Of a stretch of DNA of 64,000 bases, positions 1-64,000 are shown in pieces. The notes below the pieces were generated by a model that ran no database searches, had not been told where the DNA came from, and saw nothing but the letters and a program-made list of their open reading frames with translations. Made by a program: the position numbers and the translations under genes. How positions within the stretch are numbered: the first letter of the stretch is position 1; each line of letters begins with the position of its first letter. Origin of the DNA: Verrucomicrobiota bacterium (GTDB lineage Bacteria > Verrucomicrobiota > Verrucomicrobiia > Limisphaerales > CANJXF01); assembly GCA_038214755.1 (NCBI GenBank), contig JBBQRQ010000007.1, positions 1 through 64,000 on the forward strand, read 5' to 3'.

Positions 1-217
1 CCTTCCCCCCTGGGCGGCCAAGGGGCCGGGATCCTCGCAACCAACAGCGCAAACGGTTCCATGTTTTCTGAGAGATACATTGAATTTTCCTCAGCCGGTA
101 AACCGCCTGAGAGGGGTCACGATGTACCGGGGCTGTTCCGTTGGAACCTATTTTAGGTGTTGATTTAAATTCAGAAAACCTTAAAATCAACAGCTTGACC
201 TGTGTTGGGTATTCCGT

Positions 218-805
218 TCATTGCGAATCAGACGCCCAAAGGTGTGCGATGGGATTGAGGTCGCGCGAATAGGCGGCCAAAAACAGCAGCCGACAACTCG
301 CGTGTGCGACCAGCTTGGCCTTGGTCGGTTAGTGGTGAAACCGCGCGTTATCCAGCACGATCACACTGCACGGCGGCAGCGCGGGCAAAGCACTTTTTCA
401 AAAAAGTATCCACCACCTCGGTGTTGCAGCTTCCCTGAAACACCAGTGGCGCGACCAGTCGACGGCCTTGGGAAGCCGAAATGAGGCTGGTCCGTTCCCG
501 CCGTATACCTGAAACTTCCTGGTAAATACGTTCCCCTCTGGGGCGCGGCCCGACTCGCGATAGAGGCGGTGATCCATGCCGCACTCGTCCAGATAAAATA
601 CGCGCGTGGCGTCCAGTTTTTCCAGTTCGCGCCGGAAGAGCGACCGCTGCACCTCGTTGCGTTCGCGATATTTTATGAGTTTTTAAGCTGAAGCCCAGTT
701 GGTTCAAGGGGGTCCAGAGGGCGTGATGGCTCACGGCAAACACTTTTTGGAGTTCTGCCAGCGTGGCGTCGGGATGTTTTTTGACTGGGGCGCAAAGTTT
801 TTCCG
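218..805 (-). mobile_element. IS630-family transposase remnant (pseudogene, frameshifts and stops)
   Basis: Fragments in different frames: KKHPDATLAELQKVF (HTH), VFYLDECG, VLDNARFHH*, FLAAYSRDLNPIAHLW (degenerate PYSPDLNPIE). Boundaries approximate. Confidence 0.85.
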
Positions 806-1654
806 GATTCGAGACCGAAATTCCCCCGCGCCTCGAATCTTGAGGCCGACTTGAAACAATGCGATCACTGGCGCGGCTTTCTGGTCGCAATTTTTCGCAG
901 CCGTTACAAAAAGTTGATCAAGGTTTTCGCCGCCGAAACAAAGTGAGGTGATATTCGTGACCGGAAATCGGATGCAGTCCAATATTTTTCCATCAGGAGC
1001 ATGCCGCACAACCGACGCACCCCCCCAGCGCGCGGACCAAACGCAACCCTCGGAATCAACGGTTAATCCATCGGGAATCCCTTCGTCTGGCGTTGTGCGA
1101 TAGAAAACCCTGCGATTGCTGATAAGCCCTTGTTGGCTGCTATAATCAAACTGAAAAATCTGTCGCGTCGTCGAGCACGTCCAATAAAACGTTTTCAGAT
1201 CCGGTGAGAAGCCCATCCCGTTTGAGCACTTCGTTCCTAAAAATAATTTTGTAACGGTTCCGTCCAAATCGACTCGATATAAACCGCCGCTTTGTTTCGA
1301 ATCGCCGATTGTTCCGGCAAAAACAGAACCGTCGGGCGCTGCGATGACATCATTAAACCGCATCATTCCCGAATCCAAAAATTTCCTTAGCGGCACAACA
1401 TTCCCATCCATGGAAAGCTGTGCGATATCATTCACTCGAAATATCAACAGATTGCCATTCTGTTGCAAAGTAAAGCCGCCGACAGGCTCTCCTCGGTAAA
1501 TCAGTTCATGTTTTTTGGAGACGGTATCGAGTTTAAAAATTTTCCCTGCTGGTATATCGGTCCAAAAAACAGATTTCTTCTCAAAATCCCAAAGAGGATT
1601 TTCCGCCAGTTCACACAACGCTTCAGTAGCAACGATAACGGCAGGCGATCTCAT
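731..1654 (-). CDS. SMP-30/gluconolactonase/LRE family protein
   Basis: LAENPLWD, RFNDV, SNGMGFSPD, PDGLTVDSEG motifs. ATG at 1654 preferred over the ORF-track start; the C-terminus runs into the IS630 remnant. Confidence 0.9.
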   Translation of the reverse strand: MRSPAVIVATEALCELAENPLWDFEKKSVFWTDIPAGKIFKLDTVSKKHELIYRGEPVGGFTLQQNGNLLIFRVNDIAQLSMDGNVVPLRKFLDSGMMRFNDVIAAPDGSVFAGTIGDSKQSGGLYRVDLDGTVTKLFLGTKCSNGMGFSPDLKTFYWTCSTTRQIFQFDYSSQQGLISNRRVFYRTTPDEGIPDGLTVDSEGCVWSARWGGASVVRHAPDGKILDCIRFPVTNITSLCFGGENLDQLFVTAAKNCDQKAAPVIALFQVGLKIRGAGEFRSRIRKNFAPQSKNIPTPRWQNSKKCLP

Positions 1655-1665
1655 TCGTACAACAA

Positions 1666-2421
1666 TTACATTTTTCCAATTTGTCCGGTCGTCAGTCCTC
1701 CATCGACTGTGAGAATATGGCCGGTAATATAACTTGACGCTGGTGAACAAAGGAAAACCGCAGCCCCGACGCAATCTTCCGGGACCCCGATTTTGCCCAG
1801 CAAAATCTTTTTTTCGTAATGCGCTTTCAAGTCTTCGCGCGTGTTGAGCCAGCTTTCCGTTAGCGGCGTCCTTACCAATCCCGGCGCAAGTCCATTCACA
1901 CGAATGCCATAATCCGCCAGCGAAATTGCCAGAGACTTAGTGAGCATTATCAATGCACCTTTCGATGTGTCATAAGCCGTGGAATCCGTTTCGGCTTGAA
2001 AACCATTGGTCGAAGAAACAATCACGACCGCGCCGCTTCGTTTCTTCGCGACAAGGTTTTTGGCAAACTCATGCACAAGAAAATATGTCGCGCTAAGATT
2101 GAGTTGGATTGTGTGATCCCAACGTTCGCGAGTCATTTCCAGAAATGGCAAATCAAAATAACTACCAGCGTTGCAAACCAGCAAATTCAATTCGGGTATT
2201 GCATCCGACGTATGGCGGATCAAATCGCGAGGAGCGATCGACTGAAAAAGATCCGCCGTTAAATAAGTTGAATCAGCAGGAATTTCCGGTGGACGCGGAC
2301 TGGTCCCGTGAAAAACAACCTTTGCTCCCGCTTCGCGAAGTCCCAAGGCGATGGCCAGGCCAATCCCCTTGGAGGAACCAGTCACCAACGCAGCGTTACC
2401 GTTCAGTGAAAATATTTTCAT
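1666..2421 (-). CDS. SDR family oxidoreductase
   Basis: TGSSKGIG, NAG, YDTSK (YxxxK), IRVNGLAPG, VDGG. Confidence 0.95.
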   Translation of the reverse strand: MKIFSLNGNAALVTGSSKGIGLAIALGLREAGAKVVFHGTSPRPPEIPADSTYLTADLFQSIAPRDLIRHTSDAIPELNLLVCNAGSYFDLPFLEMTRERWDHTIQLNLSATYFLVHEFAKNLVAKKRSGAVVIVSSTNGFQAETDSTAYDTSKGALIMLTKSLAISLADYGIRVNGLAPGLVRTPLTESWLNTREDLKAHYEKKILLGKIGVPEDCVGAAVFLCSPASSYITGHILTVDGGLTTGQIGKM

Positions 2422-3373
2422 TTTTTAATTTCAGGAAAGCCAAAATGTTTTCTCCTGCGATCCTTTGAATCACCTGTTCCGATTGTGCCTTCAGCGCGTG
2501 GACTTCCCTTTCGTAACTGCTGATGAGCGACAAAACTCCGTCGCCAAAACGTCCAACGTAACTGTAAAAAGGTGAATCGCTGCCCCACATGAATTTTTTT
2601 GGATAAGCCGCTGCCAGATCGGAAATAACCCGGGCCGGTTTAGAATAATCACTGTCGAAACGCCGGCTCTGGGGGGCGACCACGGGAAGGTTCTGCACCG
2701 CACAATCGCAATGAATACAATGGGCGGAACAGTCAAACCATGTGTTCGGCAATTCGTTGACGCGATTCAAACATTCCTTATCGAATCGGCAGGAATGGGC
2801 CAGACAGAAACGAACCTGCGGATTCGCCTCGGCAATTTCCAGAATGTCCTTCGCCTGCGCCCACAAGTCCGAAAGATTCACACTCGAATGAATCAAAAAT
2901 GGAATGTTCCATTCTTCGGCCAATTCGAGAAAACAGCGCCCCTGTTTGAGCAATGCGTTGATGTCGGATTGAATGACCGTGGACTGAATTTTCAATCCAT
3001 AAAAGGTGTATTGCTTGCGAAGATTTCTAAGCTCTGCGACTTGCGCCTCTGTTTCCCGCATTGGATCAAGAATGACAAACGGAATTGTTAGTCCGCCGAT
3101 ATCTGGAAAAAGTTCATAAGTCTCTTGAAGCATGCGGCGGTTTTCAAATGCGTACGGTACGGTTTCAAATTCTCCCGGAAATTCAATCTTGCCTTCGCGC
3201 ATCTTCGCGAAATCCAGCGAAAGATTGGAGACGAATGGAAAAACAATCCAACGATCCACTCCCAGAGCGCTTCCTTCCGCGATCATCGTGTTGAGATGTT
3301 GCGCATAGGGAAATTCGCCGCGCAGATAGAAGTACATTTCAACGCCGAGATGATTGTGACAATCAATAATCAT
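2396..3373 (-). CDS. Amidohydrolase family protein (Amidohydro_2-like)
   Basis: IIDCHNH, LIHS, LAHS, WGSDSP metal-binding motifs. Confidence 0.85.
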   Translation of the reverse strand: MIIDCHNHLGVEMYFYLRGEFPYAQHLNTMIAEGSALGVDRWIVFPFVSNLSLDFAKMREGKIEFPGEFETVPYAFENRRMLQETYELFPDIGGLTIPFVILDPMRETEAQVAELRNLRKQYTFYGLKIQSTVIQSDINALLKQGRCFLELAEEWNIPFLIHSSVNLSDLWAQAKDILEIAEANPQVRFCLAHSCRFDKECLNRVNELPNTWFDCSAHCIHCDCAVQNLPVVAPQSRRFDSDYSKPARVISDLAAAYPKKFMWGSDSPFYSYVGRFGDGVLSLISSYEREVHALKAQSEQVIQRIAGENILAFLKLKNENIFTER

Positions 3374-3382
3374 GGACGTTGA

Positions 3383-3638
3383 TTAAATTTGAACGCGCTT
3401 CACTGCCACACATTCCATCTCGTACTGGAGAGTCGGCGGCAGGCAATTGGTGATGGTCGTTCGCGCTGGAAATGGCGCTTTGAAATACTGGCGATAAAGC
3501 TCGTTATAGAGCGACACATCCGCCGCGTCGCGAACGTAATTGCGCGTTTGAATGACGTGCAATAGATCGCTTCCTGCCGCTTCAAGAATCTTTTTCATGT
3601 TCTCAATCGAACGACGAAACTCCTTCAACCGTATCGGC
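3383..3638 (-). pseudogene. 5'-truncated RidA/YjgF paralog
   Basis: Matches the C-terminal two-thirds of 4775..5164 (EFRRSIENM...FKAPFPARTTIT..LPPTL.YE.EC.AVKR). A 2-bp deletion near 3622 is followed by loss of homology. Confidence 0.8.
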
Positions 3639-3694
3639 AAGTCGGAGGAAATCGTCGAAACCGTGGCGTTTCTCTTTTTGGAAATCGCCTTGGG

Positions 3695-4714
3695 CTATTG
3701 CATGACGATCGCCTGAACGAAGACGGCGTTGGGCAAAGCGTCTGAAATAAATCGCACCTTTTCCTGGTTGCCATCTGCCTCGACAAATTCGGTGGCGATG
3801 GGCATCCCGTTAATGCCTAATAAATCCACTTTGTATTTGGAACCGGGCTGAGTAGAAATTGTGGCTTCCAATCCATCCTTGCGCGGCAGGCAGTTTAGCA
3901 CCTTCGCCAATCCATTGGCGGACAATTTTTTTGGCGCGGCCAAGGGCGCGCTCTGATTTAGCGGCGGTAAATTTGTTATATGCTGACCCGCCAGTAGAGC
4001 CAGCCGGAAAACGTTGCCATAATTATTTAGGGAATTGTCAGTGGTCCACGTAGTCGAACCTGCCGTCCCGTAAATGTAAGAAACGTTGGTCCAATTCATC
4101 AAATCCCGGGAAGCTTCCAACCGAACGGTCGAATCGCCGCTCCAAGAATAAGTCACTCCTCGAGCTGAGTTTCCAATCATGATCAGACCGTCAATCTTCG
4201 GCTCTTTTATGAGTTCGATTGTGGAAATGAAGTTAGTAGGCGAATCGTCTGCTTCTTCGGCGGAACATGGGATGAGATTAGTCATCCTCGCGTAGCCCAC
4301 AATATTCCCGCTAAAAACGGGACTGGAATACATTTCATAAATGGCCAATGACATGACAAAAACCGCTTCAGGAGCGCGCTTAAAATGTCGTTCTGAGCTA
4401 CGAACCAGAAAAATTTTCTCATAAGGCCGCTGTTGCGAGAAAGTTTGGTCGTAATTCCATCCCGCATAATTCGCTCCTTGATCAACTGCGTTCGTGCAAT
4501 GCGAAGGCGCGTCACCGTATTCGACGCGATTCGTAAAGGTCGTGTAGAGACCGCCTACATCAACATAAAGGAAAAATGGATCGTTGAGCGTCTTGAATCG
4601 ATATTGAAACCAACCGTCTCCCAAGTAAGTGCTTTCCAGTTCCGCAAAGTTTCTGGCCTCGCTGGAGCAAACGACTGAAAAAATAATCCCAATAATAAAA
4701 CCTAACTGTTTCAT
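3695..4714 (-). CDS. Secreted hypothetical protein with Verrucomicrobia-type beta domain
   Basis: N-terminal signal peptide; VTYSWSG...VRLEASRDLMNW...FRL motif. Confidence 0.75.
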   Translation of the reverse strand: MKQLGFIIGIIFSVVCSSEARNFAELESTYLGDGWFQYRFKTLNDPFFLYVDVGGLYTTFTNRVEYGDAPSHCTNAVDQGANYAGWNYDQTFSQQRPYEKIFLVRSSERHFKRAPEAVFVMSLAIYEMYSSPVFSGNIVGYARMTNLIPCSAEEADDSPTNFISTIELIKEPKIDGLIMIGNSARGVTYSWSGDSTVRLEASRDLMNWTNVSYIYGTAGSTTWTTDNSLNNYGNVFRLALLAGQHITNLPPLNQSAPLAAPKKLSANGLAKVLNCLPRKDGLEATISTQPGSKYKVDLLGINGMPIATEFVEADGNQEKVRFISDALPNAVFVQAIVMQ

Positions 4715-4774
4715 GGAAAACTTATAGTCGCTCCGGCCTCTGACAACAACGATAAAGGCCGTTTAAGATGCGGA

Positions 4775-5164
4775 TCAAGACCGCTTCACTGCTATGCACT
4801 CGATTTCATATTTCAAAGTTGGCGGCAAACAACTGGTGATGGTCGTCCGCGCGGGAAACGGCGCTTTGAAATATTCGCGGTAAAGCTGGTTATAGAGCGG
4901 CACTTCTTCCACATCGCGAACGTAATTGCGTGTTTGGATAACGTGCGCCAGATCGCTTCCCGCCGCTTCGAGAACCTCGTTCATGTTCTCAATCGAACGA
5001 CGAAACTCGCCTTCAAACGTATCGGATACAATCTTACCGGTCGCATCAACCGACGCCTGGCCCGAAACAAAAATGAGATCACCGAACTGCACGGCGGGAC
5101 TGAATGGAAGAGGCGACGTCGGAGTGTCCGCAGCTTTTGGATAACTGACTTGTGGATGGTTCAT
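4775..5164 (-). CDS. RidA/YjgF/UK114 family protein
   Basis: PFSPAV..GDLIFVSGQ, FPARTT, EIECIA. Confidence 0.95.
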   Translation of the reverse strand: MNHPQVSYPKAADTPTSPLPFSPAVQFGDLIFVSGQASVDATGKIVSDTFEGEFRRSIENMNEVLEAAGSDLAHVIQTRNYVRDVEEVPLYNQLYREYFKAPFPARTTITSCLPPTLKYEIECIAVKRS

Positions 5165-6657
5165 AAATTTTCGTCCAAGGGATAAATCGGTCTGTTGACG
5201 TTTTTAAATGGCAATGTTTTTAAATTGCTGCTGCACGGGCCAGGAGTATCGACCCAATACATCCGCGCGGCAATTGAATCATAAGCTCGACGGTGGGCGA
5301 CTGCTGCCTTTACTCCGATGACGGAGAGTTTTTTCGGCTCGATTCCTTGGCTGCGCCATTGTCCCAAATCAAACGGGGGCGTCTTTCTAGAAGTGAGTAA
5401 AATCAAAACGCCTTCGTGTTTGACGACTGTGGTCGGTCCCATCTCAAAATAATTTCCAGACATTGAAGCGAGATGGCTTTGCTTGTCTTCGAGTTCAAAT
5501 TTTCCTTCGCTGCGCGAAATCAATTCCACTTCGAGTGAGAGCGAGCCTGCATCCAATCGACTGCCCTTGCCGCCGATGGATAAATTTGTCTTTGCGCCAA
5601 TGGGAAATGTTTTTAATTTCGCGACTGCTTCCGGGTCGTTGATGCAAACTGCGGCGTTCGTGACTTTATATTTCACGAGAGCGCGAAGAATTCCGGTTCC
5701 ATCGCCAGGAGCACCGCCGCCGATGTTGTCCGAAGGCTCGACCAGAACTGTCAGTCCAGGTTTCAACGGCAGGATTTCTTCCATTACGGAATCAATTGGC
5801 GGTTCGGTAACGTTTCCTAATTCTTTTTTCTGGAGGGCCAATCGAGAAAGTTGTTGGAGTTTTTTGCGCGCTTCGGTTTCGGAGCCGACGGTTGAAATGG
5901 TGAAACTGACTCCCGTTTCCGGAATATCCGCGAAAGAAAATCCAGCGAGCACATTCACGCACCAGATCTCTGTGGACTCGGCTTCGACCTGCCGCGCCAA
6001 TTTCTTGAACGACAACATTGGCTCACTCGCGCTGGCGATGCCGGTCGGCGGCCATATGAGCGGCGGATGTTGCCAGAATGTTTTTGGAATTTTTCCAATT
6101 TTAAAAGATCGCTGCAAAAGCTCGGCGGCAATCTGCGCGGCTTGACGTGCGTCGGTGTGCGGATTTTCGCGATAGGCGATGAGGCAATTGGAATTCGCAG
6201 CCATGCGCTCAGTGAAATTGGCGTGCAGATCGAACACACCGAAGATTGGAAGCCTTTCCGCGCCAGAAAGTTTTCGAATCCGCTCCAGAATTTCGCCTTC
6301 AACGTCGGTCAAAGATTGCGAAACCATTGCGCCGTGGAGCACGAGATAAATTGCATCAATCCCTTTGGCGAGTTCTGGCTTGGCGCGATTTTCAAATTCG
6401 CGCCAGAAAGTTTCGACAACTTCATCTTCAACCACCGCGCTGGGCAACGCGCGAAAATCCACCGTCGACAAAATCGTCCAACCAAATTTTTTCGCAGACT
6501 CCAAAGCGCCGCCGAGCGGAGAACTATAGCCAGCGCCACGCAACATTTCTTCACCGCGCAAAATGGTGAAATCGCGCAATTCAGTCGTGCCTTCCACAAA
6601 CGTGTGCGTTTCGTGAAACAGACCGGCAAAAAGAATGCGTCTTGATTTTGACATCAT
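5161..6657 (-). CDS. M81 family metallopeptidase (MlrC-like)
   Basis: HETHTF, LHGAM, DLHAN, YRENPHTD, SDNIGGGAPGD. Confidence 0.93.
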   Translation of the reverse strand: MMSKSRRILFAGLFHETHTFVEGTTELRDFTILRGEEMLRGAGYSSPLGGALESAKKFGWTILSTVDFRALPSAVVEDEVVETFWREFENRAKPELAKGIDAIYLVLHGAMVSQSLTDVEGEILERIRKLSGAERLPIFGVFDLHANFTERMAANSNCLIAYRENPHTDARQAAQIAAELLQRSFKIGKIPKTFWQHPPLIWPPTGIASASEPMLSFKKLARQVEAESTEIWCVNVLAGFSFADIPETGVSFTISTVGSETEARKKLQQLSRLALQKKELGNVTEPPIDSVMEEILPLKPGLTVLVEPSDNIGGGAPGDGTGILRALVKYKVTNAAVCINDPEAVAKLKTFPIGAKTNLSIGGKGSRLDAGSLSLEVELISRSEGKFELEDKQSHLASMSGNYFEMGPTTVVKHEGVLILLTSRKTPPFDLGQWRSQGIEPKKLSVIGVKAAVAHRRAYDSIAARMYWVDTPGPCSSNLKTLPFKNVNRPIYPLDENL

Positions 6658-6810
6658 GAATTGTGGGGTCGCGCCACAGACAACCAGCTATGCCTTCTTT
6701 TTAAGTTTATCTTTCAAAAACCCTGCGATCTCGATCAACGCTTCCGAACCCACCTTTTCACCTTCAGGATTTATTTCAAAAATTCTGACGCGAACAGTTT
6801 CGAGTTGATG

Positions 6811-7947
6811 CTAAGCTTGCCTAGCTATGTCTTCGTTTCTACTAAACTTTAGGATTTCCCGGAATTCCTCGATCAAGACTGCTTGACTGATCCCGTCAGG
6901 CAGCCCATCCCAAATCTCAAGAAGTTGAGTGATAGAGTGCAGAATCCAATCTTCATCAGTCGGGTGAGTCATTCTGCCCCGCAGCATCAATTTTGCTATG
7001 AGTCTTTGCGACGACCTCAATGGCTCAAGACTTTCTTCTCGCCGTTTGAGATCTTCAACTTTGGAGAGAATTCTTGCGTTAGGTTGATCTACGTTGAGAT
7101 GCTTTGAAACTTGAATAGGCGGAACTGTGGGGAATCTATTCCTTGAAAGCTCCTTTAATGCGACCTCGATTATCTCATTTTCCCAATCCGCGTTGAATGG
7201 TGAAAGAAGGATTTTGTTTACGAATCGAGAGGTATCTACACGAATATCATGGCCACTGCCTCTTCTGCTTCCTCCGGGCAATGATTTAAAGATCCGGAGT
7301 TCTTTTTCATGCTCAAACGCTCGGCGTTTCAAGAGCCAAGGATGTTTTACGTAAAATGGCGGCAAATCATTTAGTTCATCTTCATTTCGATAAATGACCG
7401 GCGCGATAACCCAAGGTGTGTTCTTTTCGTATTGATCAGGCATTGCAAAACCGTCAACTGCGGTTGCGAGTTGCTTAACAGTACTAAAAATCGCGGCCCC
7501 CGTTCGACCCGAATAGATTTTCCACATTGCATCCGATTCTTCAGCATTTAAATGCCAACAATTGCAAATTACTCCGTCTGCCCATTCCCTAATTTCAAAC
7601 ACCGTAATCAGTTCACGAACAGATAACAGGTCGGCAGATTCAATCTCGTTCCGAATACGTTGAATTGTGCTTACGCGCTCCTGCAATGAGCCATTTAACA
7701 TCGGCCCCGGAAAAAGGGCCAAAGTTACTGCCCAATGCCGAAGCTCTATCAAAGATTCGTTCGCGTAACGCGCCGGGGGCCACAAGGTGCATTCATACGG
7801 ATCACTCTGCTGATAAGAAGCCAGTTTTGGAAAAAATATCGTTGACTGAATGATGAGCCGAAGAAGTTTTGAAAATGATAAATAATGACAAATCGCCCCA
7901 TCTTCAACGCCTTCAATAACACATTTTTGTGGCAAAGCTTCGGTCAT
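6811..7947 (-). CDS. DUF2971-like hypothetical protein
   Basis: NCWH..EESDAMWKIYS, KRRAFEHEKELR. ATG at 7947 overlaps the upstream stop (ATGA). Confidence 0.7.
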   Translation of the reverse strand: MTEALPQKCVIEGVEDGAICHYLSFSKLLRLIIQSTIFFPKLASYQQSDPYECTLWPPARYANESLIELRHWAVTLALFPGPMLNGSLQERVSTIQRIRNEIESADLLSVRELITVFEIREWADGVICNCWHLNAEESDAMWKIYSGRTGAAIFSTVKQLATAVDGFAMPDQYEKNTPWVIAPVIYRNEDELNDLPPFYVKHPWLLKRRAFEHEKELRIFKSLPGGSRRGSGHDIRVDTSRFVNKILLSPFNADWENEIIEVALKELSRNRFPTVPPIQVSKHLNVDQPNARILSKVEDLKRREESLEPLRSSQRLIAKLMLRGRMTHPTDEDWILHSITQLLEIWDGLPDGISQAVLIEEFREILKFSRNEDIARQA

Positions 7948-9281
7948 TGTTTCCAATCTATCGCATGTCTCGCAAAAGCTTTCTCCGCTTTTTGCAATGC
8001 TTCCTGAATATCCTGTTCGCGATGCGCCATGCTGATGAACCAGAGGCCGCGTTCGATGGCGCGGACGCCTTCTTCCAAAAGACAGCGACGCAGATGCGTC
8101 CAGCATGGCGCGTCGTGGCGGCGGACGTAATCGCGATAGTTTTGCACCGGGCCTTCAGCGCAACCGGCGCGCAACATGACGGTGTGGAAAACCAATCCCG
8201 GCCCTTGCGGTCGCAGAGCAATTGCATATTGATCGGCGAGTTTTCTCAAACCGCTCATTAATTTTTGTCCGAGCGAAATAATTTCCTGCGGATGTTCGTC
8301 TCCTTGCGCCTCGACAAAATCCAAACACCATTTGCTGGCGGCGAGGCAGAGCGGATTTCCATTCAACGTTCCAGCGTGAACGACTTCGCCTTTGATAATT
8401 TTCGCCATCGCCGATTCCTTGCCCGCGAGCGCGGCAAACGGCAATCCGCCTCCGACCGCTTTGCCCAGAATCGTGAGGTCGGGAACGAAGCCAAAATATT
8501 TTTGCGCGCAACCCGCGCCGAAACGAAAGCCGGTAATCGTTTCATCGGCGATCATCAACATTTTTTCCTGATCGCAGAGTTCGCGAATGGTTTCGAGCAT
8601 TCTGGGAACTGGCTCCATGCAACCGGTGTTGCACAGCACTGGTTCAAAAATAATCGCGGCAATTCTGCCTTTGAATTCGGCAACGCGCCGACGCAAGTGA
8701 TCGGGGTCGTTCCAGCGCGCGACGACGAATTGTTCCAGCACTTCGGGAATCACGCCTTGGCTCGGATGCAGCCGCGTGGGATTATCTTCCGCGCCCCATT
8801 TGTCCGGCGGCGGCGCGAAACCAACGAGACCTTCATCCGCCCAGCCGTGATAATGACCTTCAAATTTCAGAATCAGCGGACGGCCCGTGTGTGCGCGAGC
8901 AAGACGGAACGCGGAGAGCACGACTTCTGTGGCGGAATTGCTGAAGCGCATCAGTTCCGCTGACGGAATCATTTTTTGCAAGCGTTCGGCGACCTCAATT
9001 TCCAGTTCGGATTGCGCGGCCCAGTGCGTTCCGAGCCGGGCCTGTGCAGCAATTGCGTCGGCCATGCCTTCCGGAGCGTGACCATAAAGCAAAGCGCCCT
9101 GTCCAATTTGAAAATCAATATATTCGTTGCCATCGACATCCCAAAGACGCGGGCCATTGCCGCGCTCGAAATAAAGCGGGACCGGCTGTTCCATTTTGCG
9201 GATGCCGCTGTTGACGCCCGCGGCAATGCTTTTGCAAGCGCGTTCGTAAAGGCGGCGTGATTTGGTGAACTGGTAAGGCAT
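7944..9281 (-). CDS. Class III PLP aminotransferase (glutamate-1-semialdehyde aminomutase-like)
   Basis: WDVDGNEYID, KFEGHYHG, ADETITGFR, LGKAVGGG, GTLNGNP; start at MPYQFTKS. Confidence 0.92.
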   Translation of the reverse strand: MPYQFTKSRRLYERACKSIAAGVNSGIRKMEQPVPLYFERGNGPRLWDVDGNEYIDFQIGQGALLYGHAPEGMADAIAAQARLGTHWAAQSELEIEVAERLQKMIPSAELMRFSNSATEVVLSAFRLARAHTGRPLILKFEGHYHGWADEGLVGFAPPPDKWGAEDNPTRLHPSQGVIPEVLEQFVVARWNDPDHLRRRVAEFKGRIAAIIFEPVLCNTGCMEPVPRMLETIRELCDQEKMLMIADETITGFRFGAGCAQKYFGFVPDLTILGKAVGGGLPFAALAGKESAMAKIIKGEVVHAGTLNGNPLCLAASKWCLDFVEAQGDEHPQEIISLGQKLMSGLRKLADQYAIALRPQGPGLVFHTVMLRAGCAEGPVQNYRDYVRRHDAPCWTHLRRCLLEEGVRAIERGLWFISMAHREQDIQEALQKAEKAFARHAIDWKQ

Positions 9282-9288
9282 GTCGAAA

Positions 9289-10068
9289 TTATTTTGCCGT
9301 ATAACCGCCATCGACCGGCAAGTTGGCAGCGGTGATGTATCGCGAGGCTTCACTCAATAAAAAGACAATTGCTCCACCCAGATCGTTTTCGTTAGCCATG
9401 CGGCCCAGCATCGTGTGCTTGTTGTAATTACTGAGGAATGGTTCAGGCTGGTTATTAAAAAATCCACCGGGCGAAACGCAATTGACGCGCACATTATTTT
9501 TTCCATAAAGGCCGGCGTAATAGCGCGTCAGATTAATCATTCCGCCTTTATGAAAAAAATAATCGGGCGGCGGAACTGGCATATTTGTGCCTTCGTAAAG
9601 TTCAAAGCTTGGACCGGCCATACCCATGGTAGAGCCGATGTTCACGATGCTGCCCGAGTTTTGCTGGCACATGATCTGGCCGAACGCGCGGGTCATCAAA
9701 AAAAATCCAGTCGCATTCACCCGCATCGATGCTTCCCAAGTCGCAAGAGTGTCGTCCGGGCCATTCATCGTGCGTGTGACAGAATTATTTACCAACCCGT
9801 CAACGCGTCCAAATTTTGTTAAAACGCGGTCGCGTAAATCGAGAATGGATTTTTCATTGGCTTGATCGAAAGCTTCGCAGGAAACGTTGCCGCCCCGCTG
9901 GTTCTCGACGTTCGCGATCTCCTGCAATTTTGCCACATTGCGTGAAGCAACAATCAGTGTCGCGCCAGCCTGAGCAAGCGCGGAAGTGAATTGACGTCCG
10001 TAGAGTCCCGCGCCGCCGGTCAGGACGACGACCTTCTCTTTCAAACTGAATTGATCGAGGATGCTCAC
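9289..10068 (-). CDS. SDR family oxidoreductase
   Basis: TGGAGLYG, YFFHK (YxxxK), VRVNCVSPGG, VDGG; probable GTG start at 10068. Confidence 0.9.
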   Translation of the reverse strand: MSILDQFSLKEKVVVLTGGAGLYGRQFTSALAQAGATLIVASRNVAKLQEIANVENQRGGNVSCEAFDQANEKSILDLRDRVLTKFGRVDGLVNNSVTRTMNGPDDTLATWEASMRVNATGFFLMTRAFGQIMCQQNSGSIVNIGSTMGMAGPSFELYEGTNMPVPPPDYFFHKGGMINLTRYYAGLYGKNNVRVNCVSPGGFFNNQPEPFLSNYNKHTMLGRMANENDLGGAIVFLLSEASRYITAANLPVDGGYTAK

Positions 10069-10072
10069 TGAA

Positions 10073-10876
10073 TTATTGATAAACAGATTTCGCTGCTGCC
10101 GTCGGAGCCTGCTTTTGAAAATCGGCCATTCGCTCAGCGAAATATTGCCCCGCGCCAATCACGTCAGCGCCAATGTTGAATGCCTGATATCCTTCCTCTT
10201 CGAGCGCGGCCCTCGAGCCGAACAGTCCCGCCGACATGGCAAACTTTCCATTCGCTTTGGCCGCCGCCGCAACCCGTCTCCGCGCCGCGATGACTTCTGG
10301 ATTTGTAACCTGCCCGGGCTTGCCGATGAGATGACTGAAATCGCCCGGTCCAAAAAGTAAAATATTGAAGCCGGGAACAGCCGCGATTTTCTCGACGTTG
10401 TCCACCGCTTCCGGAGATTCAATTTGAAAAATAAGCACGCGTTCTGTGTTGCTGTGATCGATATAGTCGGCGAGCGGAATCTGGCAGTAAACACCATCGA
10501 CATTTCCACCGTCAATTGCGCGACGTCCCAGCGGATGAAAACGCGTCATCTCGACAATGTGTTTGGCTTCCTCTGCTGTAGTCACATGTGGCACCATGAT
10601 GGCTGTGGCGTCTGCCTCGAAAGGTTTGACGTAATCGCTGTAACTGCCCTTCTCGACCCGGACGATGGTGTCCATGTCATAAAGTTTCGCGGCGCGCACT
10701 TGATTTTCGAGATTGAACCAATCGTTGGCCACATGCTCATTGCAAAGCCAAACTGCCGAAAGTCCTGCCAGCCCGCACAGTTCAACGATGCGCGGATCGG
10801 AGAGGTTCATTTTCATACTGGCTGGACATTTGCCCGCGCGAAGTTCTTTTAAAATACGACTGGAGCGGAGTTTCAT
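10073..10876 (-). CDS. HpcH/HpaI aldolase family protein
   Basis: WLCNEH, IMVPHV, FHPLGRR, QIESPEAV, GPGDFS. Confidence 0.92.
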   Translation of the reverse strand: MKLRSSRILKELRAGKCPASMKMNLSDPRIVELCGLAGLSAVWLCNEHVANDWFNLENQVRAAKLYDMDTIVRVEKGSYSDYVKPFEADATAIMVPHVTTAEEAKHIVEMTRFHPLGRRAIDGGNVDGVYCQIPLADYIDHSNTERVLIFQIESPEAVDNVEKIAAVPGFNILLFGPGDFSHLIGKPGQVTNPEVIAARRRVAAAAKANGKFAMSAGLFGSRAALEEEGYQAFNIGADVIGAGQYFAERMADFQKQAPTAAAKSVYQ

Positions 10877-10878
10877 AA

Positions 10879-11841
10879 TTATTTAGCAGCGATATCGGCG
10901 TAAATTTCTTCGAGCTTCACACTGCGTCCGTTTTGTACCCGGCTGCGAATTCCAGCAATAATAACGGCCATGAGTTCAACTGTTTGTTCAAACGGAAGCG
11001 GTGGCTGCCCGGTTCTCAACATGTCGATGAATGAAATCAATTGCTCACGAAACGCTGTATAGGTATCTCGCAACGTCAAGGTCAATTGTCCTTTTGTTCC
11101 ATAAACATGCACGGTACCAAAGCTGCCGTAGGCGTCGTGAATGGCCGCTATTGTCACTTGAGTTCCGCTCTTATGAGTGAGATGAACAATGTCCGAACCT
11201 TCCTGGTGATTTGTCTGCGCGCTGATGAATCCCGGGCCAAGTCGAGGAGAAATCGCTTCCAGCGCGTGAATGCCGTAACGCTCCCAGGTGTTGCAGGTAA
11301 AACTTGTGATCCAGCACAGATCTCCAGTTTCTTCGCAGCACTCTTTCACCAGTTTCATCTCTGGCATGTAACGCATGCCGCTCGTTGAAAGAATTTTCGC
11401 GCCCGCCTTCTGCCATGCGATGAATTGTTTTAAGTCCGGCAGATTTATGGCCAATGGTTTATCTATAAAGACAGGCAGGCTTGCCTCGACAAAAGGGGCA
11501 ACGCGTCCAACATGATCGTTGCCGTCGTCGGTCGCGATAATTACTGCGTCCACTTTGCCTATCACATCCTCAGGCTTGGAAACCACATTTTCAATTTTGC
11601 TTGCGGCTGCAACTTTTGGCGCATCGCTAGGATTATCGGTCCAGATGTGAGTGACTCGCGCGCCTGGGATTCGAACCATTTCCAGAGGTTGCTTGCCCAG
11701 ATATTGCGCAATGACCGGGTAGGCACATGATGCCATTTTATCCGGATTGTAACCATTGATAATGGCCGACCATGAATAAGGATGACCATTGCCTTCGATC
11801 ATTCCGAGCATCGCAAGCCGAATTTCTTGAGTAGAATTCAT
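10879..11841 (-). CDS. Gfo/Idh/MocA family oxidoreductase
   Basis: VDAVIIATDDG..H, FIDKPLA, YGIHA; ATG at 11841 overlaps the upstream stop (ATGA). Confidence 0.85.
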   Translation of the reverse strand: MNSTQEIRLAMLGMIEGNGHPYSWSAIINGYNPDKMASCAYPVIAQYLGKQPLEMVRIPGARVTHIWTDNPSDAPKVAAASKIENVVSKPEDVIGKVDAVIIATDDGNDHVGRVAPFVEASLPVFIDKPLAINLPDLKQFIAWQKAGAKILSTSGMRYMPEMKLVKECCEETGDLCWITSFTCNTWERYGIHALEAISPRLGPGFISAQTNHQEGSDIVHLTHKSGTQVTIAAIHDAYGSFGTVHVYGTKGQLTLTLRDTYTAFREQLISFIDMLRTGQPPLPFEQTVELMAVIIAGIRSRVQNGRSVKLEEIYADIAAK

Positions 11842-12956
11842 ATTGTCAAAATCCGATCGCGCGCGGTCGTCCTCCACCGTTCTTTGGCTTCGCCGTTCTT
11901 TATCACCACAACTTCGGAATGCAAAGCGACGGTTGGGCACACGTGCCAGGGGACGCCATACAAACATGCGCCGACGGGAAACTCTCCGGCGCGCTCGGTT
12001 TCAACGACCAAATGTTCTTCACTATGGATCACCGCTTTAGCGTCAGGCAGATTCAGGAAGACAACGCGCGGATGAGGATTTTCGGCGGCAACGGCTTTGT
12101 GGCCGAGATCAAGACAGAGACGGTTAGGGCCGGGTTTGCTGACGACGCGCGTTAAGAGAACGGCTGCGTGAAGAAAATCCAAGTCGCGGCAACGCGAACC
12201 ATAGCCTTCGTCCCATAAAACACACGTTCCCGGGCTACACTCAACATCCGGTCGTTGCGCGTGAATTGGAAATGTGGGTGTTCCGCCGGCAACAATTCGG
12301 GAAACAGAAAACCCCGCCTGCGAAAGTTTTTCGCGTAAGGCGGTCACGATGGCAAAACCTGCATCGCATTTTTGAGTTCGAACGGCTGGATCACTGTCGG
12401 CCAGATGTCCGTCATAGGCATGAAGCCCGGTCGGTCTTACTCCAGGTAATGCGTTGAGCAGACGATACAGCGCGATGGCTTTTTCTTCATTGGAAATTCC
12501 GGTCCGATGCATCCCACAATCGATGTCGAGAAAAACATCAATGGTAAGCCCGGCCTCGGTGACTGCGCGCGATAGACTGCGCAACGCTTGCTCATCATCG
12601 ATCAACACCGAGAAATTTATTTTTGGAAATTTTTTGGCGAGTTGAATGAGACGAAGCAGTTTTGGGCCGACCGGTTGGTAAGCCAGTAAAATATCAGAGG
12701 CCCCGCAATCGGCCAGCATTTCAGCTTCGGCAATGGTAGCGCATTTGAATTTTCTGATGCCGAGATTCATTTGCATTCGGACAAGTTCAGAAAGCTTATG
12801 CGTTTTGACGTGAGGACAAAGTCGATTTGGATCGCCGACAAGAGCAATCAGGCGGCGCACATTTTCTTCGACGCGCTCGGGATAAATCAGCAACGCGGGA
12901 GAATCAACCTGGTCCACGTTGGAAACCTCGTACCAGCATTTGTTTGCGTTCGTCAT
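11838..12956 (-). CDS. D-threonine aldolase/D-serine dehydratase-like PLP enzyme (alanine racemase fold)
   Basis: PHVKTHK, CATIAEAE, DCGMHRTG, HAYDGH, SEEH, HVCPT. Confidence 0.93.
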   Translation of the reverse strand: MTNANKCWYEVSNVDQVDSPALLIYPERVEENVRRLIALVGDPNRLCPHVKTHKLSELVRMQMNLGIRKFKCATIAEAEMLADCGASDILLAYQPVGPKLLRLIQLAKKFPKINFSVLIDDEQALRSLSRAVTEAGLTIDVFLDIDCGMHRTGISNEEKAIALYRLLNALPGVRPTGLHAYDGHLADSDPAVRTQKCDAGFAIVTALREKLSQAGFSVSRIVAGGTPTFPIHAQRPDVECSPGTCVLWDEGYGSRCRDLDFLHAAVLLTRVVSKPGPNRLCLDLGHKAVAAENPHPRVVFLNLPDAKAVIHSEEHLVVETERAGEFPVGACLYGVPWHVCPTVALHSEVVVIKNGEAKERWRTTARDRILTI

Positions 12957-13089
12957 TTCACCGTAGCGAGACTATTCGGTTCAACTTGGTTCCCTGGGGT
13001 TCCTTCGCGTCATTGCGGCGTTCCCCAAACGAGATACTCCAGTCTGGATTGTTGTGCTTCTCTCCTTCGTCCCGAACCGATCCACTCGC

Positions 13090-13610
13090 AGGCGCAGTGA
13101 TTGCGTGGGCCAGTATTCGTTCAATTTTGCATTGGCCTTCGGTCACTTCACCGACTTCGCGACTGGCTTCGGGCGTCATTTTATGATAAGTGACGGTCTT
13201 CAGAAACTTTTCCACCCCAACACCACCTGTATAGCGCGCTACGCGACTCGGGGGGGAGAATGTGATTGGTGTCGATTGATTTGTCGCCGTAGGCAACAGT
13301 TGTTTCTTCGCAGATAAATTACGAACCGTAAATAGTCAAATCTTCGACATAATCTTTATCTTCAACATGTAGTTCCCAGTCCTCCACGCGTAGTCATCGC
13401 TTAGTTCGACGGCTTCATCCATAATCAGCAACACGAACCATCCCGTTGTCGCGCCACCCTCGTGCGTTACGCCTCTAATCACGTGCAGCATCTCAACAGG
13501 CTTGGCCGCAGTTTCAATTTATGGTTTTCAAAAACACCCAGTGCGCACCTCCTCCACCTTCACCGATGATCTGCACGCCGCACAAAATGTCTGTCGGCTT
13601 TAGGTCGCTA
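13090..13610 (-). pseudogene. Histidinol-dehydrogenase-family (HisD/HpsN-like) remnant
   Basis: Broken frames give DEAVELSDDYA, YGS*F.CEETTVAYGDKSIDTNHILP and ARYTGG...KFLKTVTY...AHAITA. The 5' part is lost at the IS3 remnant. Confidence 0.75.
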
Positions 13611-13614
13611 ACAC

Positions 13615-14773
13615 CAGAGCAAATTCAGCGAAGCGCAGATTATGGGGATACGCCGAGAGGCCGGTGGTGACACGCCGGTCAAGGTGGTGTGTCCGGCATG
13701 ACGTGAGCGAAGCGACGTTTTACAAGTGGCGCTCCAAGTAAGGCGGGATGGAGGTCAACGAAGCGCGCAGATTGCGTTCTTGGGGGGAGGAGAACGGCTG
13801 GTGGAAGCGGTTGGTGGCGACCAAGCCGTGCAAATCCAGATCCTCAAGGAGGTGAACTCAAAAAAAAATGGTAAGCCCGTACACCGGGTCATCGAAACGG
13901 GATTGGACACGACGGCAGAAGCCTGTCGCGACGTTAGACTGGCCCGATCGAGTTATTACTGCAACAGCACGATGAGCACTGCGAGAATCGAAATTTCCAA
14001 AAAGCAGATCGTACGTTTGAGTCAGGATCATCCGCGTTACAGGTATGGGAGGGTGACGGCGATGCTGCGCCGAGATGGTTAGGAGATCAACGCCAAGCGG
14101 GTGTAGGGAGTCCAAAGAAGGGGAGGATTGCAAGTGAATCGAAGGCAACAAAAGCTGCGCCGATTGGGCCTCTCGACGGCGCGGCAGCGAGCGATGGAGG
14201 CCAATCAGGTTTGGAGCTGGGACTTTGCCGAGAACCAAAATGAAAACGGGACGCGGTTGCGAATGTTGACGTCGATTGATGAATACACGCGAGAATGCCT
14301 GGGGATGCGGGCTGGTCGATCCTGGCAGGGGACGGCATCACGGTGGTGGAGGCGGCAATGGGGCGTTACGGCTTGCCGACGCATCTGCGCATTGACAACT
14401 GGACGGAGTTCATCGCCTATGCGATCAAGGACTGGGTGCGAGACAAGAACGTGAAGACGATTTACATCACACCGGGTGCGCCGTGGGAGAACGCTTACAT
14501 TGAAAGCTTCCACGACAAGCTTTGGGACGAGTATTTGAACCGCAAAATCTTTGGCAGCCTTTTGGAGGCGCGGGTTGTCATCGAGCAGTGGCTCCTTTAT
14601 AATAACGCGGAGTGGCCGCACATCTCGCCGGGATCTCAGAGGCCGAGCGAGTATGCTGGCCGCGCCATCCGCCGTTCGGAACTCCGGTCGGGCTACGCCC
14701 TTCCTCCGTCCCGAACTGTCTAACAAAGTCTCGAACCCATGGCAGAACCATAGATTGTTCTATTGCGAAATCA
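13615..14773 (+). mobile_element. IS3-family (IS407-like) element, degraded
   Basis: orfA SKFSEAQIMGI...SEATFYKWRSK*GGMEV; orfB YRYGRVT, ANQVWSWDF, IDEYTRECL, DNWTEF, PGAPWENAYIESF; several stops and frameshifts. Confidence 0.9.
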
Positions 14774-16288
14774 TTTAGTGAATGAAGGTATGCCAATTCC
14801 CATCGCAGCAATGTCGGCACCGATCCCCGGAGGAAAGTCATTTGTTTTTACATCATGCGCCAGCCATTTGCGAAAATCGAGTTGGCGCACCTGAGACTTG
14901 GAATCTTGTTTTGAGGCGAGTTGGTACGCCGTAAATTTCTGAAGCGGAAAGAATACGTTCTCAAGTCCGATTTGGCCAATATCATAGATATTTTCATCGG
15001 CCAACCAGTTTCCCCCGGACCTGATCTCAACCTCGTAATTGCTTCCCCCGAGGATGAGGGATTTGGTGAGTTTCAGCGATCCCCCTTTTGCCACCACCGT
15101 TGATAAATGGTTCACAGTGATCCTGCTGGCCTCCAGAGAACACCTGTCGCTTACAAGAATCTTGCTGGAACTTTTTTCCGGCATTTGAGAACCATCAAAC
15201 ACAACGTTCTCCATTTGCAGGAGGCAATGATCCCAGCCCTCATGTAAAGCACCGCGTGCCGGATCGGCCAGCCATTTATCGTTGCCGAATTGAGTCATTA
15301 AACTGAGCGGCGCTACATTACCGTGAACCTGGATGTAACTATTCTTCAAAACATGCGTGCCGCCCCCGTAATAATATAGGTCAACTCCATGAATATTTTT
15401 GGTGACCAGATGGTTGATAACGTCGTTTCCGCAGTTGGCTATCCCCGTGGCACAACCGTCAACTTCAAAGCCGTCCACTCTCAATTCGGAGTCGGCATGA
15501 GAGCTCATTCCATCATCGCAGCATTCGATCGCTTTGATATTCTCATACACAATATCACGAATCTTATAATTCCTTTCTGAAGGCGCAGATCCGCTGGTAA
15601 GGCCAAACCCGTCATTAATCACGTGAGTAGCGGTAATGTTTTTGATGACGATGTGACTCACATTACCCCAGATTTCCGTTCCACTGACTCTGGTCGGCAC
15701 ACGAATGTGATAACTCGCCAAGGTTCTCTTTGGATCAATTTTAAGTAAATAGGCATGCTCATTCTCCTCCTGGTATGTCCACTCGCCGATCTGCAGGTCC
15801 GCAATAGATTTATAAGGATCTAAATGGCCTTTGCCTGAACGGCCCATTCGGTTTAGTTTCCCGTTCATGACCAGCGCGAAGCGCATAAGAAACGCTGGGC
15901 TGGAAGAGATTGGTTTGAAATAGAGGATGGTATTGCGATATAGACCTGGACTTATCTCATGCCAATCGCTTTCCACTAAAGGGTCGCTTCCATCGATAAC
16001 TGCTCCATGACCATCCAGGGTAATAGGCTTGCCGGGTTCCCCAGACTTATTTCGAAATTCAACACACTCTTTAGTATAGGTTAATAGCGCTAGATGGATT
16101 GTATCTCCAGGCTTAGCTGTTTTGATTGCGTGAGCAATTGTTTTAAAAGGACCGTTTGTGGCCTTAATCTCTGAGGAAAGTCCATTCGCTGTATCACCGC
16201 CGGTTTCCGGATTGACGTATAAATCAGCAGCGTATCCTTTTGAGAACCACATGCTCAAAATAAGGAGAGGAATAATATATCGACTCAT
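14771..16288 (-). CDS. Secreted right-handed parallel beta-helix protein (pectin-lyase-like fold)
   Basis: Signal peptide; LYVNP..G.D...G....PFKTIAHAI...PGDTI; NDGFG and DDGMSSH repeats. Confidence 0.8.
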   Translation of the reverse strand: MSRYIIPLLILSMWFSKGYAADLYVNPETGGDTANGLSSEIKATNGPFKTIAHAIKTAKPGDTIHLALLTYTKECVEFRNKSGEPGKPITLDGHGAVIDGSDPLVESDWHEISPGLYRNTILYFKPISSSPAFLMRFALVMNGKLNRMGRSGKGHLDPYKSIADLQIGEWTYQEENEHAYLLKIDPKRTLASYHIRVPTRVSGTEIWGNVSHIVIKNITATHVINDGFGLTSGSAPSERNYKIRDIVYENIKAIECCDDGMSSHADSELRVDGFEVDGCATGIANCGNDVINHLVTKNIHGVDLYYYGGGTHVLKNSYIQVHGNVAPLSLMTQFGNDKWLADPARGALHEGWDHCLLQMENVVFDGSQMPEKSSSKILVSDRCSLEASRITVNHLSTVVAKGGSLKLTKSLILGGSNYEVEIRSGGNWLADENIYDIGQIGLENVFFPLQKFTAYQLASKQDSKSQVRQLDFRKWLAHDVKTNDFPPGIGADIAAMGIGIPSFTK

Positions 16289-16291
16289 GCT

Positions 16292-17761
<1,470 letters not shown>

Positions 17762-17770
17762 CCGAAGATG

Positions 17771-20700
17771 TTATTGTTTCGTGACGGTTTCATCGAGGTT
17801 CAAAATCACCTGTGCGACGGCAGTCCAGGCAGCGAGTTTTAGTTCATTGATCTGCTGTGGGCGCTTGGATTCTCCAGCGCTGATCAACTCGACGGCTGAC
17901 GTCAGGTCTTGCTGATAAGTGTTGAGCATTTCCTCGTAAATATCGCTCAGAATTTTTTGTTCCTTGAGCGTGGGCAGACGTGCCAAAGCAACCTTATAGG
18001 CATAGGCAAGATGCGATGGAAGGCTGTCCCCGCCTTCTCGCATGATGCGCTGGGCAAAAACGCGCGCCGCTTCGACAAATGTATCTTCATTCATTGTCAC
18101 AAAGGCCTGCAGCGGCGTGCAAGTTATGCTGCGTTGTTCCGTGGAAACCGTTCGGTCCGGCGCGTCGAACGTTTTGAACATCGGGTAAGGCATCGACCGT
18201 TTCCAGAGTGTGTAGAGGCTGCGGCGGTAAAGATCAACGCCGTGGCTAACTTCGTATTTCTCTACACCTTTATACAATATTTCTTCCCACAAACCTGCCG
18301 GTTGATAAGGCCGTACACTTGGCCCGCCCAATGTACAATCGTAGAGTCCACTGTAAGCCAGCACACCGTCGCGAATCATTTCTGCGGGGAGCCTGAATCG
18401 CGCGCCACGGGCCAGCAGCCGATTAGCCGGATCGCGCGCCAGTAATTCTTTGCGAGTTTTGGAGGACTGACGATAAGTCGCCGACATCACGATTTTCTTT
18501 TGCAGCGCTTTGATGTTCCACCCGCTGTCGATGAACTCGCGCGCCAGCCAATCAAGCAACTCCGGGTGTGAAGGCAACTCACCTTGACTGCCAAAATCAT
18601 TCCCAGTTTTGACCAAGCCTGTTCCGAAATAAAGTGCCCAATAGCGATTGACCGTCACACGCGCCACGAGCGGATTATTCGGATTGACGAGCCAGTTGGC
18701 GAGAGTGAGCCGATTGGTCTTCGAATCAGCCGGCAGCGGCGCTAAAACCCGCGGGACATTAGCAGTAACTTGTTCGCCTTTGTTTCGATAATCGCCGCGA
18801 ATACGAATTCGCGTTGGCCTCCGTTCGGCCATCTCTTGCATCACTCGTACGGTTGGGATACTTGCCTTCAAGTCTTTTTTGGACTTTTTCAATTCCCTGA
18901 GCCGTTGGTTGAACTGTTGGACTTCCGGCAAATGGTTCTCGCGAAAATATTGCTCTACTTCGGCCATCTGTTCAGGCTTTCGTTCAGTGGCGGATAGCTT
19001 CAATATTTTTTTTATTGCCGTGAATTTTTCATCACCAGATTCCCTATCGGTCGAAAAATAGAATCCGTAAGTACCATCGTAATTGATAATTTTAAGAAGC
19101 AATTTGTTTTCGCCTCGCTTCAACTCTACTTCTACTTCGTCCTGGTTCGGTGCGGCCTCACGTCGAATGTCCTTTGCGATGATTGCCTTTCCATTCAGCC
19201 ATCCTTTCAGGGCGTCGCCACTTCCCATGTAAAGCGCCACCGTCTTGGCCGCTTCGACGGTAATAGTCCTATACAAGTAAGTGGCGGCATTCTCGCCCGA
19301 TAAGGTTTGAACCGCGCTATCTTGCCAAGAAGGCTGCGGTACCCATTTTAACTTGCCGTCCTCATAGGTTTTGGCCAGGTCCATCTCTTGTTCCGGAGGA
19401 AATGCTTTGGCATAGGCCTCAGAGCCGGAGGCGGCAGTGAAAGGACCAATAGAGGACCAGTCACTCAACAACACTGGCGGATTTACTTTTTCATTCGCCA
19501 AGACGCGGTGTGCCCACTCAGCTTGAGCCGCAGGCCATGCCGGATCGGTTGCTGCAAGCAAGGCTTTGCGTTGCGCATCAATCTGCGCCAGCTCAGCATC
19601 CACCTTGGCCATGGCAGCACGCTGTTCAGCATTGGGCACTTCGACAAATGGCGGCGCGGGATCAACGTCTAAACCCTCCTCGGGAATCTGGTTAAAGAAA
19701 TCGTAGAGCTGATAATATTCCTTCTGGCTGAATGGATCGTATTTGTGGTCGTGACATTCTGCGCACCCGATGGTTGATCCAAGCCAAACGGTAGAAGTCG
19801 TATTGACGCGATCCGTGACATGCTTGTTCAGATACTCCTCTGGATCCGCGCCACTCTCGGTGGTGCTCATACCGTTTCGGTTGAAAGCGGTGGCGATTCT
19901 CTGATCCAACGTCGTGCCCGGCAACAGGTCGCCAGCAATTTGCTCGACGGTGAATTGATCGAATGGTTTGTTTTGGTTGAATGCGTTAATAACCCAATCG
20001 CGATATTGCCACATGGATCGTGGCGAATCCCTATGGTAACCGTCGGAATCAGCATAACGCGCCAGATCCAGCCACTGTTGCGCCATCCGTTCGCCGTAAT
20101 GCGGTGATGCCAGCAGACGATCGACGGTTTTTTCGTAAGCCTGCGAACTCTTGTCACGCAGAAATGCGTCCACTTCGGACACCGTGGGCGGCAAACCAGT
20201 CAGGTCAAAAGAGAGCCGCCGAAGCAGCGGGCTTCTGTCCGCTTCCTGCGATGGACTGATCTCTTCTTTCTCCAAGCGAGCCAGTATCAAATAATCGATT
20301 TCGTTGCGCGGCCACTTCTTATTTTTTACCTCAGGCAGAGGCGGTCGCTCTGGTGGAATGTACGCCCAATGCCGCTTCCAAGCCGCGCCTTGCTCGATCC
20401 ACCGGCGCAGCAAGTCAATCTGGGTTTTGGTCAGGCGTTTGCCGGTCTTCTTCGGCGGCATCCGGTCGTCCTCGTCGTCGGACGCAACCAGCTCGAGCAA
20501 TTTGCTTTTCTCCGTATCGCCGCGGACAATGGCGAAGTCCCCGGATTCCAGTTTACTGAAAGTTTCTTCCTCACGGTCCAGACGCAGACCGGCCTTGCGT
20601 TTGTTCTTGTCTGGACCGTGACAAGCGTAACAGTTTTCGGAAAAGATCGGACGGAGATCACGGTTGAAGTCAATCGGCGGTTTGGTATTTGCCTGGACCC

Positions 20701-20797
20701 GGAGTTCTTTCGCCTGTGCTATGAACGAAAAGGTCAAGCAGGTGACTGCCAATCCAAGCCGAAGGAATTCAACGAAGCATTTGAAGCTATGAAACAT
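17771..20797 (-). CDS. PSD1/planctomycete cytochrome c protein (DUF1549/DUF1553) with inserted beta-sandwich domain
   Basis: CYACH, CAECHDHKYDP, WLDLARYADSDG, PSHPELLDWLA, LNLDETVTK. Confidence 0.95.
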   Translation of the reverse strand: MFHSFKCFVEFLRLGLAVTCLTFSFIAQAKELRVQANTKPPIDFNRDLRPIFSENCYACHGPDKNKRKAGLRLDREEETFSKLESGDFAIVRGDTEKSKLLELVASDDEDDRMPPKKTGKRLTKTQIDLLRRWIEQGAAWKRHWAYIPPERPPLPEVKNKKWPRNEIDYLILARLEKEEISPSQEADRSPLLRRLSFDLTGLPPTVSEVDAFLRDKSSQAYEKTVDRLLASPHYGERMAQQWLDLARYADSDGYHRDSPRSMWQYRDWVINAFNQNKPFDQFTVEQIAGDLLPGTTLDQRIATAFNRNGMSTTESGADPEEYLNKHVTDRVNTTSTVWLGSTIGCAECHDHKYDPFSQKEYYQLYDFFNQIPEEGLDVDPAPPFVEVPNAEQRAAMAKVDAELAQIDAQRKALLAATDPAWPAAQAEWAHRVLANEKVNPPVLLSDWSSIGPFTAASGSEAYAKAFPPEQEMDLAKTYEDGKLKWVPQPSWQDSAVQTLSGENAATYLYRTITVEAAKTVALYMGSGDALKGWLNGKAIIAKDIRREAAPNQDEVEVELKRGENKLLLKIINYDGTYGFYFSTDRESGDEKFTAIKKILKLSATERKPEQMAEVEQYFRENHLPEVQQFNQRLRELKKSKKDLKASIPTVRVMQEMAERRPTRIRIRGDYRNKGEQVTANVPRVLAPLPADSKTNRLTLANWLVNPNNPLVARVTVNRYWALYFGTGLVKTGNDFGSQGELPSHPELLDWLAREFIDSGWNIKALQKKIVMSATYRQSSKTRKELLARDPANRLLARGARFRLPAEMIRDGVLAYSGLYDCTLGGPSVRPYQPAGLWEEILYKGVEKYEVSHGVDLYRRSLYTLWKRSMPYPMFKTFDAPDRTVSTEQRSITCTPLQAFVTMNEDTFVEAARVFAQRIMREGGDSLPSHLAYAYKVALARLPTLKEQKILSDIYEEMLNTYQQDLTSAVELISAGESKRPQQINELKLAAWTAVAQVILNLDETVTKQ

Positions 20798-20857
20798 GTT
20801 CGTCCATTTACTTTTCTGCTCAGGTACCGATGAGATAGCTTCAAGGCAACCACCCCG

Positions 20858-21874
20858 TTAGCAGGCCGTCAACTGTTGACGAGTAAGCTCATTCAGTAAC
20901 GGCTTACCCTGCAAGAATCGATTTAGGTTTTGGCTGAAGATGTCCCAGACACGAGGCAGGAAACACGGGCTTAAGCTGGACCCTGAGATATGCGGGGTCA
21001 TTATAACATTGGGCAATCGCCAGAGCGGATGATCTGGCGGCATTGGATATTGGAAATGAGTATCCAACGCTGCACCCGCAATCCATCCTTCTTTGATTGC
21101 CTGAAGCAAAGCTTGTTCTTGAATCAGAGGACCTCGTGCGGGGTTCAGCAAGAAAGCTTTGGAAGGTAAGGCCCTTAATTCCGGTTCACCTACCATGCCA
21201 CGAGTGGTCGAATCGAGAGGAACGGCTAACACGAGAAAATCCAAGCCGCTAAGGAATTCTTTCTTTTGGTCCATGGTATAGTTGGCATCTGGCAGCGTAC
21301 CTTCTGGATCACCAGACCCCGGAACGCGGTAACTGTCAGACCTTGATTTTACTCCCCGTCGAGTCAACACATGTATCTTGAGGTTCAGCGCCTCCTTGCA
21401 AATGCGCGCCGTTTCGCGAGCTAAACCACCGTAACCCCAAAAGCCAACTGTCATTCCACTAATCTCGCGCTGGAATCGCGCGTCGCGATCCCAAATCCCG
21501 CCCTCCTGATTGCGAATCATGGCACGAAGGTCGCGCGCCAAATTGATCATCATGGACACGCACCATTCAGATATAGGTATATCAAATACCCCTTGTGCAT
21601 TCGTTGCTCGAACATTCCGCGCGGGAAGACCAAGGTCCAGCAATTGTTCAAACCCCGACGAACATACTTGAATCCACTCGAGCGCAATCAAGTCATTGAA
21701 ATTCGTTGGCGGTACGGAACAAAAGAGAATGTTCGTCTCGCGCAAGATATGTGCTGGCAAAGGGCGAGGTTCATCTGTAATCGGATCAGCCACGACTACC
21801 CGGACGCCATTAATAGTTTGCAACCGATCCACCACGGGTGGGTGCAAGGGAACATCAATCAGGATTTGTTTCAT
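20858..21874 (-). CDS. D-2-hydroxyacid dehydrogenase
   Basis: GFWGYGGLA, NPARG, GAALD, TPHISG. Confidence 0.93.
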   Translation of the reverse strand: MKQILIDVPLHPPVVDRLQTINGVRVVVADPITDEPRPLPAHILRETNILFCSVPPTNFNDLIALEWIQVCSSGFEQLLDLGLPARNVRATNAQGVFDIPISEWCVSMMINLARDLRAMIRNQEGGIWDRDARFQREISGMTVGFWGYGGLARETARICKEALNLKIHVLTRRGVKSRSDSYRVPGSGDPEGTLPDANYTMDQKKEFLSGLDFLVLAVPLDSTTRGMVGEPELRALPSKAFLLNPARGPLIQEQALLQAIKEGWIAGAALDTHFQYPMPPDHPLWRLPNVIMTPHISGSSLSPCFLPRVWDIFSQNLNRFLQGKPLLNELTRQQLTAC

Positions 21875-23111
21875 GACAGTTCAAGCTCTCTTCCTCCATG
21901 ATTTTCCCTGGCACGCTATTAAACTCGCCACTACCCGGAACGAACGGAAACCGGTTTTTCAGTTGTTCGGTGACTATAATTCCAAGACCAGGGCTTTGCG
22001 GCGGAAGCACTCGTCCTTCCCGCATTTGAAACGAATCTCCCATCATTTCGCTGTGCAAAGGACCAAATGCTGGAGGCACCTCAACAATAAGGGTATTCTC
22101 ACAAGCGAAAGCGACGTGAATATTCTGCATGAGCGAAGCGCCTGATCCCCACGAATGGGTAGCGATTCGACGATCATGTTGAGCGAGCATATCCGCCACT
22201 TGCAGGACTTCCCCAAGACCACCGGTAAATGACGCATCGGGCTGACCAATGTCGAAGCAATCGCGTTCGACGAAAACTCGCCACTCATAGGTTCCGGTCA
22301 AGCATTCGCCACCCGCTATAGGAACTTCCGTGCTTCGGCATAATTCCGCGTAACCCTGGGGGTCAGTGTAGTGTAAGGGCTCTTCAAAGAACAATAACCT
22401 ATAAGACTCGACTGCCTTCATGACCGCTTGAGCTGTAGCCAGAGTCCAGGTTTTTGACGGGCTGTTCCCCATGTGCCCATCCAGCATCAACTCGATGCCG
22501 ATCCCAATTTTGCGGCGGACGAACTCCAACTTGCCGGCTTCAAAATCGGCGGCTTGGTTTGGATCGTCGCTAATGGTGAAGCCGTGATCTGTTGAAAATG
22601 CTCCAACGCCAAGCTTGATTCCCTTAAATCCAAGGGAGAGGTACAAATCCAATTTCGCTGCCAGCGAATCGATAGGATAATTCGATGGCCCACCAGAAGC
22701 ATAGGCGAGCAAGGAATCGTGTTTCAGTCCACCGAGCAATTCGTAAACAGGTTGGTTGTGCAGTTTGCCTTTCAAATCCCAAAGCGCAGCTTCAATACCA
22801 TTGAGCACCGCCAAGCCTAAACCGACGCGGCACCAGAAATTACCGCATTGATACATTCGACTCCACAACTCATCAATTCTGTCCACGCTTTGCCCCAGAA
22901 GGATCGGCTTAAAAAAATCGACAATCCCGGGCACAACCTCCGGACAGAAATACCCCGCATAGGTTTCACCTATCCCGGTAACATTCGTATCGGTATGGAT
23001 TTCAATTAACGCAACGCTTCGCCGCCGACGGCACTCGCTGATGAAGGGGTCCAGCGTAGCGGGGCCAGTCAGTAAGATGGTTCTTACGTCGATGATTTTC
23101 ACGTCTTTCAT
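21855..23111 (-). CDS. Mandelate racemase/muconate lactonizing enzyme family (sugar-acid dehydratase-like)
   Basis: IEAALWDLKGK, LMLDGH, FFEEP, IAGGE, QPD, ATHSW. Confidence 0.93.
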   Translation of the reverse strand: MKDVKIIDVRTILLTGPATLDPFISECRRRRSVALIEIHTDTNVTGIGETYAGYFCPEVVPGIVDFFKPILLGQSVDRIDELWSRMYQCGNFWCRVGLGLAVLNGIEAALWDLKGKLHNQPVYELLGGLKHDSLLAYASGGPSNYPIDSLAAKLDLYLSLGFKGIKLGVGAFSTDHGFTISDDPNQAADFEAGKLEFVRRKIGIGIELMLDGHMGNSPSKTWTLATAQAVMKAVESYRLLFFEEPLHYTDPQGYAELCRSTEVPIAGGECLTGTYEWRVFVERDCFDIGQPDASFTGGLGEVLQVADMLAQHDRRIATHSWGSGASLMQNIHVAFACENTLIVEVPPAFGPLHSEMMGDSFQMREGRVLPPQSPGLGIIVTEQLKNRFPFVPGSGEFNSVPGKIMEEESLNCHETNPD

Positions 23112-23152
23112 GAGGCGAACATTGGAAACATTGGATACAGCATACCGTCAAT

Positions 23153-24229
23153 CTAAGGCCCCTTCGCGGATGAATGCCTTGCAAGAATTTCCCTGTTACG
23201 ACTTGGAGCTTGGCGCACAGACTTTATCAATCCTGTCGCAGTTTCGTAAAACAGCATTTCAATTTGCTGTTGCGTCAGGCCAACCCGTCTTGCCGCGCGT
23301 CGCATGCCTCGAAGCTGTTCGTAGCGCGTAAAAGTCATGCGCGGGTCTGCATGAACCAGGCTCAGTGAATGGTTCTGTTCTGACAGAAAGGACCAAGCGA
23401 AACCAAAGGTGATGTATTTGCCCCGCATCACCCCAATCGGGATATCGTCGCTGCCGTACATTACTCTTTCAATGCCAATCTCAGAGTAAAGGGCATCAAA
23501 AGCATCTGTTTCGCACACCGATGAGGTATCGTACCAAATGTTTGGAAATGTCCGCAAACGCTTGGCCGCTTTTTCAATGGCCCATGAGGAATAGCTCCTG
23601 GCGCAATGAGCCAGAATCCACTTGGCGCCGGGGTACTGCTGAGTGAGGAAGTCCAGATCATCGATGTTTTCCGGATCCGCGATGGCATTTCGCTTCGATA
23701 AATGCATCATAATGATGAGACCGCGACGATGTGCCACCTCGATTTGGTGTCGTGGCAGGAAATCAGTGATGCGACATTCCACCACATCGCCCGTTACCGA
23801 ATAGGTGCGATAGGGTTTGAATCCCAGAAAGCCACAACGTTCCACCTCTGCCTCAAGAAAGTCCGCACTCATGGAAGGGTTAACCAGCATCAGTGCTCCT
23901 GAGGCCAAATCATGCTGTGTTTGTTTGAACACAAACTCATTTGAGGCACGGAAGTCGCATGAAGGCGAAAATGGAAAAGGAAATACCAGACGGCTTACTT
24001 CCCGGCCGGGCATCAGGAGTCGATCACAAGAATCCAGAGCTTCCCAATCAGCTTTCGGAAAATCCCGGCCGATAAAGTTGTAGGTAGCGCTATCATCCTT
24101 CTGGGGATCGGTGTTGAAGGTCCAACGGTAGGCATGGGTGTGAACATCAAAGACACGCTTCGGTACAAACTCTTCCAGCTCTTCCTGCCAAATACGGCGG
24201 TCCATGTCATTCAATTCAATGGTTTTCAT
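23153..24229 (-). CDS. Amidohydrolase family protein
   Basis: FDVHTH, MMHL, ILAHC, WYDTSS, MYGSD. Confidence 0.88.
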   Translation of the reverse strand: MKTIELNDMDRRIWQEELEEFVPKRVFDVHTHAYRWTFNTDPQKDDSATYNFIGRDFPKADWEALDSCDRLLMPGREVSRLVFPFPFSPSCDFRASNEFVFKQTQHDLASGALMLVNPSMSADFLEAEVERCGFLGFKPYRTYSVTGDVVECRITDFLPRHQIEVAHRRGLIIMMHLSKRNAIADPENIDDLDFLTQQYPGAKWILAHCARSYSSWAIEKAAKRLRTFPNIWYDTSSVCETDAFDALYSEIGIERVMYGSDDIPIGVMRGKYITFGFAWSFLSEQNHSLSLVHADPRMTFTRYEQLRGMRRAARRVGLTQQQIEMLFYETATGLIKSVRQAPSRNREILARHSSAKGP

Positions 24230-24311
24230 TTCGCGACGGCTACCACGGCATGCTGCTTTGACATTCGACTAAAGTCCTGCTTCATAAATGTCGCTGCGAT
24301 ACATCATTTGA

Positions 24312-25247
24312 TCAGGACTGATGCCATTTGAGCAAGAACTCTGCTCCCATCTGCCGCCACGAGTCGTCCACCGAGTGACCAGGCGCTGCCATCGCCGAAG
24401 AAATAAACTCGATCTTGGAAGTGCCACGACCCTTCCGAACATTCGCTTCCAGCAGATCGAGAAAGAATCGACTGCAGGTCAGCGCACTCACCCGATCATC
24501 TGAATTATTAATCACGAGGAAGATGGGCTTACCTGTCAGTTGCTCAACGTAGAGAGAAAGGTTTAGCTTCGGAAGATATTCGCGTTTTCGGTCGGCGGCA
24601 AACTCAGCAAGAACACCCCAATCTGTCACCGGCGCGATTGCTGCCACAGCGGCCACGCGCGTATCGACCGCGAGCAACCGCAACGCCAGATAACCGGAGC
24701 GGGAAATGCCATAGATCACAATCCGTCCGGGATCTGCCAACCCAGCCTCGATACTCCAACTGATAACTGCGGAAGCCTCCTTCACGAACATCGTAAACGG
24801 GTCTTTGCCATCAACGAAAGCATTGCGCCAACCCACCAGTCCCTCCCCGTATTTGTCCGCGCGCGTGCCTTGGTTTGGAAGGTCGAAGCTCAACACTCGG
24901 TGTCCTTGTTTCAAAAATAGATTCGCGGCCAGCAAGTAAGGATGAACCGTCAACGAAACTTCACGGCTCGTCGAAAGGTTCAACAGCAAGAGGGGTTTGG
25001 CCGCTAGTCGTTCTGGCTGGGGAGAAATGAGCCGGGGGATGATGGTATGGCCATCGACTTCGACTTTAAATTCTTGAGAGACAACAGGGCCAACCTGTTC
25101 CTTCTTGTTCTGCCCGAGCGCTTGAGTTTCTTTGCTTAAGGCTGAGTACTGTGGCAAGACAGCTAGGCTCGATTGGATCAAAAGTCCGGAGCCGCCGACG
25201 CCTTGCAGGAAATTCCGTCGGGTAATATGACCTTCCCTATTTGTCAT
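24312..25247 (-). CDS. Tat-exported alpha/beta hydrolase
   Basis: TRRNFLQ signal, FDLPNQG, GISRSG nucleophile elbow, D-D-R-V, GH; start at MTNREG. Confidence 0.8.
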   Translation of the reverse strand: MTNREGHITRRNFLQGVGGSGLLIQSSLAVLPQYSALSKETQALGQNKKEQVGPVVSQEFKVEVDGHTIIPRLISPQPERLAAKPLLLLNLSTSREVSLTVHPYLLAANLFLKQGHRVLSFDLPNQGTRADKYGEGLVGWRNAFVDGKDPFTMFVKEASAVISWSIEAGLADPGRIVIYGISRSGYLALRLLAVDTRVAAVAAIAPVTDWGVLAEFAADRKREYLPKLNLSLYVEQLTGKPIFLVINNSDDRVSALTCSRFFLDLLEANVRKGRGTSKIEFISSAMAAPGHSVDDSWRQMGAEFLLKWHQS

Positions 25248-25310
25248 GACTCTTGCGTAGAGGATGAATATTCCTAGCTCAAACCTGTAGACTAGAGTCA
25301 AGTTCAGTCC

Positions 25311-25814
25311 TCATGGTAAACTTGGCTTGGGATGAGGGCATCCACCTTTCGCTTTCCCAGCTTCCATGATCTGCGAGCCTTCGTTGCTCAATTTTAGAAA
25401 CCATCGTTCCTCCTCCAGTGAACTGACAAGTATCCCATTCTTTCTACTCTCCAACGCAAAACCAATAGTCGATTGTCCACCGCCCCGCTTCATTTCCTCC
25501 TCAACTTGCCGCTTTACTTCAGGAGTGAATGTTTCCAAGAAGGCAATGAAATTTGTCGGCTTTGAATTAGCATCGCATATGAAAACGTAAGCGCGCACGC
25601 CGGTTCCAGGACCAGACTTGGTGTCAATCGGCGGCACGCTCATATCGGAGGTAGGGAATAATTGATGCGTTTTCAAATTGTAAAACCAAATATTCCCCTT
25701 CGGTCGCTTGTTCGCGTTAAAGCTCCGCGTGATAAGGAAATAGCCAGCGGCAGCGATGCATAACACGGCCAAGGTCACCGTCAGTTTGGGCCAACGATCG
25801 ATAAGGTTACTCAT
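25311..25814 (-). CDS. Membrane-anchored hypothetical protein
   Basis: 167-aa ORF with a single N-terminal TM helix; WFYNL.T..LF...PP and VRAYVF.C motifs. Confidence 0.7.
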   Translation of the reverse strand: MSNLIDRWPKLTVTLAVLCIAAAGYFLITRSFNANKRPKGNIWFYNLKTHQLFPTSDMSVPPIDTKSGPGTGVRAYVFICDANSKPTNFIAFLETFTPEVKRQVEEEMKRGGGQSTIGFALESRKNGILVSSLEEERWFLKLSNEGSQIMEAGKAKGGCPHPKPSLP

Positions 25815-25939
25815 AATTCAAATATTGAGGTTAATGAGGACGGTCCGTTTAGGTTTACTTCTTCGTGAAACGAATTAATCACTCCAAGGTTCTTGGTTGT
25901 TATCATGACTAAGGGCGCATTTTTTTTTCAAAGGATCGA

Positions 25940-27268
25940 TCATTTCATTTCTTCCACATGCGCAAAGATAGCACGGCGCAGGGCTTCAAAACCTTGGCGC
26001 GAAATGCCGTGGCCACCCACTGGATCGTTGAAGATTTCCTTTTTTCCAGGCAGATTGTTATAGGCTGCATAGATACTTGTCGGTGGGCAAACCGTGTCGA
26101 TGAAGCCGACGCCAATGATTCCTGCCGCTTTAGTGCGCGTGGCGAAGTTCATCGCGTCGAAGTAACGCGCAGTTTCGATTACGCTGGGATGCGGCTTACC
26201 ATCGGGACCGAGAGGATAAAGGATTTTTGGCCATCCGCCCACGCGGCCTGCAACACTGCCCGTAAGATCGCATAGTCCGGTAACGTTCGCCGCGAAAAAT
26301 GTCACGCGGGGATCAAGACCAGCGGCGACGAAAGCTTGCGCGCCACCCTGGCTTCTACCGTGCGTGATTACCGTGCGTCCGTCCCACTCTGGTTGCGAGG
26401 CGAGAAAGTCATTCGCCCGGACCAGGCGGAGGAGCATGCCCAGCCAATAACTCTTCTCGCGCGATTCGCGGCCAAATCGGGGATAGTCCTTCAAATCGCC
26501 AGCCGCGAGATCAGCATAGAACTTATCCGGCTTGCCGTTGGGAAGGCCATGGGCGTTGATGTCGAGGGCTAGAAAATTTTCTTTCGCCCAACTCACCGCA
26601 TTAGTGAGGTCCGATCCACTCACACCCACAACGTGAGTGAGAAGGATTATCGGCAAACTCTTCGGCTTCGCTCCAACGGGCCGTGCGAAGTAACCGGACA
26701 CGGGTGCTCCAACACAATCAGCTTGCAGATCGAAACACACAATGCTGGCCGCAGGAGATTTTACCGACGTGAGGCGCGGATTGATGGGGACCGCTGCCAG
26801 TTTCTTTTTTTGTGCAGACCAGAATGGGTCAAAGTCGTCCGGCACCGGTAAGCTTGGTTTGATTTGCAACGGATCAATGGCAGCGCCAGCTATTGCTGCG
26901 ATCTTCTTATCTGGCGTCTGAAACGCGGCATTGAGTTGCAAAAAACCAGGTTCATCCAGTTTACCGGTAACTGTGGCTGTGCCTGCCTTGAGTTGTACTG
27001 TACACAAGTGCGACGGAGGCACGCCATCTTTTGAAGTATTCCATTGCACTTCAGCGTCATTTACCGGTTCGTTATCGTGCAGCAACTTGATCGTGAAGGT
27101 GACCGTCTCGCCTTGCTTGTAAATTCCATTCGTGCGGTCCGCGACAACCGTTAGCACGTAAGCCTTGGATAACTTTCCTCCTTGCGCGTGAAGAACAGGA
27201 ACTGGCGCGGAGATAACGAGAATAACTGCTACGAAGATCAAACATCTGAATAAAGAAGAGGGTTTCAT
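25940..27268 (-). CDS. Acetylxylan esterase (AXE1/CE7-like)
   Basis: PDDFDPFW, GRSQGG, GFIDTVCPP, YN.L...K, GH. Confidence 0.92.
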   Translation of the reverse strand: MKPSSLFRCLIFVAVILVISAPVPVLHAQGGKLSKAYVLTVVADRTNGIYKQGETVTFTIKLLHDNEPVNDAEVQWNTSKDGVPPSHLCTVQLKAGTATVTGKLDEPGFLQLNAAFQTPDKKIAAIAGAAIDPLQIKPSLPVPDDFDPFWSAQKKKLAAVPINPRLTSVKSPAASIVCFDLQADCVGAPVSGYFARPVGAKPKSLPIILLTHVVGVSGSDLTNAVSWAKENFLALDINAHGLPNGKPDKFYADLAAGDLKDYPRFGRESREKSYWLGMLLRLVRANDFLASQPEWDGRTVITHGRSQGGAQAFVAAGLDPRVTFFAANVTGLCDLTGSVAGRVGGWPKILYPLGPDGKPHPSVIETARYFDAMNFATRTKAAGIIGVGFIDTVCPPTSIYAAYNNLPGKKEIFNDPVGGHGISRQGFEALRRAIFAHVEEMK

Positions 27269-27281
27269 ACCGGGATTTGAA

Positions 27282-28517
27282 TTAAGGTAAGGACCGGTTG
27301 CGCGGTTTCACTAGAAGCAGCAGCCCGGCGCACACTGCTAAACCAGTCGCACCGAACAGAAAGAGCTTGCTAACGTCCACCTTTGCGTCGCGCAATGCAC
27401 CACCCGCGTAAATCGTTGCGCCGCCGACGAGAGAAGCAAAAAGGTTCAACACCCCCAAGCCGGTCGCGCGATAACGCGGATCATCAATCAGACAGACGAT
27501 TGGCATCAACTCGGTGTCAGCAAACGAGCGCGTCAATCCATAAAGCACAAGGCCGCAGATCGCAAACGGAAGCAGGTCCGTGCTCGACAGGAGCAAAATG
27601 CCGGGCGTTGCGGCGCACAGCCCAATTACCGACACGAAAATGCACGCACGCTTATTGGTGAGACTCCAGCGATCGGCCCACGCGCCGCCCACCAGCAAGC
27701 CGAGCAGTGATGCTACGTTGAGATAAATGGTCGCCAACAGACCAGCTGTGCCCTGCGTGAGATGAAAGTGTTCTTTTAGATAGGTGGGCATCCAGCCGAC
27801 TATCATCCAACCCGCGAGGCCAAGCAGACCAAAGTAAATCAGCATGAGGATAAACGCGCCGCGACTGAACAGGCTTGTGATCGCTTCGCCGAGCCGAACT
27901 TTTTGCCCTGTGTCCGTTTGCGGGATTGCGTCGGCACTCTGCCGAGGCACATCACGTAACAATAGAATGAGCACGACCGAGAAGACGATACCAATAAGGC
28001 CGAATAGGCTGAACGCATAACCCCAGCCGTGTCGCTCGGCGAGCCAGCCGCCTAACCCGCCCAAGCCTGAGCCGACCCGGACGCTGCCTAGAAAAATACC
28101 GGTCGCGAGCGAGCGTGTAGCAGTCTGGTGATAATCCGCGACGAGCGCAAGCCCTGCCGGGATGAAGCACGCTTCGCTGATCCCCATTAGTAATCGGGTC
28201 GCAAGCAACTGCTCATAGTTCTTCGCGTGCGCGGTCAACCATGTGATGAGCGACCAGACCAATAAGCTCACGATGATGACGCGGGAGCGGTTAAACCTGT
28301 CGGCCAAAAAACCGGCAAAAGGACTCAACAAGGCGTAAACCAATAAAAACGACGTGGTAAGGAGTCCGAACTGCGCCTCGGTCATTGGGATCGCCTCATT
28401 CAACGAACTACGCATCGTCGTGATCATCACGCGATCAAGGTAATTGAGACATCCGACCACCCAAAGGAGTGCTACGACCAACCATGCTCGCGAAGGCAGC
28501 TTAGTGTCAGGTATCAT
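27282..28517 (-). CDS. MFS transporter (Spinster/sugar-acid-like)
   Basis: LNYLDR, GFLADRFNR, about 12 hydrophobic segments. Confidence 0.95.
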   Translation of the reverse strand: MIPDTKLPSRAWLVVALLWVVGCLNYLDRVMITTMRSSLNEAIPMTEAQFGLLTTSFLLVYALLSPFAGFLADRFNRSRVIIVSLLVWSLITWLTAHAKNYEQLLATRLLMGISEACFIPAGLALVADYHQTATRSLATGIFLGSVRVGSGLGGLGGWLAERHGWGYAFSLFGLIGIVFSVVLILLLRDVPRQSADAIPQTDTGQKVRLGEAITSLFSRGAFILMLIYFGLLGLAGWMIVGWMPTYLKEHFHLTQGTAGLLATIYLNVASLLGLLVGGAWADRWSLTNKRACIFVSVIGLCAATPGILLLSSTDLLPFAICGLVLYGLTRSFADTELMPIVCLIDDPRYRATGLGVLNLFASLVGGATIYAGGALRDAKVDVSKLFLFGATGLAVCAGLLLLVKPRNRSLP

Positions 28518-28600
28518 GAGAGTGACGTTAATGAGCCGAAGTTCGAGGACATAGTGCGCGGCTAATAAAGGCCATCATTAAACAGGCTATTTACTCCCAC

Positions 28601-31600
28601 TCATTTCCGTAATTCTTCCGCAGTCCAAGCGGTCTCTCGGTTCGCAGTGGTAACGCGGACGTCGTTTACGTCGGTGGCTAAAACCGGCGGAGCATCTGGT
28701 CCGAAGTCGGCGCGAATGAACGTCAGCACGTCCGCGATCTGCTGGTCGTCCAGCCCGGCCATCGAGGGCATTGGTATGGGGTTCTGCATCACGAACGGTT
28801 GGCCAGCGACCGTAAGCGTGCCATTGAGGCCATGCAAAAGAATCTTGATAAGATTCTCCTTGTCGCCACGCACCCAATCGCTGCGAACAAGTGGCGGGTA
28901 GGTATTAGGCAGACCCTTGCCGTCAGGCTGGTGGCATGGCAAGCAAGCCATTTCGTAAACAACCTTACCAGGCGAAGGTGGCACTCGAGGTGTGCTGGCA
29001 AGTTTGCGGACGTAATCAGCCTGGGTGGCGCTACCACCGAAAGTTAGACGGTGGGCCGCCAGCGCCGGTCCCCACTGCGGTTGCAGGGCGCGGATGCTTT
29101 GAACCAGCGCGTAGTCAATGAAACGATCACGCGGAGCTTCGATCGCTTGCGTGATGACTTCCACGGCTTCCGATTTCATAACGTAACTGGCCGCGACAAT
29201 AGCTTCGAGTCGGACGCGCGGATGCCCGTCACGGATGCACTCGCACAACAGCGCCAACGGGTCAGCCAAGCGATCAGCCCACGCGCCGATCACGCGTGCG
29301 CCATAGGCCCGGACACGCGGGTCTTTTGCCGCGAGCAGCTTTGCCAGAAGAGCAGGCCGAACTGTCTCATGCGCCTCGAAGACACCTATCACTTCGAGTA
29401 ACAATCGTTCATAGTCTGCCATGGCAGGCTCAAGCGTCGCCACCCAGTCGTCAGCGGCTTTCAGCACATCGGTCGACGGAGTATCGAAGAGAAGTCTTTT
29501 GGCTTGATAGCGCGTCCAGCGTTCGGGCGAGCGGAGCTGTTCGAGCAATTCGACGGGCTTCATCGCAGCAAGATTGGGCTGCTTGACTGGCTCGCGGCCT
29601 TTCGCCGAAATGCGCCAGATGCGGCCATGTGTCTTGTCGCGGCGCGGATCGGCGTAGCTGGCCTGGTAGTGGCCAATGATAGGATTGAACCAGTCCGCCA
29701 CGTAAATCGCGCCGTCCGGACCGATGCTCACATCCACCGGTCGGAACGCAGCCGTGGACGACTTTAGCAGCTTGGGCAACTGCGTGGTCTTGAAGCCCGA
29801 CCCGTCGTCGTGGAAGCGATGCAGTTCGACCACGTTGTCGAAATAGCCGCCAATGACCGCGCATCCTTGAACATCATCCGGCAGCGCCCGTGTGCCGATG
29901 ATATCCAGCGACGTTGTCTTTAAAGTAGTCGCGAAGAGCGAGCCGAAAGGGTGATATTCGTCGGGGTTCGCCAGTCTCACCATACCCGGCACGGTATAGT
30001 AGCCCTCGGGCCGGTCTCCGGACTTGTGGAAGACTTGGTTGTAGTCGTCGAACGCGACGCCCCAGCAATTGGCGCCGGCTTTACCACCGCCGAAAAAGCC
30101 GTCGAGACGCAGCGTGCGCGGACGCAACCGCCACACCGCCGCCTTGTCGAGCCGTGCAATTCCCCATGGCGTCTCGACGCGCGAGAAAGCGTGCAGGCCT
30201 TGCGTGAACCATAGGCTGCCGTCCGGTCCGTGCGTGATGGAATTAATGAGCTGGTGCGTGTCGCCAACGCCAAAGCCGGAAAACATCAAACGGCGCGAGT
30301 CGGCGCGGCCATCGCCGTCCGTGTCGCGTAGATGCACAAGCTGGTCAAAGTCGCACACGTAAAGTCCGCCATCGCCAAGCTCCAAACCCTGCACCATGGT
30401 CAGCCCTTCTGCGAAGCGGCGCGACTTGTTCGCGCGTCCACCCCCGTTGGTATCTTCGAGAAGGACAATGTAATCCGCCGGCTTCGCGCTCGCGTGCGTT
30501 TGTGGATACGTTGGCGAGCAGGCCACGTAGAGGCGCCCGCGCTCGTCCCACGAGATTTGAGTGGGCTTCGCCACGCCCTCGCGCTCGGAGGCAAACAGAT
30601 TCACCTCATAGCCCTCGGCCACCGTGAACGTGGCGAGTTCCGCCTTGGGAGACATCACTTCCAATTCAGGCGACGGGGCCAACTTCGGTTCCGGAATTGA
30701 AGCCACCTTCTCGCCGCGAGTGAGTGCGTGAATCTGCCGATCCGCCTCGGTCACGAGCGGCTTGTAGTTTTCGAAATTTTCCCTCAACGAAGGCATGGAG
30801 CCGCCCGCCTTGCCATACATCTGCGCAACACGATCACCATAGACGAACGACCAATTAGCCGGACGCCAGCAGTCGAACCACAACCGGTTCTTCTCCACGA
30901 TGGCGACGCGTAGGGGATCAAGTTCCTTTGACCACTTGGCCTCTGCGCCCAGTTGGCGGGCGAAAACGTGCGCCACTTCTCGCAGTCCATCGGCGGTCAG
31001 ATGAAGTCCGTCCTCCGTAAGCCGAGATGAATTCGCGCGCCGTTTTGATAGGGGCGTGAATAAATCAACAAACACTGCGCCGCGTTGCTTGGCGATGTCG
31101 CGCATGACATTTGCGTAAGTGCCCACATCGGAATTACGCTTGCTAATGTCCGGCGCGTGCGACGCCGTTGGCTTCTCAAAGGGCATCGGCGATACGAGCA
31201 CCAGCCGCCGCGTCCGCGCGGCGAATTGGTCGAGCAGTCGGTGATACGCTGCTGAAAACTCCGGCAGCCGTCCAACGCCATCCAGCGCCTCGATTTGCCC
31301 GAACTGCGCTACCACGATGGTCGCGCCGGCCGTCTCCAACTGCCGCGTCCACGAGCCGAAATTCAGGTCGCGCCATTGCTCATAAACCGTGTCGCCCTCC
31401 CACGCCATTGAGCGAAAGCGCGGGCGCTTGGCCGCGAAGCTCGACGCGAGCAATGCCTCCAGTTCACCCGACTTCTGCTCGCGAATAAAATTCTCCTGAC
31501 CAGCGAAGATTATAACTTCGTTTTCCTCCAGACTGAATTTGCCTTGCGTGAACGACCGGGGCGTCCAGTTAGGCTGCCTCTCGGCAAACCGGTTGAGTAT

Positions 31601-32251
31601 TTCAGGCTCCGACGGCACGACAGGATCGGGTAACAGGTCAATCGTGATGTTGCGGAAGGAAATCTCTGCCTTGCAATTACCGTGAATTTGCAAAGCGATG
31701 AGGCCATCGGTTTCGATGCCCGGCTCGCGCTCCGAGTAAGAGACTGTTCGCTGTCCATTGATTAAGAGCATGATTTGCGGTCCGATGGCGACGATTTCGT
31801 AAGAGTTCCAGTCACCTGGCTTTTCGACCTTCGCAATCAATTCCTTCTCCGCTGTTGCGAGTGTCTTTTTCCGCCGGGACTCATCATAAAGGGAGCCGGA
31901 ATTACCGGCGCCAATGTCCGCCTGGTAGCCGGACATTTCATTGGATGGTTGCGAAATGCGCTTGCTGCGGAACTGCACGCCTCCGTTCACGAAGCCCTCG
32001 GTGCCGACCAGCTTGTATTCAAGCTTGAGATGGAAGTTCCGGTAGCTCTTGCGTGTGGCTAGAAACTCATTGCGGGGATTGCCTTCCAACGACCCGCCTA
32101 CGATTGCGCCGTCTCGCACGCGCCAGACCTGTTTCGTCTCGCCTTCCCAGCCGGCTAACGACTTGCCATCAAAGAGCGGCAACGGTGTCGCATTGACAAT
32201 GGCAATGAGTAGCACAAAGTGAAACAAAGGAAGATAATGACGCCACTTCAT
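28601..32251 (-). CDS. PVC-type heme-binding dehydrogenase-like fusion (DUF1080 + SGNH + beta-propeller + HEAT + cytochrome c)
   Basis: LFDGKSLAGW...IALQIH; DGLHL; LFASE, FRPVD, YVADW; CLPCH...MP. Confidence 0.9.
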   Translation of the reverse strand: MKWRHYLPLFHFVLLIAIVNATPLPLFDGKSLAGWEGETKQVWRVRDGAIVGGSLEGNPRNEFLATRKSYRNFHLKLEYKLVGTEGFVNGGVQFRSKRISQPSNEMSGYQADIGAGNSGSLYDESRRKKTLATAEKELIAKVEKPGDWNSYEIVAIGPQIMLLINGQRTVSYSEREPGIETDGLIALQIHGNCKAEISFRNITIDLLPDPVVPSEPEILNRFAERQPNWTPRSFTQGKFSLEENEVIIFAGQENFIREQKSGELEALLASSFAAKRPRFRSMAWEGDTVYEQWRDLNFGSWTRQLETAGATIVVAQFGQIEALDGVGRLPEFSAAYHRLLDQFAARTRRLVLVSPMPFEKPTASHAPDISKRNSDVGTYANVMRDIAKQRGAVFVDLFTPLSKRRANSSRLTEDGLHLTADGLREVAHVFARQLGAEAKWSKELDPLRVAIVEKNRLWFDCWRPANWSFVYGDRVAQMYGKAGGSMPSLRENFENYKPLVTEADRQIHALTRGEKVASIPEPKLAPSPELEVMSPKAELATFTVAEGYEVNLFASEREGVAKPTQISWDERGRLYVACSPTYPQTHASAKPADYIVLLEDTNGGGRANKSRRFAEGLTMVQGLELGDGGLYVCDFDQLVHLRDTDGDGRADSRRLMFSGFGVGDTHQLINSITHGPDGSLWFTQGLHAFSRVETPWGIARLDKAAVWRLRPRTLRLDGFFGGGKAGANCWGVAFDDYNQVFHKSGDRPEGYYTVPGMVRLANPDEYHPFGSLFATTLKTTSLDIIGTRALPDDVQGCAVIGGYFDNVVELHRFHDDGSGFKTTQLPKLLKSSTAAFRPVDVSIGPDGAIYVADWFNPIIGHYQASYADPRRDKTHGRIWRISAKGREPVKQPNLAAMKPVELLEQLRSPERWTRYQAKRLLFDTPSTDVLKAADDWVATLEPAMADYERLLLEVIGVFEAHETVRPALLAKLLAAKDPRVRAYGARVIGAWADRLADPLALLCECIRDGHPRVRLEAIVAASYVMKSEAVEVITQAIEAPRDRFIDYALVQSIRALQPQWGPALAAHRLTFGGSATQADYVRKLASTPRVPPSPGKVVYEMACLPCHQPDGKGLPNTYPPLVRSDWVRGDKENLIKILLHGLNGTLTVAGQPFVMQNPIPMPSMAGLDDQQIADVLTFIRADFGPDAPPVLATDVNDVRVTTANRETAWTAEELRK

Positions 32252-32452
32252 AGATATGATTCAAATGACAGTGCAGGCGTTGTTGTGGGAAGATTTCTTG
32301 TGCAAGATATTCTTCGCTGTCTTGAAGACTTTTAGCAGCTTGACGAACAACTGATTGGCAATCGGCTCCATGTCAACTCAGCGCAGCCGTTCATGCTTGG
32401 CGGGTTCCCGAACGAGTCTTTGCGTCCACCTGGATGATACTAAAAAAGCTCA

Positions 32453-33763
32453 TTACGTTAGCCTCAAAAATCCGTTGTGGCAGACCGATGTTTTTAAGGA
32501 CTTAGCTGGGTTTCCTCGTTGCAGCGCCTTAGCGATAAAAGCAAAAGCCTGATCTGCCGCATGAAGATAATTTACAATATCCTGTTTACGATGCGCCAAA
32601 GATGCATACAACGCGGTGGTCGCAAGAAAACCTTGACTGAGCATCTCCTGGGTAAAGAGGGTCTTTAAGACCAGCGGATCTTTGTCATCAAAACTAAAAT
32701 GCGCCAGCGGATTCATCCCGGAAACCGTGATTCTTAAACCATGCCGAAGAGCTAGCTTTTGCCATCCGGCTTTAACGGTCTCTCCGATGGAATCAAGGTG
32801 CGCCGGAACGTTTTGCGCTTTCAATTTCTTAATGGTGGCCAAGGCCGCCACGGGGCCGATGCGCTCGGTCCAATAAGTACTGCTGATAAAAGAACTTTCG
32901 GCCGCTCTCATTACCTGGCGACGTCCGATAATTGCGGCCATGGGATAACCATTGCTCATCCCCTTGGCAAAAACAGCAATGTCAGGTTCTACTTTAAACT
33001 TCAAGTGTGCGCCGCCAATGGCCAGCCGCCATCCAGAAGAAACTTCGTCAAAAATTAAAACGATGCCTCGCTTTGTGGTTTCAGTACGGACCGTCTCCAA
33101 AAAACCTTTCTTAGGCTCATAATTGCGAATCGGCTCCATCACCACCGCGCCCAATTGATTTCCATGTTTTTTGATCAGCTCAAGAAATCGTTCGGTGTCG
33201 TTATAATAAAAAGGGACCGCCGTGCTTTTTAATCGGCGCGACACACCTGCGGGATTCAGGCCAGGCAAAAGATGTCCATTCAACCGTTTGTTACCAGCCA
33301 AATTGGCGGATAGATACCAATCGTGCCATCCGTGGTAACCGCAAAATAGAATATTACTTTTACCCGTATGTGCTCGGGCGATACGCACCGCAACCGTCAG
33401 AGCCTCCCCGCCAGTGCGGGCGAATCGAGCCATCTTTGCCCAGGGATGCAGCCGGCACAAAAGTTCAGCGAGCTCAACCTCCTCCGGACAGTTTAGTGTT
33501 GACATGGTCCCCTGTTCGATTGCGTTCTTGACCGCCTGATCCACGTCCGGGTCCGCATATCCTAAAATGCAGGCGCCGATGCCCATATAACTGGCGTCGG
33601 TATATTGTTTACCGTTTAGGTCCCATACGCGGCAGCCTTTGGCCTTTTGATAATAGGTCGGCCATAACCCGGGCAAATGCAGTTCGGGACGCTTACTCAA
33701 AAGCTGCGTGCCGCCGGGGATCAATTTTTTTGCTCTTGCGTACAAAGTTTGGTTTTTATCCAT
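32453..33763 (-). CDS. Class III PLP aminotransferase (GSA-aminomutase-like)
   Basis: IPGGTQLLSKRP, RFARTGGEA, CGYHGWHDW, FDEVSSGWR, FAKGMSNG. Confidence 0.92.
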   Translation of the reverse strand: MDKNQTLYARAKKLIPGGTQLLSKRPELHLPGLWPTYYQKAKGCRVWDLNGKQYTDASYMGIGACILGYADPDVDQAVKNAIEQGTMSTLNCPEEVELAELLCRLHPWAKMARFARTGGEALTVAVRIARAHTGKSNILFCGYHGWHDWYLSANLAGNKRLNGHLLPGLNPAGVSRRLKSTAVPFYYNDTERFLELIKKHGNQLGAVVMEPIRNYEPKKGFLETVRTETTKRGIVLIFDEVSSGWRLAIGGAHLKFKVEPDIAVFAKGMSNGYPMAAIIGRRQVMRAAESSFISSTYWTERIGPVAALATIKKLKAQNVPAHLDSIGETVKAGWQKLALRHGLRITVSGMNPLAHFSFDDKDPLVLKTLFTQEMLSQGFLATTALYASLAHRKQDIVNYLHAADQAFAFIAKALQRGNPAKSLKTSVCHNGFLRLT

Positions 33764-33954
33764 GAAAGGTATGTCTTATGTTTTATTCTAACGAAAGTAT
33801 GGCGCCGCGAGACAATGCATCGATGGAAATTAGAACCATCGAGACGCCACATCGTCGGCACAACGCAGGGGAAAAACTGCGTCGTCGTGAGAGGCGATAG
33901 TTAGTTACATCTTCATCATGCTTGATCGGCTACAAAAACAATAAGTGAGTAGGA

Positions 33955-36114
33955 CTACTTCGGCCGTTTCTTGAATGCCTCTTCGTTCTCTTTTTCCGTG
34001 ACCTCGCTGAAGGTGCCGTTGTCCTGCCGAATCCAAAGACTTTTCCAGGCGAACTCCGCCAGCCGCATGTCGCGGCGCTGATCCATGAACGCCTGGAGCA
34101 CTTTCTCGCCATCGGTTCCGAGCTTGAGCAGCGCGTTTCCCACAGGCCGATAGCCCCAGTCGGCGTCGGCGCGCTGACAGCCAGCGCCGAGCTTCGCATA
34201 GAGATTTTTCAACGCTTCGAGAATCTTCGGACGCAGCGGGTCCAATTCCTTTGCACGGCTCGTGGCAATCACGCCCAGCGAAGTTGCGGCGCGGTCGGAC
34301 ACCACGGGATCGTCATTACGGGTGGCTTCGATGAGCACTTCCACGGCTTTGGGGCTGCGGGAAACGTTGGCCAGTGCCTCGGCGGCAGCGAAGCGGACGG
34401 GGCGCTCGGAATCGTTTAGCCCCTTCGCCAAGGTCGGCACCAACTCCTCGTTCGCTGTGCGGCGGAACGTGCGCATGGCCGTGAGGCGGACCATTGGGTT
34501 CTTGCTCTCGACGGCAGCAGTAGCGAGTTCGGCGCGCGGGAACGGCTGGATTTTCGTCAGGGCGATAACTGCACTCTCTACCAGCGGATGCGTGCCCGCC
34601 CGGTCAACGGCCGCGAGCAGTTTGGCAGCGCTTTCGGGCCGATTGAGTTCGCGCAAAGCTTCCGCGGCCACGCAGCGCACGCCATTCTCGGCGTCCTCCA
34701 GACCCGCCTCGATGATCGGCAGAGCTTGCAGGTCTTTCGATTTGCCTAGCGCCAGCAGGGCCATCCGGCGGACGAGCAGGTTCGCATCTTTGGTCAGCGG
34801 CGTGAGGTCGGCGACGGTGGCCTTGGTTTTTCCGTGGATAATCTGCGAGAGCGCTTTGAGCCGTGGCACATCGTCTTTTCCCCGCAAGACATCGAGCGGC
34901 TGCGCGGGTAGGTTGGCCCGGTCGAGGTAGGCGTCGTCTTCGCCCACGGCGATCGCTGTCGCCACGCCTCGGTCGTGAAATGGTTTCCAGCGTTCGGCAT
35001 GAGGACTTGAGGTGATAGCGGAGACGGAAGTCCTCGTTTGCCGCGTCAGCCAGAGCAGGTCTTCCGTCGCGTGCAACTGCATCGCGGAACTGCCATACGC
35101 GATGAATTCGTCCACGATGCCCTCGCGCACCCAGGCCTCGAGATCGAAGTAGATGTGGCCGCCGGTCATCATCAACTCCGGCACGTTCCATGGCTGCGGG
35201 AAATGCGTCTGCCCCGGGTTGATGAACATGCCGAGCTTCTTGCCGCTCTTGGCGAGTTCCGCTTTCAGTTCGCGCAGATATTGCGTGACGTATTCGCCGC
35301 GCAACGCATACCAGTCATCGCGGCTGGCCATGCGCGTGAATGGCTTCGCGCGGATGTCGAGGCCGGTGCGTCTCTTGAACTCTTTCACGATCGGCTCATT
35401 GAAGCCAAACTCGTCCTGGAATCGTGTGCTGAAGTTCTCGGCGTAGGTGAGAAATATCATCCCATCATAGCCGTCGCGCTTCATAAACTTCATGTGCAAA
35501 TCCACCAATGCGCGTCGCGCCTCGGGATAAGCAAACTCAATCGGCCCACCTTGGCGCAGCACGCCGTGGCGGTCCATGGGCACCCATTCGGGATGCGCCA
35601 GCCGAAGGCGCGACTCGGAGTTGTGCGGGAAATCGCCAGAGCATGGCGTGTCTGCTGAACTGCCCCAATCAAACATCGTGGCGACACCCCAAATCTCCAT
35701 CCCGCGCCGATGCGCCGCTTCAACTGCCGTGCGATCAGGATCGACCTCCTTGTATAGCCGGTGGCACCATTTCCACCACTCAGCGTAACGACAGTTCTCC
35801 TCACGGAAGAGAAATGTGTCCATCCAGGTTGCCTCTTCCAGTCCGCGCCAGTAAACGCGCCGCACGCCTATTTTTTCCAGCAAATTAAACGACGCCTCAA
35901 TCGACGCCTTTGAATCAATCGGCAACCATGACCCGAGCCAGTGATTGTCGCCGGTACTGATGAAGCAGTCGAAGATGACGGTTTTAGATGGCGTGGATTC
36001 GGCGGCGACCAACGGGACGACGAGCGCAAACAGCAGCAGCGCAATGATCACGCCGAGGCCGCGCAGGAAGTGGCGGCGGTTCAGGAGCCAGTTTTGGGTA
36101 AGAATGTTGCTCAT
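33955..36114 (-). CDS. Glycoside-hydrolase-like TIM barrel + HEAT-repeat protein
   Basis: HPEWV, FAYPEAR, YDG, FGFNEPIV..F motifs (GHL10/DUF187-like); C-terminal VR..AAEAL repeats. Confidence 0.78.
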   Translation of the reverse strand: MSNILTQNWLLNRRHFLRGLGVIIALLLFALVVPLVAAESTPSKTVIFDCFISTGDNHWLGSWLPIDSKASIEASFNLLEKIGVRRVYWRGLEEATWMDTFLFREENCRYAEWWKWCHRLYKEVDPDRTAVEAAHRRGMEIWGVATMFDWGSSADTPCSGDFPHNSESRLRLAHPEWVPMDRHGVLRQGGPIEFAYPEARRALVDLHMKFMKRDGYDGMIFLTYAENFSTRFQDEFGFNEPIVKEFKRRTGLDIRAKPFTRMASRDDWYALRGEYVTQYLRELKAELAKSGKKLGMFINPGQTHFPQPWNVPELMMTGGHIYFDLEAWVREGIVDEFIAYGSSAMQLHATEDLLWLTRQTRTSVSAITSSPHAERWKPFHDRGVATAIAVGEDDAYLDRANLPAQPLDVLRGKDDVPRLKALSQIIHGKTKATVADLTPLTKDANLLVRRMALLALGKSKDLQALPIIEAGLEDAENGVRCVAAEALRELNRPESAAKLLAAVDRAGTHPLVESAVIALTKIQPFPRAELATAAVESKNPMVRLTAMRTFRRTANEELVPTLAKGLNDSERPVRFAAAEALANVSRSPKAVEVLIEATRNDDPVVSDRAATSLGVIATSRAKELDPLRPKILEALKNLYAKLGAGCQRADADWGYRPVGNALLKLGTDGEKVLQAFMDQRRDMRLAEFAWKSLWIRQDNGTFSEVTEKENEEAFKKRPK

Positions 36115-36210
36115 GGTCGTGCGGGGGCAGCGTTTTTGGAATAGTTCGTTGAGCGCGAGAGATTCGACGAGCGTGGTGGAATTGGAAATCCAACATGCTC
36201 GCCATTGAGT

Positions 36211-37053
36211 TTACTTCCGAACGGATAGTGTAATTTCCAACTGATCCATGGAAATCGTGCCGGTGACCTCATTGGAAAATCCTAAAAAACAGAAGCCATG
36301 ACAGAAACTCCCCTTGAGAGCCTGATCCAGATTTGCTGGGCTTGTCGGTGTAGCCGACCAGGTTCGTTGCCAAAGAGACTCCTCGTTCGTCAGAGTAAAG
36401 GTTTGTTTAGGCCCCCAACTGCCTTGTTGAATCTGGAGCGGATGCCCCGTATAAACCCACCGTGTGCCGTTAAAAGCCCAGAAAAAGCACTTCGCGCCCT
36501 TCAAATCCAGCCCATCTCCTCGCAGGTAAACGGACACCTTGGCGTTTCGTAAGTCCAATTCTCCACGGCCAAAAGTCGTTACCTTGAACGGGACATCGCC
36601 ATTCCCCCAATCCCGGTAGAGTATTTTTAATTCGGGTAAAATTAATTTTAAATTCCGGTAGAGGATGAAAGGGAAAATTATCTGAGGACTCTCCGGTGTA
36701 TCAATGCGCCACCGGGAATCGTCGGCCCAAATGTGGCCAGAATTCGTGACGCCTCCAGTCTTTTCCCAGGTTACCGGATAGAACGAATTCCCGCCACTGG
36801 CGATACCTCCATTATAGTCATAGATATACCAACCTTCCGGGCCGTTTTCAAAGCTGCTTTCCAGGGTCCGCTGTGGCTGCGCATGGGCGCAATTAAAAGA
36901 AAGCCCAATGCAAATAAGTCCCGACATGGTGGCTGCCATCTTCCGTAGTGTGATCCGGCATGTAATTTCAGCCATGCGGTTATAAGTGCGGGCGATCACG
37001 GCACAGACATCGGCGGCTGCGACGAAGATTGGAAGCAGATGGATCGTTCTCAT
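36211..37053 (-). CDS. Secreted hypothetical beta-sandwich protein
   Basis: Long ORF; start uncertain (37053 or downstream); domain shared with 40522..42333. Confidence 0.65.
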   Translation of the reverse strand: MRTIHLLPIFVAAADVCAVIARTYNRMAEITCRITLRKMAATMSGLICIGLSFNCAHAQPQRTLESSFENGPEGWYIYDYNGGIASGGNSFYPVTWEKTGGVTNSGHIWADDSRWRIDTPESPQIIFPFILYRNLKLILPELKILYRDWGNGDVPFKVTTFGRGELDLRNAKVSVYLRGDGLDLKGAKCFFWAFNGTRWVYTGHPLQIQQGSWGPKQTFTLTNEESLWQRTWSATPTSPANLDQALKGSFCHGFCFLGFSNEVTGTISMDQLEITLSVRK

Positions 37054-37182
37054 TTTACTTTCGTTGGATGTTGCTAATTTTTTGCCGCTCGGCGGGTGCT
37101 GTTCATTGAAACTGGTTCTTTGTTCCCTTCGTTCGCTTCTCTTGAGCCGCCCGGACAAGGTCGTCCAATTCTCAAGAAACTG

Positions 37183-38040
37183 TCATGGCTTGGTGTGTTC
37201 CGGGAAATCCTTCGCGTAGCGTCCGAGCAGCTTCGACACGTCGTTTGGCATGACGTAAATCTTGCCGCGGATTTTCTTCGTCTCGCCAGCCCGCAAGCCG
37301 CCGAGCCGAAAATCCGCATGCAGACAGCGGCCCACGCCCTGGAAAAGTTCCTGATAAGGTTCCCAGGCGGTTGCCCAAATCAGTTTCTCGTCACCACTGA
37401 AGCAGCCGATGAGGCCGTTGCTCGGCACGAGCCGGCTGAGCGGGCGCGGATTCACATCGGTGCGCGGCACGTGTGCCGGGCACCAGACCTGGCCGGGAAC
37501 GTAGCGCGCGCGCTTCGCCCAATCGCGCGTCGGCATCCGCTCCAGTTTGCCATTGAGGAACAGAAAACACTTGGGCAAATAATCATCGAGGTCTTTGCTC
37601 TTCGGATCATTGAAGCCGGTGAAGTCGCCGAGGCGCGGACACGCCTGCGCCCAATGCGCCTCGGAGCGCGTGGTGTTGGGATTGCTCGCGACGAGTTGGA
37701 AGTCCACCTCATCATCTTTCGCCGTGATGGTGTGCTCGACGATCACACCGTCGATGAGCGCGTCCTTGAGTTTGAGCACTTTTTTGTCGTCGCTCAATGA
37801 AACGAATGCCGACGCATGCTTGATGACTGTGTGTTCGATCCAATCGGCGTCGGTCGAGCCGGCGCGACAATACGCTTCGAGGTAGTTAATGCGAATCGCG
37901 CCGCCGGGAAGCTGCGGCCCATGGACGATGAGAAAATTATTAGTGCGCGAAAGCGTGAGGCCGGTCGGTGACTCTGCTCGGACCGCTACTAAATGAACAA
38001 ACGTGGCGGCCACCGTCAGGATGCGAGAATAGTTGCTCAT
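37183..38040 (-). CDS. Secreted hypothetical protein
   Basis: 285-aa ORF with signal peptide, co-oriented with the cluster. Confidence 0.75.
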   Translation of the reverse strand: MSNYSRILTVAATFVHLVAVRAESPTGLTLSRTNNFLIVHGPQLPGGAIRINYLEAYCRAGSTDADWIEHTVIKHASAFVSLSDDKKVLKLKDALIDGVIVEHTITAKDDEVDFQLVASNPNTTRSEAHWAQACPRLGDFTGFNDPKSKDLDDYLPKCFLFLNGKLERMPTRDWAKRARYVPGQVWCPAHVPRTDVNPRPLSRLVPSNGLIGCFSGDEKLIWATAWEPYQELFQGVGRCLHADFRLGGLRAGETKKIRGKIYVMPNDVSKLLGRYAKDFPEHTKP

Positions 38041-38107
38041 AGGTTGCTCTGGTTTGCGCCGAAACGGCCTTTCAGGAGGATTGTCTTCAGTCGAAAAAAC
38101 GTTCTGT

Positions 38108-38794
38108 TCACACGACCTCCAGCATCCTCGGCCTCACGCTCCGTAACGCCTCGGCATACTTGGCGCCGCAGGCCAGCCCGCGATAGCGCGCGAGCGCCGT
38201 CTTGGAGTCTATCGCACCATTTTTTGCGGGATCAAAAGGCGCGTTCATCATGAAAGCAAAGAGGCCTCCGAGCCACTTGGTGGCAAGCGGCCATTCGTCG
38301 GTGACATCAACGTAGGTATCGGGAGTGAAGTCGATGGTGTGACTGGGGCCGTTGTCGAACCAGAAGATCTGGCTTGGAGCGCGCGCGTTCTCTTTGCCGA
38401 TGAGGCGCGCAGGCTGGGTCAGAGCGGCGTGCGCGATGGCACTGGCGGCCTCGTGGTCGGGGTTGCGGTCGTGACGCCAGAGCATAAAGGCGGTATCCGG
38501 CGCAACCTCGGCGACCACTTCGGCCACGGCGCGTTTGGTGGCGAGCGTAGGCTCGAAGCCCATGCTCGCGTGCTTGAGAAAGCGCATTTCGATGCCACAC
38601 TCCTTCGCCATGTGGATGCTGAGGTCGATGAGCTGCTGCTCGCGGCTTCGCACAGGTGGCCAGTTGGTGTAGTCGCCGATGAGGTTGAGAATGACCACGC
38701 GATAATGCTGGCGCACGGCTTTCAGGAGAACTCCGGAAATTCCGAAGGGGCAGTCATCGTAGTGGGCACCGATGGCCAGGATGCTCTTGGGCAT
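38108..38794 (-). CDS. PIG-L/LmbE family deacetylase
   Basis: IGAHYDD, DRNPDH, YVDVT, YAEA. Confidence 0.9.
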   Translation of the reverse strand: MPKSILAIGAHYDDCPFGISGVLLKAVRQHYRVVILNLIGDYTNWPPVRSREQQLIDLSIHMAKECGIEMRFLKHASMGFEPTLATKRAVAEVVAEVAPDTAFMLWRHDRNPDHEAASAIAHAALTQPARLIGKENARAPSQIFWFDNGPSHTIDFTPDTYVDVTDEWPLATKWLGGLFAFMMNAPFDPAKNGAIDSKTALARYRGLACGAKYAEALRSVRPRMLEVV

Positions 38795-38847
38795 AAGGCT
38801 TTTTATTCGGAGTCGTGACCAGTTTAAGAATCTGCTCTGGAGGGCCG

Positions 38848-40407
38848 TTACTTTCCTCCTTCGATCCCTCGGCGCAAGAGGTTCTGTGTGATCTGCTGCA
38901 CGCGTTCATCCGGACCGTGAGGACGCGTCCAGTGGGTCCAGGGAAGAGTGTGACCCGGCGGAGAACTAAGACCCTGAGCCCAGAAGATTGTCGAGGCGTT
39001 GAATACGAAATTATTCTTTGGACCGGGATAGATCGTCGCAGTCCAATGCTGGGGACTGGTGCCGTTGACCCAGGCGGTGCCTTCGCCAACTACCTCTAAG
39101 CCGGGGATGTCACTTGGGGGATTGCCGTGGTATTCCCAGCCGACGAGGCCGGGAATCCGGTCACCCTTCTTCATGCCGGTTCCCTCGAAGATCCAGTTAT
39201 CGGGTTTCACACAGACCCAATCACCGCCACCGTTGACTGGCTCAACGTTGCGGGCTCCGATGAGGTAGCCTTCATCGGGTCCGCGATGGGGGAAAGGCCC
39301 ATGTTCTTTCTCGCGCTGCTCGGCATGCTTAGCTTGCCCGCCATACGGGCCGCCTCGAAACATGATCCGCGCAGGACGGCCATCGGTGGAAGGCTTCAAT
39401 GGCGTAACCCAGCAGACGGCGTTGCCCGAGAGGAACAGCAAGTTCACGCCAGCGTCGCGCATCTTCGTGACGCTTTCATACTGGCGGATGTCCCAGTACT
39501 CGTCGTGGCCGACGCTGATGAAGACCTTGCACTTCAGACCATGCTCCGGAGTGGTCATGTCGCTGTTGGCGCAATACGACACGTCATAGCCGTGTTGTTC
39601 CAGGAAGTAAAGGAGCGGGAACTCAAACGGCAGAAACTCGCCCGAACCAACGGTGAGCGGATCGTTGACAATGCCCTGGAACTGAGCCTCGCGCCCATAA
39701 GGCCGGTCGAAGCTCACATCGGCCCAAGGCCCTTGGCCTCCCTTCGGGTGGGTATAGACCGAGTAATGCGTGGGCCAGCGGTTGTACGCCTGCCATGTGT
39801 TATCGGAACATTGAAACAGGATGTCAGCAGGCCGGTCGTCGCGCACGATAAACACGATGTAGCTCTGCCAGTATGAGGTCTGCTCGTCGTTGGGCAACGT
39901 TGTCATCCGCCCCAAGTATATGCCGCTAGGCCAATCCTGAGGAATCGTCAGGCTCGTGGTCTTGTCCCATCGGCATTCGTGCAGGTCTTTCGGACCGAGC
40001 GTCGGTGTGGGCTGGGCTTTGCCTTGAAACGGTCCGAGCGTTGTCATCAACCTAGCACCTTTTCCCCCGTAGTAACCCATGCGGAAGATCTCGACCTTGA
40101 ACCTCACGGGCGGGTCGGTGGAGACCATGATATCGATAGCCTCGTTTGCCTTGACGCTCTGTTTCGAGCAATAACCCTCGATCCAAGGGCAGCGGAAGCC
40201 ATTGATGTCGTCCAGCCGTACGCGCGTTAATTGCCAGTCCTTCGCGCCCGCCTTGGCGTTCTCGCGCTGGAGCAGCGTCGCATCCCGCTTCGGATTGCCG
40301 GTCGTTTCCTGAGCCGAGCAACTCAGCGCCAGCAACCCCATCGCACCTATCGCCAGAAGGCCGGCGAAACTCTTGCCTCTGATCGTCACCTTAGGCTTGT
40401 TGTTCAT
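38848..40407 (-). CDS. N,N-dimethylformamidase beta-subunit-like secreted protein
   Basis: TWQAYNRW, VSFDRPY, SVGHDEYW, FLSGN, VGWEY, VFNASTI.W. Confidence 0.85.
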   Translation of the reverse strand: MNNKPKVTIRGKSFAGLLAIGAMGLLALSCSAQETTGNPKRDATLLQRENAKAGAKDWQLTRVRLDDINGFRCPWIEGYCSKQSVKANEAIDIMVSTDPPVRFKVEIFRMGYYGGKGARLMTTLGPFQGKAQPTPTLGPKDLHECRWDKTTSLTIPQDWPSGIYLGRMTTLPNDEQTSYWQSYIVFIVRDDRPADILFQCSDNTWQAYNRWPTHYSVYTHPKGGQGPWADVSFDRPYGREAQFQGIVNDPLTVGSGEFLPFEFPLLYFLEQHGYDVSYCANSDMTTPEHGLKCKVFISVGHDEYWDIRQYESVTKMRDAGVNLLFLSGNAVCWVTPLKPSTDGRPARIMFRGGPYGGQAKHAEQREKEHGPFPHRGPDEGYLIGARNVEPVNGGGDWVCVKPDNWIFEGTGMKKGDRIPGLVGWEYHGNPPSDIPGLEVVGEGTAWVNGTSPQHWTATIYPGPKNNFVFNASTIFWAQGLSSPPGHTLPWTHWTRPHGPDERVQQITQNLLRRGIEGGK

Positions 40408-40521
40408 AGCAACTGAGAGGGGTTTGCATTTATGATGCTGATCTGTTTAGAGAGTTCATAGGGACTTCGTAAGAAAGCTGTGAGATCAATCGACACCTTC
40501 ACGACGCCTTTGGCACGTCGC

Positions 40522-42333
40522 TCACTGGCTTGCGGTTTGAAACTGGGCGTCCTCGCCATGCGATGCGCCGGTAGAATTTATGCCGACCAAACGGTAATGA
40601 AACGTGCTACCCGGCTTCAGTCCTGAAAGCAAGGCGAACACACTCCGGGGAGTGACTTGCAGGCCGCCGTATTGTGGGGCAGTTTCCTGGCCGTAGTTGG
40701 TATCGGGTCCATACTCGAAGTGGAACTGTGTTTTTTTCCCGAGGGGGTTGAGCCGTCCTTCCACTTTAGCCGACGCGTTACGAATCCGGCTGGGCGGGCC
40801 GGTTGTAACTTGTGGTCGAGTGTCGGAGGGAATCGTAAAGATCTGGTCTGTTCCGTGACTGGTCCCGGCGGCACTGGTGGCCACCACCCGGTAGTGATAT
40901 GTTCCACCCCCCTTCAGATCGCCTATGTCCTGGTTGACGTGATACCAGTCGTCATCCGTTTGCATCACGGCTCCCGAGCCAAACAGTTCGATCTCGCCCA
41001 AGCCCCAATGTTCCGGCTTGTAGCCAGAGAGGATTCGCACGCGCGCTTGGCGGGCGGGGGCATTGAAGCCTCGTTCAAGGAGAAAGGCAAAATTGGGACC
41101 GGACGGAGAGTTCCTGGACAACTCTTTTTTAAGCAGGGGCTTCCAAGACTGTCCGTCATTGGAGACTAGAATTTCAATTCCTTCGCTGGGCCAAACCGGA
41201 TGCTGGTGGATCTGAATAGTTTGAATGATTACGGGATTGCTGAATGAATAAATGAACTCAAGCGGAGTGGTGGGAGTCGCGGCGCTGCACCACATGCGGC
41301 CCGGACCATTGCGCCAACCGTCGGTCAGCGTGGCTGGATCGTCGAGAGCGCCGGCGGGAGAACTCAACAACCTGCCTCCGTTCGACGGCAACAGTAGGGA
41401 GTAGTTGCGGTAGGCCATTTCGAAATCATCGAAGTCGATCGATCCTCTTGGTGGATTCTTCGGGTCGACATAGGCCAGCAAGTGAAAGAAATCGCAACTC
41501 ACACCAGCCAAGGAATTGTTAATCGGTGCGTAGGAATAGTTGGGTCGATTTTGTGCCAGATTGTTACCGGCGTAGGTCCAATCCTGGGAGTTGTTGTTCA
41601 ATCGGTATTCGACTTTTTCCCATTTGCCGGAGTCAAGAAAATCATTAAGGCTGAAACTCGTGTAGGCCCAGTTAGCCCGCCTCCAATCGGGGCTGTTCTG
41701 CAACAACACATCGTGGTCGCTCTGCAACCACCAGAGACACTCTGTGCCGTTGGGAATCCACTGGTTGCCTCGGACACTGATCTTCACCCTGGCATCGCGG
41801 AGGTCGGGATCGCCTCCACTCAAAAAGGCATGTAGGTCGGCGGGACCCGGGTGAGTTGCGGGATAGAAGTAGCTGGCAAGATGCAAGGCGCCAATTCCAT
41901 CGTCATGGTTGCGGTCGAGAGCGCTCGGCTCCGAAAATCTCACGAATCCTTTTGATGCGCCTCCCTCGGCATGATGCACCAAATCCTTCCCATTCAAGCC
42001 CCCCATCCAACCGGCGAGGCCATCATCCCAACTTTCGCCATAAAAGGCTGCGAGGCGAGGAGGAAGGGGATGTTCAGCGGTTCTGGATCCGTAGCTCGGC
42101 GTAACACCGTATTCAAAATAAGCGGAGGTGGGAAGCGTGTGAGGGTTGATTCGGCCGTTGGCGGTGAAGCCCGTTAAGCCGAGTGAACTGGCAGGCTGCG
42201 ATTCCACCGTCGGGGCCTCGCCTTTTCCTCCGGCCACCCTCTTCTCATTGGCCAGGCCGACACGATCCTTGGAGGCAATATTGCCCGGGACGCCAATGGC
42301 GAAGACACCTAATAGCATCAATACCCTTTTCAT
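40522..42333 (-). CDS. Secreted FN3-like + discoidin-like multidomain protein
   Basis: FEYG.T.SYG and TYHYRVVA FN3-like repeats; IEILVSNDGQSW...EIELFG discoidin. Confidence 0.78.
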   Translation of the reverse strand: MKRVLMLLGVFAIGVPGNIASKDRVGLANEKRVAGGKGEAPTVESQPASSLGLTGFTANGRINPHTLPTSAYFEYGVTPSYGSRTAEHPLPPRLAAFYGESWDDGLAGWMGGLNGKDLVHHAEGGASKGFVRFSEPSALDRNHDDGIGALHLASYFYPATHPGPADLHAFLSGGDPDLRDARVKISVRGNQWIPNGTECLWWLQSDHDVLLQNSPDWRRANWAYTSFSLNDFLDSGKWEKVEYRLNNNSQDWTYAGNNLAQNRPNYSYAPINNSLAGVSCDFFHLLAYVDPKNPPRGSIDFDDFEMAYRNYSLLLPSNGGRLLSSPAGALDDPATLTDGWRNGPGRMWCSAATPTTPLEFIYSFSNPVIIQTIQIHQHPVWPSEGIEILVSNDGQSWKPLLKKELSRNSPSGPNFAFLLERGFNAPARQARVRILSGYKPEHWGLGEIELFGSGAVMQTDDDWYHVNQDIGDLKGGGTYHYRVVATSAAGTSHGTDQIFTIPSDTRPQVTTGPPSRIRNASAKVEGRLNPLGKKTQFHFEYGPDTNYGQETAPQYGGLQVTPRSVFALLSGLKPGSTFHYRLVGINSTGASHGEDAQFQTASQ

Positions 42334-42358
42334 TGAGCCAGGCAGGACCGCTATGCAC

Positions 42359-43507
42359 CTATTTTATTAATTTCCAGCCGGTCTCATCAACTTTGAGGCC
42401 GGTGAATCCCTTGTATTGGTCATACACTTGTTGCATCTGCTCAATGGAATCAAAGTAGCCAACTATAAATGCTGTACTAAACGATTGACCGGCTTTCACC
42501 GGGCTGGCTGGGCCGACCTCTTGTATAAAGCAGACGTAGCGGACATTGTTGCACCAAGCCTCGTGCGTGCCGGCTGGGTTGAGCGTCATGCCTGCGAGCC
42601 ACGGCCCGTCCGAACCAGTCTTTGGGTCACGCAGTTTGTAAGCACGGATGAAACGCTGCGGAACTCCGTCGCGATCGCGCCGATAGTTGAACTTCTGCTC
42701 CGGCATGAACTTCTCGCGAAACTGACTGGATGGCAGCCGAGAGCCATCCGGCCCGCCGTGATAGCTGAGGTAAATCTCGCTGAACGTGTCCCCGTCGTTG
42801 TGCTTGATGTGCCCGGGCATGTCGATCCGCAGATACACCTGTTCGTAATCGTTGGCGCAATCAATGCGGTCTATCGAGACGAAATACCGCTTGCCTTTCT
42901 GGAAGACCAGGTACTGCGTCCACTTCGAGCCAGGCTTGTATGGCGGGGCGGCGGTCGTATAGGTGTGAGTCGTTTCAATAGCAACGAAACCCTTGCCTCG
43001 GATAACCCGTGGGTGCTGTTGAGGCACCTGGCACATCTGCGGCCCTTCGAGCTTTCGTTTGGGACGGTCTCCGTGGATCAGGTGGACGATCTCCGGCTCG
43101 TGCCGATAGCGCATATCCTCGGGTAGTTGATCTTCGTACGCATCGTCAGAGCCATCTTGCAGTATCCAGTCCACCGCATCCAGCCCGTAGCCGGGGTCGC
43201 GGAAGCCCGTCCGCTTGTCTAAAAACGATGTAGCCGCTACACCGGTGGTCAATGGACCTGGCGGTTTCTTTTTGCGGAAAGTGGCCGTCAGCGTATCGGT
43301 CTCCAGGTAGATGCCCGCCTCGTCCTCAGTGATTTTCGCCCAGTCCTCTCCTGCCTGAACACGACTGGACAGAGTGTTCGACGAATAGACCAGCGAGTTT
43401 GATGCTTGTTTGCTGGTGTCGGGTTGAGGAGCAGTCCGACCGGGTGATACCCACACCATCAAAGTGAGCAGGGTCCAGCGGATCGTCATGAACGTGTGAT
43501 TACTCAT
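42359..43507 (-). CDS. Secreted hypothetical protein
   Basis: 382-aa ORF with signal peptide. Confidence 0.75.
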   Translation of the reverse strand: MSNHTFMTIRWTLLTLMVWVSPGRTAPQPDTSKQASNSLVYSSNTLSSRVQAGEDWAKITEDEAGIYLETDTLTATFRKKKPPGPLTTGVAATSFLDKRTGFRDPGYGLDAVDWILQDGSDDAYEDQLPEDMRYRHEPEIVHLIHGDRPKRKLEGPQMCQVPQQHPRVIRGKGFVAIETTHTYTTAAPPYKPGSKWTQYLVFQKGKRYFVSIDRIDCANDYEQVYLRIDMPGHIKHNDGDTFSEIYLSYHGGPDGSRLPSSQFREKFMPEQKFNYRRDRDGVPQRFIRAYKLRDPKTGSDGPWLAGMTLNPAGTHEAWCNNVRYVCFIQEVGPASPVKAGQSFSTAFIVGYFDSIEQMQQVYDQYKGFTGLKVDETGWKLIK

Positions 43508-43547
43508 AGGAATTTGCTTTCATAATGCTACGCAGTTTATTCGTGAA

Positions 43548-45335
43548 CTAATACCCTACTCGATAGAAGAAGCCCCCGTCATGCAGGCCCAAGCGGATGA
43601 AGTTCAACACCCCGTACCGCTGTCCAGTGGGACCATAGTATTTGCCACCGAACATCATTGGATCCTCGGCGACGAGATAATGCACCCGTCCGGCCTCGGG
43701 TTTGAACTCGTCGGCATCGGTCACTCGCACCGCGAAACCCAGAGTCGAATCGAGCGATGCCAGCGCAACCTTCAACGTATAGGTATCGTCGCCGTCAGAC
43801 TGAAGTGAAGCGCGTTTGGGATCAAAACCAGCCGGCAGCGCCAAGGCGGCTTTGGGCTGGCCCTCTTGCTCCTTGTAATACATGCCCAAGCGAACGACAC
43901 CCTCGGGGTTGCCGTCCTCTGGCGAAGTGTCGCGCGCGGCTGTGGCGTGCGGGCGCAGGTCAAAAAAGAACTCGATCGCATCACAAGCCTGCCAGGTAGG
44001 GCTGCTCAGGAGGTCTATGGGTGCATTGATGCGCTGTCTCGCCCGAGCGGAGATCTTATATGCGTCAAAGTGGTCTTGCGCGCAGACTTTGTGCGGATCG
44101 TTCACGTGAAATCGAATGCTTACAGCCTCGGAGGTTCGTTCCAGCGAGAGCCTCGTGATCGGGCATGGAAGCTTGCCCTTGTACGTCGCTGACAGCGGTC
44201 TGAACTGACTGGCATTAAACGAAACTCCGGGTGGCGCGGCAGGCAAGATCGCCGCATAATGGAATAACGCGAATCCCGAAGCGAAACCGTCCTTGGCACG
44301 GAGCATGAGATAGAGCGGCTGTGTGCCCGCGGTGGCGGAAAAATCCTTGGTCGGCACGGAAACTGTGAACCTCCTGGACTCTTTAGGCGCGAGCGTTACG
44401 CGGCCCACATCATAAGTCTTATCAAGGACAGCAACCATGGTACCTGAGCGCGGCTGATCGCTCAGGTTTCGCGCGGTGATCCGAACTGTTAGTTTCCCGT
44501 CTTTTGGAAGCAGGTTGACATCATCAGCGGCGGTCAATTCGACCGTGGCCGGACCACCGGCGCGGATCGGTGGGCGTCGGCCATCTTTAGCCAGCGGCAA
44601 GCCCACGCCCATGCCATCCAGGATGGCTGCCGAAATGCATGCTTCGCCGGTCGGCAAAGGATGGATCACGTCAGGCGAAAACTCGTACCGCGGGTCCTTT
44701 TGCCACGCTTCGTGGAGTCCGCGTACGTAGGTCGCGTGGACATCAATGACCGGAACGTCCTGCTCGCGCGCCATACGAATGAGCCCCGCTGCCAGCCGAT
44801 CCAAGACCACGTTCATTTGGTTCTCGAACTGGGCCGGTTTGTCATTATGGGAGAAAGGCGTCTCGGCCAGGAAGACGAGTTGGATTTTGTGCTGACGCGC
44901 CAGGGGAGCGAATTGCCGCATCCACTTGAGAAATTCCTGCTCCTTCTCGTCAGCGTGGTCCGGCCGCATTTTGAGGTCATTCACGGCAAGCATGACCAGG
45001 GCAACGGTTGGCGCTCCGCCGTTGTCAATGTATTGGCGCAACGTTTCCAGCCCGCCCCGCGACGCCTGCCCGCCAACCGCTTTATTCGTGATAGAGATAC
45101 GGTTCCCAGGATAAACGGCATTGAGCACTCGCTCGATCTGAGAACAAAAAACACCCCGAGCGGTTATCGAATCGCCGATAACAACAATGCGATCGTCCGC
45201 CTTCAAGAATGAATACTCCTCGGCATCGACACTCCCAATAGTGAGGAACAGACAGATGGAGAGACTGAAGAGTATTCGATTCAGCGGCGAAGGAATAAGC
45301 ATTGGAATTTGGTCTTTGGACCGTCGGAGAGACAT
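43548..45335 (-). CDS. SGNH/GDSL hydrolase with C-terminal beta domains
   Basis: IGDSIT, AVGG, AVND, DVIHP. Confidence 0.9.
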   Translation of the reverse strand: MSLRRSKDQIPMLIPSPLNRILFSLSICLFLTIGSVDAEEYSFLKADDRIVVIGDSITARGVFCSQIERVLNAVYPGNRISITNKAVGGQASRGGLETLRQYIDNGGAPTVALVMLAVNDLKMRPDHADEKEQEFLKWMRQFAPLARQHKIQLVFLAETPFSHNDKPAQFENQMNVVLDRLAAGLIRMAREQDVPVIDVHATYVRGLHEAWQKDPRYEFSPDVIHPLPTGEACISAAILDGMGVGLPLAKDGRRPPIRAGGPATVELTAADDVNLLPKDGKLTVRITARNLSDQPRSGTMVAVLDKTYDVGRVTLAPKESRRFTVSVPTKDFSATAGTQPLYLMLRAKDGFASGFALFHYAAILPAAPPGVSFNASQFRPLSATYKGKLPCPITRLSLERTSEAVSIRFHVNDPHKVCAQDHFDAYKISARARQRINAPIDLLSSPTWQACDAIEFFFDLRPHATAARDTSPEDGNPEGVVRLGMYYKEQEGQPKAALALPAGFDPKRASLQSDGDDTYTLKVALASLDSTLGFAVRVTDADEFKPEAGRVHYLVAEDPMMFGGKYYGPTGQRYGVLNFIRLGLHDGGFFYRVGY

Positions 45336-45354
45336 CGCAGAAGCGAAAAGAATA

Positions 45355-46998
45355 TTATTCCGTTACGTAGAGCGCAAAGACATGGGCTTTGCTGTTGGCA
45401 GGAAACTTCACTTTTCCGGCCAATTGCTGACCCGTCGGCAACGATGCGGTCTTGGTCTTCGGCCACACGATTTGTTGCTGTGTTCCGTTGGCAGTGATCG
45501 TTGCCGCATCAGCTCCTGAATAGCCTGGCACCGGCCTATCATGGCCATCAAGCAGTTCAACGGTTAGCGGCGCATCGGACGTGATGCCATCGGCGTTGAG
45601 CAGGAGCTTGCCGCCCTTTCTGCTCGCGAAGGGAGCAGTAATAAAGTGGGCGTCGTTGCCATCCTCTTTGCAAGCGAGATAGCCGAAGCCATCGCGGCGT
45701 AGAGTGGCAAGGCCGATTTCCATAGACTTCAGCTTCCCGCCCGTGTCCCAATGCGAATACCAAAGCATGGTCTTTTCACCCTCATTCACAAACGCATGAC
45801 CTTGGATCAGCGCGATGTCGTCCCACTCGCCCTCCTTGCCGCGCGCAATCACTTTGAAGTCCGGCACGGGTTCGCGGAAATGAATGCCGTCGTTGCTCAT
45901 AATCAGCCCCAAGTCGATATGTACGCCTAGATTTGGCATCGCTCCCTTGGGGGGCACAGGTGCATTCAGCCACATCCCGTACAGCCCCAGCATTACGTTG
46001 CCACGATTCCACAGCCCAGCGCCCATGTGTACCTGTTGAGCCGTACCATAACCTCCCACAAGCGGGTTCTCTCGATTCCACGCGCCCGCCTCCGTGTGAA
46101 CCGGTTGGGCCGTTGGGAGCGGATTTCCAAGCTGACCATGGCGTGCAAACGAAAGAGTCTTTGCCTGTGACCAATTCACGAAATCAGGTGAGCGATAAGC
46201 CAACATTACACGGCCCACATCACTCCCATCGGCACGCCAGGTCCAAGGGGAGATCAACTGCCCGGTCGTGTAGTAAAAACCGTCGAAGCGGTAGAGACTG
46301 GAGACCTCGAAGCGCTCGCCTTCGGCATTTGCGGGACGATCTCCGACGATCTTCCATCTCAGTCCATCAGCGCTCGTTGCGCAAATGGTGACAGGAAGGC
46401 GAGTTTTCGGGTTGACGGGGGAACGCTTGTCTTTGACTCCGATCTTGCTCATGCCTCCACGAATGTCCTCGTATTGCGGGTGCGCAATATAGGCGGCCTT
46501 GTAGCGGCGTTTCGGATCGGGATCGTTCGGCTCATACAGAATGGAGAGGAAATCATCCACCAATGTCAGAGATCGAGGCTCGCCTTCGATCAGGCAGATG
46601 TTGTTGCGCTTGTTGCCGTTTAACTCCACCAGTCCAAGTTCCGGCTTGGTCCAATGCACCCCGTCCTTGCTCTCCGCATAGCACATCGGTCGCCACCAGC
46701 CGGGAGCGTTTAAACTTTTGAGTTCTGTTTCGATCATGCCGAGATACCACATGCGAAACTTGTCACCGTCCTTGATGACCGTTCCGTAAAGAACAGCGTG
46801 CCCATGATCGGGCGCTCCCTCAGGTCCGCGCCGCAGCACGGGGTTTTCGGGGTGCTTCTGCGCTGCGACGAGCGTGACTTTCAAATTATGCTGCCACGGG
46901 ATGCTGTAGTCATCGAACGCGAAGAAGACGCGCTCCTCGGCGTGCGCCGCGATCGAAAGACTAAGAACAATCAGAGCGGTGGTGAAGTGCGTACTCAT
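45355..46998 (-). CDS. Five-bladed beta-propeller glycoside-hydrolase-like protein
   Basis: KHPENPVL, FRMWY, YAESKDGVHWTKPELG, SNDGIHF, IGLATLRRDGF. Confidence 0.8.
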   Translation of the reverse strand: MSTHFTTALIVLSLSIAAHAEERVFFAFDDYSIPWQHNLKVTLVAAQKHPENPVLRRGPEGAPDHGHAVLYGTVIKDGDKFRMWYLGMIETELKSLNAPGWWRPMCYAESKDGVHWTKPELGLVELNGNKRNNICLIEGEPRSLTLVDDFLSILYEPNDPDPKRRYKAAYIAHPQYEDIRGGMSKIGVKDKRSPVNPKTRLPVTICATSADGLRWKIVGDRPANAEGERFEVSSLYRFDGFYYTTGQLISPWTWRADGSDVGRVMLAYRSPDFVNWSQAKTLSFARHGQLGNPLPTAQPVHTEAGAWNRENPLVGGYGTAQQVHMGAGLWNRGNVMLGLYGMWLNAPVPPKGAMPNLGVHIDLGLIMSNDGIHFREPVPDFKVIARGKEGEWDDIALIQGHAFVNEGEKTMLWYSHWDTGGKLKSMEIGLATLRRDGFGYLACKEDGNDAHFITAPFASRKGGKLLLNADGITSDAPLTVELLDGHDRPVPGYSGADAATITANGTQQQIVWPKTKTASLPTGQQLAGKVKFPANSKAHVFALYVTE

Positions 46999-47269
46999 AG
47001 ATATGTAACGTTTCGTGATTAAGATTTGTTTTTTGGATGCAGTGATACTTTGAAAAATATGCCCTTGGTTTTAGCTCAAATTCCTTAATCTTTCTTGTCT
47101 TTGGCGATATTACCTTTATCAGGGTTTTGAGAAGGACGCTTCATTTGGAGCTAATTAGAATTTCCCGACGACTAGGGCCATGGATCCCCAGAACCCAGTG
47201 GGTAGTTGATACCGTTAAATTCGCCACGCATCCACATGGCCGCCCGGCAATGTTTTTTGAAAAACGTGG

Positions 47270-48067
47270 CTATGGCAAAGCCACTGCAGGAGGAATGTTT
47301 ATGGAAAAATGCTCCCACCAATCATTATTAATGGGGTCATTGGAATAAGTGCCGGCGTTGGAACGAGCAATCACGCGTTGCCTATCACTATACCAAGCTG
47401 CGTGGGCGTCCGTGTACGCGACATTGTATCCAGTTTTGTGAGCAAAATCTCCAACGCCCGATGGAAAGAAATCCGAGCTCAACGCTCTGATCCCGGGGCG
47501 CTCGATAGCCGTCAGCTTATTCGGTTTATCCTCACTGGTGGAACCAGTGTATAGATAAATATACCAAATATTGATGCCGTTATTACCGCCGGTCGTAGGT
47601 CTTGGGAAGTTGTTCTCCCACCCATACGGTCCGCTATATTCCAACGCTCCCTCATAACCAAAAAATGTCTGCGTCTTCGAAGGACAATAAAACACTCTCG
47701 GTTGCCGGATATAGTTTGGATAGAGCTTCCCCAAGCCGACAAGAGATGAGATCGCCTCGTCGGTATTCCTCGGAATCGGATCACCAAAGAGGATGTTTTG
47801 AACGCAATAGGAAGTCACGCCGCGCTTCGGTAGAACTTGATTGTTATCGCTCGCGTACATAGTCAGACCCAGCGCCTGCTGGCGAACATGGTTGAGGCAT
47901 TGCGTGCGTTTCGCTTTCTCCTTAGCCTGACTGAGAGCCGGCAATAGCAGGCTGGCTAAAATGGCGATGATGGCAATAACGACGAGCAACTCAATCAAGG
48001 TGAACCCGCAGGGGGGTAAACGCATGCACAAACGAGTTGATTTTAAATGTTTCAAAGATTTGTTCAT
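47270..48067 (-). CDS. Prepilin-type N-terminal cleavage/methylation protein (DUF1559/H-X9-DG-like)
   Basis: [30 protein letters not shown]....[19 protein letters not shown]. Confidence 0.95.
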
Positions 48068-48113
48068 AATGAAATATCGGTTGTTGGATCTTCAGACGAC
48101 TACTTTTAAGGTC

Positions 48114-51100
48114 TTAAGGTAAAGTGAACGCATAAATTAATCTATAGAATTTTTTACCCGCTCCCACGGTTACGGTATAGGGACTGGTCACAGGAGTTGC
48201 GTTGCTATTCAGTGGTACATCCGTCCATCCCGATGGATTTGAAACGTCGTCACTCTGTTGCAATCTGAACCCGGCTCCCGACCACGACAATGTCAATTGA
48301 CCCCCAGCCAAAACAGTGGTGATTTTTGGTTGAGGGGCTGAAATCGGCCCCCACGCTTGCACGTCGTCCACGTAATCGAGACCCGTATTATTGCCGTTTT
48401 TGAACGAGAGACCTTTGATGACCGTTCGGACGGGACAGGCGTAGTTGGTCGAAACGCCGTTGGCCGCCACGAGGACATTGGTGGAACCCACAACATAATC
48501 GGCCTCCAGCTTAACCCAAGTGTTTGCGGGTACGGTCACACCTTTGGCTATATGAGCGGTGCCGTTAAAGACCGTGACAGTAAGTTGCGTAATGCCGATG
48601 GAAATAATTTGAGCGAAGGTATCCGCCGACGGACTCGTCGTGTCCAGACCCATTTGTGAAAACCCCCCGACGAAGTGATAGATCCAGGCCTCGTAATGCA
48701 GGGTACCATTAGTCACACTCGCCGTGAATGCCGGATGCGCTATACGTTGGGAAGCAGTGGCGCTATTCGGTCGTTCGCTAATCAGGTACTTCAAGCCTCC
48801 GTGCGCCCCTGGGTCAGGGTTATCGGTCGTGATGGTAAGGAATGGCAACGGAGGATAAATGTTATAGGAGCCAATTTGGGGTGCATCAGGAGCGGTGTTC
48901 GGGATGGAATTTTCAAAGGTGTCGGCGAAAAGCAGCGGCGAAACCACCGCACTAATATCGTCCACATAGCTTACACCCCCATCAGCACCATTTCTGAACC
49001 AGAGACCTTTCACCACAGTTTGCGCGGGAACGGAAAAAGCGGCTGGCGTGTTGTTGACCGTCAGGACGATGTTGGTGGAGCCGACCACATAATCGAGCGC
49101 AAGTTTCGTCCAAACTCCCAGAGCGTTGGTCAGTCCTTTGTCCACGAACGTCGTGCCGTCCCAAACCCGAACTTTCCCATCCTGACCAAACGCAGCATCC
49201 GTGTGGAAGGAATCCCCAGCGGTGTCCAAACCCATTTCCGCAATCCCGCTCCCGATGGGCAAGTTGATCCATGCCTCCACGTGTACTGAACCATTGCTTA
49301 GAGGGGCAAAGAAGGCCGGGCGGGCAATACGTACCGTAGCCGCCGTCACTCGTTGGATGACCAAATAGTTCGAACCGCCATGCGCGCCAGGGGCGAGGTT
49401 ATTTGTCACCACGGCGGGGTTCGTCTCGACGTTATATGAGCCTGCCTGAGGCGCATTCGGGGCGGATCCAACAGCGGCGTTCTCAAGGTTGTCGCTGAAT
49501 AAAACAGCGCTGTAGGAAGGAATATTATTTGCACGAAAATTCTCACCTGGCCCCGCGCCCGTCGGCTGGGGATAAGAGGCATTGGTGGTTATTAGAATTT
49601 TATCGATGATAAAGCCGTCTTCGCGCATCCATATATGAAACTGATGATCGCCGGGTGAGGTCACGTCGAATGCCACCGGTGTGCCATCCAAGTTGGTGTT
49701 CAGCCAGACCCAACCGGCGCCTGCCGGGAAACGGCCGATACGACGCGTCGTGGAAAGCAATACCTTGTCCAGTCCGGCATGCACCACGCCGTTGTCGGTG
49801 GTGCCAACAGTTCCATTATCGCGTCCTCTCACCCAAATGTAATGAGTGCCAGTGGTGAAGAACCTGACTTTGTAATCCAAGCGGGGACTGTCGCTGACAT
49901 CGTCTCCAACGTTGACCCCGGTATTGGGCACAGCTTGCATCGCTCCCTCTCCAGAATACCCTGGATCAGAGTTAGTGCCTGTCCAACGTTGGGCTAGAAC
50001 ATTAGGCAATACGTTGCGGTCAAAACGTTCCGCTTCAATTACCAGGAGTCCGTCCGCGCTCTCTTGCAGCGGCGGCCGGGTGTTCAAGGTGCTGATGATG
50101 GTGTAAGTGATAGTATTGCTGTTCACGTTGCCCGGAAGCGCGTCATCACTGTAAACTAACTGAACCGTGTTGGTGGCTTCTTCCGGTTGAATTGGAGGCT
50201 GGTAACTTATGATGGTGAGATTAGTGCCACTCGGCCTGGTGATGGAGGGCAAAACCGGAACGCCGTTAAAGTATAGCACCAGTGAATTAGTGTTAACCTT
50301 TTGCGTCCCGTCCTTTACCGTAAAGACGACATTGGTGGTTCGTGATACACCGGTCGCTCCGTCCGCTGGTTGCGTTGATACTAGTAAGGTCTTGACGCCC
50401 GGAAGCAAGTATGCCTGCACGTCGTCCACGTAGTTCGTAGCAGGCTGGCTGCCGTTCTTGAAAAAAAGGCCAATGATGCTGGTGGTTATTCGGGGAGTGG
50501 CATAATTCGTAGTTGTGCTGGGATCGTCGTTGAGCGTCAGGGTCAAGTTGGTCGTCCCCATCACATAATCGAACGCCCATTTATGCCAGGTGTTCAGCGC
50601 CAGGGTCTGACCTTTGTCCACGAAAGTCGCATTCTCAGGAGAGACACGGACGGACGTGCCGTTAATGCCCATAACGTTCGCTATGAGATTACCCGCAGTG
50701 ATCGGAGTTATGACAAATCCAATTTCCGCAAAGGGCGGGGTCGAACCTGATTTGTTGTAAAACCAATTTTCGACATGCAACCTATTACCAGCTTCGGTCA
50801 CGGCGCGTGTGAACTGCGGGCGCACTATATATGAACTTGAAGTGGCGCTATCCAATCGCCTCGTGATCAGGTAATTCGCGCCCCCGTGAGCGCCGGGGCT
50901 AAGGTCATTCACCACGCGGGTTAGGTTTGTCGTCTCCATGTACGACCCGAACTGGGGCGCGGACGGGACAGCACCGACCGTGTTGCTTTCAAAGTTGTCG
51001 GCGAAAAGAACTTCGGGGACAAACGGAATTGCGTCGTAATAAACAGTCGAGCCAGCGCCACTGGTCTCCAGCCTGATGCCAGTGGCGTTGCCGCCCGTGC

Positions 51101-51731
51101 CACCATAGGAAGATTGGGAATTCCTCGTTTCGAAGGTCGTGCCATTGACCGAAACTGACCACGAACCGCTGCCGTTGGTGTGTTGCAAAACTACAGTATT
51201 CCATGCGAGGAGGTTGTACGTCTGAGTCAGAACCTGGGGGCCAGGAATACTGCCGTCGTAGATGCTGATTGACCCATTAGCCAAGAAATCAATTTCACCA
51301 CTGTCCGCCGCACCAGACATGGGAAAAGCGGCGGCACCATTGGTATCTACATAGATGGAAAAGCTGATCCGGACTAAATCGCCTGTACCACTATTAGTCG
51401 CAGCGCCAAACTCACCAACTGCCGTGATTGTTGGACTGCCTGGTGTACGGGCGAGGCGCAAGAACTTACTGCCTTCAGTGGCGCTGATGGCAGCACCAAG
51501 ACGATTGGTCGCGGCAGCCACAACTGCCAAGCTGTTGCTCAAACCATTATTAGACCAGTTACCCACTAATGGATCGTTCGCACCAGGAACCGAACCGACA
51601 GTGCCGTTCTCAAAATTAGCGTTGAAGATGGACTGACTCTTAGTGACGTTGAAAATCACGAAAGCATTGGCTGGGGGCGTCAGACAGAGAGCCCCGAGGG
51701 CAGATAGGACAAACAATTTTGTTGGTTTCAT
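48114..51731 (-). CDS. Large secreted repeat protein (4 lectin-like repeats, Ig-like, CBM-like, C-terminal Verrucomicrobia-type domain)
   Basis: Signal peptide; LF.D.FE...YVDD repeats; IEAE...MREDG..IDK domain; LTLSWSG..FRLQQS....W...FYRL. Confidence 0.85.
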   Translation of the reverse strand: MKPTKLFVLSALGALCLTPPANAFVIFNVTKSQSIFNANFENGTVGSVPGANDPLVGNWSNNGLSNSLAVVAAATNRLGAAISATEGSKFLRLARTPGSPTITAVGEFGAATNSGTGDLVRISFSIYVDTNGAAAFPMSGAADSGEIDFLANGSISIYDGSIPGPQVLTQTYNLLAWNTVVLQHTNGSGSWSVSVNGTTFETRNSQSSYGGTGGNATGIRLETSGAGSTVYYDAIPFVPEVLFADNFESNTVGAVPSAPQFGSYMETTNLTRVVNDLSPGAHGGANYLITRRLDSATSSSYIVRPQFTRAVTEAGNRLHVENWFYNKSGSTPPFAEIGFVITPITAGNLIANVMGINGTSVRVSPENATFVDKGQTLALNTWHKWAFDYVMGTTNLTLTLNDDPSTTTNYATPRITTSIIGLFFKNGSQPATNYVDDVQAYLLPGVKTLLVSTQPADGATGVSRTTNVVFTVKDGTQKVNTNSLVLYFNGVPVLPSITRPSGTNLTIISYQPPIQPEEATNTVQLVYSDDALPGNVNSNTITYTIISTLNTRPPLQESADGLLVIEAERFDRNVLPNVLAQRWTGTNSDPGYSGEGAMQAVPNTGVNVGDDVSDSPRLDYKVRFFTTGTHYIWVRGRDNGTVGTTDNGVVHAGLDKVLLSTTRRIGRFPAGAGWVWLNTNLDGTPVAFDVTSPGDHQFHIWMREDGFIIDKILITTNASYPQPTGAGPGENFRANNIPSYSAVLFSDNLENAAVGSAPNAPQAGSYNVETNPAVVTNNLAPGAHGGSNYLVIQRVTAATVRIARPAFFAPLSNGSVHVEAWINLPIGSGIAEMGLDTAGDSFHTDAAFGQDGKVRVWDGTTFVDKGLTNALGVWTKLALDYVVGSTNIVLTVNNTPAAFSVPAQTVVKGLWFRNGADGGVSYVDDISAVVSPLLFADTFENSIPNTAPDAPQIGSYNIYPPLPFLTITTDNPDPGAHGGLKYLISERPNSATASQRIAHPAFTASVTNGTLHYEAWIYHFVGGFSQMGLDTTSPSADTFAQIISIGITQLTVTVFNGTAHIAKGVTVPANTWVKLEADYVVGSTNVLVAANGVSTNYACPVRTVIKGLSFKNGNNTGLDYVDDVQAWGPISAPQPKITTVLAGGQLTLSWSGAGFRLQQSDDVSNPSGWTDVPLNSNATPVTSPYTVTVGAGKKFYRLIYAFTLP

Positions 51732-52434
51732 AGAGTTAGTAGCTGTGAGTATCTTGATGGTATTCCGATTTTCGCAGAGGGAGGTCTGTTGCTGTTTTTA
51801 ATTTTTTTTCCGGACTTGAGACAAGTTTTAGAGATGGCTCCGCACTTGATTGATGCACGGAGAACCAACGCCGAAGATCAACTCCTTATTAGAATTTTCG
51901 TACATCTGCATAAAAGTTTCGGGTAAACAACCACGAACCTTGCCACTAGGCCACCCATATCACCAAGATACTGCAGTCTGTTAAACATGGCAGAACTTCC
52001 CAAGTTTCGCGCGCAAATGCCTTTTCCTATCCCCGACGTGCCGTGGCGTATCCCACGCTGAAGGGAATGAAGCGTTTCTCAAGGAGCAGGTTGATTTTGC
52101 AGTCGGTCGCGGCACCAAGATGTACGCGGTCAAAAAGCGGGGTAATACCCCAGCGCAGCACCCGCGTGTCCGTCGAGAATGCGATGAACGGCCGTGTCAT
52201 AATTGTGATGGTATACAATGCGAGAAATTCTTGGCAAGCTTTTTTTTGATTTATTTTTTTCAAGAATAAACATGCCAACTACTATGAAATCCGATGCTCG
52301 AACGTGGTTCGGGTGGGCGACGGACAAGGGTCTAATCGACTCCAGACTGGAAAATGCTTTGACAACTGACACGGAATGGAATACCAAGGTGGCAATAGGT
52401 TGTTTGAGAGTCACCACCGTCAGGAAAAATCGCT

Positions 52435-53076
52435 ATGTTATCCGAAAAAGTCTACAAGAAAGTTAAGTCGATGATCTACGATGGACACTTGCAGCCAGGT
52501 GAGCGTCTGGTGGAGCGAGATCTTTCCCGGAAGCTAGGCACAAGCCGCATTCCCTTGCGTGAGTCTCTGGTTCGTCTTGAATCCGAAGGGTTAGTACGCA
52601 GCATCCCGAACAGCGCCTCTTACGTTGAGGATTTTTCCCCGTCAGACATTTTGGAAATGTATTCGATGCGACTCGTGCTGGAGCCCTTGGCGGCGCGACT
52701 GGCCACGCTGCAGCATGAGGATTCCTTGTTGGACAAACTGCGCAGGCTTTGCGAACTGATGACCACCTGCACAAGAAACTGTGATTGGACTGGACTTGAT
52801 CGCGCCGACTACCAGTTTCATCGCTTGATCGTCGGCGCATCAAGCCATAAACTTTTGATTCGTACCTATGACAACTGCCATATCCAAGTCACCGGCAGCC
52901 GCCCTTCATACGCTCACTTGAAGCTCCTTACCCCTGATACTACCGCTAAAGAACACGATGTCATCATGCAGGCTATTGGAAAATGGGATGCCCACGCTGC
53001 GGAGGAAGCTACCCGCGATCACGTAAGACTTGCTCTCGGTCAACTGGAGGAATACTTAGGAGTACGGCTGAAATAA
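52435..53076 (+). CDS. GntR family transcriptional regulator (FCD domain)
   Basis: LQPGERLVERDL...SRIPLRESL..LESEGLV; D.QFH, EH. Confidence 0.95.
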   Translation: MLSEKVYKKVKSMIYDGHLQPGERLVERDLSRKLGTSRIPLRESLVRLESEGLVRSIPNSASYVEDFSPSDILEMYSMRLVLEPLAARLATLQHEDSLLDKLRRLCELMTTCTRNCDWTGLDRADYQFHRLIVGASSHKLLIRTYDNCHIQVTGSRPSYAHLKLLTPDTTAKEHDVIMQAIGKWDAHAAEEATRDHVRLALGQLEEYLGVRLK

Positions 53077-53572
53077 AGGATCGGGGCATTAATGCCAATG
53101 CTACGGCACCAAACATATCCATCCGGGCATCCTCGCTCTTCCACGGAACACGTTTTGGTGGCAACCGGAATCCGAGTTCATCCGAAAATTTGTCGGCAAT
53201 GATTTGAGCGATCTGATGTTTGGTGCCGTGTCCATCAGGAACAAAGGTACGACTCACCTGCTCGCGCGGAAACAACAGGACAGTGACATTGCGTTTTTCC
53301 GCCCGGAAGATGATTCGCTTGGTGAGCATCCGAATCCTCGTTGAACGCCGGAACGGTTTAATGGAAGTATCTTCAAGAACCAGTACGTCAGGCTCATAAT
53401 GCTCGATCATCTCTCTTACCCTCGCAATTGATCCATTATTCTTGTCTCCATCAATTGCCTTCAGACCCCAATCGGCCAAGATGTTCTGTCCTTCAAGGAG
53501 CGCAAAACCGAGACCTCGAGTTGAGAGAGCTATTCCAAGGATACGAGGATATTTCGGGAGAGTCTTTGTCAT
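53009..53572 (-). CDS. RuvC-like/RNase H-fold protein, probably catalytically degenerate
   Basis: RILGIALSTRGLGFA, PDVLVLED, TKHQIA, MFGAVALA; 3' end overlaps gntR. Confidence 0.7.
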   Translation of the reverse strand: MTKTLPKYPRILGIALSTRGLGFALLEGQNILADWGLKAIDGDKNNGSIARVREMIEHYEPDVLVLEDTSIKPFRRSTRIRMLTKRIIFRAEKRNVTVLLFPREQVSRTFVPDGHGTKHQIAQIIADKFSDELGFRLPPKRVPWKSEDARMDMFGAVALALMPRSFISAVLLSIPPVDREQVLRDRG

Positions 53573-53583
53573 GATGTTCTGGG

Positions 53584-53916
53584 TTAAGAAGCCGCAAGGT
53601 CAGCGAATGCTTCGCGTTTACGAACGCTCTGGGAACTAGGTTTGCCGAAATCTTTTCTTTCCGATAAAATCTTGGCCCGCTCGGTTACTTCTCCTTCGAC
53701 TTTTTGATAGAGACCAGCAAAGAGTTCACTGGTTGATCTTTTGTAAACGACCTCGAACGCCAAGGCGGTTCTCAAACTTGGCTCACGAGCAAACCGTTCG
53801 TAACGGGAAATCTTGGCTCCGCTTCTAGTGCCCAACAGAAAAGCCACTTCATCTTGGGATAAAGCAAGGCGCTTTCGGTTTGCTTTGAGGTAATTGGGTA
53901 GTTGTGGCGAAGACAT
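53584..53916 (-). CDS. XRE-family HTH transcriptional regulator
   Basis: NYLKANRKRLALSQDEVAFLLG....ISRYER..REPSL. Confidence 0.9.
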   Translation of the reverse strand: MSSPQLPNYLKANRKRLALSQDEVAFLLGTRSGAKISRYERFAREPSLRTALAFEVVYKRSTSELFAGLYQKVEGEVTERAKILSERKDFGKPSSQSVRKREAFADLAAS

Positions 53917-54160
53917 GGAATTGATCAACTCTGAATGAGTTACAAGTTACAGTATCCGATCACTCGGATTACCTCACGGGGGCAACCTTTGCCGGAATCG
54001 GCAAGATTTTACAAAAACACCGAGCGTTTTTGCTCGGCGCTATCGGAAATATAAAAGCACATTTCTGGAGATTTGTACAGTATTCTTTGTGATTCAACTT
54101 GCCTAAACCTACAAGCTTCACCGTCTGCCTCGCCGTATAGAGATGGGTCAGACTTAAGTG

Positions 54161-54331
54161 ATGAAAATTGAGCAGACCCAGATCGATGAGTTGAATCGCA
54201 TTTGTATGGAGTCCTTTCAAAGAAATTTCTCCGAAACCGAATTACAGGAGATTGCCCAAAGGATCATTCGCTTTCTCAAGAATACCGAAGGCTTCCCCGC
54301 TCCACTTTCGCACGACGTTGACCCGGATTAA
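54161..54331 (+). CDS. Small helical protein upstream of the recombinase (below the ORF-track cutoff)
   Basis: ATG..TAA, 56 aa MKIEQTQIDELNRICMESFQRNFSETELQEIAQRIIRFLKNTEGFPAPLSHDVDPD. Confidence 0.6.
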   Translation: MKIEQTQIDELNRICMESFQRNFSETELQEIAQRIIRFLKNTEGFPAPLSHDVDPD

Positions 54332-54347
54332 CGTCGTACGTTAAGCT
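54318..54347 (+). promoter_or_regulatory. Putative sigma70 promoter of the recombinase with operator-like palindrome
   Basis: TTGACC-18nt-TAAGCT; TTAACGT-cgt-ACGTTAA at 54328-54344. Confidence 0.5.
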
Positions 54348-54362
54348 AGAACAATCCCTTCC

Positions 54363-56201
54363 ATGACCCCCTATGTAATTTACAGTCGAAAATCGCTGGA
54401 GGATGAAGACAGTCAAGTGCAATCAATTCCGTCCCAAGAGAAGGAAATGAAATCGATTGCGGCTAAATTCAATTTGACCCTCGTCGAACCTCTGCTGAGT
54501 GAAGCCAAATCCGCCAAAGCACCTGGCCGGCTTGTTTTCAACGAGATGATGGAGCGGGTTGATAAAGGTAAAATCAAAGGAATACTTTGCTGGAAACTTG
54601 ATCGGCTTGCCCGCAATCCCGTTGACGGCGGACGGATCATTTGGGCAATCAAGCAACATGGTTTAGTCATCAAGACCCCTCACCAAACTTTCTCCCAGGC
54701 GGAGGATAACTTGATTCTCATGTATATCGAGTTTGGGATGGCTCAAAAATATGTTGATGATCTCAGTAGAAATACCACAAGAGGTTTGAAGGCCAAAGCT
54801 GAAAAGGGCTGGTACCCCGGTGTAGCTCCAATGGGATATTTAAACTCCAAGATAGAAGAACGTGGCAGTAAAACCATCCTGAGTGACCCGGAACGATTTG
54901 CGGCTGTCCGGCGAATGTGGGATCACATGCTCACGGGCAATTTCAGCCCCGCACGCATCCAGAAGATGGCAAATGCGGAATGGGGATTTCGCACTCGCCA
55001 AACCAAACGAACGGGAGGTAAAGCCATTTCAAGAAGCACGGTCTACAAAATCTTTTCTGATCCCTTCTATTATGGTCGGTTTGAATATCCAAAAAGAAGC
55101 GGGCTATGGTATGAAGGCCAGCATGAACGGATGATTACGGAGGCAGAGTTCAACTGCGTCCAAAAGATACTTCACCGCGAGACTAATCCGCGGCCTCATA
55201 CGGAATTTGTTTTCCATTTCCGAGGATTGATTAGATGTGGAGAATGTAATTCAAGTATTACAGCCCATTGTAAGGAGCAAGTGCGTTGCACCGGGTGTCA
55301 TTACAAATCGTCGGTCAAGAACCGCGCTTCCTGTTTTAAGTGTGGTCTATCACTCAATGACATGAAAGCTCCGAAGCTCAGGCAATACGCGTATTACCAT
55401 TGCACGCGCAAGCTCAATAGAGCTTGTCGCCAACAATGTATTTCTGCCGATGCCCTCGACAAGCAACTAACGGAAAAGTTGAAGGCTTACCGTCTGCCAC
55501 CCGAGTTCCGGGATTGGGGCTTGAAATATATTGAAAAACTAAAGGATCAAGATCGTGCGGAGAGAAAGCAAATCTTTGAAGAACGCAGAAAGACGTACGA
55601 CCAATGTCTATCTCGCTTGGAGAATCTGGTTAAGCTCAAGACAGCCCCCGAGAATGCTGACGGCAGTCTTCTTTCCGATGAGGAGTATCAAAAACAGCGC
55701 TCCGATTTACTCAATCAGAAAGGCAGTCTAGCAATGGATACTTCCACCTTTGAGATCGAATTGGAGAGCAAGACGCGCGTGGCAAAGGAAGCCTTAAACA
55801 CGATGGGCCAAATAGCCGAACCGACCTTCGATGGGGATGTTTTGAGAAAAAGAGAGATTCTGGCTGCTCTGGGATTGAACCACGTCTTAAAGGAAAAGGA
55901 GCTAGAGATTAGGCCGGAATTTCCCTTCTCTGACTTTCCATATGATGGAAAGCAGGATCGATCTAGTATTGACCCGATTGAACCGGAAAATATGCAGGAG
56001 GGACCAGGCTTAAATGGGGATACTATCTCTCCTTGTCCGAGACTGGAGCGGGACGTGGACGAAGATCGAACCAACGCATTGAAATCGTGCCTTCAATCAA
56101 TCTGGAAAAAGATTGATCCATCATCGCCGATTTTCAATCGCTTTCCTTTTAAACTAGGGGCACCAATTGTCCCCGTTCGTCGCGGGAGACGGCTAATTTA
56201 G
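54363..56201 (+). CDS. Large serine recombinase (resolvase + recombinase + zinc ribbon + coiled coil)
   Basis: YSRKS (catalytic Ser), WKLDRLARN, G..P.GY, FYYG, H..MIT...F, LIRCGEC, YYHC. Confidence 0.96.
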   Translation: MTPYVIYSRKSLEDEDSQVQSIPSQEKEMKSIAAKFNLTLVEPLLSEAKSAKAPGRLVFNEMMERVDKGKIKGILCWKLDRLARNPVDGGRIIWAIKQHGLVIKTPHQTFSQAEDNLILMYIEFGMAQKYVDDLSRNTTRGLKAKAEKGWYPGVAPMGYLNSKIEERGSKTILSDPERFAAVRRMWDHMLTGNFSPARIQKMANAEWGFRTRQTKRTGGKAISRSTVYKIFSDPFYYGRFEYPKRSGLWYEGQHERMITEAEFNCVQKILHRETNPRPHTEFVFHFRGLIRCGECNSSITAHCKEQVRCTGCHYKSSVKNRASCFKCGLSLNDMKAPKLRQYAYYHCTRKLNRACRQQCISADALDKQLTEKLKAYRLPPEFRDWGLKYIEKLKDQDRAERKQIFEERRKTYDQCLSRLENLVKLKTAPENADGSLLSDEEYQKQRSDLLNQKGSLAMDTSTFEIELESKTRVAKEALNTMGQIAEPTFDGDVLRKREILAALGLNHVLKEKELEIRPEFPFSDFPYDGKQDRSSIDPIEPENMQEGPGLNGDTISPCPRLERDVDEDRTNALKSCLQSIWKKIDPSSPIFNRFPFKLGAPIVPVRRGRRLI

Positions 56202-56230
56202 TCATGAGACTCTTTACTACCCGATGACCT
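56044..56230 (+). repeat. att-like repeat copy 1 (inside and after the recombinase 3' end)
   Basis: TGGAGCGGGACGTGGACGAAGATCGAACC followed by about 160 bp homologous to copy 2. Confidence 0.85.
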
Positions 56231-56436
56231 GAACGGGAGGAGGAGAGACCTAGACTACCTGTAATATCTCGTATTGATGGAGAAATTCCTTCCCTTTCTG
56301 CCGTCTTTATAAAGTAGTTTCTTCTCAGTTATTGCTTTGAATTCCTGAACTGCCTCCGTGATGATCATTATAGTACGGTATCAAAACTGGAGTAGGAGTA
56401 CAAGATTGCCGGAGGCGGCAAGAAATCTACACTGCT

Positions 56437-56465
56437 TTGCATTTTGGGTTAAAGTTTTATAGAAT
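56437..56465 (+). promoter_or_regulatory. Putative sigma70 promoter of hicBA (leaderless)
   Basis: TTGCAT-17nt-TAGAAT, 6 nt before the ATG at 56472. Confidence 0.65.
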
Positions 56466-56471
56466 GAAACT

Positions 56472-56720
56472 ATGAACCAATACACCTACTCAGTCGAAAT
56501 AGAAGCAGCGGAAGAAGGAGGATATGTCGCCTCTGTCCCCGCATTGCCGGGCTGTCATACGCAAGGCGAATCATTGGATGAAACAGTTGCCAATATCAAA
56601 GAAGCAATTGAAGGATTCTTACTGTCACTCGTAAAACATGGCGAGCCGATTCCTGTTGAGCGTGAGTCGAGACATCCTCTGACTATAAGCATAGGGGTAC
56701 GATCTCCGCTTGCTGCATGA
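56472..56720 (+). CDS. hicB: HicB family antitoxin (short, no DNA-binding domain)
   Basis: EEGGYVASVPALPGCHTQGESLDE...NIKEAI...GEPIP. Confidence 0.93.
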   Translation: MNQYTYSVEIEAAEEGGYVASVPALPGCHTQGESLDETVANIKEAIEGFLLSLVKHGEPIPVERESRHPLTISIGVRSPLAA

Positions 56721-56944
56721 CGCGGTTACCTATTCTCAATTCTAAGAAAATAATTAAGGCTTTAAAACAAGCTGGTTTTGAAGAGGACATTCAACATGGC
56801 AGTCATTTGTATTTTTGGCATCCGATAAAGAAACTAAGGACGTGTGTGCCAATTCATGCCGGCAAAGATATTGGTCGTAGCTTACTGAGAAAGATTTTAA
56901 CCCAGGCTCGACTTTCAGAGGATGAATTCCGAAAATTACTCTAG
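56717..56944 (+). CDS. hicA: HicA family toxin
   Basis: IIKALKQAGF....GSH....H......VPIH.GKDI; ATGA overlap with hicB. Confidence 0.93.
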   Translation: MTRLPILNSKKIIKALKQAGFEEDIQHGSHLYFWHPIKKLRTCVPIHAGKDIGRSLLRKILTQARLSEDEFRKLL

Positions 56945-57151
56945 ACACGAAAGGTGGTATTTTATTGCCCCGAAGTCCAAACCCAGCAAAGTGTTCCGTT
57001 CTCCTCACTCGATTAGCTGTCGAACAACATCTCTTCCTTGACCGTTTCAAAGAGAGACTGGAGTTTAAGAGCAGCTGGAGTGTTTACCTTGTTTACCATA
57101 CAAAAGTGGGTATCTCTCCTTTTTGAGGTAAACAGTCGGCCTTAGACCAAA

Positions 57152-57179
57152 GAAAAACCCCTAAGCTGAGGGGTTTTTC
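57152..57179. terminator. Bidirectional intrinsic terminator
   Basis: GAAAAACCCCT-aagctg-AGGGGTTTTTC perfect 11-bp stem with A/T tracts on both sides. Confidence 0.8.
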
Positions 57180-57209
57180 ATGGGGGCTATTCTTGCCAAT
57201 TTGGCAACT

Positions 57210-58310
57210 TGGAGCGGGACATGGACGAAGATCGAACCGTATCATTGAAGCTTGCTTTAGAAGGAATTTGGAAAAAGATCGTTCCTTCATTGCCGATTCT
57301 TGATCGCTACCCTTTCGTGAATGAAAAGCCAGTAATTCATGCTCTCCATCGTGATGAGAAGGGTCGTTTTGTTTAAGAAACAGATCCAATCAAATAATCC
57401 TAGAAGCCATTTCATAAGTTAAAAATTGTAAGTGCTTTGTACTTGTACTTTTACGAAGGATTTGTGAAAAGCTGGGGATGCAAAAAGCATTCTTATCAGA
57501 TGAGCAATGGAAAAAAATTGAGCCGCATTTGCCGTGCGACAAAAGTCGCGGACGGCCTTGGGCGGACAACCGCCGTGTCTTCGAAGGGCTATGGTGGATG
57601 CTTAAGACCGGCGCACGCTGGTGCGATCTACCCAAAGAATATCCCAGCCCCAGCACCTGCTGGAGACGCTTGCGCCGCTGGGAAAAGCAAGGCGTCTGGC
57701 TCAAAATCTGGCGGCAGTTTTTATCGGAACTGGACCAGCGCGGCAAACTCGATTGGAGTGAAAGTTTTCTGGATGGCAGTTTTGCTCCGGCAAAAAAAGG
57801 GGCTTTGGCGTCGGCAAAACCAAGCGCGGCAAAGGCACGAAGTGGATGGTGGTGGTCGACGGCCAAGGTGTTCCTCTGGGAGTCCAACTGGTCAGCGCCA
57901 GCCCGGCGGAAGTGACGCTGGCGGAGAGCACGCTGCAAAAAATTTCGGTGCCGCAGCGGCGCGGACGCCCGCGCCAGCGGCCTTTGCGCGTGGTGGCCGA
58001 CCGCGCTTACGACAGCGATGCCTTGCGCTGGCGTTTGCTGCAACGCGGCATGGTTTTGATCTGTCCGCATCGCAAGAACCGCCGGAAACCCTCGCGCAAC
58101 GACGGACGAGAACTGCGCCGCTACCGCAAGCGTTGGAAAGTCGAACGCACCTTCGCCTGGCTGGGCAACTTCCGACGGTTGCTGGTTCGTCACGATCATC
58201 ATCTGAATATTTATGAAGCGTTTTTCCACCTCGCCTGCCTCATCATCACCCTCAGGCACTTATGAAATGGCTTCTAGTCATTCTCAGATGCTATTACTAC
58301 TCGGTTGACT
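57210..58310 (+). repeat. att-like repeat copy 2 (interrupted by the IS5-family element)
   Basis: TGGAGCGGGACATGGACGAAGATCGAACC (28/29 identical to copy 1); homology resumes after the IS (tagtcat...ttactac.cg). Confidence 0.85.
57403..58274 (+). mobile_element. IS5-family (IS427-like) element, apparently intact
   Basis: Perfect terminal IRs GAAGCCATTTCATAAG/CTTATGAAATGGCTTC in a CTAG target; orfA 57478 and orfB ending 58265 joined by the A7G4 slippery site at 57792; DRAYD, RWKVERTFAWL. Confidence 0.95.
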
Positions 58311-58351
58311 CTAACTATATCACTCTCCCGCCGAATCTAAAAGAGACGGCT

Positions 58352-58600
58352 TTAGGAACTACCCCACTTGATCCAATCGCTCTGATGAATATTCGACTGT
58401 TGGATCATTGTCTTGAGTGTTGAGATGGGATAACTCCCATGAGTAATATTCACTTCGACCCGTCTATCTTTCTCCGCACCTTCTCCGTATTTTATCCAGG
58501 CCTCATGCGAGCCTTTTAATGGTTTTAAAAATCTGAATCCGTTCTTCTTCAAAAAGTGCGTAACATCTCGATATGTCCAGTTGCGTAATTTTCTTGTCAT
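58352..58600 (-). CDS. hicA: HicA-like toxin (no adjacent hicB seen)
   Basis: V..FLKKNGF.....KGSH...TLKTMI.QS. Confidence 0.8.
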   Translation of the reverse strand: MTRKLRNWTYRDVTHFLKKNGFRFLKPLKGSHEAWIKYGEGAEKDRRVEVNITHGSYPISTLKTMIQQSNIHQSDWIKWGSS

Positions 58601-59017
58601 GCCCCCAGAATAATTCTGAGGACCGTTGAAATACAGACGATGGGATTTGACGACAGCGGCAAGTCTTTTTTAGACGTCAAATGATCTTCCCTCCGAGGCC
58701 GTAGGGAAACCATATTCATTCTACTCGCAGCCGAAAGAGCGAAATGTTAGTCTGACGCACTACTGAAAGAGCATATTCCTTACTGTTGACCTTTTTCCAA
58801 TTTCTGAGGACGCCACTGCCCTACACCAGAATTTACCTTGTTGCCCTGCCGTCAATTTTAGCTCGCTAACCGATCCTGCCAACGATTACACAGGGAAGAG
58901 ACTGGATGATAAAGGTAAAAGATAAAAGAACCGTATTCTTCCAGGCACCAGACAGGCGTTTTATCTCTTTCGAGCGCCTGGATGTCAATTCACTTTCGCT
59001 GATTATATGCGAGTTGA

Positions 59018-59263
59018 TTACCCTTTCGACTCGCGAGGGTCTGCACTTCTAGGATAGGTACGCTCTTCTTGGAATCGAGCATTTTCCTTTTGGATTTTTA
59101 CTGAACCGCCTTCCTGGCCAAGAACTTTCTTAAGCACCCCGCCTTTGGTCGCGTCCTCTTTGGTCTCGAAGGTTTTAACGACCCGGTTGGTTTTATCATT
59201 TCCAAGGTCCCAACGGTCCTTTTTCTCGTTATATTCCAATGTGAATTTTCGTAAATTTGCCAT
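59018..59263 (-). CDS. DUF2188-like small protein
   Basis: W......R...F.TKEDA......GSVKIQ..N.RFQEERTYP...DP..SKG. Confidence 0.8.
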   Translation of the reverse strand: MANLRKFTLEYNEKKDRWDLGNDKTNRVVKTFETKEDATKGGVLKKVLGQEGGSVKIQKENARFQEERTYPRSADPRESKG

Positions 59264-59399
59264 ATTTTTTTAAGTTAGTTCTTCGGTGGTCGACCGAGCA
59301 CCGATATTGTTACAATGATATCAGTTATGGCAGGAATGTAAAGCTTGGTAGAATAGCGTTCTTGCCTTCCGTTCGATAACCCAGCATCTTGGCATGGTT

Positions 59400-59891
59400 G
59401 AGAACTGTCCTTTACAAGAGTTGTTCCATCAAGCCGGAAATCGCCCTAATCAATGGGTGAATCTCTCCCAAGAGGCATTTGAATTCGCCTCTACCGCGCG
59501 AGCTCGGTTTGCTAAAGGTGATCCAAAGACCAAAAAACGATTCTTTCCACTATCGCATCGAACTTAACCTAATCGACAAAAGCTTAGCATTGAAGCCAAG
59601 AAACCATTCTTTATCCTAGAAAATTCCGTGCGAGGTGAGGGATGTGAAAATCAAGAAATCGAACCTGAAATAATCCATGTGGAACGAGGACAGAAAGAGG
59701 CAAGGGCCTCTTCTGGTCCCGGATGGTGCGCCATCCGGGACGAAGATCGAACATTTCCATTAAAAAGCGGAGAGATAGTTAAGTCAATTTACCACTTCTT
59801 TCGAAGCGAATGTTCGTCGCCTAAATTTAAGTTGTCCGAATGGGCCGATTTAGGTCATGAAGAAAGCATGACAGAACAAGAAAAAATCTAA
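59400..59891 (+). pseudogene. C-terminal remnant of a second large serine recombinase carrying att-like copy 3
   Basis: LSQEAFEFASTARARFAKGD, (I)LSTIASNL, KLSIEAKKPF, IEPE-18aa-WCAIRDEDRT; frameshifts near 59540-59580. Confidence 0.75.
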
Positions 59892-59938
59892 AGTGGGTCG
59901 AACTTGCCGGAAGTGATAAGAATCATCACCTGCTCTGT

Positions 59939-60160
59939 TTACAGCAATTTTTGAAAGTCTTCCTCAGATACTTCTATTTGTTTCAAAATGAGTTTGAGCA
60001 ATGAACGTTTTGGATCCTTACCATGCTTTGGCACGCACGTTGTAACCCCTTTATAGGATGTTTCAAAATAAGGTGACTACCGCGTTGCCTATCCACCACA
60101 AAGCCGACTCGTTCGAGAGCTTGAATAATTTTACGTGCCGATAGAGTCGGCTGGCTGCCA
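59939..60160 (-). pseudogene. hicA: Frameshifted hicA paralog
   Basis: LSARKIIQALERVGF...QRGSHLILKHPIK / CVPKHGKD / RSLLKLILKQ...EEDFQKLL* split across frames. Confidence 0.8.
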
Positions 60161-60252
60161 ATTTCAAATATAAAAAATGACCGGTTGCGGACGGGATTTA
60201 GATAAAAGCTTGTTGCCAAGCGATCTTTTGGTTAAAAACTGCGGTCGACCCA

Positions 60253-63200
60253 ATGGCAGTGATTTGCCCAATCCTTTTCTGCATTTTTGGTGCGGCGCTC
60301 GGGGTGGCTCACGCGGAAGCCGCGTTGCGCCCGCCAGTGCATCCGCGCCGCAACGTGGAGGATTTTCCGGTGGTGCCGGCCAAGTACGTTCGCTTCACAA
60401 TTCTCAAGGCCACCAGTAGCGAGCCTTGCTTGGATGAACTAGAGATTTATCCCGAGGAGGACGCAACGCGCAACATTGCGCTGGCCAAGGGCGGCGCGCG
60501 GGCGACGGCTTCAGGCTCTTTGCCGGGTTTCCAGATTCACCAACTCGAATTCGTCAATGACGGAAGATATGGAAACGGCCATAGCTGGATCGCCGATAAA
60601 GCCAGTGCCTGGGTCCAAATCGAACTTCCGGAGGTGGCGCTTATCAACCGCGTGGTTTGGGGTCGTGACCGCGAGAACAATTTCGTCGACCGCTTGGCGG
60701 TGGAGTATGGCATTGAGGTATCTACCAACGGCAGCACTTGGTGCCCCGTCGCTTCCTCCGCTGACCGGTCGCCGTTGGTCATAGGCGGAACGTTCGCCGG
60801 AGTCCAACCCATGACACGGCAAATCGTGACTCGGTTCGCGCCTGTCAATAGCAGCTTCTCATTCGAATCGCAGAACAACTCCCCCGATTACAGAATCGAC
60901 CGCTGGCAGACCGAGGACGGCCTGCCGGGGAATACGGTGACTTCGATACTTCAGACGCGCGACGGGTATCTCTGGATTGGTACGTTTGGCGGGTTGGCGC
61001 GGTTTGACGGGGTGCGGTTCAAACGATTTGGCGAGGCGGAGGGACTGAAGAACAATCGCGTTCTCTGCCTGTGCGAAGATCGGCAGGGCAACCTCTGGGT
61101 GGGCAGCGAGGGCGGCGGGCTTTTTCAACTTCGTGACGGTGTGTTTACTGAACTGACGACCCGCGACGGTCTGCGGCACGATGTCGTCACGGCGTTGGCG
61201 GAGGGCCGGAGCGGCCGCCTTTGGATTGGAACCTACGCTGGCCTACAGTGCTGGCAGGAAGGACACTTTGTTATGGACCCAGCGGAACCGTTTCAGTCTT
61301 CCTTCCCGGTGACGCGGTTGCTCGTGGACCGCGCTGGCACGGTCTGGATGGTCGTTAACGGTCAGTTGCGCACGGTGGTGGCCGGGCACGTGGTCACTCC
61401 CAAACTGGGGGGTGAACCGAGCGGTCAACTGGCGATCTCCGCGCTGCACGAAGGCAAATCAGGGCAGCTCTGGCTCGGCGGCAACAGTGGATATGTGGCG
61501 TCGTCTAGCAACGGCGTCCTGAGGGTCTTACCACTGCCGCAGGAAATGCCGCCTGACAATATTTGGGAAGTGCTGGAGGCAGGGACTGGCGACATATGGA
61601 TGGGCACCGCCTCGAGTGGCTTGCGGCGCTGGCGCAACGACCGCGTTTTGGCGCTCACCACCCAAGAGGGGATGGCTGAGAATTCCGTACGTTGCCTCTT
61701 TGAAGATCGGGAAGGAAACCTTTGGGTGGGCACCAATGGCGGGGGACTACAGCGGCTCAAGCCGAAAACTCTTCGACTCGTGACCACTCGTGATGGGCTG
61801 GCCCACAACGTCGTGATGTCACTCGCCGAAGAGGGTAGTGGGGAGTTGTGGATTGGTTCTAATTGTGGGGGGCTGAGCGCGCGACGCAAAGGAGTATTCA
61901 CTCCCGCATACTTGAACTACCTGCTCGACAATGAATGCATTTGGTCGGTGCTAAGCGCTCGGGACGGTGCGCTGTGGGTGGGCACTTGGAACAACGGACT
62001 GTTTCGCAAAACTGGGGAAAAGCTGGAGCAGTTTAAATTGGCCAACTCCTACAGCGATGAACCAGTGCTGGCGTTATGCGAAGACCGCAACGAAGGAATG
62101 TGGGTGGGAACCTACCAGGACGGGCTGAAATTTTTTCGGGACGGCAAGTTTACCTCGTATCGCATAACAAATGGATTGTCGGCAAATTTCGTTACGGCGT
62201 TGGTGCAGGACGTGAAGAGTAGGCTTTGGATTGGGACGGCCGGGGGCGGACTAAATTGTTTCGCGGACGGCGTGTTCAAAGTCCTGAAGCGCCGAGACGG
62301 ATTGGGCAGCGATTTCATTCGCGCTCTCCACATTGACGCGAATGGAGTGCTCTGGATTGGCACAGGCGGAGGCGGAGTGAGCCGGCTAAAGGACGGGGAG
62401 TTAAAGACGATCAGCACCCGCCAAGGGCTGCTTGATGATGTTATCTCGCAAATTCTTGAGGACGACAATGGTCATTTTTGGTTCGGTTCGAATCGTGGCA
62501 TTTTCTACGTGTCCAAGGCGGAATTAGAGCGGGTAGCCGAGGGACGTGTAGGCTCACTTAATCCCATCACCTTTGGAAAAGCGGAGGGAATGGAGAATCT
62601 CGAATGCACCGGCGGCTTCTGCCCGGCGGGCCTGAAGACACGAGACGGCAGGTTATGGTTTTCGACAGTCAAGGGACTGGTGACCATTGACCCGAAAAAC
62701 ATTCGCAGCAACGATTTGCCTCCGCCGGTTGTCATCGAGCAGGTCATTGTTGACGGGGTTCCCGCAGAAGTTGATGTAAAGAGGCTCACTTCTCAGATCC
62801 GAAACTCGAAATTGGAGATTCGAAATCGTCGGGGCATGTATGCATCGAATAATACGACTTTGAGAATTCACCCCCGGGCAAAACGCGTCGAGTTGCATTA
62901 TACCGCGCTGAGTTTCACTTCACCGGAGAAGGTGCGGTTTCGCTACCGACTTGACGGTCTTGATTCGGACTGGGTAGAAGCCGACGGACGACGTATCGCG
63001 CAGTATCCATTTCTGCCGCCGGGACCGTACCGGTTCCGCGTTACCGCCTGCAACGAGGACGGCGTCTGGAGCCAGAGCGAGGCAGTGCTGGCGCTAACCT
63101 GCCTGCCGGCTCTCTGGCAGACTTGGTGGGTTCGGCTGCTGGGGGCCGCGCTAGTGTTGGGCGGAGCTGGTTGGACTGTGAAAGTGGGGGCAACGCACCG

Positions 63201-63879
63201 GCTGCAGCGTAGGCTCACGCTGCTCCAGCAGCAGCACGCGCTTGAGCAGGAACGGACGCGGATTGCCCGGGACATTCACGACGAGCTGGGTGCTTCGCTC
63301 ACGGAAATTTCTCTGTTGAGCGATCATTGCCGGAAACGCCTCGACCGGCCTGGAGAAGTGGCGGTCGATTTACAGAGGATTTCCACCACCGCGCGAGAAG
63401 CCGTGCAAACTGCGGATGGCATCGTTTGGGCGGTCAATCCCCGAAATGATTCGCTTGATCACCTAGCCAACTACCTCGTCCACTTTGCCGAGGACTTCTT
63501 CCGGCTGACAAACATTCGGTGTCGTTTGGATGTGCCAGCCGACTGGCCGCAAATTCCCCTACCTATGCAACATCGGCACCATTTGCTATTGGCGGTTAAG
63601 GAGGCTTGCAATAATGTCGCACGCCATTCTGAGGCGTCTGAAGTGTGGCTGCGCATGACGCTGACAGACCAGGAATTCAGCATCGAGGTTCGAGATAACG
63701 GTCAGGGGTTCCGACCTGAATCAAAACCGGAAGATAGTGACGGTTTAATCAATATGCGTGAGCGCATGGCAGATCTGGGTGGGCGATTGGAACTATCCAG
63801 CGAAGCAGGTCGGGGAACGTCGGTGAAGTTGATTGCGCCACTGAACCAACTCAACTCATTCACATGTCCATCCGTGTAA
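60253..63879 (+). CDS. Two-component sensor histidine kinase (discoidin-like N-terminus, beta-propeller repeats, Y_Y_Y, HisKA_3, HATPase)
   Basis: Repeated D..G.LWIGT..GL; FRYRL.G.D..W; ERTRIARDIHDELG; VRDNGQGF, GL.NMRER. Confidence 0.95.
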   Translation: MAVICPILFCIFGAALGVAHAEAALRPPVHPRRNVEDFPVVPAKYVRFTILKATSSEPCLDELEIYPEEDATRNIALAKGGARATASGSLPGFQIHQLEFVNDGRYGNGHSWIADKASAWVQIELPEVALINRVVWGRDRENNFVDRLAVEYGIEVSTNGSTWCPVASSADRSPLVIGGTFAGVQPMTRQIVTRFAPVNSSFSFESQNNSPDYRIDRWQTEDGLPGNTVTSILQTRDGYLWIGTFGGLARFDGVRFKRFGEAEGLKNNRVLCLCEDRQGNLWVGSEGGGLFQLRDGVFTELTTRDGLRHDVVTALAEGRSGRLWIGTYAGLQCWQEGHFVMDPAEPFQSSFPVTRLLVDRAGTVWMVVNGQLRTVVAGHVVTPKLGGEPSGQLAISALHEGKSGQLWLGGNSGYVASSSNGVLRVLPLPQEMPPDNIWEVLEAGTGDIWMGTASSGLRRWRNDRVLALTTQEGMAENSVRCLFEDREGNLWVGTNGGGLQRLKPKTLRLVTTRDGLAHNVVMSLAEEGSGELWIGSNCGGLSARRKGVFTPAYLNYLLDNECIWSVLSARDGALWVGTWNNGLFRKTGEKLEQFKLANSYSDEPVLALCEDRNEGMWVGTYQDGLKFFRDGKFTSYRITNGLSANFVTALVQDVKSRLWIGTAGGGLNCFADGVFKVLKRRDGLGSDFIRALHIDANGVLWIGTGGGGVSRLKDGELKTISTRQGLLDDVISQILEDDNGHFWFGSNRGIFYVSKAELERVAEGRVGSLNPITFGKAEGMENLECTGGFCPAGLKTRDGRLWFSTVKGLVTIDPKNIRSNDLPPPVVIEQVIVDGVPAEVDVKRLTSQIRNSKLEIRNRRGMYASNNTTLRIHPRAKRVELHYTALSFTSPEKVRFRYRLDGLDSDWVEADGRRIAQYPFLPPGPYRFRVTACNEDGVWSQSEAVLALTCLPALWQTWWVRLLGAALVLGGAGWTVKVGATHRLQRRLTLLQQQHALEQERTRIARDIHDELGASLTEISLLSDHCRKRLDRPGEVAVDLQRISTTAREAVQTADGIVWAVNPRNDSLDHLANYLVHFAEDFFRLTNIRCRLDVPADWPQIPLPMQHRHHLLLAVKEACNNVARHSEASEVWLRMTLTDQEFSIEVRDNGQGFRPESKPEDSDGLINMRERMADLGGRLELSSEAGRGTSVKLIAPLNQLNSFTCPSV

Positions 63880-64000
63880 CTATCGTCGAAGATGAAGCTC
63901 GCGTGCGGGCCCAGTTGGCGAGAATAATCACCGAAGCCCAGGGGTTCAGTTGTCAGGGCATCTTCGGTTCAGCCGAGCAGGGTTTGCAAGAGATTCCGCG
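63864..64000 (+). CDS. Response regulator (NarL-like), truncated by the window edge
   Basis: MSIRVTIVEDEARVR...GFSCQG..GSAEQ; overlaps the kinase stop. Confidence 0.85.
   Translation, partial: MSIRVTIVEDEARVRAQLARIITEAQGFSCQGIFGSAEQGLQEIP

Follow-up and report, generated by a model that had tools for sequence, protein, structure and literature searches.

Three copies of a recombinase-gene end and the probable accretion of modules at a serine-integrase attachment site in a Verrucomicrobiota bacterium

The analysed window, a stretch of 64,000 nucleotides from a Verrucomicrobiota bacterium, holds a short sequence that recurs three times in direct orientation, first within the 3′ end of a gene for a large serine recombinase (LSR) and twice downstream of it. 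How did these repeats and the units between them arise? The original prediction had taken the arrangement for an integron-like array of small cassettes driven by the recombinase. According to the analysis presented here, the window probably contains an accretion at a serine-integrase attachment (att) site and not an integron, and the three repeats are integrase-gene ends left where modules joined one after another. The cores of the repeats probably represent three right halves of an att site that lies inside the 3′ end of the LSR gene, and the surrounding island a set of accreted modules.

The recombinase gene and its repeated end

The intact LSR of 612 aa (54363..56201, + strand) consists of a head up to about 56044, followed by the core and by a class A tail (tail 1; LK.ALE.IWKK.DP; 56073..56201, + strand), which forms the present C-terminus. 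Pfam matches to Resolvase (PF00239, E 1.3e-18, residues 5-149) and Recombinase (PF07508, E 3.3e-9) were obtained, and Zn_ribbon_recom (PF13408) scored 21.7 bits, below the cut-off of 25.3. In an alignment of 40 members, R9 and S11 show no variation; of the cysteines C292, C295, C309, C312, C324 and C327, five are likewise invariant and C312 is nearly so. By its catalytic, Recombinase and zinc-ribbon domains the protein is thus classified as a large serine recombinase; 3516 homologues were found at E<=1e-10 among 8000 candidates scored.

Upstream of the LSR gene lie three further backbone genes. The first encodes a RuvC/YqgF-like (RNase H-fold) protein (53081..53572, - strand), named after two weak matches (phrog_159, E 0.0087; PDB 1vhx, E 0.86), while the Pfam search returned no family. 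Its ORF continues for another 23 codons, as far as 53009, and thereby reaches the 3′ end of the GntR gene; in 25 related loci the protein is encoded 5′ of the LSR, with homology that stops at residue about 164. It is followed by an XRE-type HTH regulator (53584..53928, - strand; HTH_31 1.6e-5, HTH_3 8.3e-5), which is kept in related loci, and by a 57-aa protein directly 5′ of the LSR (54158..54331, + strand), which has no family match in Pfam or PHROGs and a conserved position in loci L034, L041, L040 and G055. The whole island is ~7.2 kb in length and of low GC content. At its left boundary, about 53078, neither a core nor a tail was found, which counts against the favoured explanation.

As predicted, an exact-match search of the window located the 15-nt core GGACGAAGATCGAAC at 56057, 57223 and 59738. 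These are the only exact copies in the genome of 5,106,438 bases, and all lie within one island; allowing one mismatch gave one additional genome match, on a different contig, and the reversed pattern, used as control, gave 0 matches. Recomputation returned the same spacing of 1166 bp between copies 1 and 2 and a single base difference between 56044-56072 and 57210-57238 (28/29 identical), and the perfect inverted repeat GTCCCGGATGG/CCATCCGGGAC of copy 3 is present at 59716-59741. The joins across cores 1-2 and core 3 were reproduced in an independent assembly of the only run containing the locus.

All three cores are in-frame C-terminal LSR coding sequence, a point absent from the original prediction. 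The core encodes DEDRT, in the C-terminal part of the LSR family, and this motif is conserved family-wide. A second family-wide motif, IEPE, lies 29 codons upstream of the core and is encoded by ATTGAACC (55977) and ATCGAACC (59658). The AT(T/C)GAACC motif that had been noticed 88 bp upstream does stand exactly 88 bp before ATCGAAC of the core in both places, and the spacing is constant because both occurrences are IEPE codons in homologous LSR coding sequence. A short imperfect dyad, GTCC..GGAC, surrounds the presumed att centre.

Exchange at the core in related loci

The LSR ORF enters a tRNA gene in antisense, from the 3′ end of that gene, in 19 of 80 genome loci and in 9 of 80 metagenome loci (including at least one duplicate record), and in 3 of 10 loci from relatives it meets tmRNA, tRNA-Arg and tRNA-Leu. 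The heads of P0104, which continues into a tail, and of L122, which continues into tRNA-His, are 99.8% identical. A complete integrated element is represented by L040, in which AT-rich host DNA is followed by core and tail, 7 kb further on by the LSR head and finally by tRNA-Gln. The right arm of L044 equals the tRNA-Gln 3′ end (16/16 plus TCGAACC) apart from 5 inserted nt; the sequence TCGAAC is retained across different reading frames. All related loci considered here are MAG or metagenome assemblies, in which misjoins at repeats are possible.

From these junctions we read the core as the right arm of the att site of the LSR family, which supports the original proposal that recombination takes place at a site within the LSR gene: the core lies inside the ORF, so that the 3′ end of the integrase ORF and the att site overlap. 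Copy 1 (56044..56072, + strand), which resembles a tRNA 3′ end, would be the start of the att right arm, and by analogy with L036/L047, L040 and P0104/L122 the crossover would be placed at its left edge (..GAGACT|GGAGCG..). If the repeats were mere duplicated coding sequence, that is, 3′ ends copied non-site-specifically and devoid of att function, three in-frame cores encoding a conserved protein motif would equally be expected. This explanation is very improbable, given that the same ORF position joins tRNA genes, that TCGAAC is conserved irrespective of frame, that nearly identical heads carry either a tail or a tRNA, and that homology breaks abruptly at the core.

Exchange of the right arm is also apparent among closely related heads, since 8 of 47 classified pairs with at least 90% identity and 181 of 361 pairs with 80-90% identity differ in right-arm class, and nucleotide homology between pairs with differing right arms ends 1695-1708 nt into the gene. 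Displaced same-strand tails were found 3′ of the LSR in 9 of 80 genome loci. The 61 related genomes contained 13 tails in 4 genomes, all at LSR loci; 8 of these tails are displaced and all 8 have an open frame. In L036 and L047 the backbones are 90-93% identical, and a 732-bp integrase-less unit located exactly at the core separates the two loci, which form the only clean occupied/empty pair found. Variable core-delimited units, for which the original prediction had recommended a search of relatives, hence do exist. Moreover, L069 has, within a tRNA-Asn array, a 1.4-kb unit that lacks an integrase and is flanked by two att repeats. Counting against the favoured explanation, in the two copies of G042 the left part of the unit is conserved, the right part is different and the second tails belong to different classes, a pattern that does not look like the simple swap of a whole cassette. 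Sequence comparison demonstrates the anatomy of the locus, site-specific exchange at the core in relatives and, for a single pair of them, that an integrase-less unit has been gained or lost.

The attP of the LSR family would accordingly lie within the 3′-terminal part of the recombinase gene. Its right half would combine a mimic of a tRNA 3′ end with a C-terminal tail of about 45-60 codons, and a crossover at the core's left edge would exchange all sequence to the right of that edge. The LSR head would then continue into a tail in the free or attP-type form and into a tRNA gene in the integrated form.

The array in the window does not abut a target tRNA or tmRNA gene, whereas arrays in relatives do. 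No tRNA or tmRNA gene was found in the 64-kb window, Rfam gave no tRNA match at E<=10 within 53000-60400, and no recognisable tRNA remnant is present in the island or the window. The likeness of core copies 1 and 2 to tRNA-Gly of the genome is not significant, the scores being reached by 202 and 25 of 500 shuffles, respectively, and the score of copy 3 against tRNA-Arg was reached by 92 of 500. The lack of a tRNA gene or remnant implies an LSR in an attP-type state inside ordinary chromosomal DNA and counts against the favoured explanation. To our knowledge, canonical LSRs recombine attP only with attB; for an insertion into a head|tail site, either these rules would have to be relaxed or a tRNA would have to have been lost.

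Modules of the island

Under the accretion reading, the backbone (RuvC-like protein, HTH regulator, small protein and LSR head) would be the base of the island. An integrase-less hicBA module ending in a terminator and a palindrome would have brought tail 1; tail 2 would be the former cognate tail, displaced downstream and followed by its cargo, with an insertion sequence (IS) arriving later; and a further module would be what is left, in decayed form, of the 3′ end of a second LSR element, which carries a tail of its own (tail 3).

The genes hicB (56472-56720, + strand; HicB_lk_antitox PF15919, 1.8e-11) and hicA (56717-56944, + strand; HicA_toxin PF07927, 4.6e-18) are adjacent, overlap by 4 nt and constitute a predicted HicAB toxin-antitoxin (TA) pair, which is the cargo carried by the 1166-bp module without an integrase. 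Neither LSR-head debris nor a recombinase was found in this unit, and its Pfam content agrees with the prediction. A terminator of its own, as had been proposed, is plausible from a terminator-like hairpin (57147-57184), while the proposed promoter is weak: the site at 56436-56465 matches at 9/12 positions, and 4 promoter-like sites were found vs 2.1 +/- 1.6 in shuffles. The hairpin and the palindrome TTGCCAATTTGGCAA (57193-57207) make up a non-coding left arm of site 2 (57147..57207, + strand), which differs from that of the other copies as originally described; comparable short palindromes also stand directly before the displaced tails of L036, L037, L041 and G055. The homology of copies 1 and 2 begins exactly at the core edge. 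Core copy 2 (57210-57238) and tail 2 (together 57209..57376, + strand) form a displaced class A LSR 3′ end cognate to LSR 1, with 53% identity to LSR residues 558-604 (E 1.2e-9) and a frame that is still open, with no stops. In the contigs of the independent assembly, neither a circle nor an empty site was seen.

An IS of the IS4/IS5 family (57400..58277, + strand; 20-bp perfect inverted repeats; DUF4096, DDE_Tnp_1), which the original prediction had not mentioned, has a GC content of 0.61-0.64, unlike the surrounding island, and contig depth is roughly doubled in one bin (42.9 vs about 20).

The predicted content of the second unit, hicA, DUF2188 and an LSR remnant, is supported by a HicA-like ORF (58352-58600, - strand; HicA_toxin E 4e-5, below the Pfam cut-off), a DUF2188 ORF (59018-59263, - strand; 1.6e-7) and a 5′-truncated, frameshifted second LSR (59394..59891, + strand) with core copy 3 (59724-59752) and a native class C tail 3 (tail match E 1.3e-20). 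A PHROGs match to phrog_353 'toxin' (3e-7) lies in the TA-like cargo (58352..59263). The debris of hicA expected 3′ of copy 3 is a Pfam-detected fragment covering profile positions 1-31 of 58 (59983..60219, - strand). tblastx matches of the LSR remnant are to LSRs of L037, L041, L066 and L077, and the left part of its core is different (TGGTGCGCC... vs TGGAGCGGG...). By these comparisons copy 3 belongs natively to the 3′ end of another LSR gene, one from a different clade; its predicted role as the boundary of a cognate cassette was not borne out.

Copy 3 within a truncated, frameshifted LSR suits the alternative named in the original prediction, decayed related islands. Two or three full LSR islands in tandem, eroded by deletions and IS, with hicBA as leftover cargo that was never a separate module, would also agree with the hicA debris and the IS, with the alternating full elements of G055 arrays and with the tandem serine-integrase islands published for Dehalococcoides (PMC3146451). 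We nevertheless consider such plain decay unlikely, as unit 1 is free of LSR-head debris, copy 1/2 homology begins precisely at the core edge, and the identical precise junction occurs in independent loci and in the L036/L047 indel.

Quite unlikely, too, is a true integron-like platform, in which the LSR end would be a fixed capture site for cassettes, each comprising a replacement tail, cargo, a terminator and a palindrome as its own recombination element, that are repeatedly captured and excised. The succession of an LSR joined to a tail, a 0.7-1.7 kb unit, and a palindrome joined to a further tail does recur (window, L034, L036, L037, L041, L066, L077, L108), L036/L047 are an occupied/empty pair, the units of L036 and L041 are oriented small(-)/HTH(+), opposite to a deletion remnant of a tandem full element, 8/8 displaced tails remain open, and the cargo is a TA pair, as is known from large integron arrays. 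However, the palindromes vary in sequence among loci and are single-copy within their own locus, the units are mosaic, no unit was met again in a second, unrelated context, the contigs showed neither a circle nor an empty site, the bona fide host arm of L040 indicates that left arms can be arbitrary, and copy 3 is part of another LSR gene. Of the proposed stacking of TA-bearing units at a site within the LSR gene, the site and the variable units find support in relatives, while membership of the integrons does not: the array has no tyrosine integrase and no attC-type element common to its units, a promoter-like site and a terminator hairpin accompany the unit, and every unit additionally brings a substitute for the C-terminal coding end of the recombinase.

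Under accretion, the hicBA module may have entered, or may be able to leave, through the LSR acting in trans, like a cis-mobilizable element, and hicBA may stabilise its module against loss. A further-reaching version, which we regard as rather doubtful, holds that the spare tails are a working store and not scars: a docking module would supply a replacement C-terminus, gain and loss would rewrite the tail, the tail, present in the free form only and lost on fusion to a tRNA, would act as a direction switch, hicBA would kill cells losing the module, and the whole would be a capture platform that works without a target tRNA.

Relation to known systems

Integrons share with the window a recombination site adjoining the recombinase gene (here inside it), small units stacked in one orientation, the newest presumably next to the recombinase, and TA-pair cargo. 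They differ in that the recombinase here is a serine and not an IntI-type tyrosine recombinase, and that neither a shared attC-type element nor a common promoter is present here; integron cassettes mostly lack promoters, and the unit of the window has a promoter-like site and a terminator hairpin. In cis-mobilizable elements and accretion-mobilisation at integrase att sites, an integrase-less att-flanked module adjoins an integrase-bearing element in direct orientation, and the integrases are tyrosine recombinases. The layout in the window is the same, but with a serine recombinase whose C-terminus would also be rewritten by each module. The canonical integrases of A118/LI, Bxb1 and phiC31, whose targets are protein-coding genes, share the domain order and short imperfect dyad att sites, whereas their attP lies beside the gene and not inside it. 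In the attP/attB half-site model the distal motif is positioned further out in the attP-type arm; likewise, the element-borne arm here has this motif 4-5 bp farther out than the target arm does.

The closest published model is the tandem accretion with integrase-less islands at the serine-integrase att site of Dehalococcoides ssrA islands, in which the ORF of the serine recombinase DsiB (roughly 540 aa) is described as always overlapping att at its 3′ end (McMurdie et al. 2011, PMC3146451). Tandem islands are bounded there by repeats of the target 3′ end, fifteen islands without an integration module are proposed to be cis-mobilizable via accretion, and the authors suggest that a DsiB-type integrase is maybe complete only on the circle or beside an island supplying the 3′ gene fragment (PMC3146451). 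Common to both in architecture are the overlap of the integrase ORF with att and tandem modules with direct repeats, some of them integrase-less. As described, the Dehalococcoides target tmRNA is present and the repeat is its 20-bp copy; the window has neither tRNA nor tmRNA, and its repeat combines a tRNA-like mimic, which exceeds the length of a tRNA end by about 4 nt, with a conserved tail of 45-60 codons. No second resolvase-domain ORF that could be a companion small serine recombinase (DsiA) was found among 15 ORFs scanned. Integrases that extend across attP, and whose coding end is changed or split by integration, are reported for Mx8 IntP (PMC4383910) and the SSV type (PMC7253208). Both are tyrosine recombinases, unlike the LSR of the window. 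We know of no stacked spare tails described for either.

Due to the fact that the basic layout is published for Dehalococcoides, the gain lies in scope and mechanism and not in kind: the layout is already known from a few tRNA- or tmRNA-targeting islands, of which the window is an unusual form, adding integrase-less modules, here a TA pair, at the LSR att site without any tRNA. Serine integrases are the main tools for large DNA insertion, and control of direction normally needs a separate factor. Integration that strips the conserved tail from the LSR may be a built-in switch and thus a testable route to self-encoded directionality, and an element-borne arm that copies a tRNA end lengthened by 4-5 bp offers a testable route to the prediction of attB from the gene sequence alone. 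If such modules are moved by an LSR acting in trans, these elements could be a means by which small defence or TA units spread in little-studied phyla such as Verrucomicrobiota and Patescibacteria.

Core repeats and gene content of the island

The island, flanked by a GntR gene and the gene of a hybrid sensor kinase and with ordinary metabolic genes around, spans approximately 53078-60240; its GC content is 0.42-0.48 as compared to 0.51-0.63 in the flanks. Pfam identifies in it an intact large serine recombinase of 612 aa (LSR, here LSR 1; 54363..56201, plus strand), hicB paired with hicA, two ORFs of HicA-like and DUF2188 type, and a fragment of hicA. The features described in the original prediction, namely the cores 1, 2 and 3 (56044-56072, 57210-57238 and 59724-59752), the inverted repeat and the 88-bp spacing, were all present at the predicted positions. 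In a pattern search the 15-nt core GGACGAAGATCGAAC was found in exactly three exact copies in the 5.1-Mb genome, all inside the island, and the reversed pattern used as control gave 0 matches. Copies 1 and 2 are identical at 28 of 29 positions and spaced by 1166 bp, a perfect 11-bp inverted repeat is located at copy 3, and the distance from AT(T/C)GAACC to the core is exactly 88 bp. The observation of the core repeats is genuine, and chance is far exceeded.

An IS4/IS5-family insertion sequence at 57400-58277, bounded by 20-bp perfect terminal repeats (57400-57419 and 58258-58277), had been overlooked. It begins 24 bp past tail 2, the LSR C-terminal coding end behind core 2, carries two ORFs (DUF4096 and DDE_Tnp_1) and has, unlike the rest of the island, a GC content of 0.61-0.64. 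In one bin the contig depth over the insertion sequence rises approximately twofold, suggestive of several copies of it. The contigs of the probable source run, the only run with this stretch, reproduce the window with a sole joint inside the insertion sequence; such contigs omit rare variants and have no bearing on excision of the 1166-bp unit.

At the left boundary of the island the search for core-like sequences and shared repeats gave 7-mers only and nothing att-like. The RuvC-like ORF located there lacks a native end and continues for 23 codons that overlap the 3′ end of the convergently oriented GntR gene (53009-53080); in about 20 related loci its homology ends at the same residue and is followed by a different extension. 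In the search for an empty site in same-genus genomes, the island flanks gave only weak matches of 65-80% over short pieces. In the viral collection only one of eight matches was a true relative, and the LSR family is therefore not phage-borne there.

The core as coding sequence and putative attachment site

All three cores lie in frame as LSR coding sequence and encode DEDRT. Among 8000 candidates scored, 3516 LSR homologues were obtained at E<=1e-10, and in the best 120 the C-terminal region consists of IEPEN, approximately 25 residues, D[DE][DV]RT and a tail of 45-60 residues. These tails can be grouped into a few recognisable classes, all alignable to one common skeleton; tails 1 and 2 both belong to class A. 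A second LSR gene, from a different clade, 5′-truncated and frameshifted (LSR 3; 59394..59891, plus strand), ends in core copy 3 and a class-C tail. The 88-bp spacing upstream of the core is explained by the IEPE motif, which sits 29 codons before the core. The IEPE codons (55977-55984 and 59658-59665) read AT(T/C)GAACC and repeat a T-loop-like motif in direct orientation; this second copy is kept across the LSR family, and (F/L)EP persists even in distant tRNA-fused members.

Right-arm classes were assigned by regular expressions for 246 LSRs with a length of 500 aa or more, with 87 unclassifiable ones excluded. The right arms differ in 8 of 47 pairs of LSR heads (the gene up to the core) at >=90% identity and in 181 of 361 pairs at 80-90% identity, and in the tail-differing pairs the nucleotide homology ends 1695-1708 nt into the gene, i.e. 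at the core.

Several independent lines of evidence from the relatives point the same way, to the core as the probable attachment site. In 19 of 80 related reference-genome loci the LSR ORF runs antisense directly into the 3′ terminus of a gene for tRNA-Gln, -Asn, -Trp, -Ile or -Ser, and in 9 of 80 metagenome loci it likewise meets a tRNA gene 3′ end, the latter set including redundancy (L187 repeats L086; L169 and L170 are near-identical). A tmRNA, tRNA-Arg or tRNA-Leu gene is found at the expected end of the LSR frame in three of ten loci from relatives of the genome. The head of the LSR protein P0104, joined to a tail as in a free (attP-type) state, and that of the LSR at locus L122, fused to tRNA-His as in an integrated state, are 99.8% identical. 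A complete integrated element is represented by locus L040, with AT-rich host DNA followed by core and class-B tail, 7 kb, LSR head and tRNA-Gln. This GC-rich element (4739-11751) carries a Verrucomicrobia-type backbone at the tRNA-Gln of an AT-rich contig labelled Paceibacterota, a placement due either to cross-phylum transfer or to a binning problem. The right arm of locus L044 equals the tRNA-Gln 3′ end (16/16, then TCGAACC) plus a 5-nt insert; TCGAAC is retained despite different reading frames (DSNQ vs DDVRT), which speaks for a constraint on the DNA itself. In the attP/attB half-site model of serine integrases an offset between element and target arm is expected, and the distal motif, located 4-5 bp further out in the element arm than in the target arm, would match this model.

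By four observations the putative crossover falls on the core's left edge, the counterpart of the tRNA CCA end: the breakpoint between loci L036 and L047 (..ACA|GGAGCC..), the host|element junction of L040, the divergence point of P0104 and L122, and the centre of the GTCC..GGAC dyad. For the window, the predicted crossover is placed at ~56045 (..GAGACT|GGAGCGGGAC..). Since crossover would occur left of the core, the entire core would move along with the tail.

Integrase-less units in related loci

The relatives support the original prediction that modules stack at a site within the LSR gene. L036 and L047 share a backbone of 90-93% identity, and L036 carries a 732-bp insert precisely at the core, comprising a different core and tail, a small minus-strand ORF, a plus-strand XRE-type regulator and a palindrome; past this insert L036 is collinear again with the L047 tail at 91% identity. 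The orientation of small ORF and regulator is the reverse of that expected had a tandem full element been reduced by deletion. Same-strand displaced tails downstream of the LSR are present in 9 of 80 genome loci, in seven of them (L034, L036, L037, L041, L066, L077 and L108) 0.5-1.6 kb past the LSR stop, and in the cases inspected a short palindrome or, in L034 and L066, a terminator-like hairpin lies ahead of the displaced tail. With a tail profile applied to 61 related genomes, 13 tails were detected in four genomes, all at LSR loci and none in genomes without LSR, and stop-free frames were found in 8 of 8 displaced tails. Full elements alternate with small units in genome G055, and in a tRNA-Asn array at locus L069 att repeats enclose an integrase-less 1.4-kb unit. 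In locus L074 tRNA-Gln is joined to a non-coding arm, and the homologous arm in G055 is joined to a tail. Two findings count against regarding the units as simple cassettes: between the two copies in genome G042 the left part of the unit is conserved and the right part is unrelated, and the palindromes of different loci have no common sequence.

Directly past the tails there is variable minus-strand cargo that looks like defence genes (L036 12890-17420; L047 12123-18659; reverse-complement composite of G055 5999-9165 and 13418-19571). By names given by eye from the translations, it includes OLD/AAA and UvrD-like pairs, a patatin paired with a nucleotidyltransferase, and cas genes next to a repeat array. 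Contigs of relatives often stop within or just past core and tail (L038, L058, L059, L062, L094, L114, L115, L124, L127, L161 and L190), which would fit assembly breaks at a population-variable site, with chance ends of short contigs still included in this figure.

Composition of the island, candidate target and related systems

The backbone (RuvC-like gene, HTH gene, gene for a 57-aa small protein and LSR head) is conserved in 25 loci. In the proposed composition of the island, this backbone would be linked to a module consisting of core, tail 1, hicBA, terminator and palindrome, and this module in turn to core and tail 2, cognate of LSR 1. Downstream of tail 2 the insertion sequence and then the HicA-like and DUF2188 cargo would follow; the cargo would meet the LSR 3 remnant with its native tail 3 at a non-site-specific junction, with hicA debris last. 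Reading the stretch from tail 2 to the LSR 3 head as one classical element was rejected: the core of tail 2 is of LSR-1 type, and the LSR 3 arm and tail are of another type.

TTGCC N5-6 GGCAA palindromes are located between the HTH and small genes (53989-54004), just upstream of the hicB promoter-like site (56406-56421) and directly before core copy 2 (57193-57207), with a degenerate copy at 59904-59919. They may be operators of the XRE regulator of the island. As a general rule, the palindrome as operator of the element's HTH was discarded, the palindromes of L036, L037 and L041 being unique in their own loci; so was a palindrome arm derived from a displaced tRNA end with the tRNA terminator, as the tRNA-Gly of the genome has no such downstream palindrome.

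No convincing tRNA or tRNA remnant was detected in the island with ARAGORN, Rfam (E<=10) or blastn-short against all 52 tRNA/tmRNA genes, and no tRNA gene was found anywhere in the 64-kb window. The LSR, its head joined to a tail, is in the attP-type state although chromosomal. Loss of a terminal tRNA, tails that serve as secondary targets, or a composite imported in pre-assembled form are possible explanations for these features and for the left boundary with nothing att-like. Cores 1 and 2 are closest to the genome's own tRNA-Gly(TCC) and tRNA-Gly(CCC), with TGGAGCGGG, ATGG and ATCGAACC in common and a core arm 4 nt longer than its tRNA-Gly counterpart; with gapped scoring this likeness is not significant, the observed score being reached by 202 of 500 shuffles for core 1 and 25 of 500 for core 2. 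tRNA-Gly(TCC) is the best candidate for the LSR target, and its locus on another contig (C119:7796-7869) looks unoccupied, no element being adjacent. Approximately 420 nt downstream of this gene lies a 116-aa ORF (C119 8289-8639) that looks HicB-like by eye.

The integron reading of the original prediction fails on membership. No published description of tRNA-targeting LSRs with swappable tails was found in the portions of the literature available, and the phrase 'tRNA genes' was not found in the available portion of a large LSR survey (PMC10083194). The closest published system is that of the Dehalococcoides ssrA islands (PMC3146451), in which the att site is in every case overlapped by the 3′ end of the gene of the 540-aa serine recombinase DsiB and tandem islands lie between 20-bp ssrA repeats. 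According to the same paper, 15 islands without integration modules were proposed to be cis-mobilizable through accretion, and the authors suggest that the integrase is maybe complete only on the circle or beside an island providing the 3′ fragment (PMC3146451). In the window, such serine-integrase accretion is present as a variant that is decayed and tRNA-less, with one integrase-less toxin-antitoxin module.

Follow-up and report, generated by a model that had tools for sequence, protein, structure and literature searches.

Why does the repeat at this locus lie inside the gene of a large serine recombinase (LSR), and why does an open, homologous C-terminal tail follow every copy of it? We addressed this question in a 64,000-nt stretch of a Verrucomicrobiota contig (hereafter, the window) and in 167 related loci (numbered with the prefix L), 144 of which include the 3′ part of the LSR body. 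Most of these loci are metagenome-assembled genomes (MAGs) or metagenome contigs, in which misassembly at repeats is possible. The comparison points to the three repeats of the window as the enzyme's crossover site. We consider it probable that the repeats are LSR junctions, that the site lies within the last ~55 codons of the enzyme's own gene, and that the window arose by tandem accretion.

Viewed within this genome alone, the locus is a mobile island of an ordinary kind, in part decayed (Table 1). It is a 7-kb stretch of low GC content (0.43–0.48, compared with 0.50–0.60 in the flanks) that includes the LSR unit, a HicAB cassette that lacks an LSR but has a site module of its own, the decayed remains of a second element, and an insertion sequence (IS); GC climbs from 0.43–0.47 to 0.55–0.60 near 59983..60219. 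The LSR was not found in any of the 20 relatives searched, and tblastn of the LSR and of the tails against the 5.1-Mb genome recovered no further copies below E 0.2. At the left end, the 187-aa ORF, which adjoins the LSR in 68 loci (tblastn) and has no Pfam or PDB match, overlaps the 3′ end of a GntR gene with its final ~25 codons. The XRE-type regulator is syntenic in L004, L006, L008, L012, L015, and L020, and small ORFs resembling, by eye, the 57-aa ORF (itself without a Pfam match) lie beside the LSR in L003, L004, L007, and L008. The HicB and HicA ORFs of unit 1 are adjacent, overlap by 4 nt, and form a HicAB toxin-antitoxin pair. The IS ends in perfect 20-nt inverted repeats (57400-57419/58258-58277), encodes DUF4096 and DDE_Tnp_1 in two overlapping frames, and coincides with raised contig depth. 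Unit 2 is decayed, with an IS insertion and a truncated LSR2; the roughly 350-nt remnant of this second, more distant LSR gene matches the LSR 3′ parts of L004, L005, L008, L020, and L033 (blastn) and the LSR body (tblastn). The outer ends of the island (about 53.08 and 60.22 kb) do not resemble the sites. The contigs of the only run with this DNA contain only the joined form and no excision joint, but contigs drop rare variants and are uninformative here.

Table 1 Features of the island, with positions in the window
Feature	Position	Strand	Description	Basis
187-aa ORF	53009..53572	-	Conserved LSR companion, bounding the conserved LSR unit on the left	tblastn
XRE-type HTH regulator	53584..53928	-	Belongs to the LSR unit	Pfam HTH_31/HTH_3, below or at curated cut-offs
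57-aa ORF	54158..54331	+	Immediately upstream of LSR1	ORF list
LSR1	54363..56201	+	Large serine recombinase, intact, 612 aa, currently with tail A	ORF list, Pfam, AF2
Tail A	56043..56201	+	52 aa (L561-I612, as delimited in the sequence-only reading), class C1 (..ALK..L..IWKKIDP..)	ORF list, classification
Site 1	56044-56072	+	29 nt, inside the LSR1 ORF	Repeat comparison, tRNA likeness, alignment of loci
HicB antitoxin	56472-56720	+	Cargo of unit 1	Pfam HicB_lk_antitox 1.8e-11, 44.7 bits, above cut-off
HicA toxin	56717-56944	+	Cargo of unit 1	Pfam HicA_toxin 4.6e-18, 65.5 bits, above cut-off
Left module	57128..57209	+	Left part of the site carried by the LSR-less cassette	Same module, same spacing elsewhere
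GTAAACA box	57128-57134	+	Part of left module	
Terminator hairpin	57158-57178	+	Part of left module	
Palindrome TTGCCAATTTGGCAA	57193-57207	+	Part of left module	
Tail B	57209..57376	+	Orphan yet complete, 55-aa ORF, class C1	ORF list, tblastn, classification
Site 2	57210-57238	+	Orphan, one mismatch to site 1	Repeat comparison
IS	57400..58277	+	IS4/IS5-type insertion sequence, right behind tail B	Inverted repeats, Pfam
HicA-like ORF (weak)	58352..58600	-	Cargo of unit 2	Pfam HicA_toxin 4e-05, 24.1 bits, cut-off 27
DUF2188 ORF	59018..59263	-	Cargo of unit 2	Pfam 1.6e-07
LSR2 3′ remnant	59394..59738	+	C2/C3/C4 clade, two frames	blastn, tblastn
Site 3	59724-59752	+	Partial recurrence of the site	Repeat comparison
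Tail C	59739..59891	+	Class C3 (..VKSIYHFFRSECSSPKFKLSEW..)	ORF list, classification
HicA-like fragment	59983..60219	-	Last ORF before the host gene	Pfam HicA_toxin 2.3e-09, limited to profile positions 1-31
Histidine kinase	60253-63879		Host gene, next to the right of the island	

Residues 5–149 of LSR1 match Pfam Resolvase (1.3e-18), the N-terminal catalytic domain of an LSR, and S11, probably the nucleophile judging from its position, shows no variation in two alignments, of 42 and of 20 homologs. A Recombinase domain (Pfam, 3.3e-09) and a zinc ribbon with coiled coil complete the body: Zn_ribbon_recom scores 21.7 bits, under its cut-off of 25.3, cysteines 292, 295, 309, 324, 327, 347, and 355 are invariant, and the AF2 model (mean pLDDT 72.6) has long helices at 380–427 and 439–482. 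The same model predicts a disordered linker of 45 residues (522–567) and, attached to it, a tail that forms one helix (567–583, pLDDT about 60–70). The enzyme belongs to a large natural LSR family (3520 proteins at E ≤ 0.001 among 7999 scored), whose members come mostly from environmental MAGs.

The repeat is non-random: the window contains the 15-mer GGACGAAGATCGAAC at 56057, 57223, and 59738 and nowhere else, each time on the + strand, compared with a chance expectation of 0.20 copies, and three copies were reached in 0 of 100 shuffles. Sites 1 and 2 agree across TGGAGCGGGAC[G/A]TGGACGAAGATCGAACC with one mismatch, and their homology begins exactly at TGG (56044/57210), the left flanks being unrelated. 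As the sequence-only reading had noted, the core mismatch toggles GTG/ATG 6 nt past GGAG, and deleting unit 1 would place tail B in the LSR frame (57209 − 56043 = 1166). The proximal arm of site 1 at 56044-56060, TGGAGCGGGACGTGGAC, reads on the opposite strand as a tRNA-Gly-like 3′ end, and 56061-56072, GAAGATCGAACC, is the distal-arm motif. This proximal arm is coding sequence that copies a tRNA 3′ end, and the crossover appears to fall within it. Site 3 has the same distal motif (GAAGATCGAAC) as the other sites, but the tRNA 3′ end mimicked by its left arm, TGGTGCGCCATCCGGGAC, is a different one (..GCGCACCA). As in DsiB-type islands, described below, the recombinase ORF spans the att site; however, the window holds no island at a tRNA or tmRNA gene with a displaced 3′ fragment at its far end. 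No tRNA or tmRNA gene was found in the 64-kb window or on the 85-kb contig, and the region left of LSR1, where the LSR unit abuts the GntR gene, contains neither a displaced tail nor a tRNA fragment. The left module that precedes site 2 recurs at equal spacing at 8 of 26 orphan sites (6 loci) but at 0 of 83 LSR-linked sites, and its stems show compensatory changes.

Behind every site copy in the window stands an open homologous tail. Tails A and B align without gaps, and a hand count of the translations reproduced the 24 identities reported among their first 36 residues; by tblastn they are 58% identical over 43 aa (E about 1e-11), with a dN/dS of 0.24. The third tail, reported at 59739-59891, does exist, but it is attached to the LSR2 remnant rather than free-standing.

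The related loci indicate what the site exchanges. Past the site, the 144 loci with an LSR 3′ body continue into a recognised tail (83), an antisense tRNA gene (20), other tails (30), or off the contig (11). The tRNA genes are those for Gln, Asn, Ile, Ser, Trp, and His, and in these 20 loci the tRNA 3′ end is the coordinate at which orphan homology starts. When aligned, tail-linked and tRNA-linked genes have the proximal arm in common and diverge directly past ..GGAC; among LSRs that are 77–82% identical to one another, some close with a tail and others with a tRNA-antisense peptide, and the tail-less (tRNA-fused) genes are intact across their last 540 codons. Homology between loci (blastn) begins about 1.33 kb upstream of the LSR and ends at the site. 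Everything distal to the crossover, including the last helix, is exchangeable and differs among close relatives. In the distal arm, tail-linked and orphan sites have 5 extra nt before TCGAAC relative to tRNA-linked sites. LSRs use short att sites (40–50 bp), and in work on the LI integrase the outer motif of attP is reported to be 5 bp more distant from the centre than that of attB; our comparison with this spacing covers the 5-nt offset of the distal arm only.

Tail classes are shuffled relative to the tree of LSR bodies, with 23 changes over 101 proteins, at least 12 of them forced by branches with SH-aLRT ≥95, and with classes C2, C3, and C4 intermixed. L003 and L014, which are 90% identical, differ by one 732-bp cassette at the site: L014 reads LSR-site-tailX-flank and L003 reads LSR-site-tail1-732 bp-site-tailX-flank. 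In L089, the contig of the closest relative, a truncated LSR is fused antisense to tRNA-Thr, and the orphan beside this fusion has a tRNA-Gly-like 3′ end as its left arm; displaced fragments are present beside this tRNA-Thr and in L036. The earlier proposal that recombination rewrites the enzyme's own C-terminus is therefore supported by comparison, through the shuffled classes, the alternative tail and tRNA-peptide ends, and the L003/L014 cassette.

We propose that every unit recombining at the site would supply its own distal arm and so complete the recombinase ORF upstream, in parallel with tRNA-targeting islands that bring a spare tRNA 3′ end. If so, LSR1 would now be wearing the tail of the HicAB cassette; the site module of that cassette (box, terminator, palindrome, and tRNA mimic) would bear tail B, and the truncated LSR2 would bear tail C. 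Selection on tails would arise from part-time fusion to a working recombinase. In support of this explanation, one or two additional tails, on the same strand and with 0 inverted, follow in 16 of the 56 tail-linked loci with at least 1.5 kb downstream. Counting against it, 0 of these 16 arrays end in a tRNA within the sequence examined, and the array junctions look attP-type on both arms, whereas canonical LSRs are not known to recombine attP-type sites with each other. The lack of a tRNA gene in the window or on the contig, and of a displaced fragment left of LSR1, counts against it as well.

Orphan tails are open to the class-typical stop in all 20 evaluable cases, compared with 30% of random matched frames, and dN/dS is 0.06–0.51 in 14 of 18 tail pairs, those with a positive ratio (pooled over pairs, pN 0.13 and pS 0.44). 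Even saturated or high-dS pairs (0.4–1.9) retain a dN/dS of 0.06–0.28, and the orphan-versus-orphan pair L160/L140 gives 0.06. The tails are therefore swapped and selected, and the neutral evolution that the sequence-only reading had set against its own proposal is not what we found. Purifying selection appears to keep the orphan tails open, and it is not assignable to their time as orphans.

The regulatory switch inferred in the sequence-only reading is, in our view, less likely than not. As developed here, the tail would be a tethered regulatory helix; its presence, its absence (with a tRNA-antisense peptide in its place), or its class would alter direction, partner choice, or stability, and each recombination would reset the enzyme. 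Such a switch would add to tandem accretion and does not exclude it. The purifying selection on the tail is consistent with it, as are the predicted helix on a disordered linker, which has the shape of a docking peptide, and the removal of the tail by tRNA integration while tail-less genes remain intact. The literature offers precedents in Mx8, where a new int 3′ end accompanies changed site use (PMC6070905), and in the same idea raised for dsiB by McMurdie 2011 (PMC3146451). However, all four tail classes have the helix pattern ..[IV][YW]..F/K.. in common, a pattern more in keeping with replacement in kind than with alternative states, and tails A and B are of one class. We are more doubtful still that the tail is a tethered control helix, that recombinases with a tail (on the circle, or behind that of a neighbour) and those whose tail has given way to a tRNA-antisense peptide work in opposite directions as a memory of integration state, and that small recombinase-less cassettes exploit this by supplying a compatible tail, as a serine-recombinase counterpart of integrons; if true, LSRs would have a direction memory without a separate directionality factor.

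An integron-like platform, that is, a resident, host-serving LSR whose in-gene site captures and reshuffles small LSR-less cassettes (toxin-antitoxin, defence, regulators), is unlikely. Arrays of two to three tails directly behind the recombinase in one orientation, cassettes with a conserved structured end module and differing cargo (HicAB here, an NYN-domain protein in L033), and the presence/absence polymorphism between L003 and L014 all suggest such a platform. Yet the LSR lies in a low-GC island that was not found in 20 relatives, close relatives are integrated in tRNA genes as ordinary islands, the second-LSR remnants within arrays (the window and L089) point to a pile-up of whole elements, and the enzyme is a serine recombinase where integrons use the tyrosine type.

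That the extra sites and tails are useless remains of past insertions, open because they are young, is very unlikely. The decay of unit 2, the near-identity of some tail pairs (L128, L103), and an R-to-P change in the motif of two orphans (L090 at 16017 and L140 at 9563) would fit this, but low dN/dS persists at high dS, including in the L160/L140 orphan pair, the frames are open far above chance expectation, and the left-module stems show compensatory changes. The earlier suggestion that orphan tails are translated alone, for example as trans-acting recombinase cofactors, is highly improbable: although site 2 has the order GGAG, 6 nt, ATG and an NTG in frame lies at most 10 codons upstream in 20 of 26 orphans, an in-frame ATG occurs in only 3 of 26 and an SD-like motif in only 2, the TTG/GTG that recurs at codon −5 belongs to the site, where it opens the tRNA mimic as its first codon, and is found inside LSR genes as well, and the terminator about 35–50 nt upstream leaves no promoter-like spacing by eye.

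LSRs are widely used in genome engineering, and their one-way behaviour is normally credited to a separate directionality factor. Because the site of this family lies inside its own gene, each recombination event changes the enzyme's last helix, and a last helix that is swapped and selected offers a direct, cheap test bed for the role of the C-terminus in direction or stability. The family also provides serine recombinases that target tRNA genes, which were not known according to a 2015 database paper (PMC4383910). It further provides recombinase-less cassettes, in which a conserved site module accompanies toxin-antitoxin and other small cargo.

Several known systems resemble this arrangement in part. 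In integrons, cassettes with structured ends form an array of uniform orientation next to the recombinase gene, and the tyrosine recombinase IntI acts on folded single-stranded attC sites with a docking site outside the gene. Here the enzyme is a serine recombinase with an in-ORF site, without IntI, an attI outside the gene, or attC, and the resemblance is functional only. In ICESt1/CIME tandem accretion, recombinase-less att-flanked elements lie beside an element that supplies the enzyme; these systems use tyrosine recombinases and, unlike here, their att sites encode no part of the enzyme. In SCCmec-type composite islands, elements with and without Ccr serine recombinases accumulate as tandem stacks at a single site. 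Every element regenerates the 3′ end of the gene into which it inserts, which is rlmH/orfX rather than the recombinase's own gene or a tRNA. The SCCmec comparison has also been drawn for the Dehalococcoides islands, in a paper that cites ICE/CIME accretion as its refs 33 and 54 (PMC3146451).

In those ssrA-specific islands, McMurdie et al. 2011 described the CcrB-like serine recombinase DsiB; a layout in which the gene crosses its site has been published before, in a related family (PMC3146451). There, likewise, the recombinase ORF runs at its 3′ end into the att site and terminates beyond the island, the islands insert at the T-loop of a tRNA-like gene end, and direct repeats bound tandem islands, many without an integrase. 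The latter were discussed as cis-mobilizable elements with accretion, and the authors suggested that a complete enzyme may be encoded only when the element is circular or follows a neighbouring island (PMC3146451). By contrast, the DsiB target is tmRNA (ssrA), whereas relatives of our locus target tRNA genes and the window has no tDNA; DsiB C-termini were reported there as divergent and probably non-functional (PMC3146451), whereas the tails here form conserved classes that are under purifying selection; and Pfam finds no second Resolvase match, that is, no DsiA/CcrA-like small serine recombinase, in the LSR1 unit, unlike in the DsiB module. Our comparison with DsiB covers layout. Mx8 IntP/IntX likewise has attP within the integrase coding sequence (Tojo 1996; Magrini 1999, as cited in PMC6070905 and PMC4383910). 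Although Mx8 is a phage with a tyrosine recombinase and a single swap rather than arrays of alternative tails, its integration gives the integrase a new 3′ end and altered behaviour, a tested precedent for a C-terminal swap (PMC6070905, PMC4383910).

The 612-aa recombinase ORF LSR1 carries Resolvase and Recombinase domains, and its zinc ribbon scores slightly below the Pfam cut-off. Its last 52 codons begin with CTGGAGCGGGACGTGGACGAAGATCGAACC, a sequence repeated at 57209 with the first base differing and one G changed to A (GTG to ATG), where it opens an ORF of 55 aa. Homology between sites 1 and 2, the two copies of the repeat, starts exactly at TGG (56044 and 57210) and extends about 110 nt rightward, while the left flanks are unrelated. 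The C-terminal tails A and B encoded behind them are identical at 24 of their first 36 residues without gaps (hand count on translations), and tblastn aligned 43 aa of them at 58% (E about 1e-11). There are exactly three copies of the 15-mer GGACGAAGATCGAAC in the window (56057, 57223 and 59738, all on the + strand), compared with 0.20 copies expected by chance, and none of 100 shuffles reached three. Given the shared sequence to the right of TGG and the unrelated left flanks, the sequence-only reading was correct in describing a repeated site followed by homologous tails, with a single mismatch that toggles GTG and ATG between sites 1 and 2. The third tail it reported is present but not free-standing: tail C sits on a remnant of about 350 nt, left from the 3' part of another recombinase gene that is more distantly related. 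A tblastn search of the 5.1-Mb genome with LSR1 and all three tails gave no further match below E 0.2. The inverted complement of the site's first 9 nt, CCCGCTCCA, lies at 54296-54304, inside the 57-aa ORF upstream of the LSR start, probably by chance.

Features of the recombinase region in the window
Feature	Position	Description
187-aa ORF	53009-53572 (-)	left of LSR1; without family
57-aa ORF		left of LSR1
XRE regulator		left of LSR1
LSR1	54363-56201	large serine recombinase; Pfam Resolvase 1.3e-18, Recombinase 3.3e-09
Site 1	56044-56072	followed by tail A
HicB and HicA genes		between sites 1 and 2; Pfam
GTAAACA box	57128	left of site 2
Terminator hairpin	57158-57178	left of site 2
Palindrome TTGCCAATTTGGCAA	57193-57207	left of site 2, then tRNA mimic
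Site 2	57210-57238	followed by tail B
IS4/5-type element	57400-58277	between sites 2 and 3; perfect 20-nt inverted repeats
Weak HicA-like ORF and DUF2188 ORF		between sites 2 and 3; Pfam
LSR remnant (LSR2)	59394-59738	3' part of second recombinase gene
Site 3	59724-59752	followed by tail C

A protein search returned 3520 relatives with E <= 0.001 among 7999 scored, and the best 120 were examined. The column of R569 holds Arg in 109 of these 120 aligned sequences, and the body up to the RT motif measures 567-571 residues in 102 of them. The sequences behind RT fall, among the same 120, into discrete classes: C1 (..LK.ALE.IWKKLDP..FKRYPF), to which tails A and B belong, C2 (..KAERAAALIYAHFKKEFG), C3 (..LVKSIYHFFQS.C.SPSF.LSDW), which includes tail C, and the Cys-rich C4. 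We built trees from 101 bodies, leaving out 19 of the 120 rows because they had no classed tail or an odd length; for the IQ-TREE run, the last 14 residues of the bodies were removed as well. C1 formed one clade, and C2, C3 and C4 were intermixed. The number of tail-class changes needed was 22 with FastTree and 23 with IQ-TREE, versus a mean of 49 after shuffling, and at least 12 changes were forced by branches with support of at least 95. A tree of 48 hand-picked rows agrees with this mixing.

We then compared the DNA around the relatives' recombinase genes, fetching 80 loci from genomes and 80 from metagenomes. Viral contigs added a single true relative among eight loci, and a phage origin was rejected on that count. 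The 144 loci that contain an LSR 3' body were scored for what comes next: a recognised tail in 83, a real antisense tRNA gene (Gln, Asn, Ile, Ser, Trp or His) in 20, other tails in 30 and the contig end in 11. The 3' end of the antisense tRNA falls at the same coordinate as the start of the homology in orphans, that is, in sites and tails not attached to a recombinase body. Tail-linked and tRNA-linked genes have the proximal arm in common, at the same coordinate, and diverge directly after GGAC, which continues as GATGTTCGAAC in the former and as TCGAACC in the latter. The tRNA-fused and tail-fused recombinases so compared are 77-82% identical (L007/L006, L141/L006, L045/L131 and L111/L131), and blastn matches between loci begin some 1.33 kb upstream of the recombinase start and end at the site. 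The loci L003 and L014 come from different MAGs, are 90% identical and are told apart by an insert of 732 bp: L014 reads LSR, site, tail X, flank, and L003 reads LSR, site, tail 1, insert, site, tail X, flank, with similarity switching 7 nt or more to the left of the D codon (by eye). These alignments identify the repeat as the recombinase's crossover site and the tail as what is swapped there. The proposal that recombination rewrites the enzyme's own C-terminus is thus supported by the shuffled tail classes, the tRNA-fused relatives and the L003/L014 cassette. A model that takes the 3-kb unit as the complete element, and the tails as part of the target, was considered and dropped because no tRNA fragment lies at the unit's left end in L111, L117, L141 or L007; alignments across loci revealed no conserved flank at the left end of the LSR unit. 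In nine loci (L005, L011, L025, L026, L029, L030, L036, L061 and L073), the contig ends 0-500 nt past the LSR site, a pattern that assembly breaks at a repeated site or tail would produce.

The proximal arm of the site mimics the 3' end of a tRNA. The strand opposite 56044-56060 reads GTCCACGTCCCGCTCCA, which corresponds to a T-stem strand, an acceptor strand, a discriminator base and CCA of the tRNA-Gly kind, and the arm of site 3 ends in GCGCACCA, like another tRNA. ARAGORN and Rfam searches found no tRNA or known RNA in the window, nor was a tRNA found elsewhere on the contig; we therefore rejected the sites as genuine RNA genes and regard them as mere likenesses of tRNA-Gly or tRNA-Arg 3' ends. 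The genome has its own tRNA-Gly genes at other positions; these are intact, and their flanks are unrelated. On the contig of L089, the closest relative (75% identical), the recombinase gene is truncated and joined to an antisense tRNA-Thr(CGT), and 25 nt past this tRNA lies an orphan site with the arm TGGAGCGGGAACGG and a complete C1 tail. If a tRNA-Gly once preceded the tRNA-Thr, the position of this orphan would be that of a displaced tRNA-Gly end. Separately, L036, a locus from a CPR lineage whose LSR ORF ends before the crossover, contains two direct copies of a tRNA-Asn 3' fragment, GCTCCCCCGGTAGGATT, at positions 985 and 2410, with the same sequence behind each; they form a tandem array 9.3 and 10.7 kb upstream of the tRNA-Asn-fused LSR, on the element's other side. 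About ten low-scoring tRNA-like matches on one strand also occupy 2.2 kb (G041:C2:1559018-1561230) of the genome that holds locus L001; no tRNA was found behind the LSR of L001 on its presumed contig.

Of the tail-linked loci, 56 have 1.5 kb or more of downstream sequence, and 16 of these contain one or two additional tails, 0.25-8.5 kb away, all on the recombinase strand and none inverted. Three-tail arrays occur in the window, in L090 (LSR 72% identical), in L140 and in L160, and orphans lie upstream in the tRNA-linked L007 and in L163, and by motif also in L067, L078 and L036. A scheme that lets cassettes insert into a regenerated tRNA at the far end of the array was rejected, since none of the arrays reaches a tRNA in the DNA retrieved around the loci. 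Orphan tails numbered 21, with the mis-flagged row L011 left out and one running off its contig; all 20 evaluable tails are open to the class-typical stop length (the exception is L007, which departs after 24 residues). For random frames matched in length and taken from the same loci, the open share is 30%. We applied the Nei-Gojobori method to 18 pairs, each including an orphan tail, omitting the five site codons. The dN/dS ratio was 0.06-0.51 in the 14 pairs with a defined positive ratio; of the other four, one had no non-synonymous change, one was identical and two were saturated at synonymous sites. Pooled pN was 0.13 and pooled pS 0.44. By this measure, which the sequence-only reading had itself proposed, the tails are not evolving neutrally, and the substitution pattern indicates selection on them. 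The accompanying suggestion that the tails might be translated alone is at most hinted at, with an in-frame ATG at three of 26 orphan sites and a Shine-Dalgarno-like motif at two. Two orphan sites, L090:16017 and L140:9563, carry the same change of TCGAAC to TCCAAC (Arg to Pro, giving DEVPT and DDVPT) and may be disabled.

The box, hairpin and palindrome to the left of site 2 recur in the same order and spacing in eight of the 26 orphans (six loci, several tail classes) and in none of the 83 recombinase-linked sites. The hairpin stems vary yet remain complementary (CCCCT/AGGGG, CCGCT/AGCGG and CCCTC/GAGGG). From this arrangement, we read the module-bearing orphans as putative recombinase-less cassettes with a complete site, which on the tRNA strand would provide a tRNA 3' end and a terminator. 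Their cargo varies, from HicAB in the window to an NYN-domain protein in L033. A conserved non-coding element of about 330 nt lies 0.3-9.5 kb downstream of the LSR in several loci (L006:14620-14960, with equivalents in L003, L009, L013, L014, L015, L016 and L031). Its long arms, CCCCAACGTGTCGTCGGCT ... AGCCGACGACACGTTGGGG, are complementary; it also contains a hairpin, CTACATACATGGTATGTAGG, and matched no Rfam family in the subset of loci searched. A 455-aa TrwB/T4CP-like ATPase always lies behind it, and the element may be a transfer origin.

In the window, GC content is 0.43-0.48 over 53.0-60.2 kb (0.55 over the IS) versus 0.50-0.60 in the flanks, and a search of 20 relatives, including eight from the same genus, found LSR1 in none; the segment is therefore an acquired island of roughly 7 kb. 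Genome G009, which is unpublished, enters none of our conclusions. One flank encodes a GntR regulator, a GH115-like protein and a GDSL lipase, and the other a Y_Y_Y sensor kinase. This histidine kinase is a member of a large paralogous family, and no clear ortholog was present among 40 relatives searched, so the empty site was not located in them. In the source-sample run, contig depth over the IS (positions 57478 to 58179) rises to 28-39 versus 20 elsewhere, and several short contigs break within it; the IS is thus multi-copy in the source community. The 187-aa ORF is a constant companion of the recombinase family, adjoining the LSR in 68 loci. It had no Pfam match and no PDB sequence match, its N-terminus (ILGIALSTRGLGFALLE) resembles RuvC-like nucleases by eye, and it may serve as an accessory or directionality factor. 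Copies of a palindromic repeat, CGCGGACGAAGAACGTCCGCGCTCC, are spread over many contigs of the genome (for example at C8:76972, C10:28171 and C13:69939), often in facing pairs; the repeat looks like a REP-like element unrelated to the recombinase.

The recombinase gene runs across its own site, and most likely the recombining partner provides the distal arm and, with it, the enzyme's last helix. The window would then be a pile-up that begins with the LSR unit, site, tail A and the HicAB cassette, continues with site, tail B and a decayed element containing the IS and the truncated LSR2, and ends with site, tail C and the HicA-like fragment. Tails would be preserved because each, part of the time, ends a working recombinase. 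The site, the exchange of tails and the selection on them are shown; we infer the order of events and what the selection stems from. Several observations do not fit this account. Window and contig contain no tRNA, none of the arrays reaches one in the retrieved DNA, and to the left of LSR1 there is no displaced tail. Neither repeats nor site-like sequences were found at the ends of the island (52960-53140 and 60140-60300), apart from matches of 7-9 nt. The only run with the window's DNA, probably the source run, is stored as contigs and shows just the joined form, which is uninformative on excision. By appearance, the array junctions are all attP-type on both arms; canonical enzymes of this class are not known to recombine attP-type sites with each other.

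It had also been suggested that the exchange acts as a switch, the tail in place setting the enzyme's directionality or stability. In the relatives, integration into a tRNA removes the tail, a genuine change of state, and the tail-less genes are intact. One helix pattern is common to all four tail classes, and tails A and B belong to the same class, so replacement in kind explains the data without a switch; we consider a switch rather unlikely. An AlphaFold2 model of LSR1 (42 sequences, mean pLDDT 72.6) predicts disorder over residues 522-567, a single helix at 567-583 (block pLDDT 72 and 63) and disorder beyond, giving the modelled tail the shape of a tethered docking peptide.

Partial precedents exist for such in-gene exchange. 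McMurdie et al. (2011; PMC3146451) describe Dehalococcoides islands that insert in the T-loop of the tmRNA gene and lie in tandem, 15 of them without an integration module; the 3' end of their recombinase gene dsiB extends over the att site. The authors suggest that dsiB may be a full gene only in the circular form or when placed behind another island, and they judge the overlapping part divergent and probably not functional. In phage Mx8, attP is reported to lie within the tyrosine integrase gene, with integration altering the enzyme's 3' end and behaviour (PMC6070905, PMC4383910). According to the Islander 2015 paper (PMC4383910), no serine integrase was then known to use a tRNA gene as its target. 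Our literature search, largely outside subscription journals, found no paper on conserved, swappable serine recombinase tails except the dsiB discussion, and nothing on class-shuffled tails or the cassette module. The system is thus a serine recombinase family with a tRNA-mimicking in-gene site, conserved, selected and exchangeable tails, and putative recombinase-less cassettes, and in the window it appears as a partly decayed island. In carrying spare tails, the units would resemble tRNA-targeting islands, which bring a spare tRNA end with them for the same reason.
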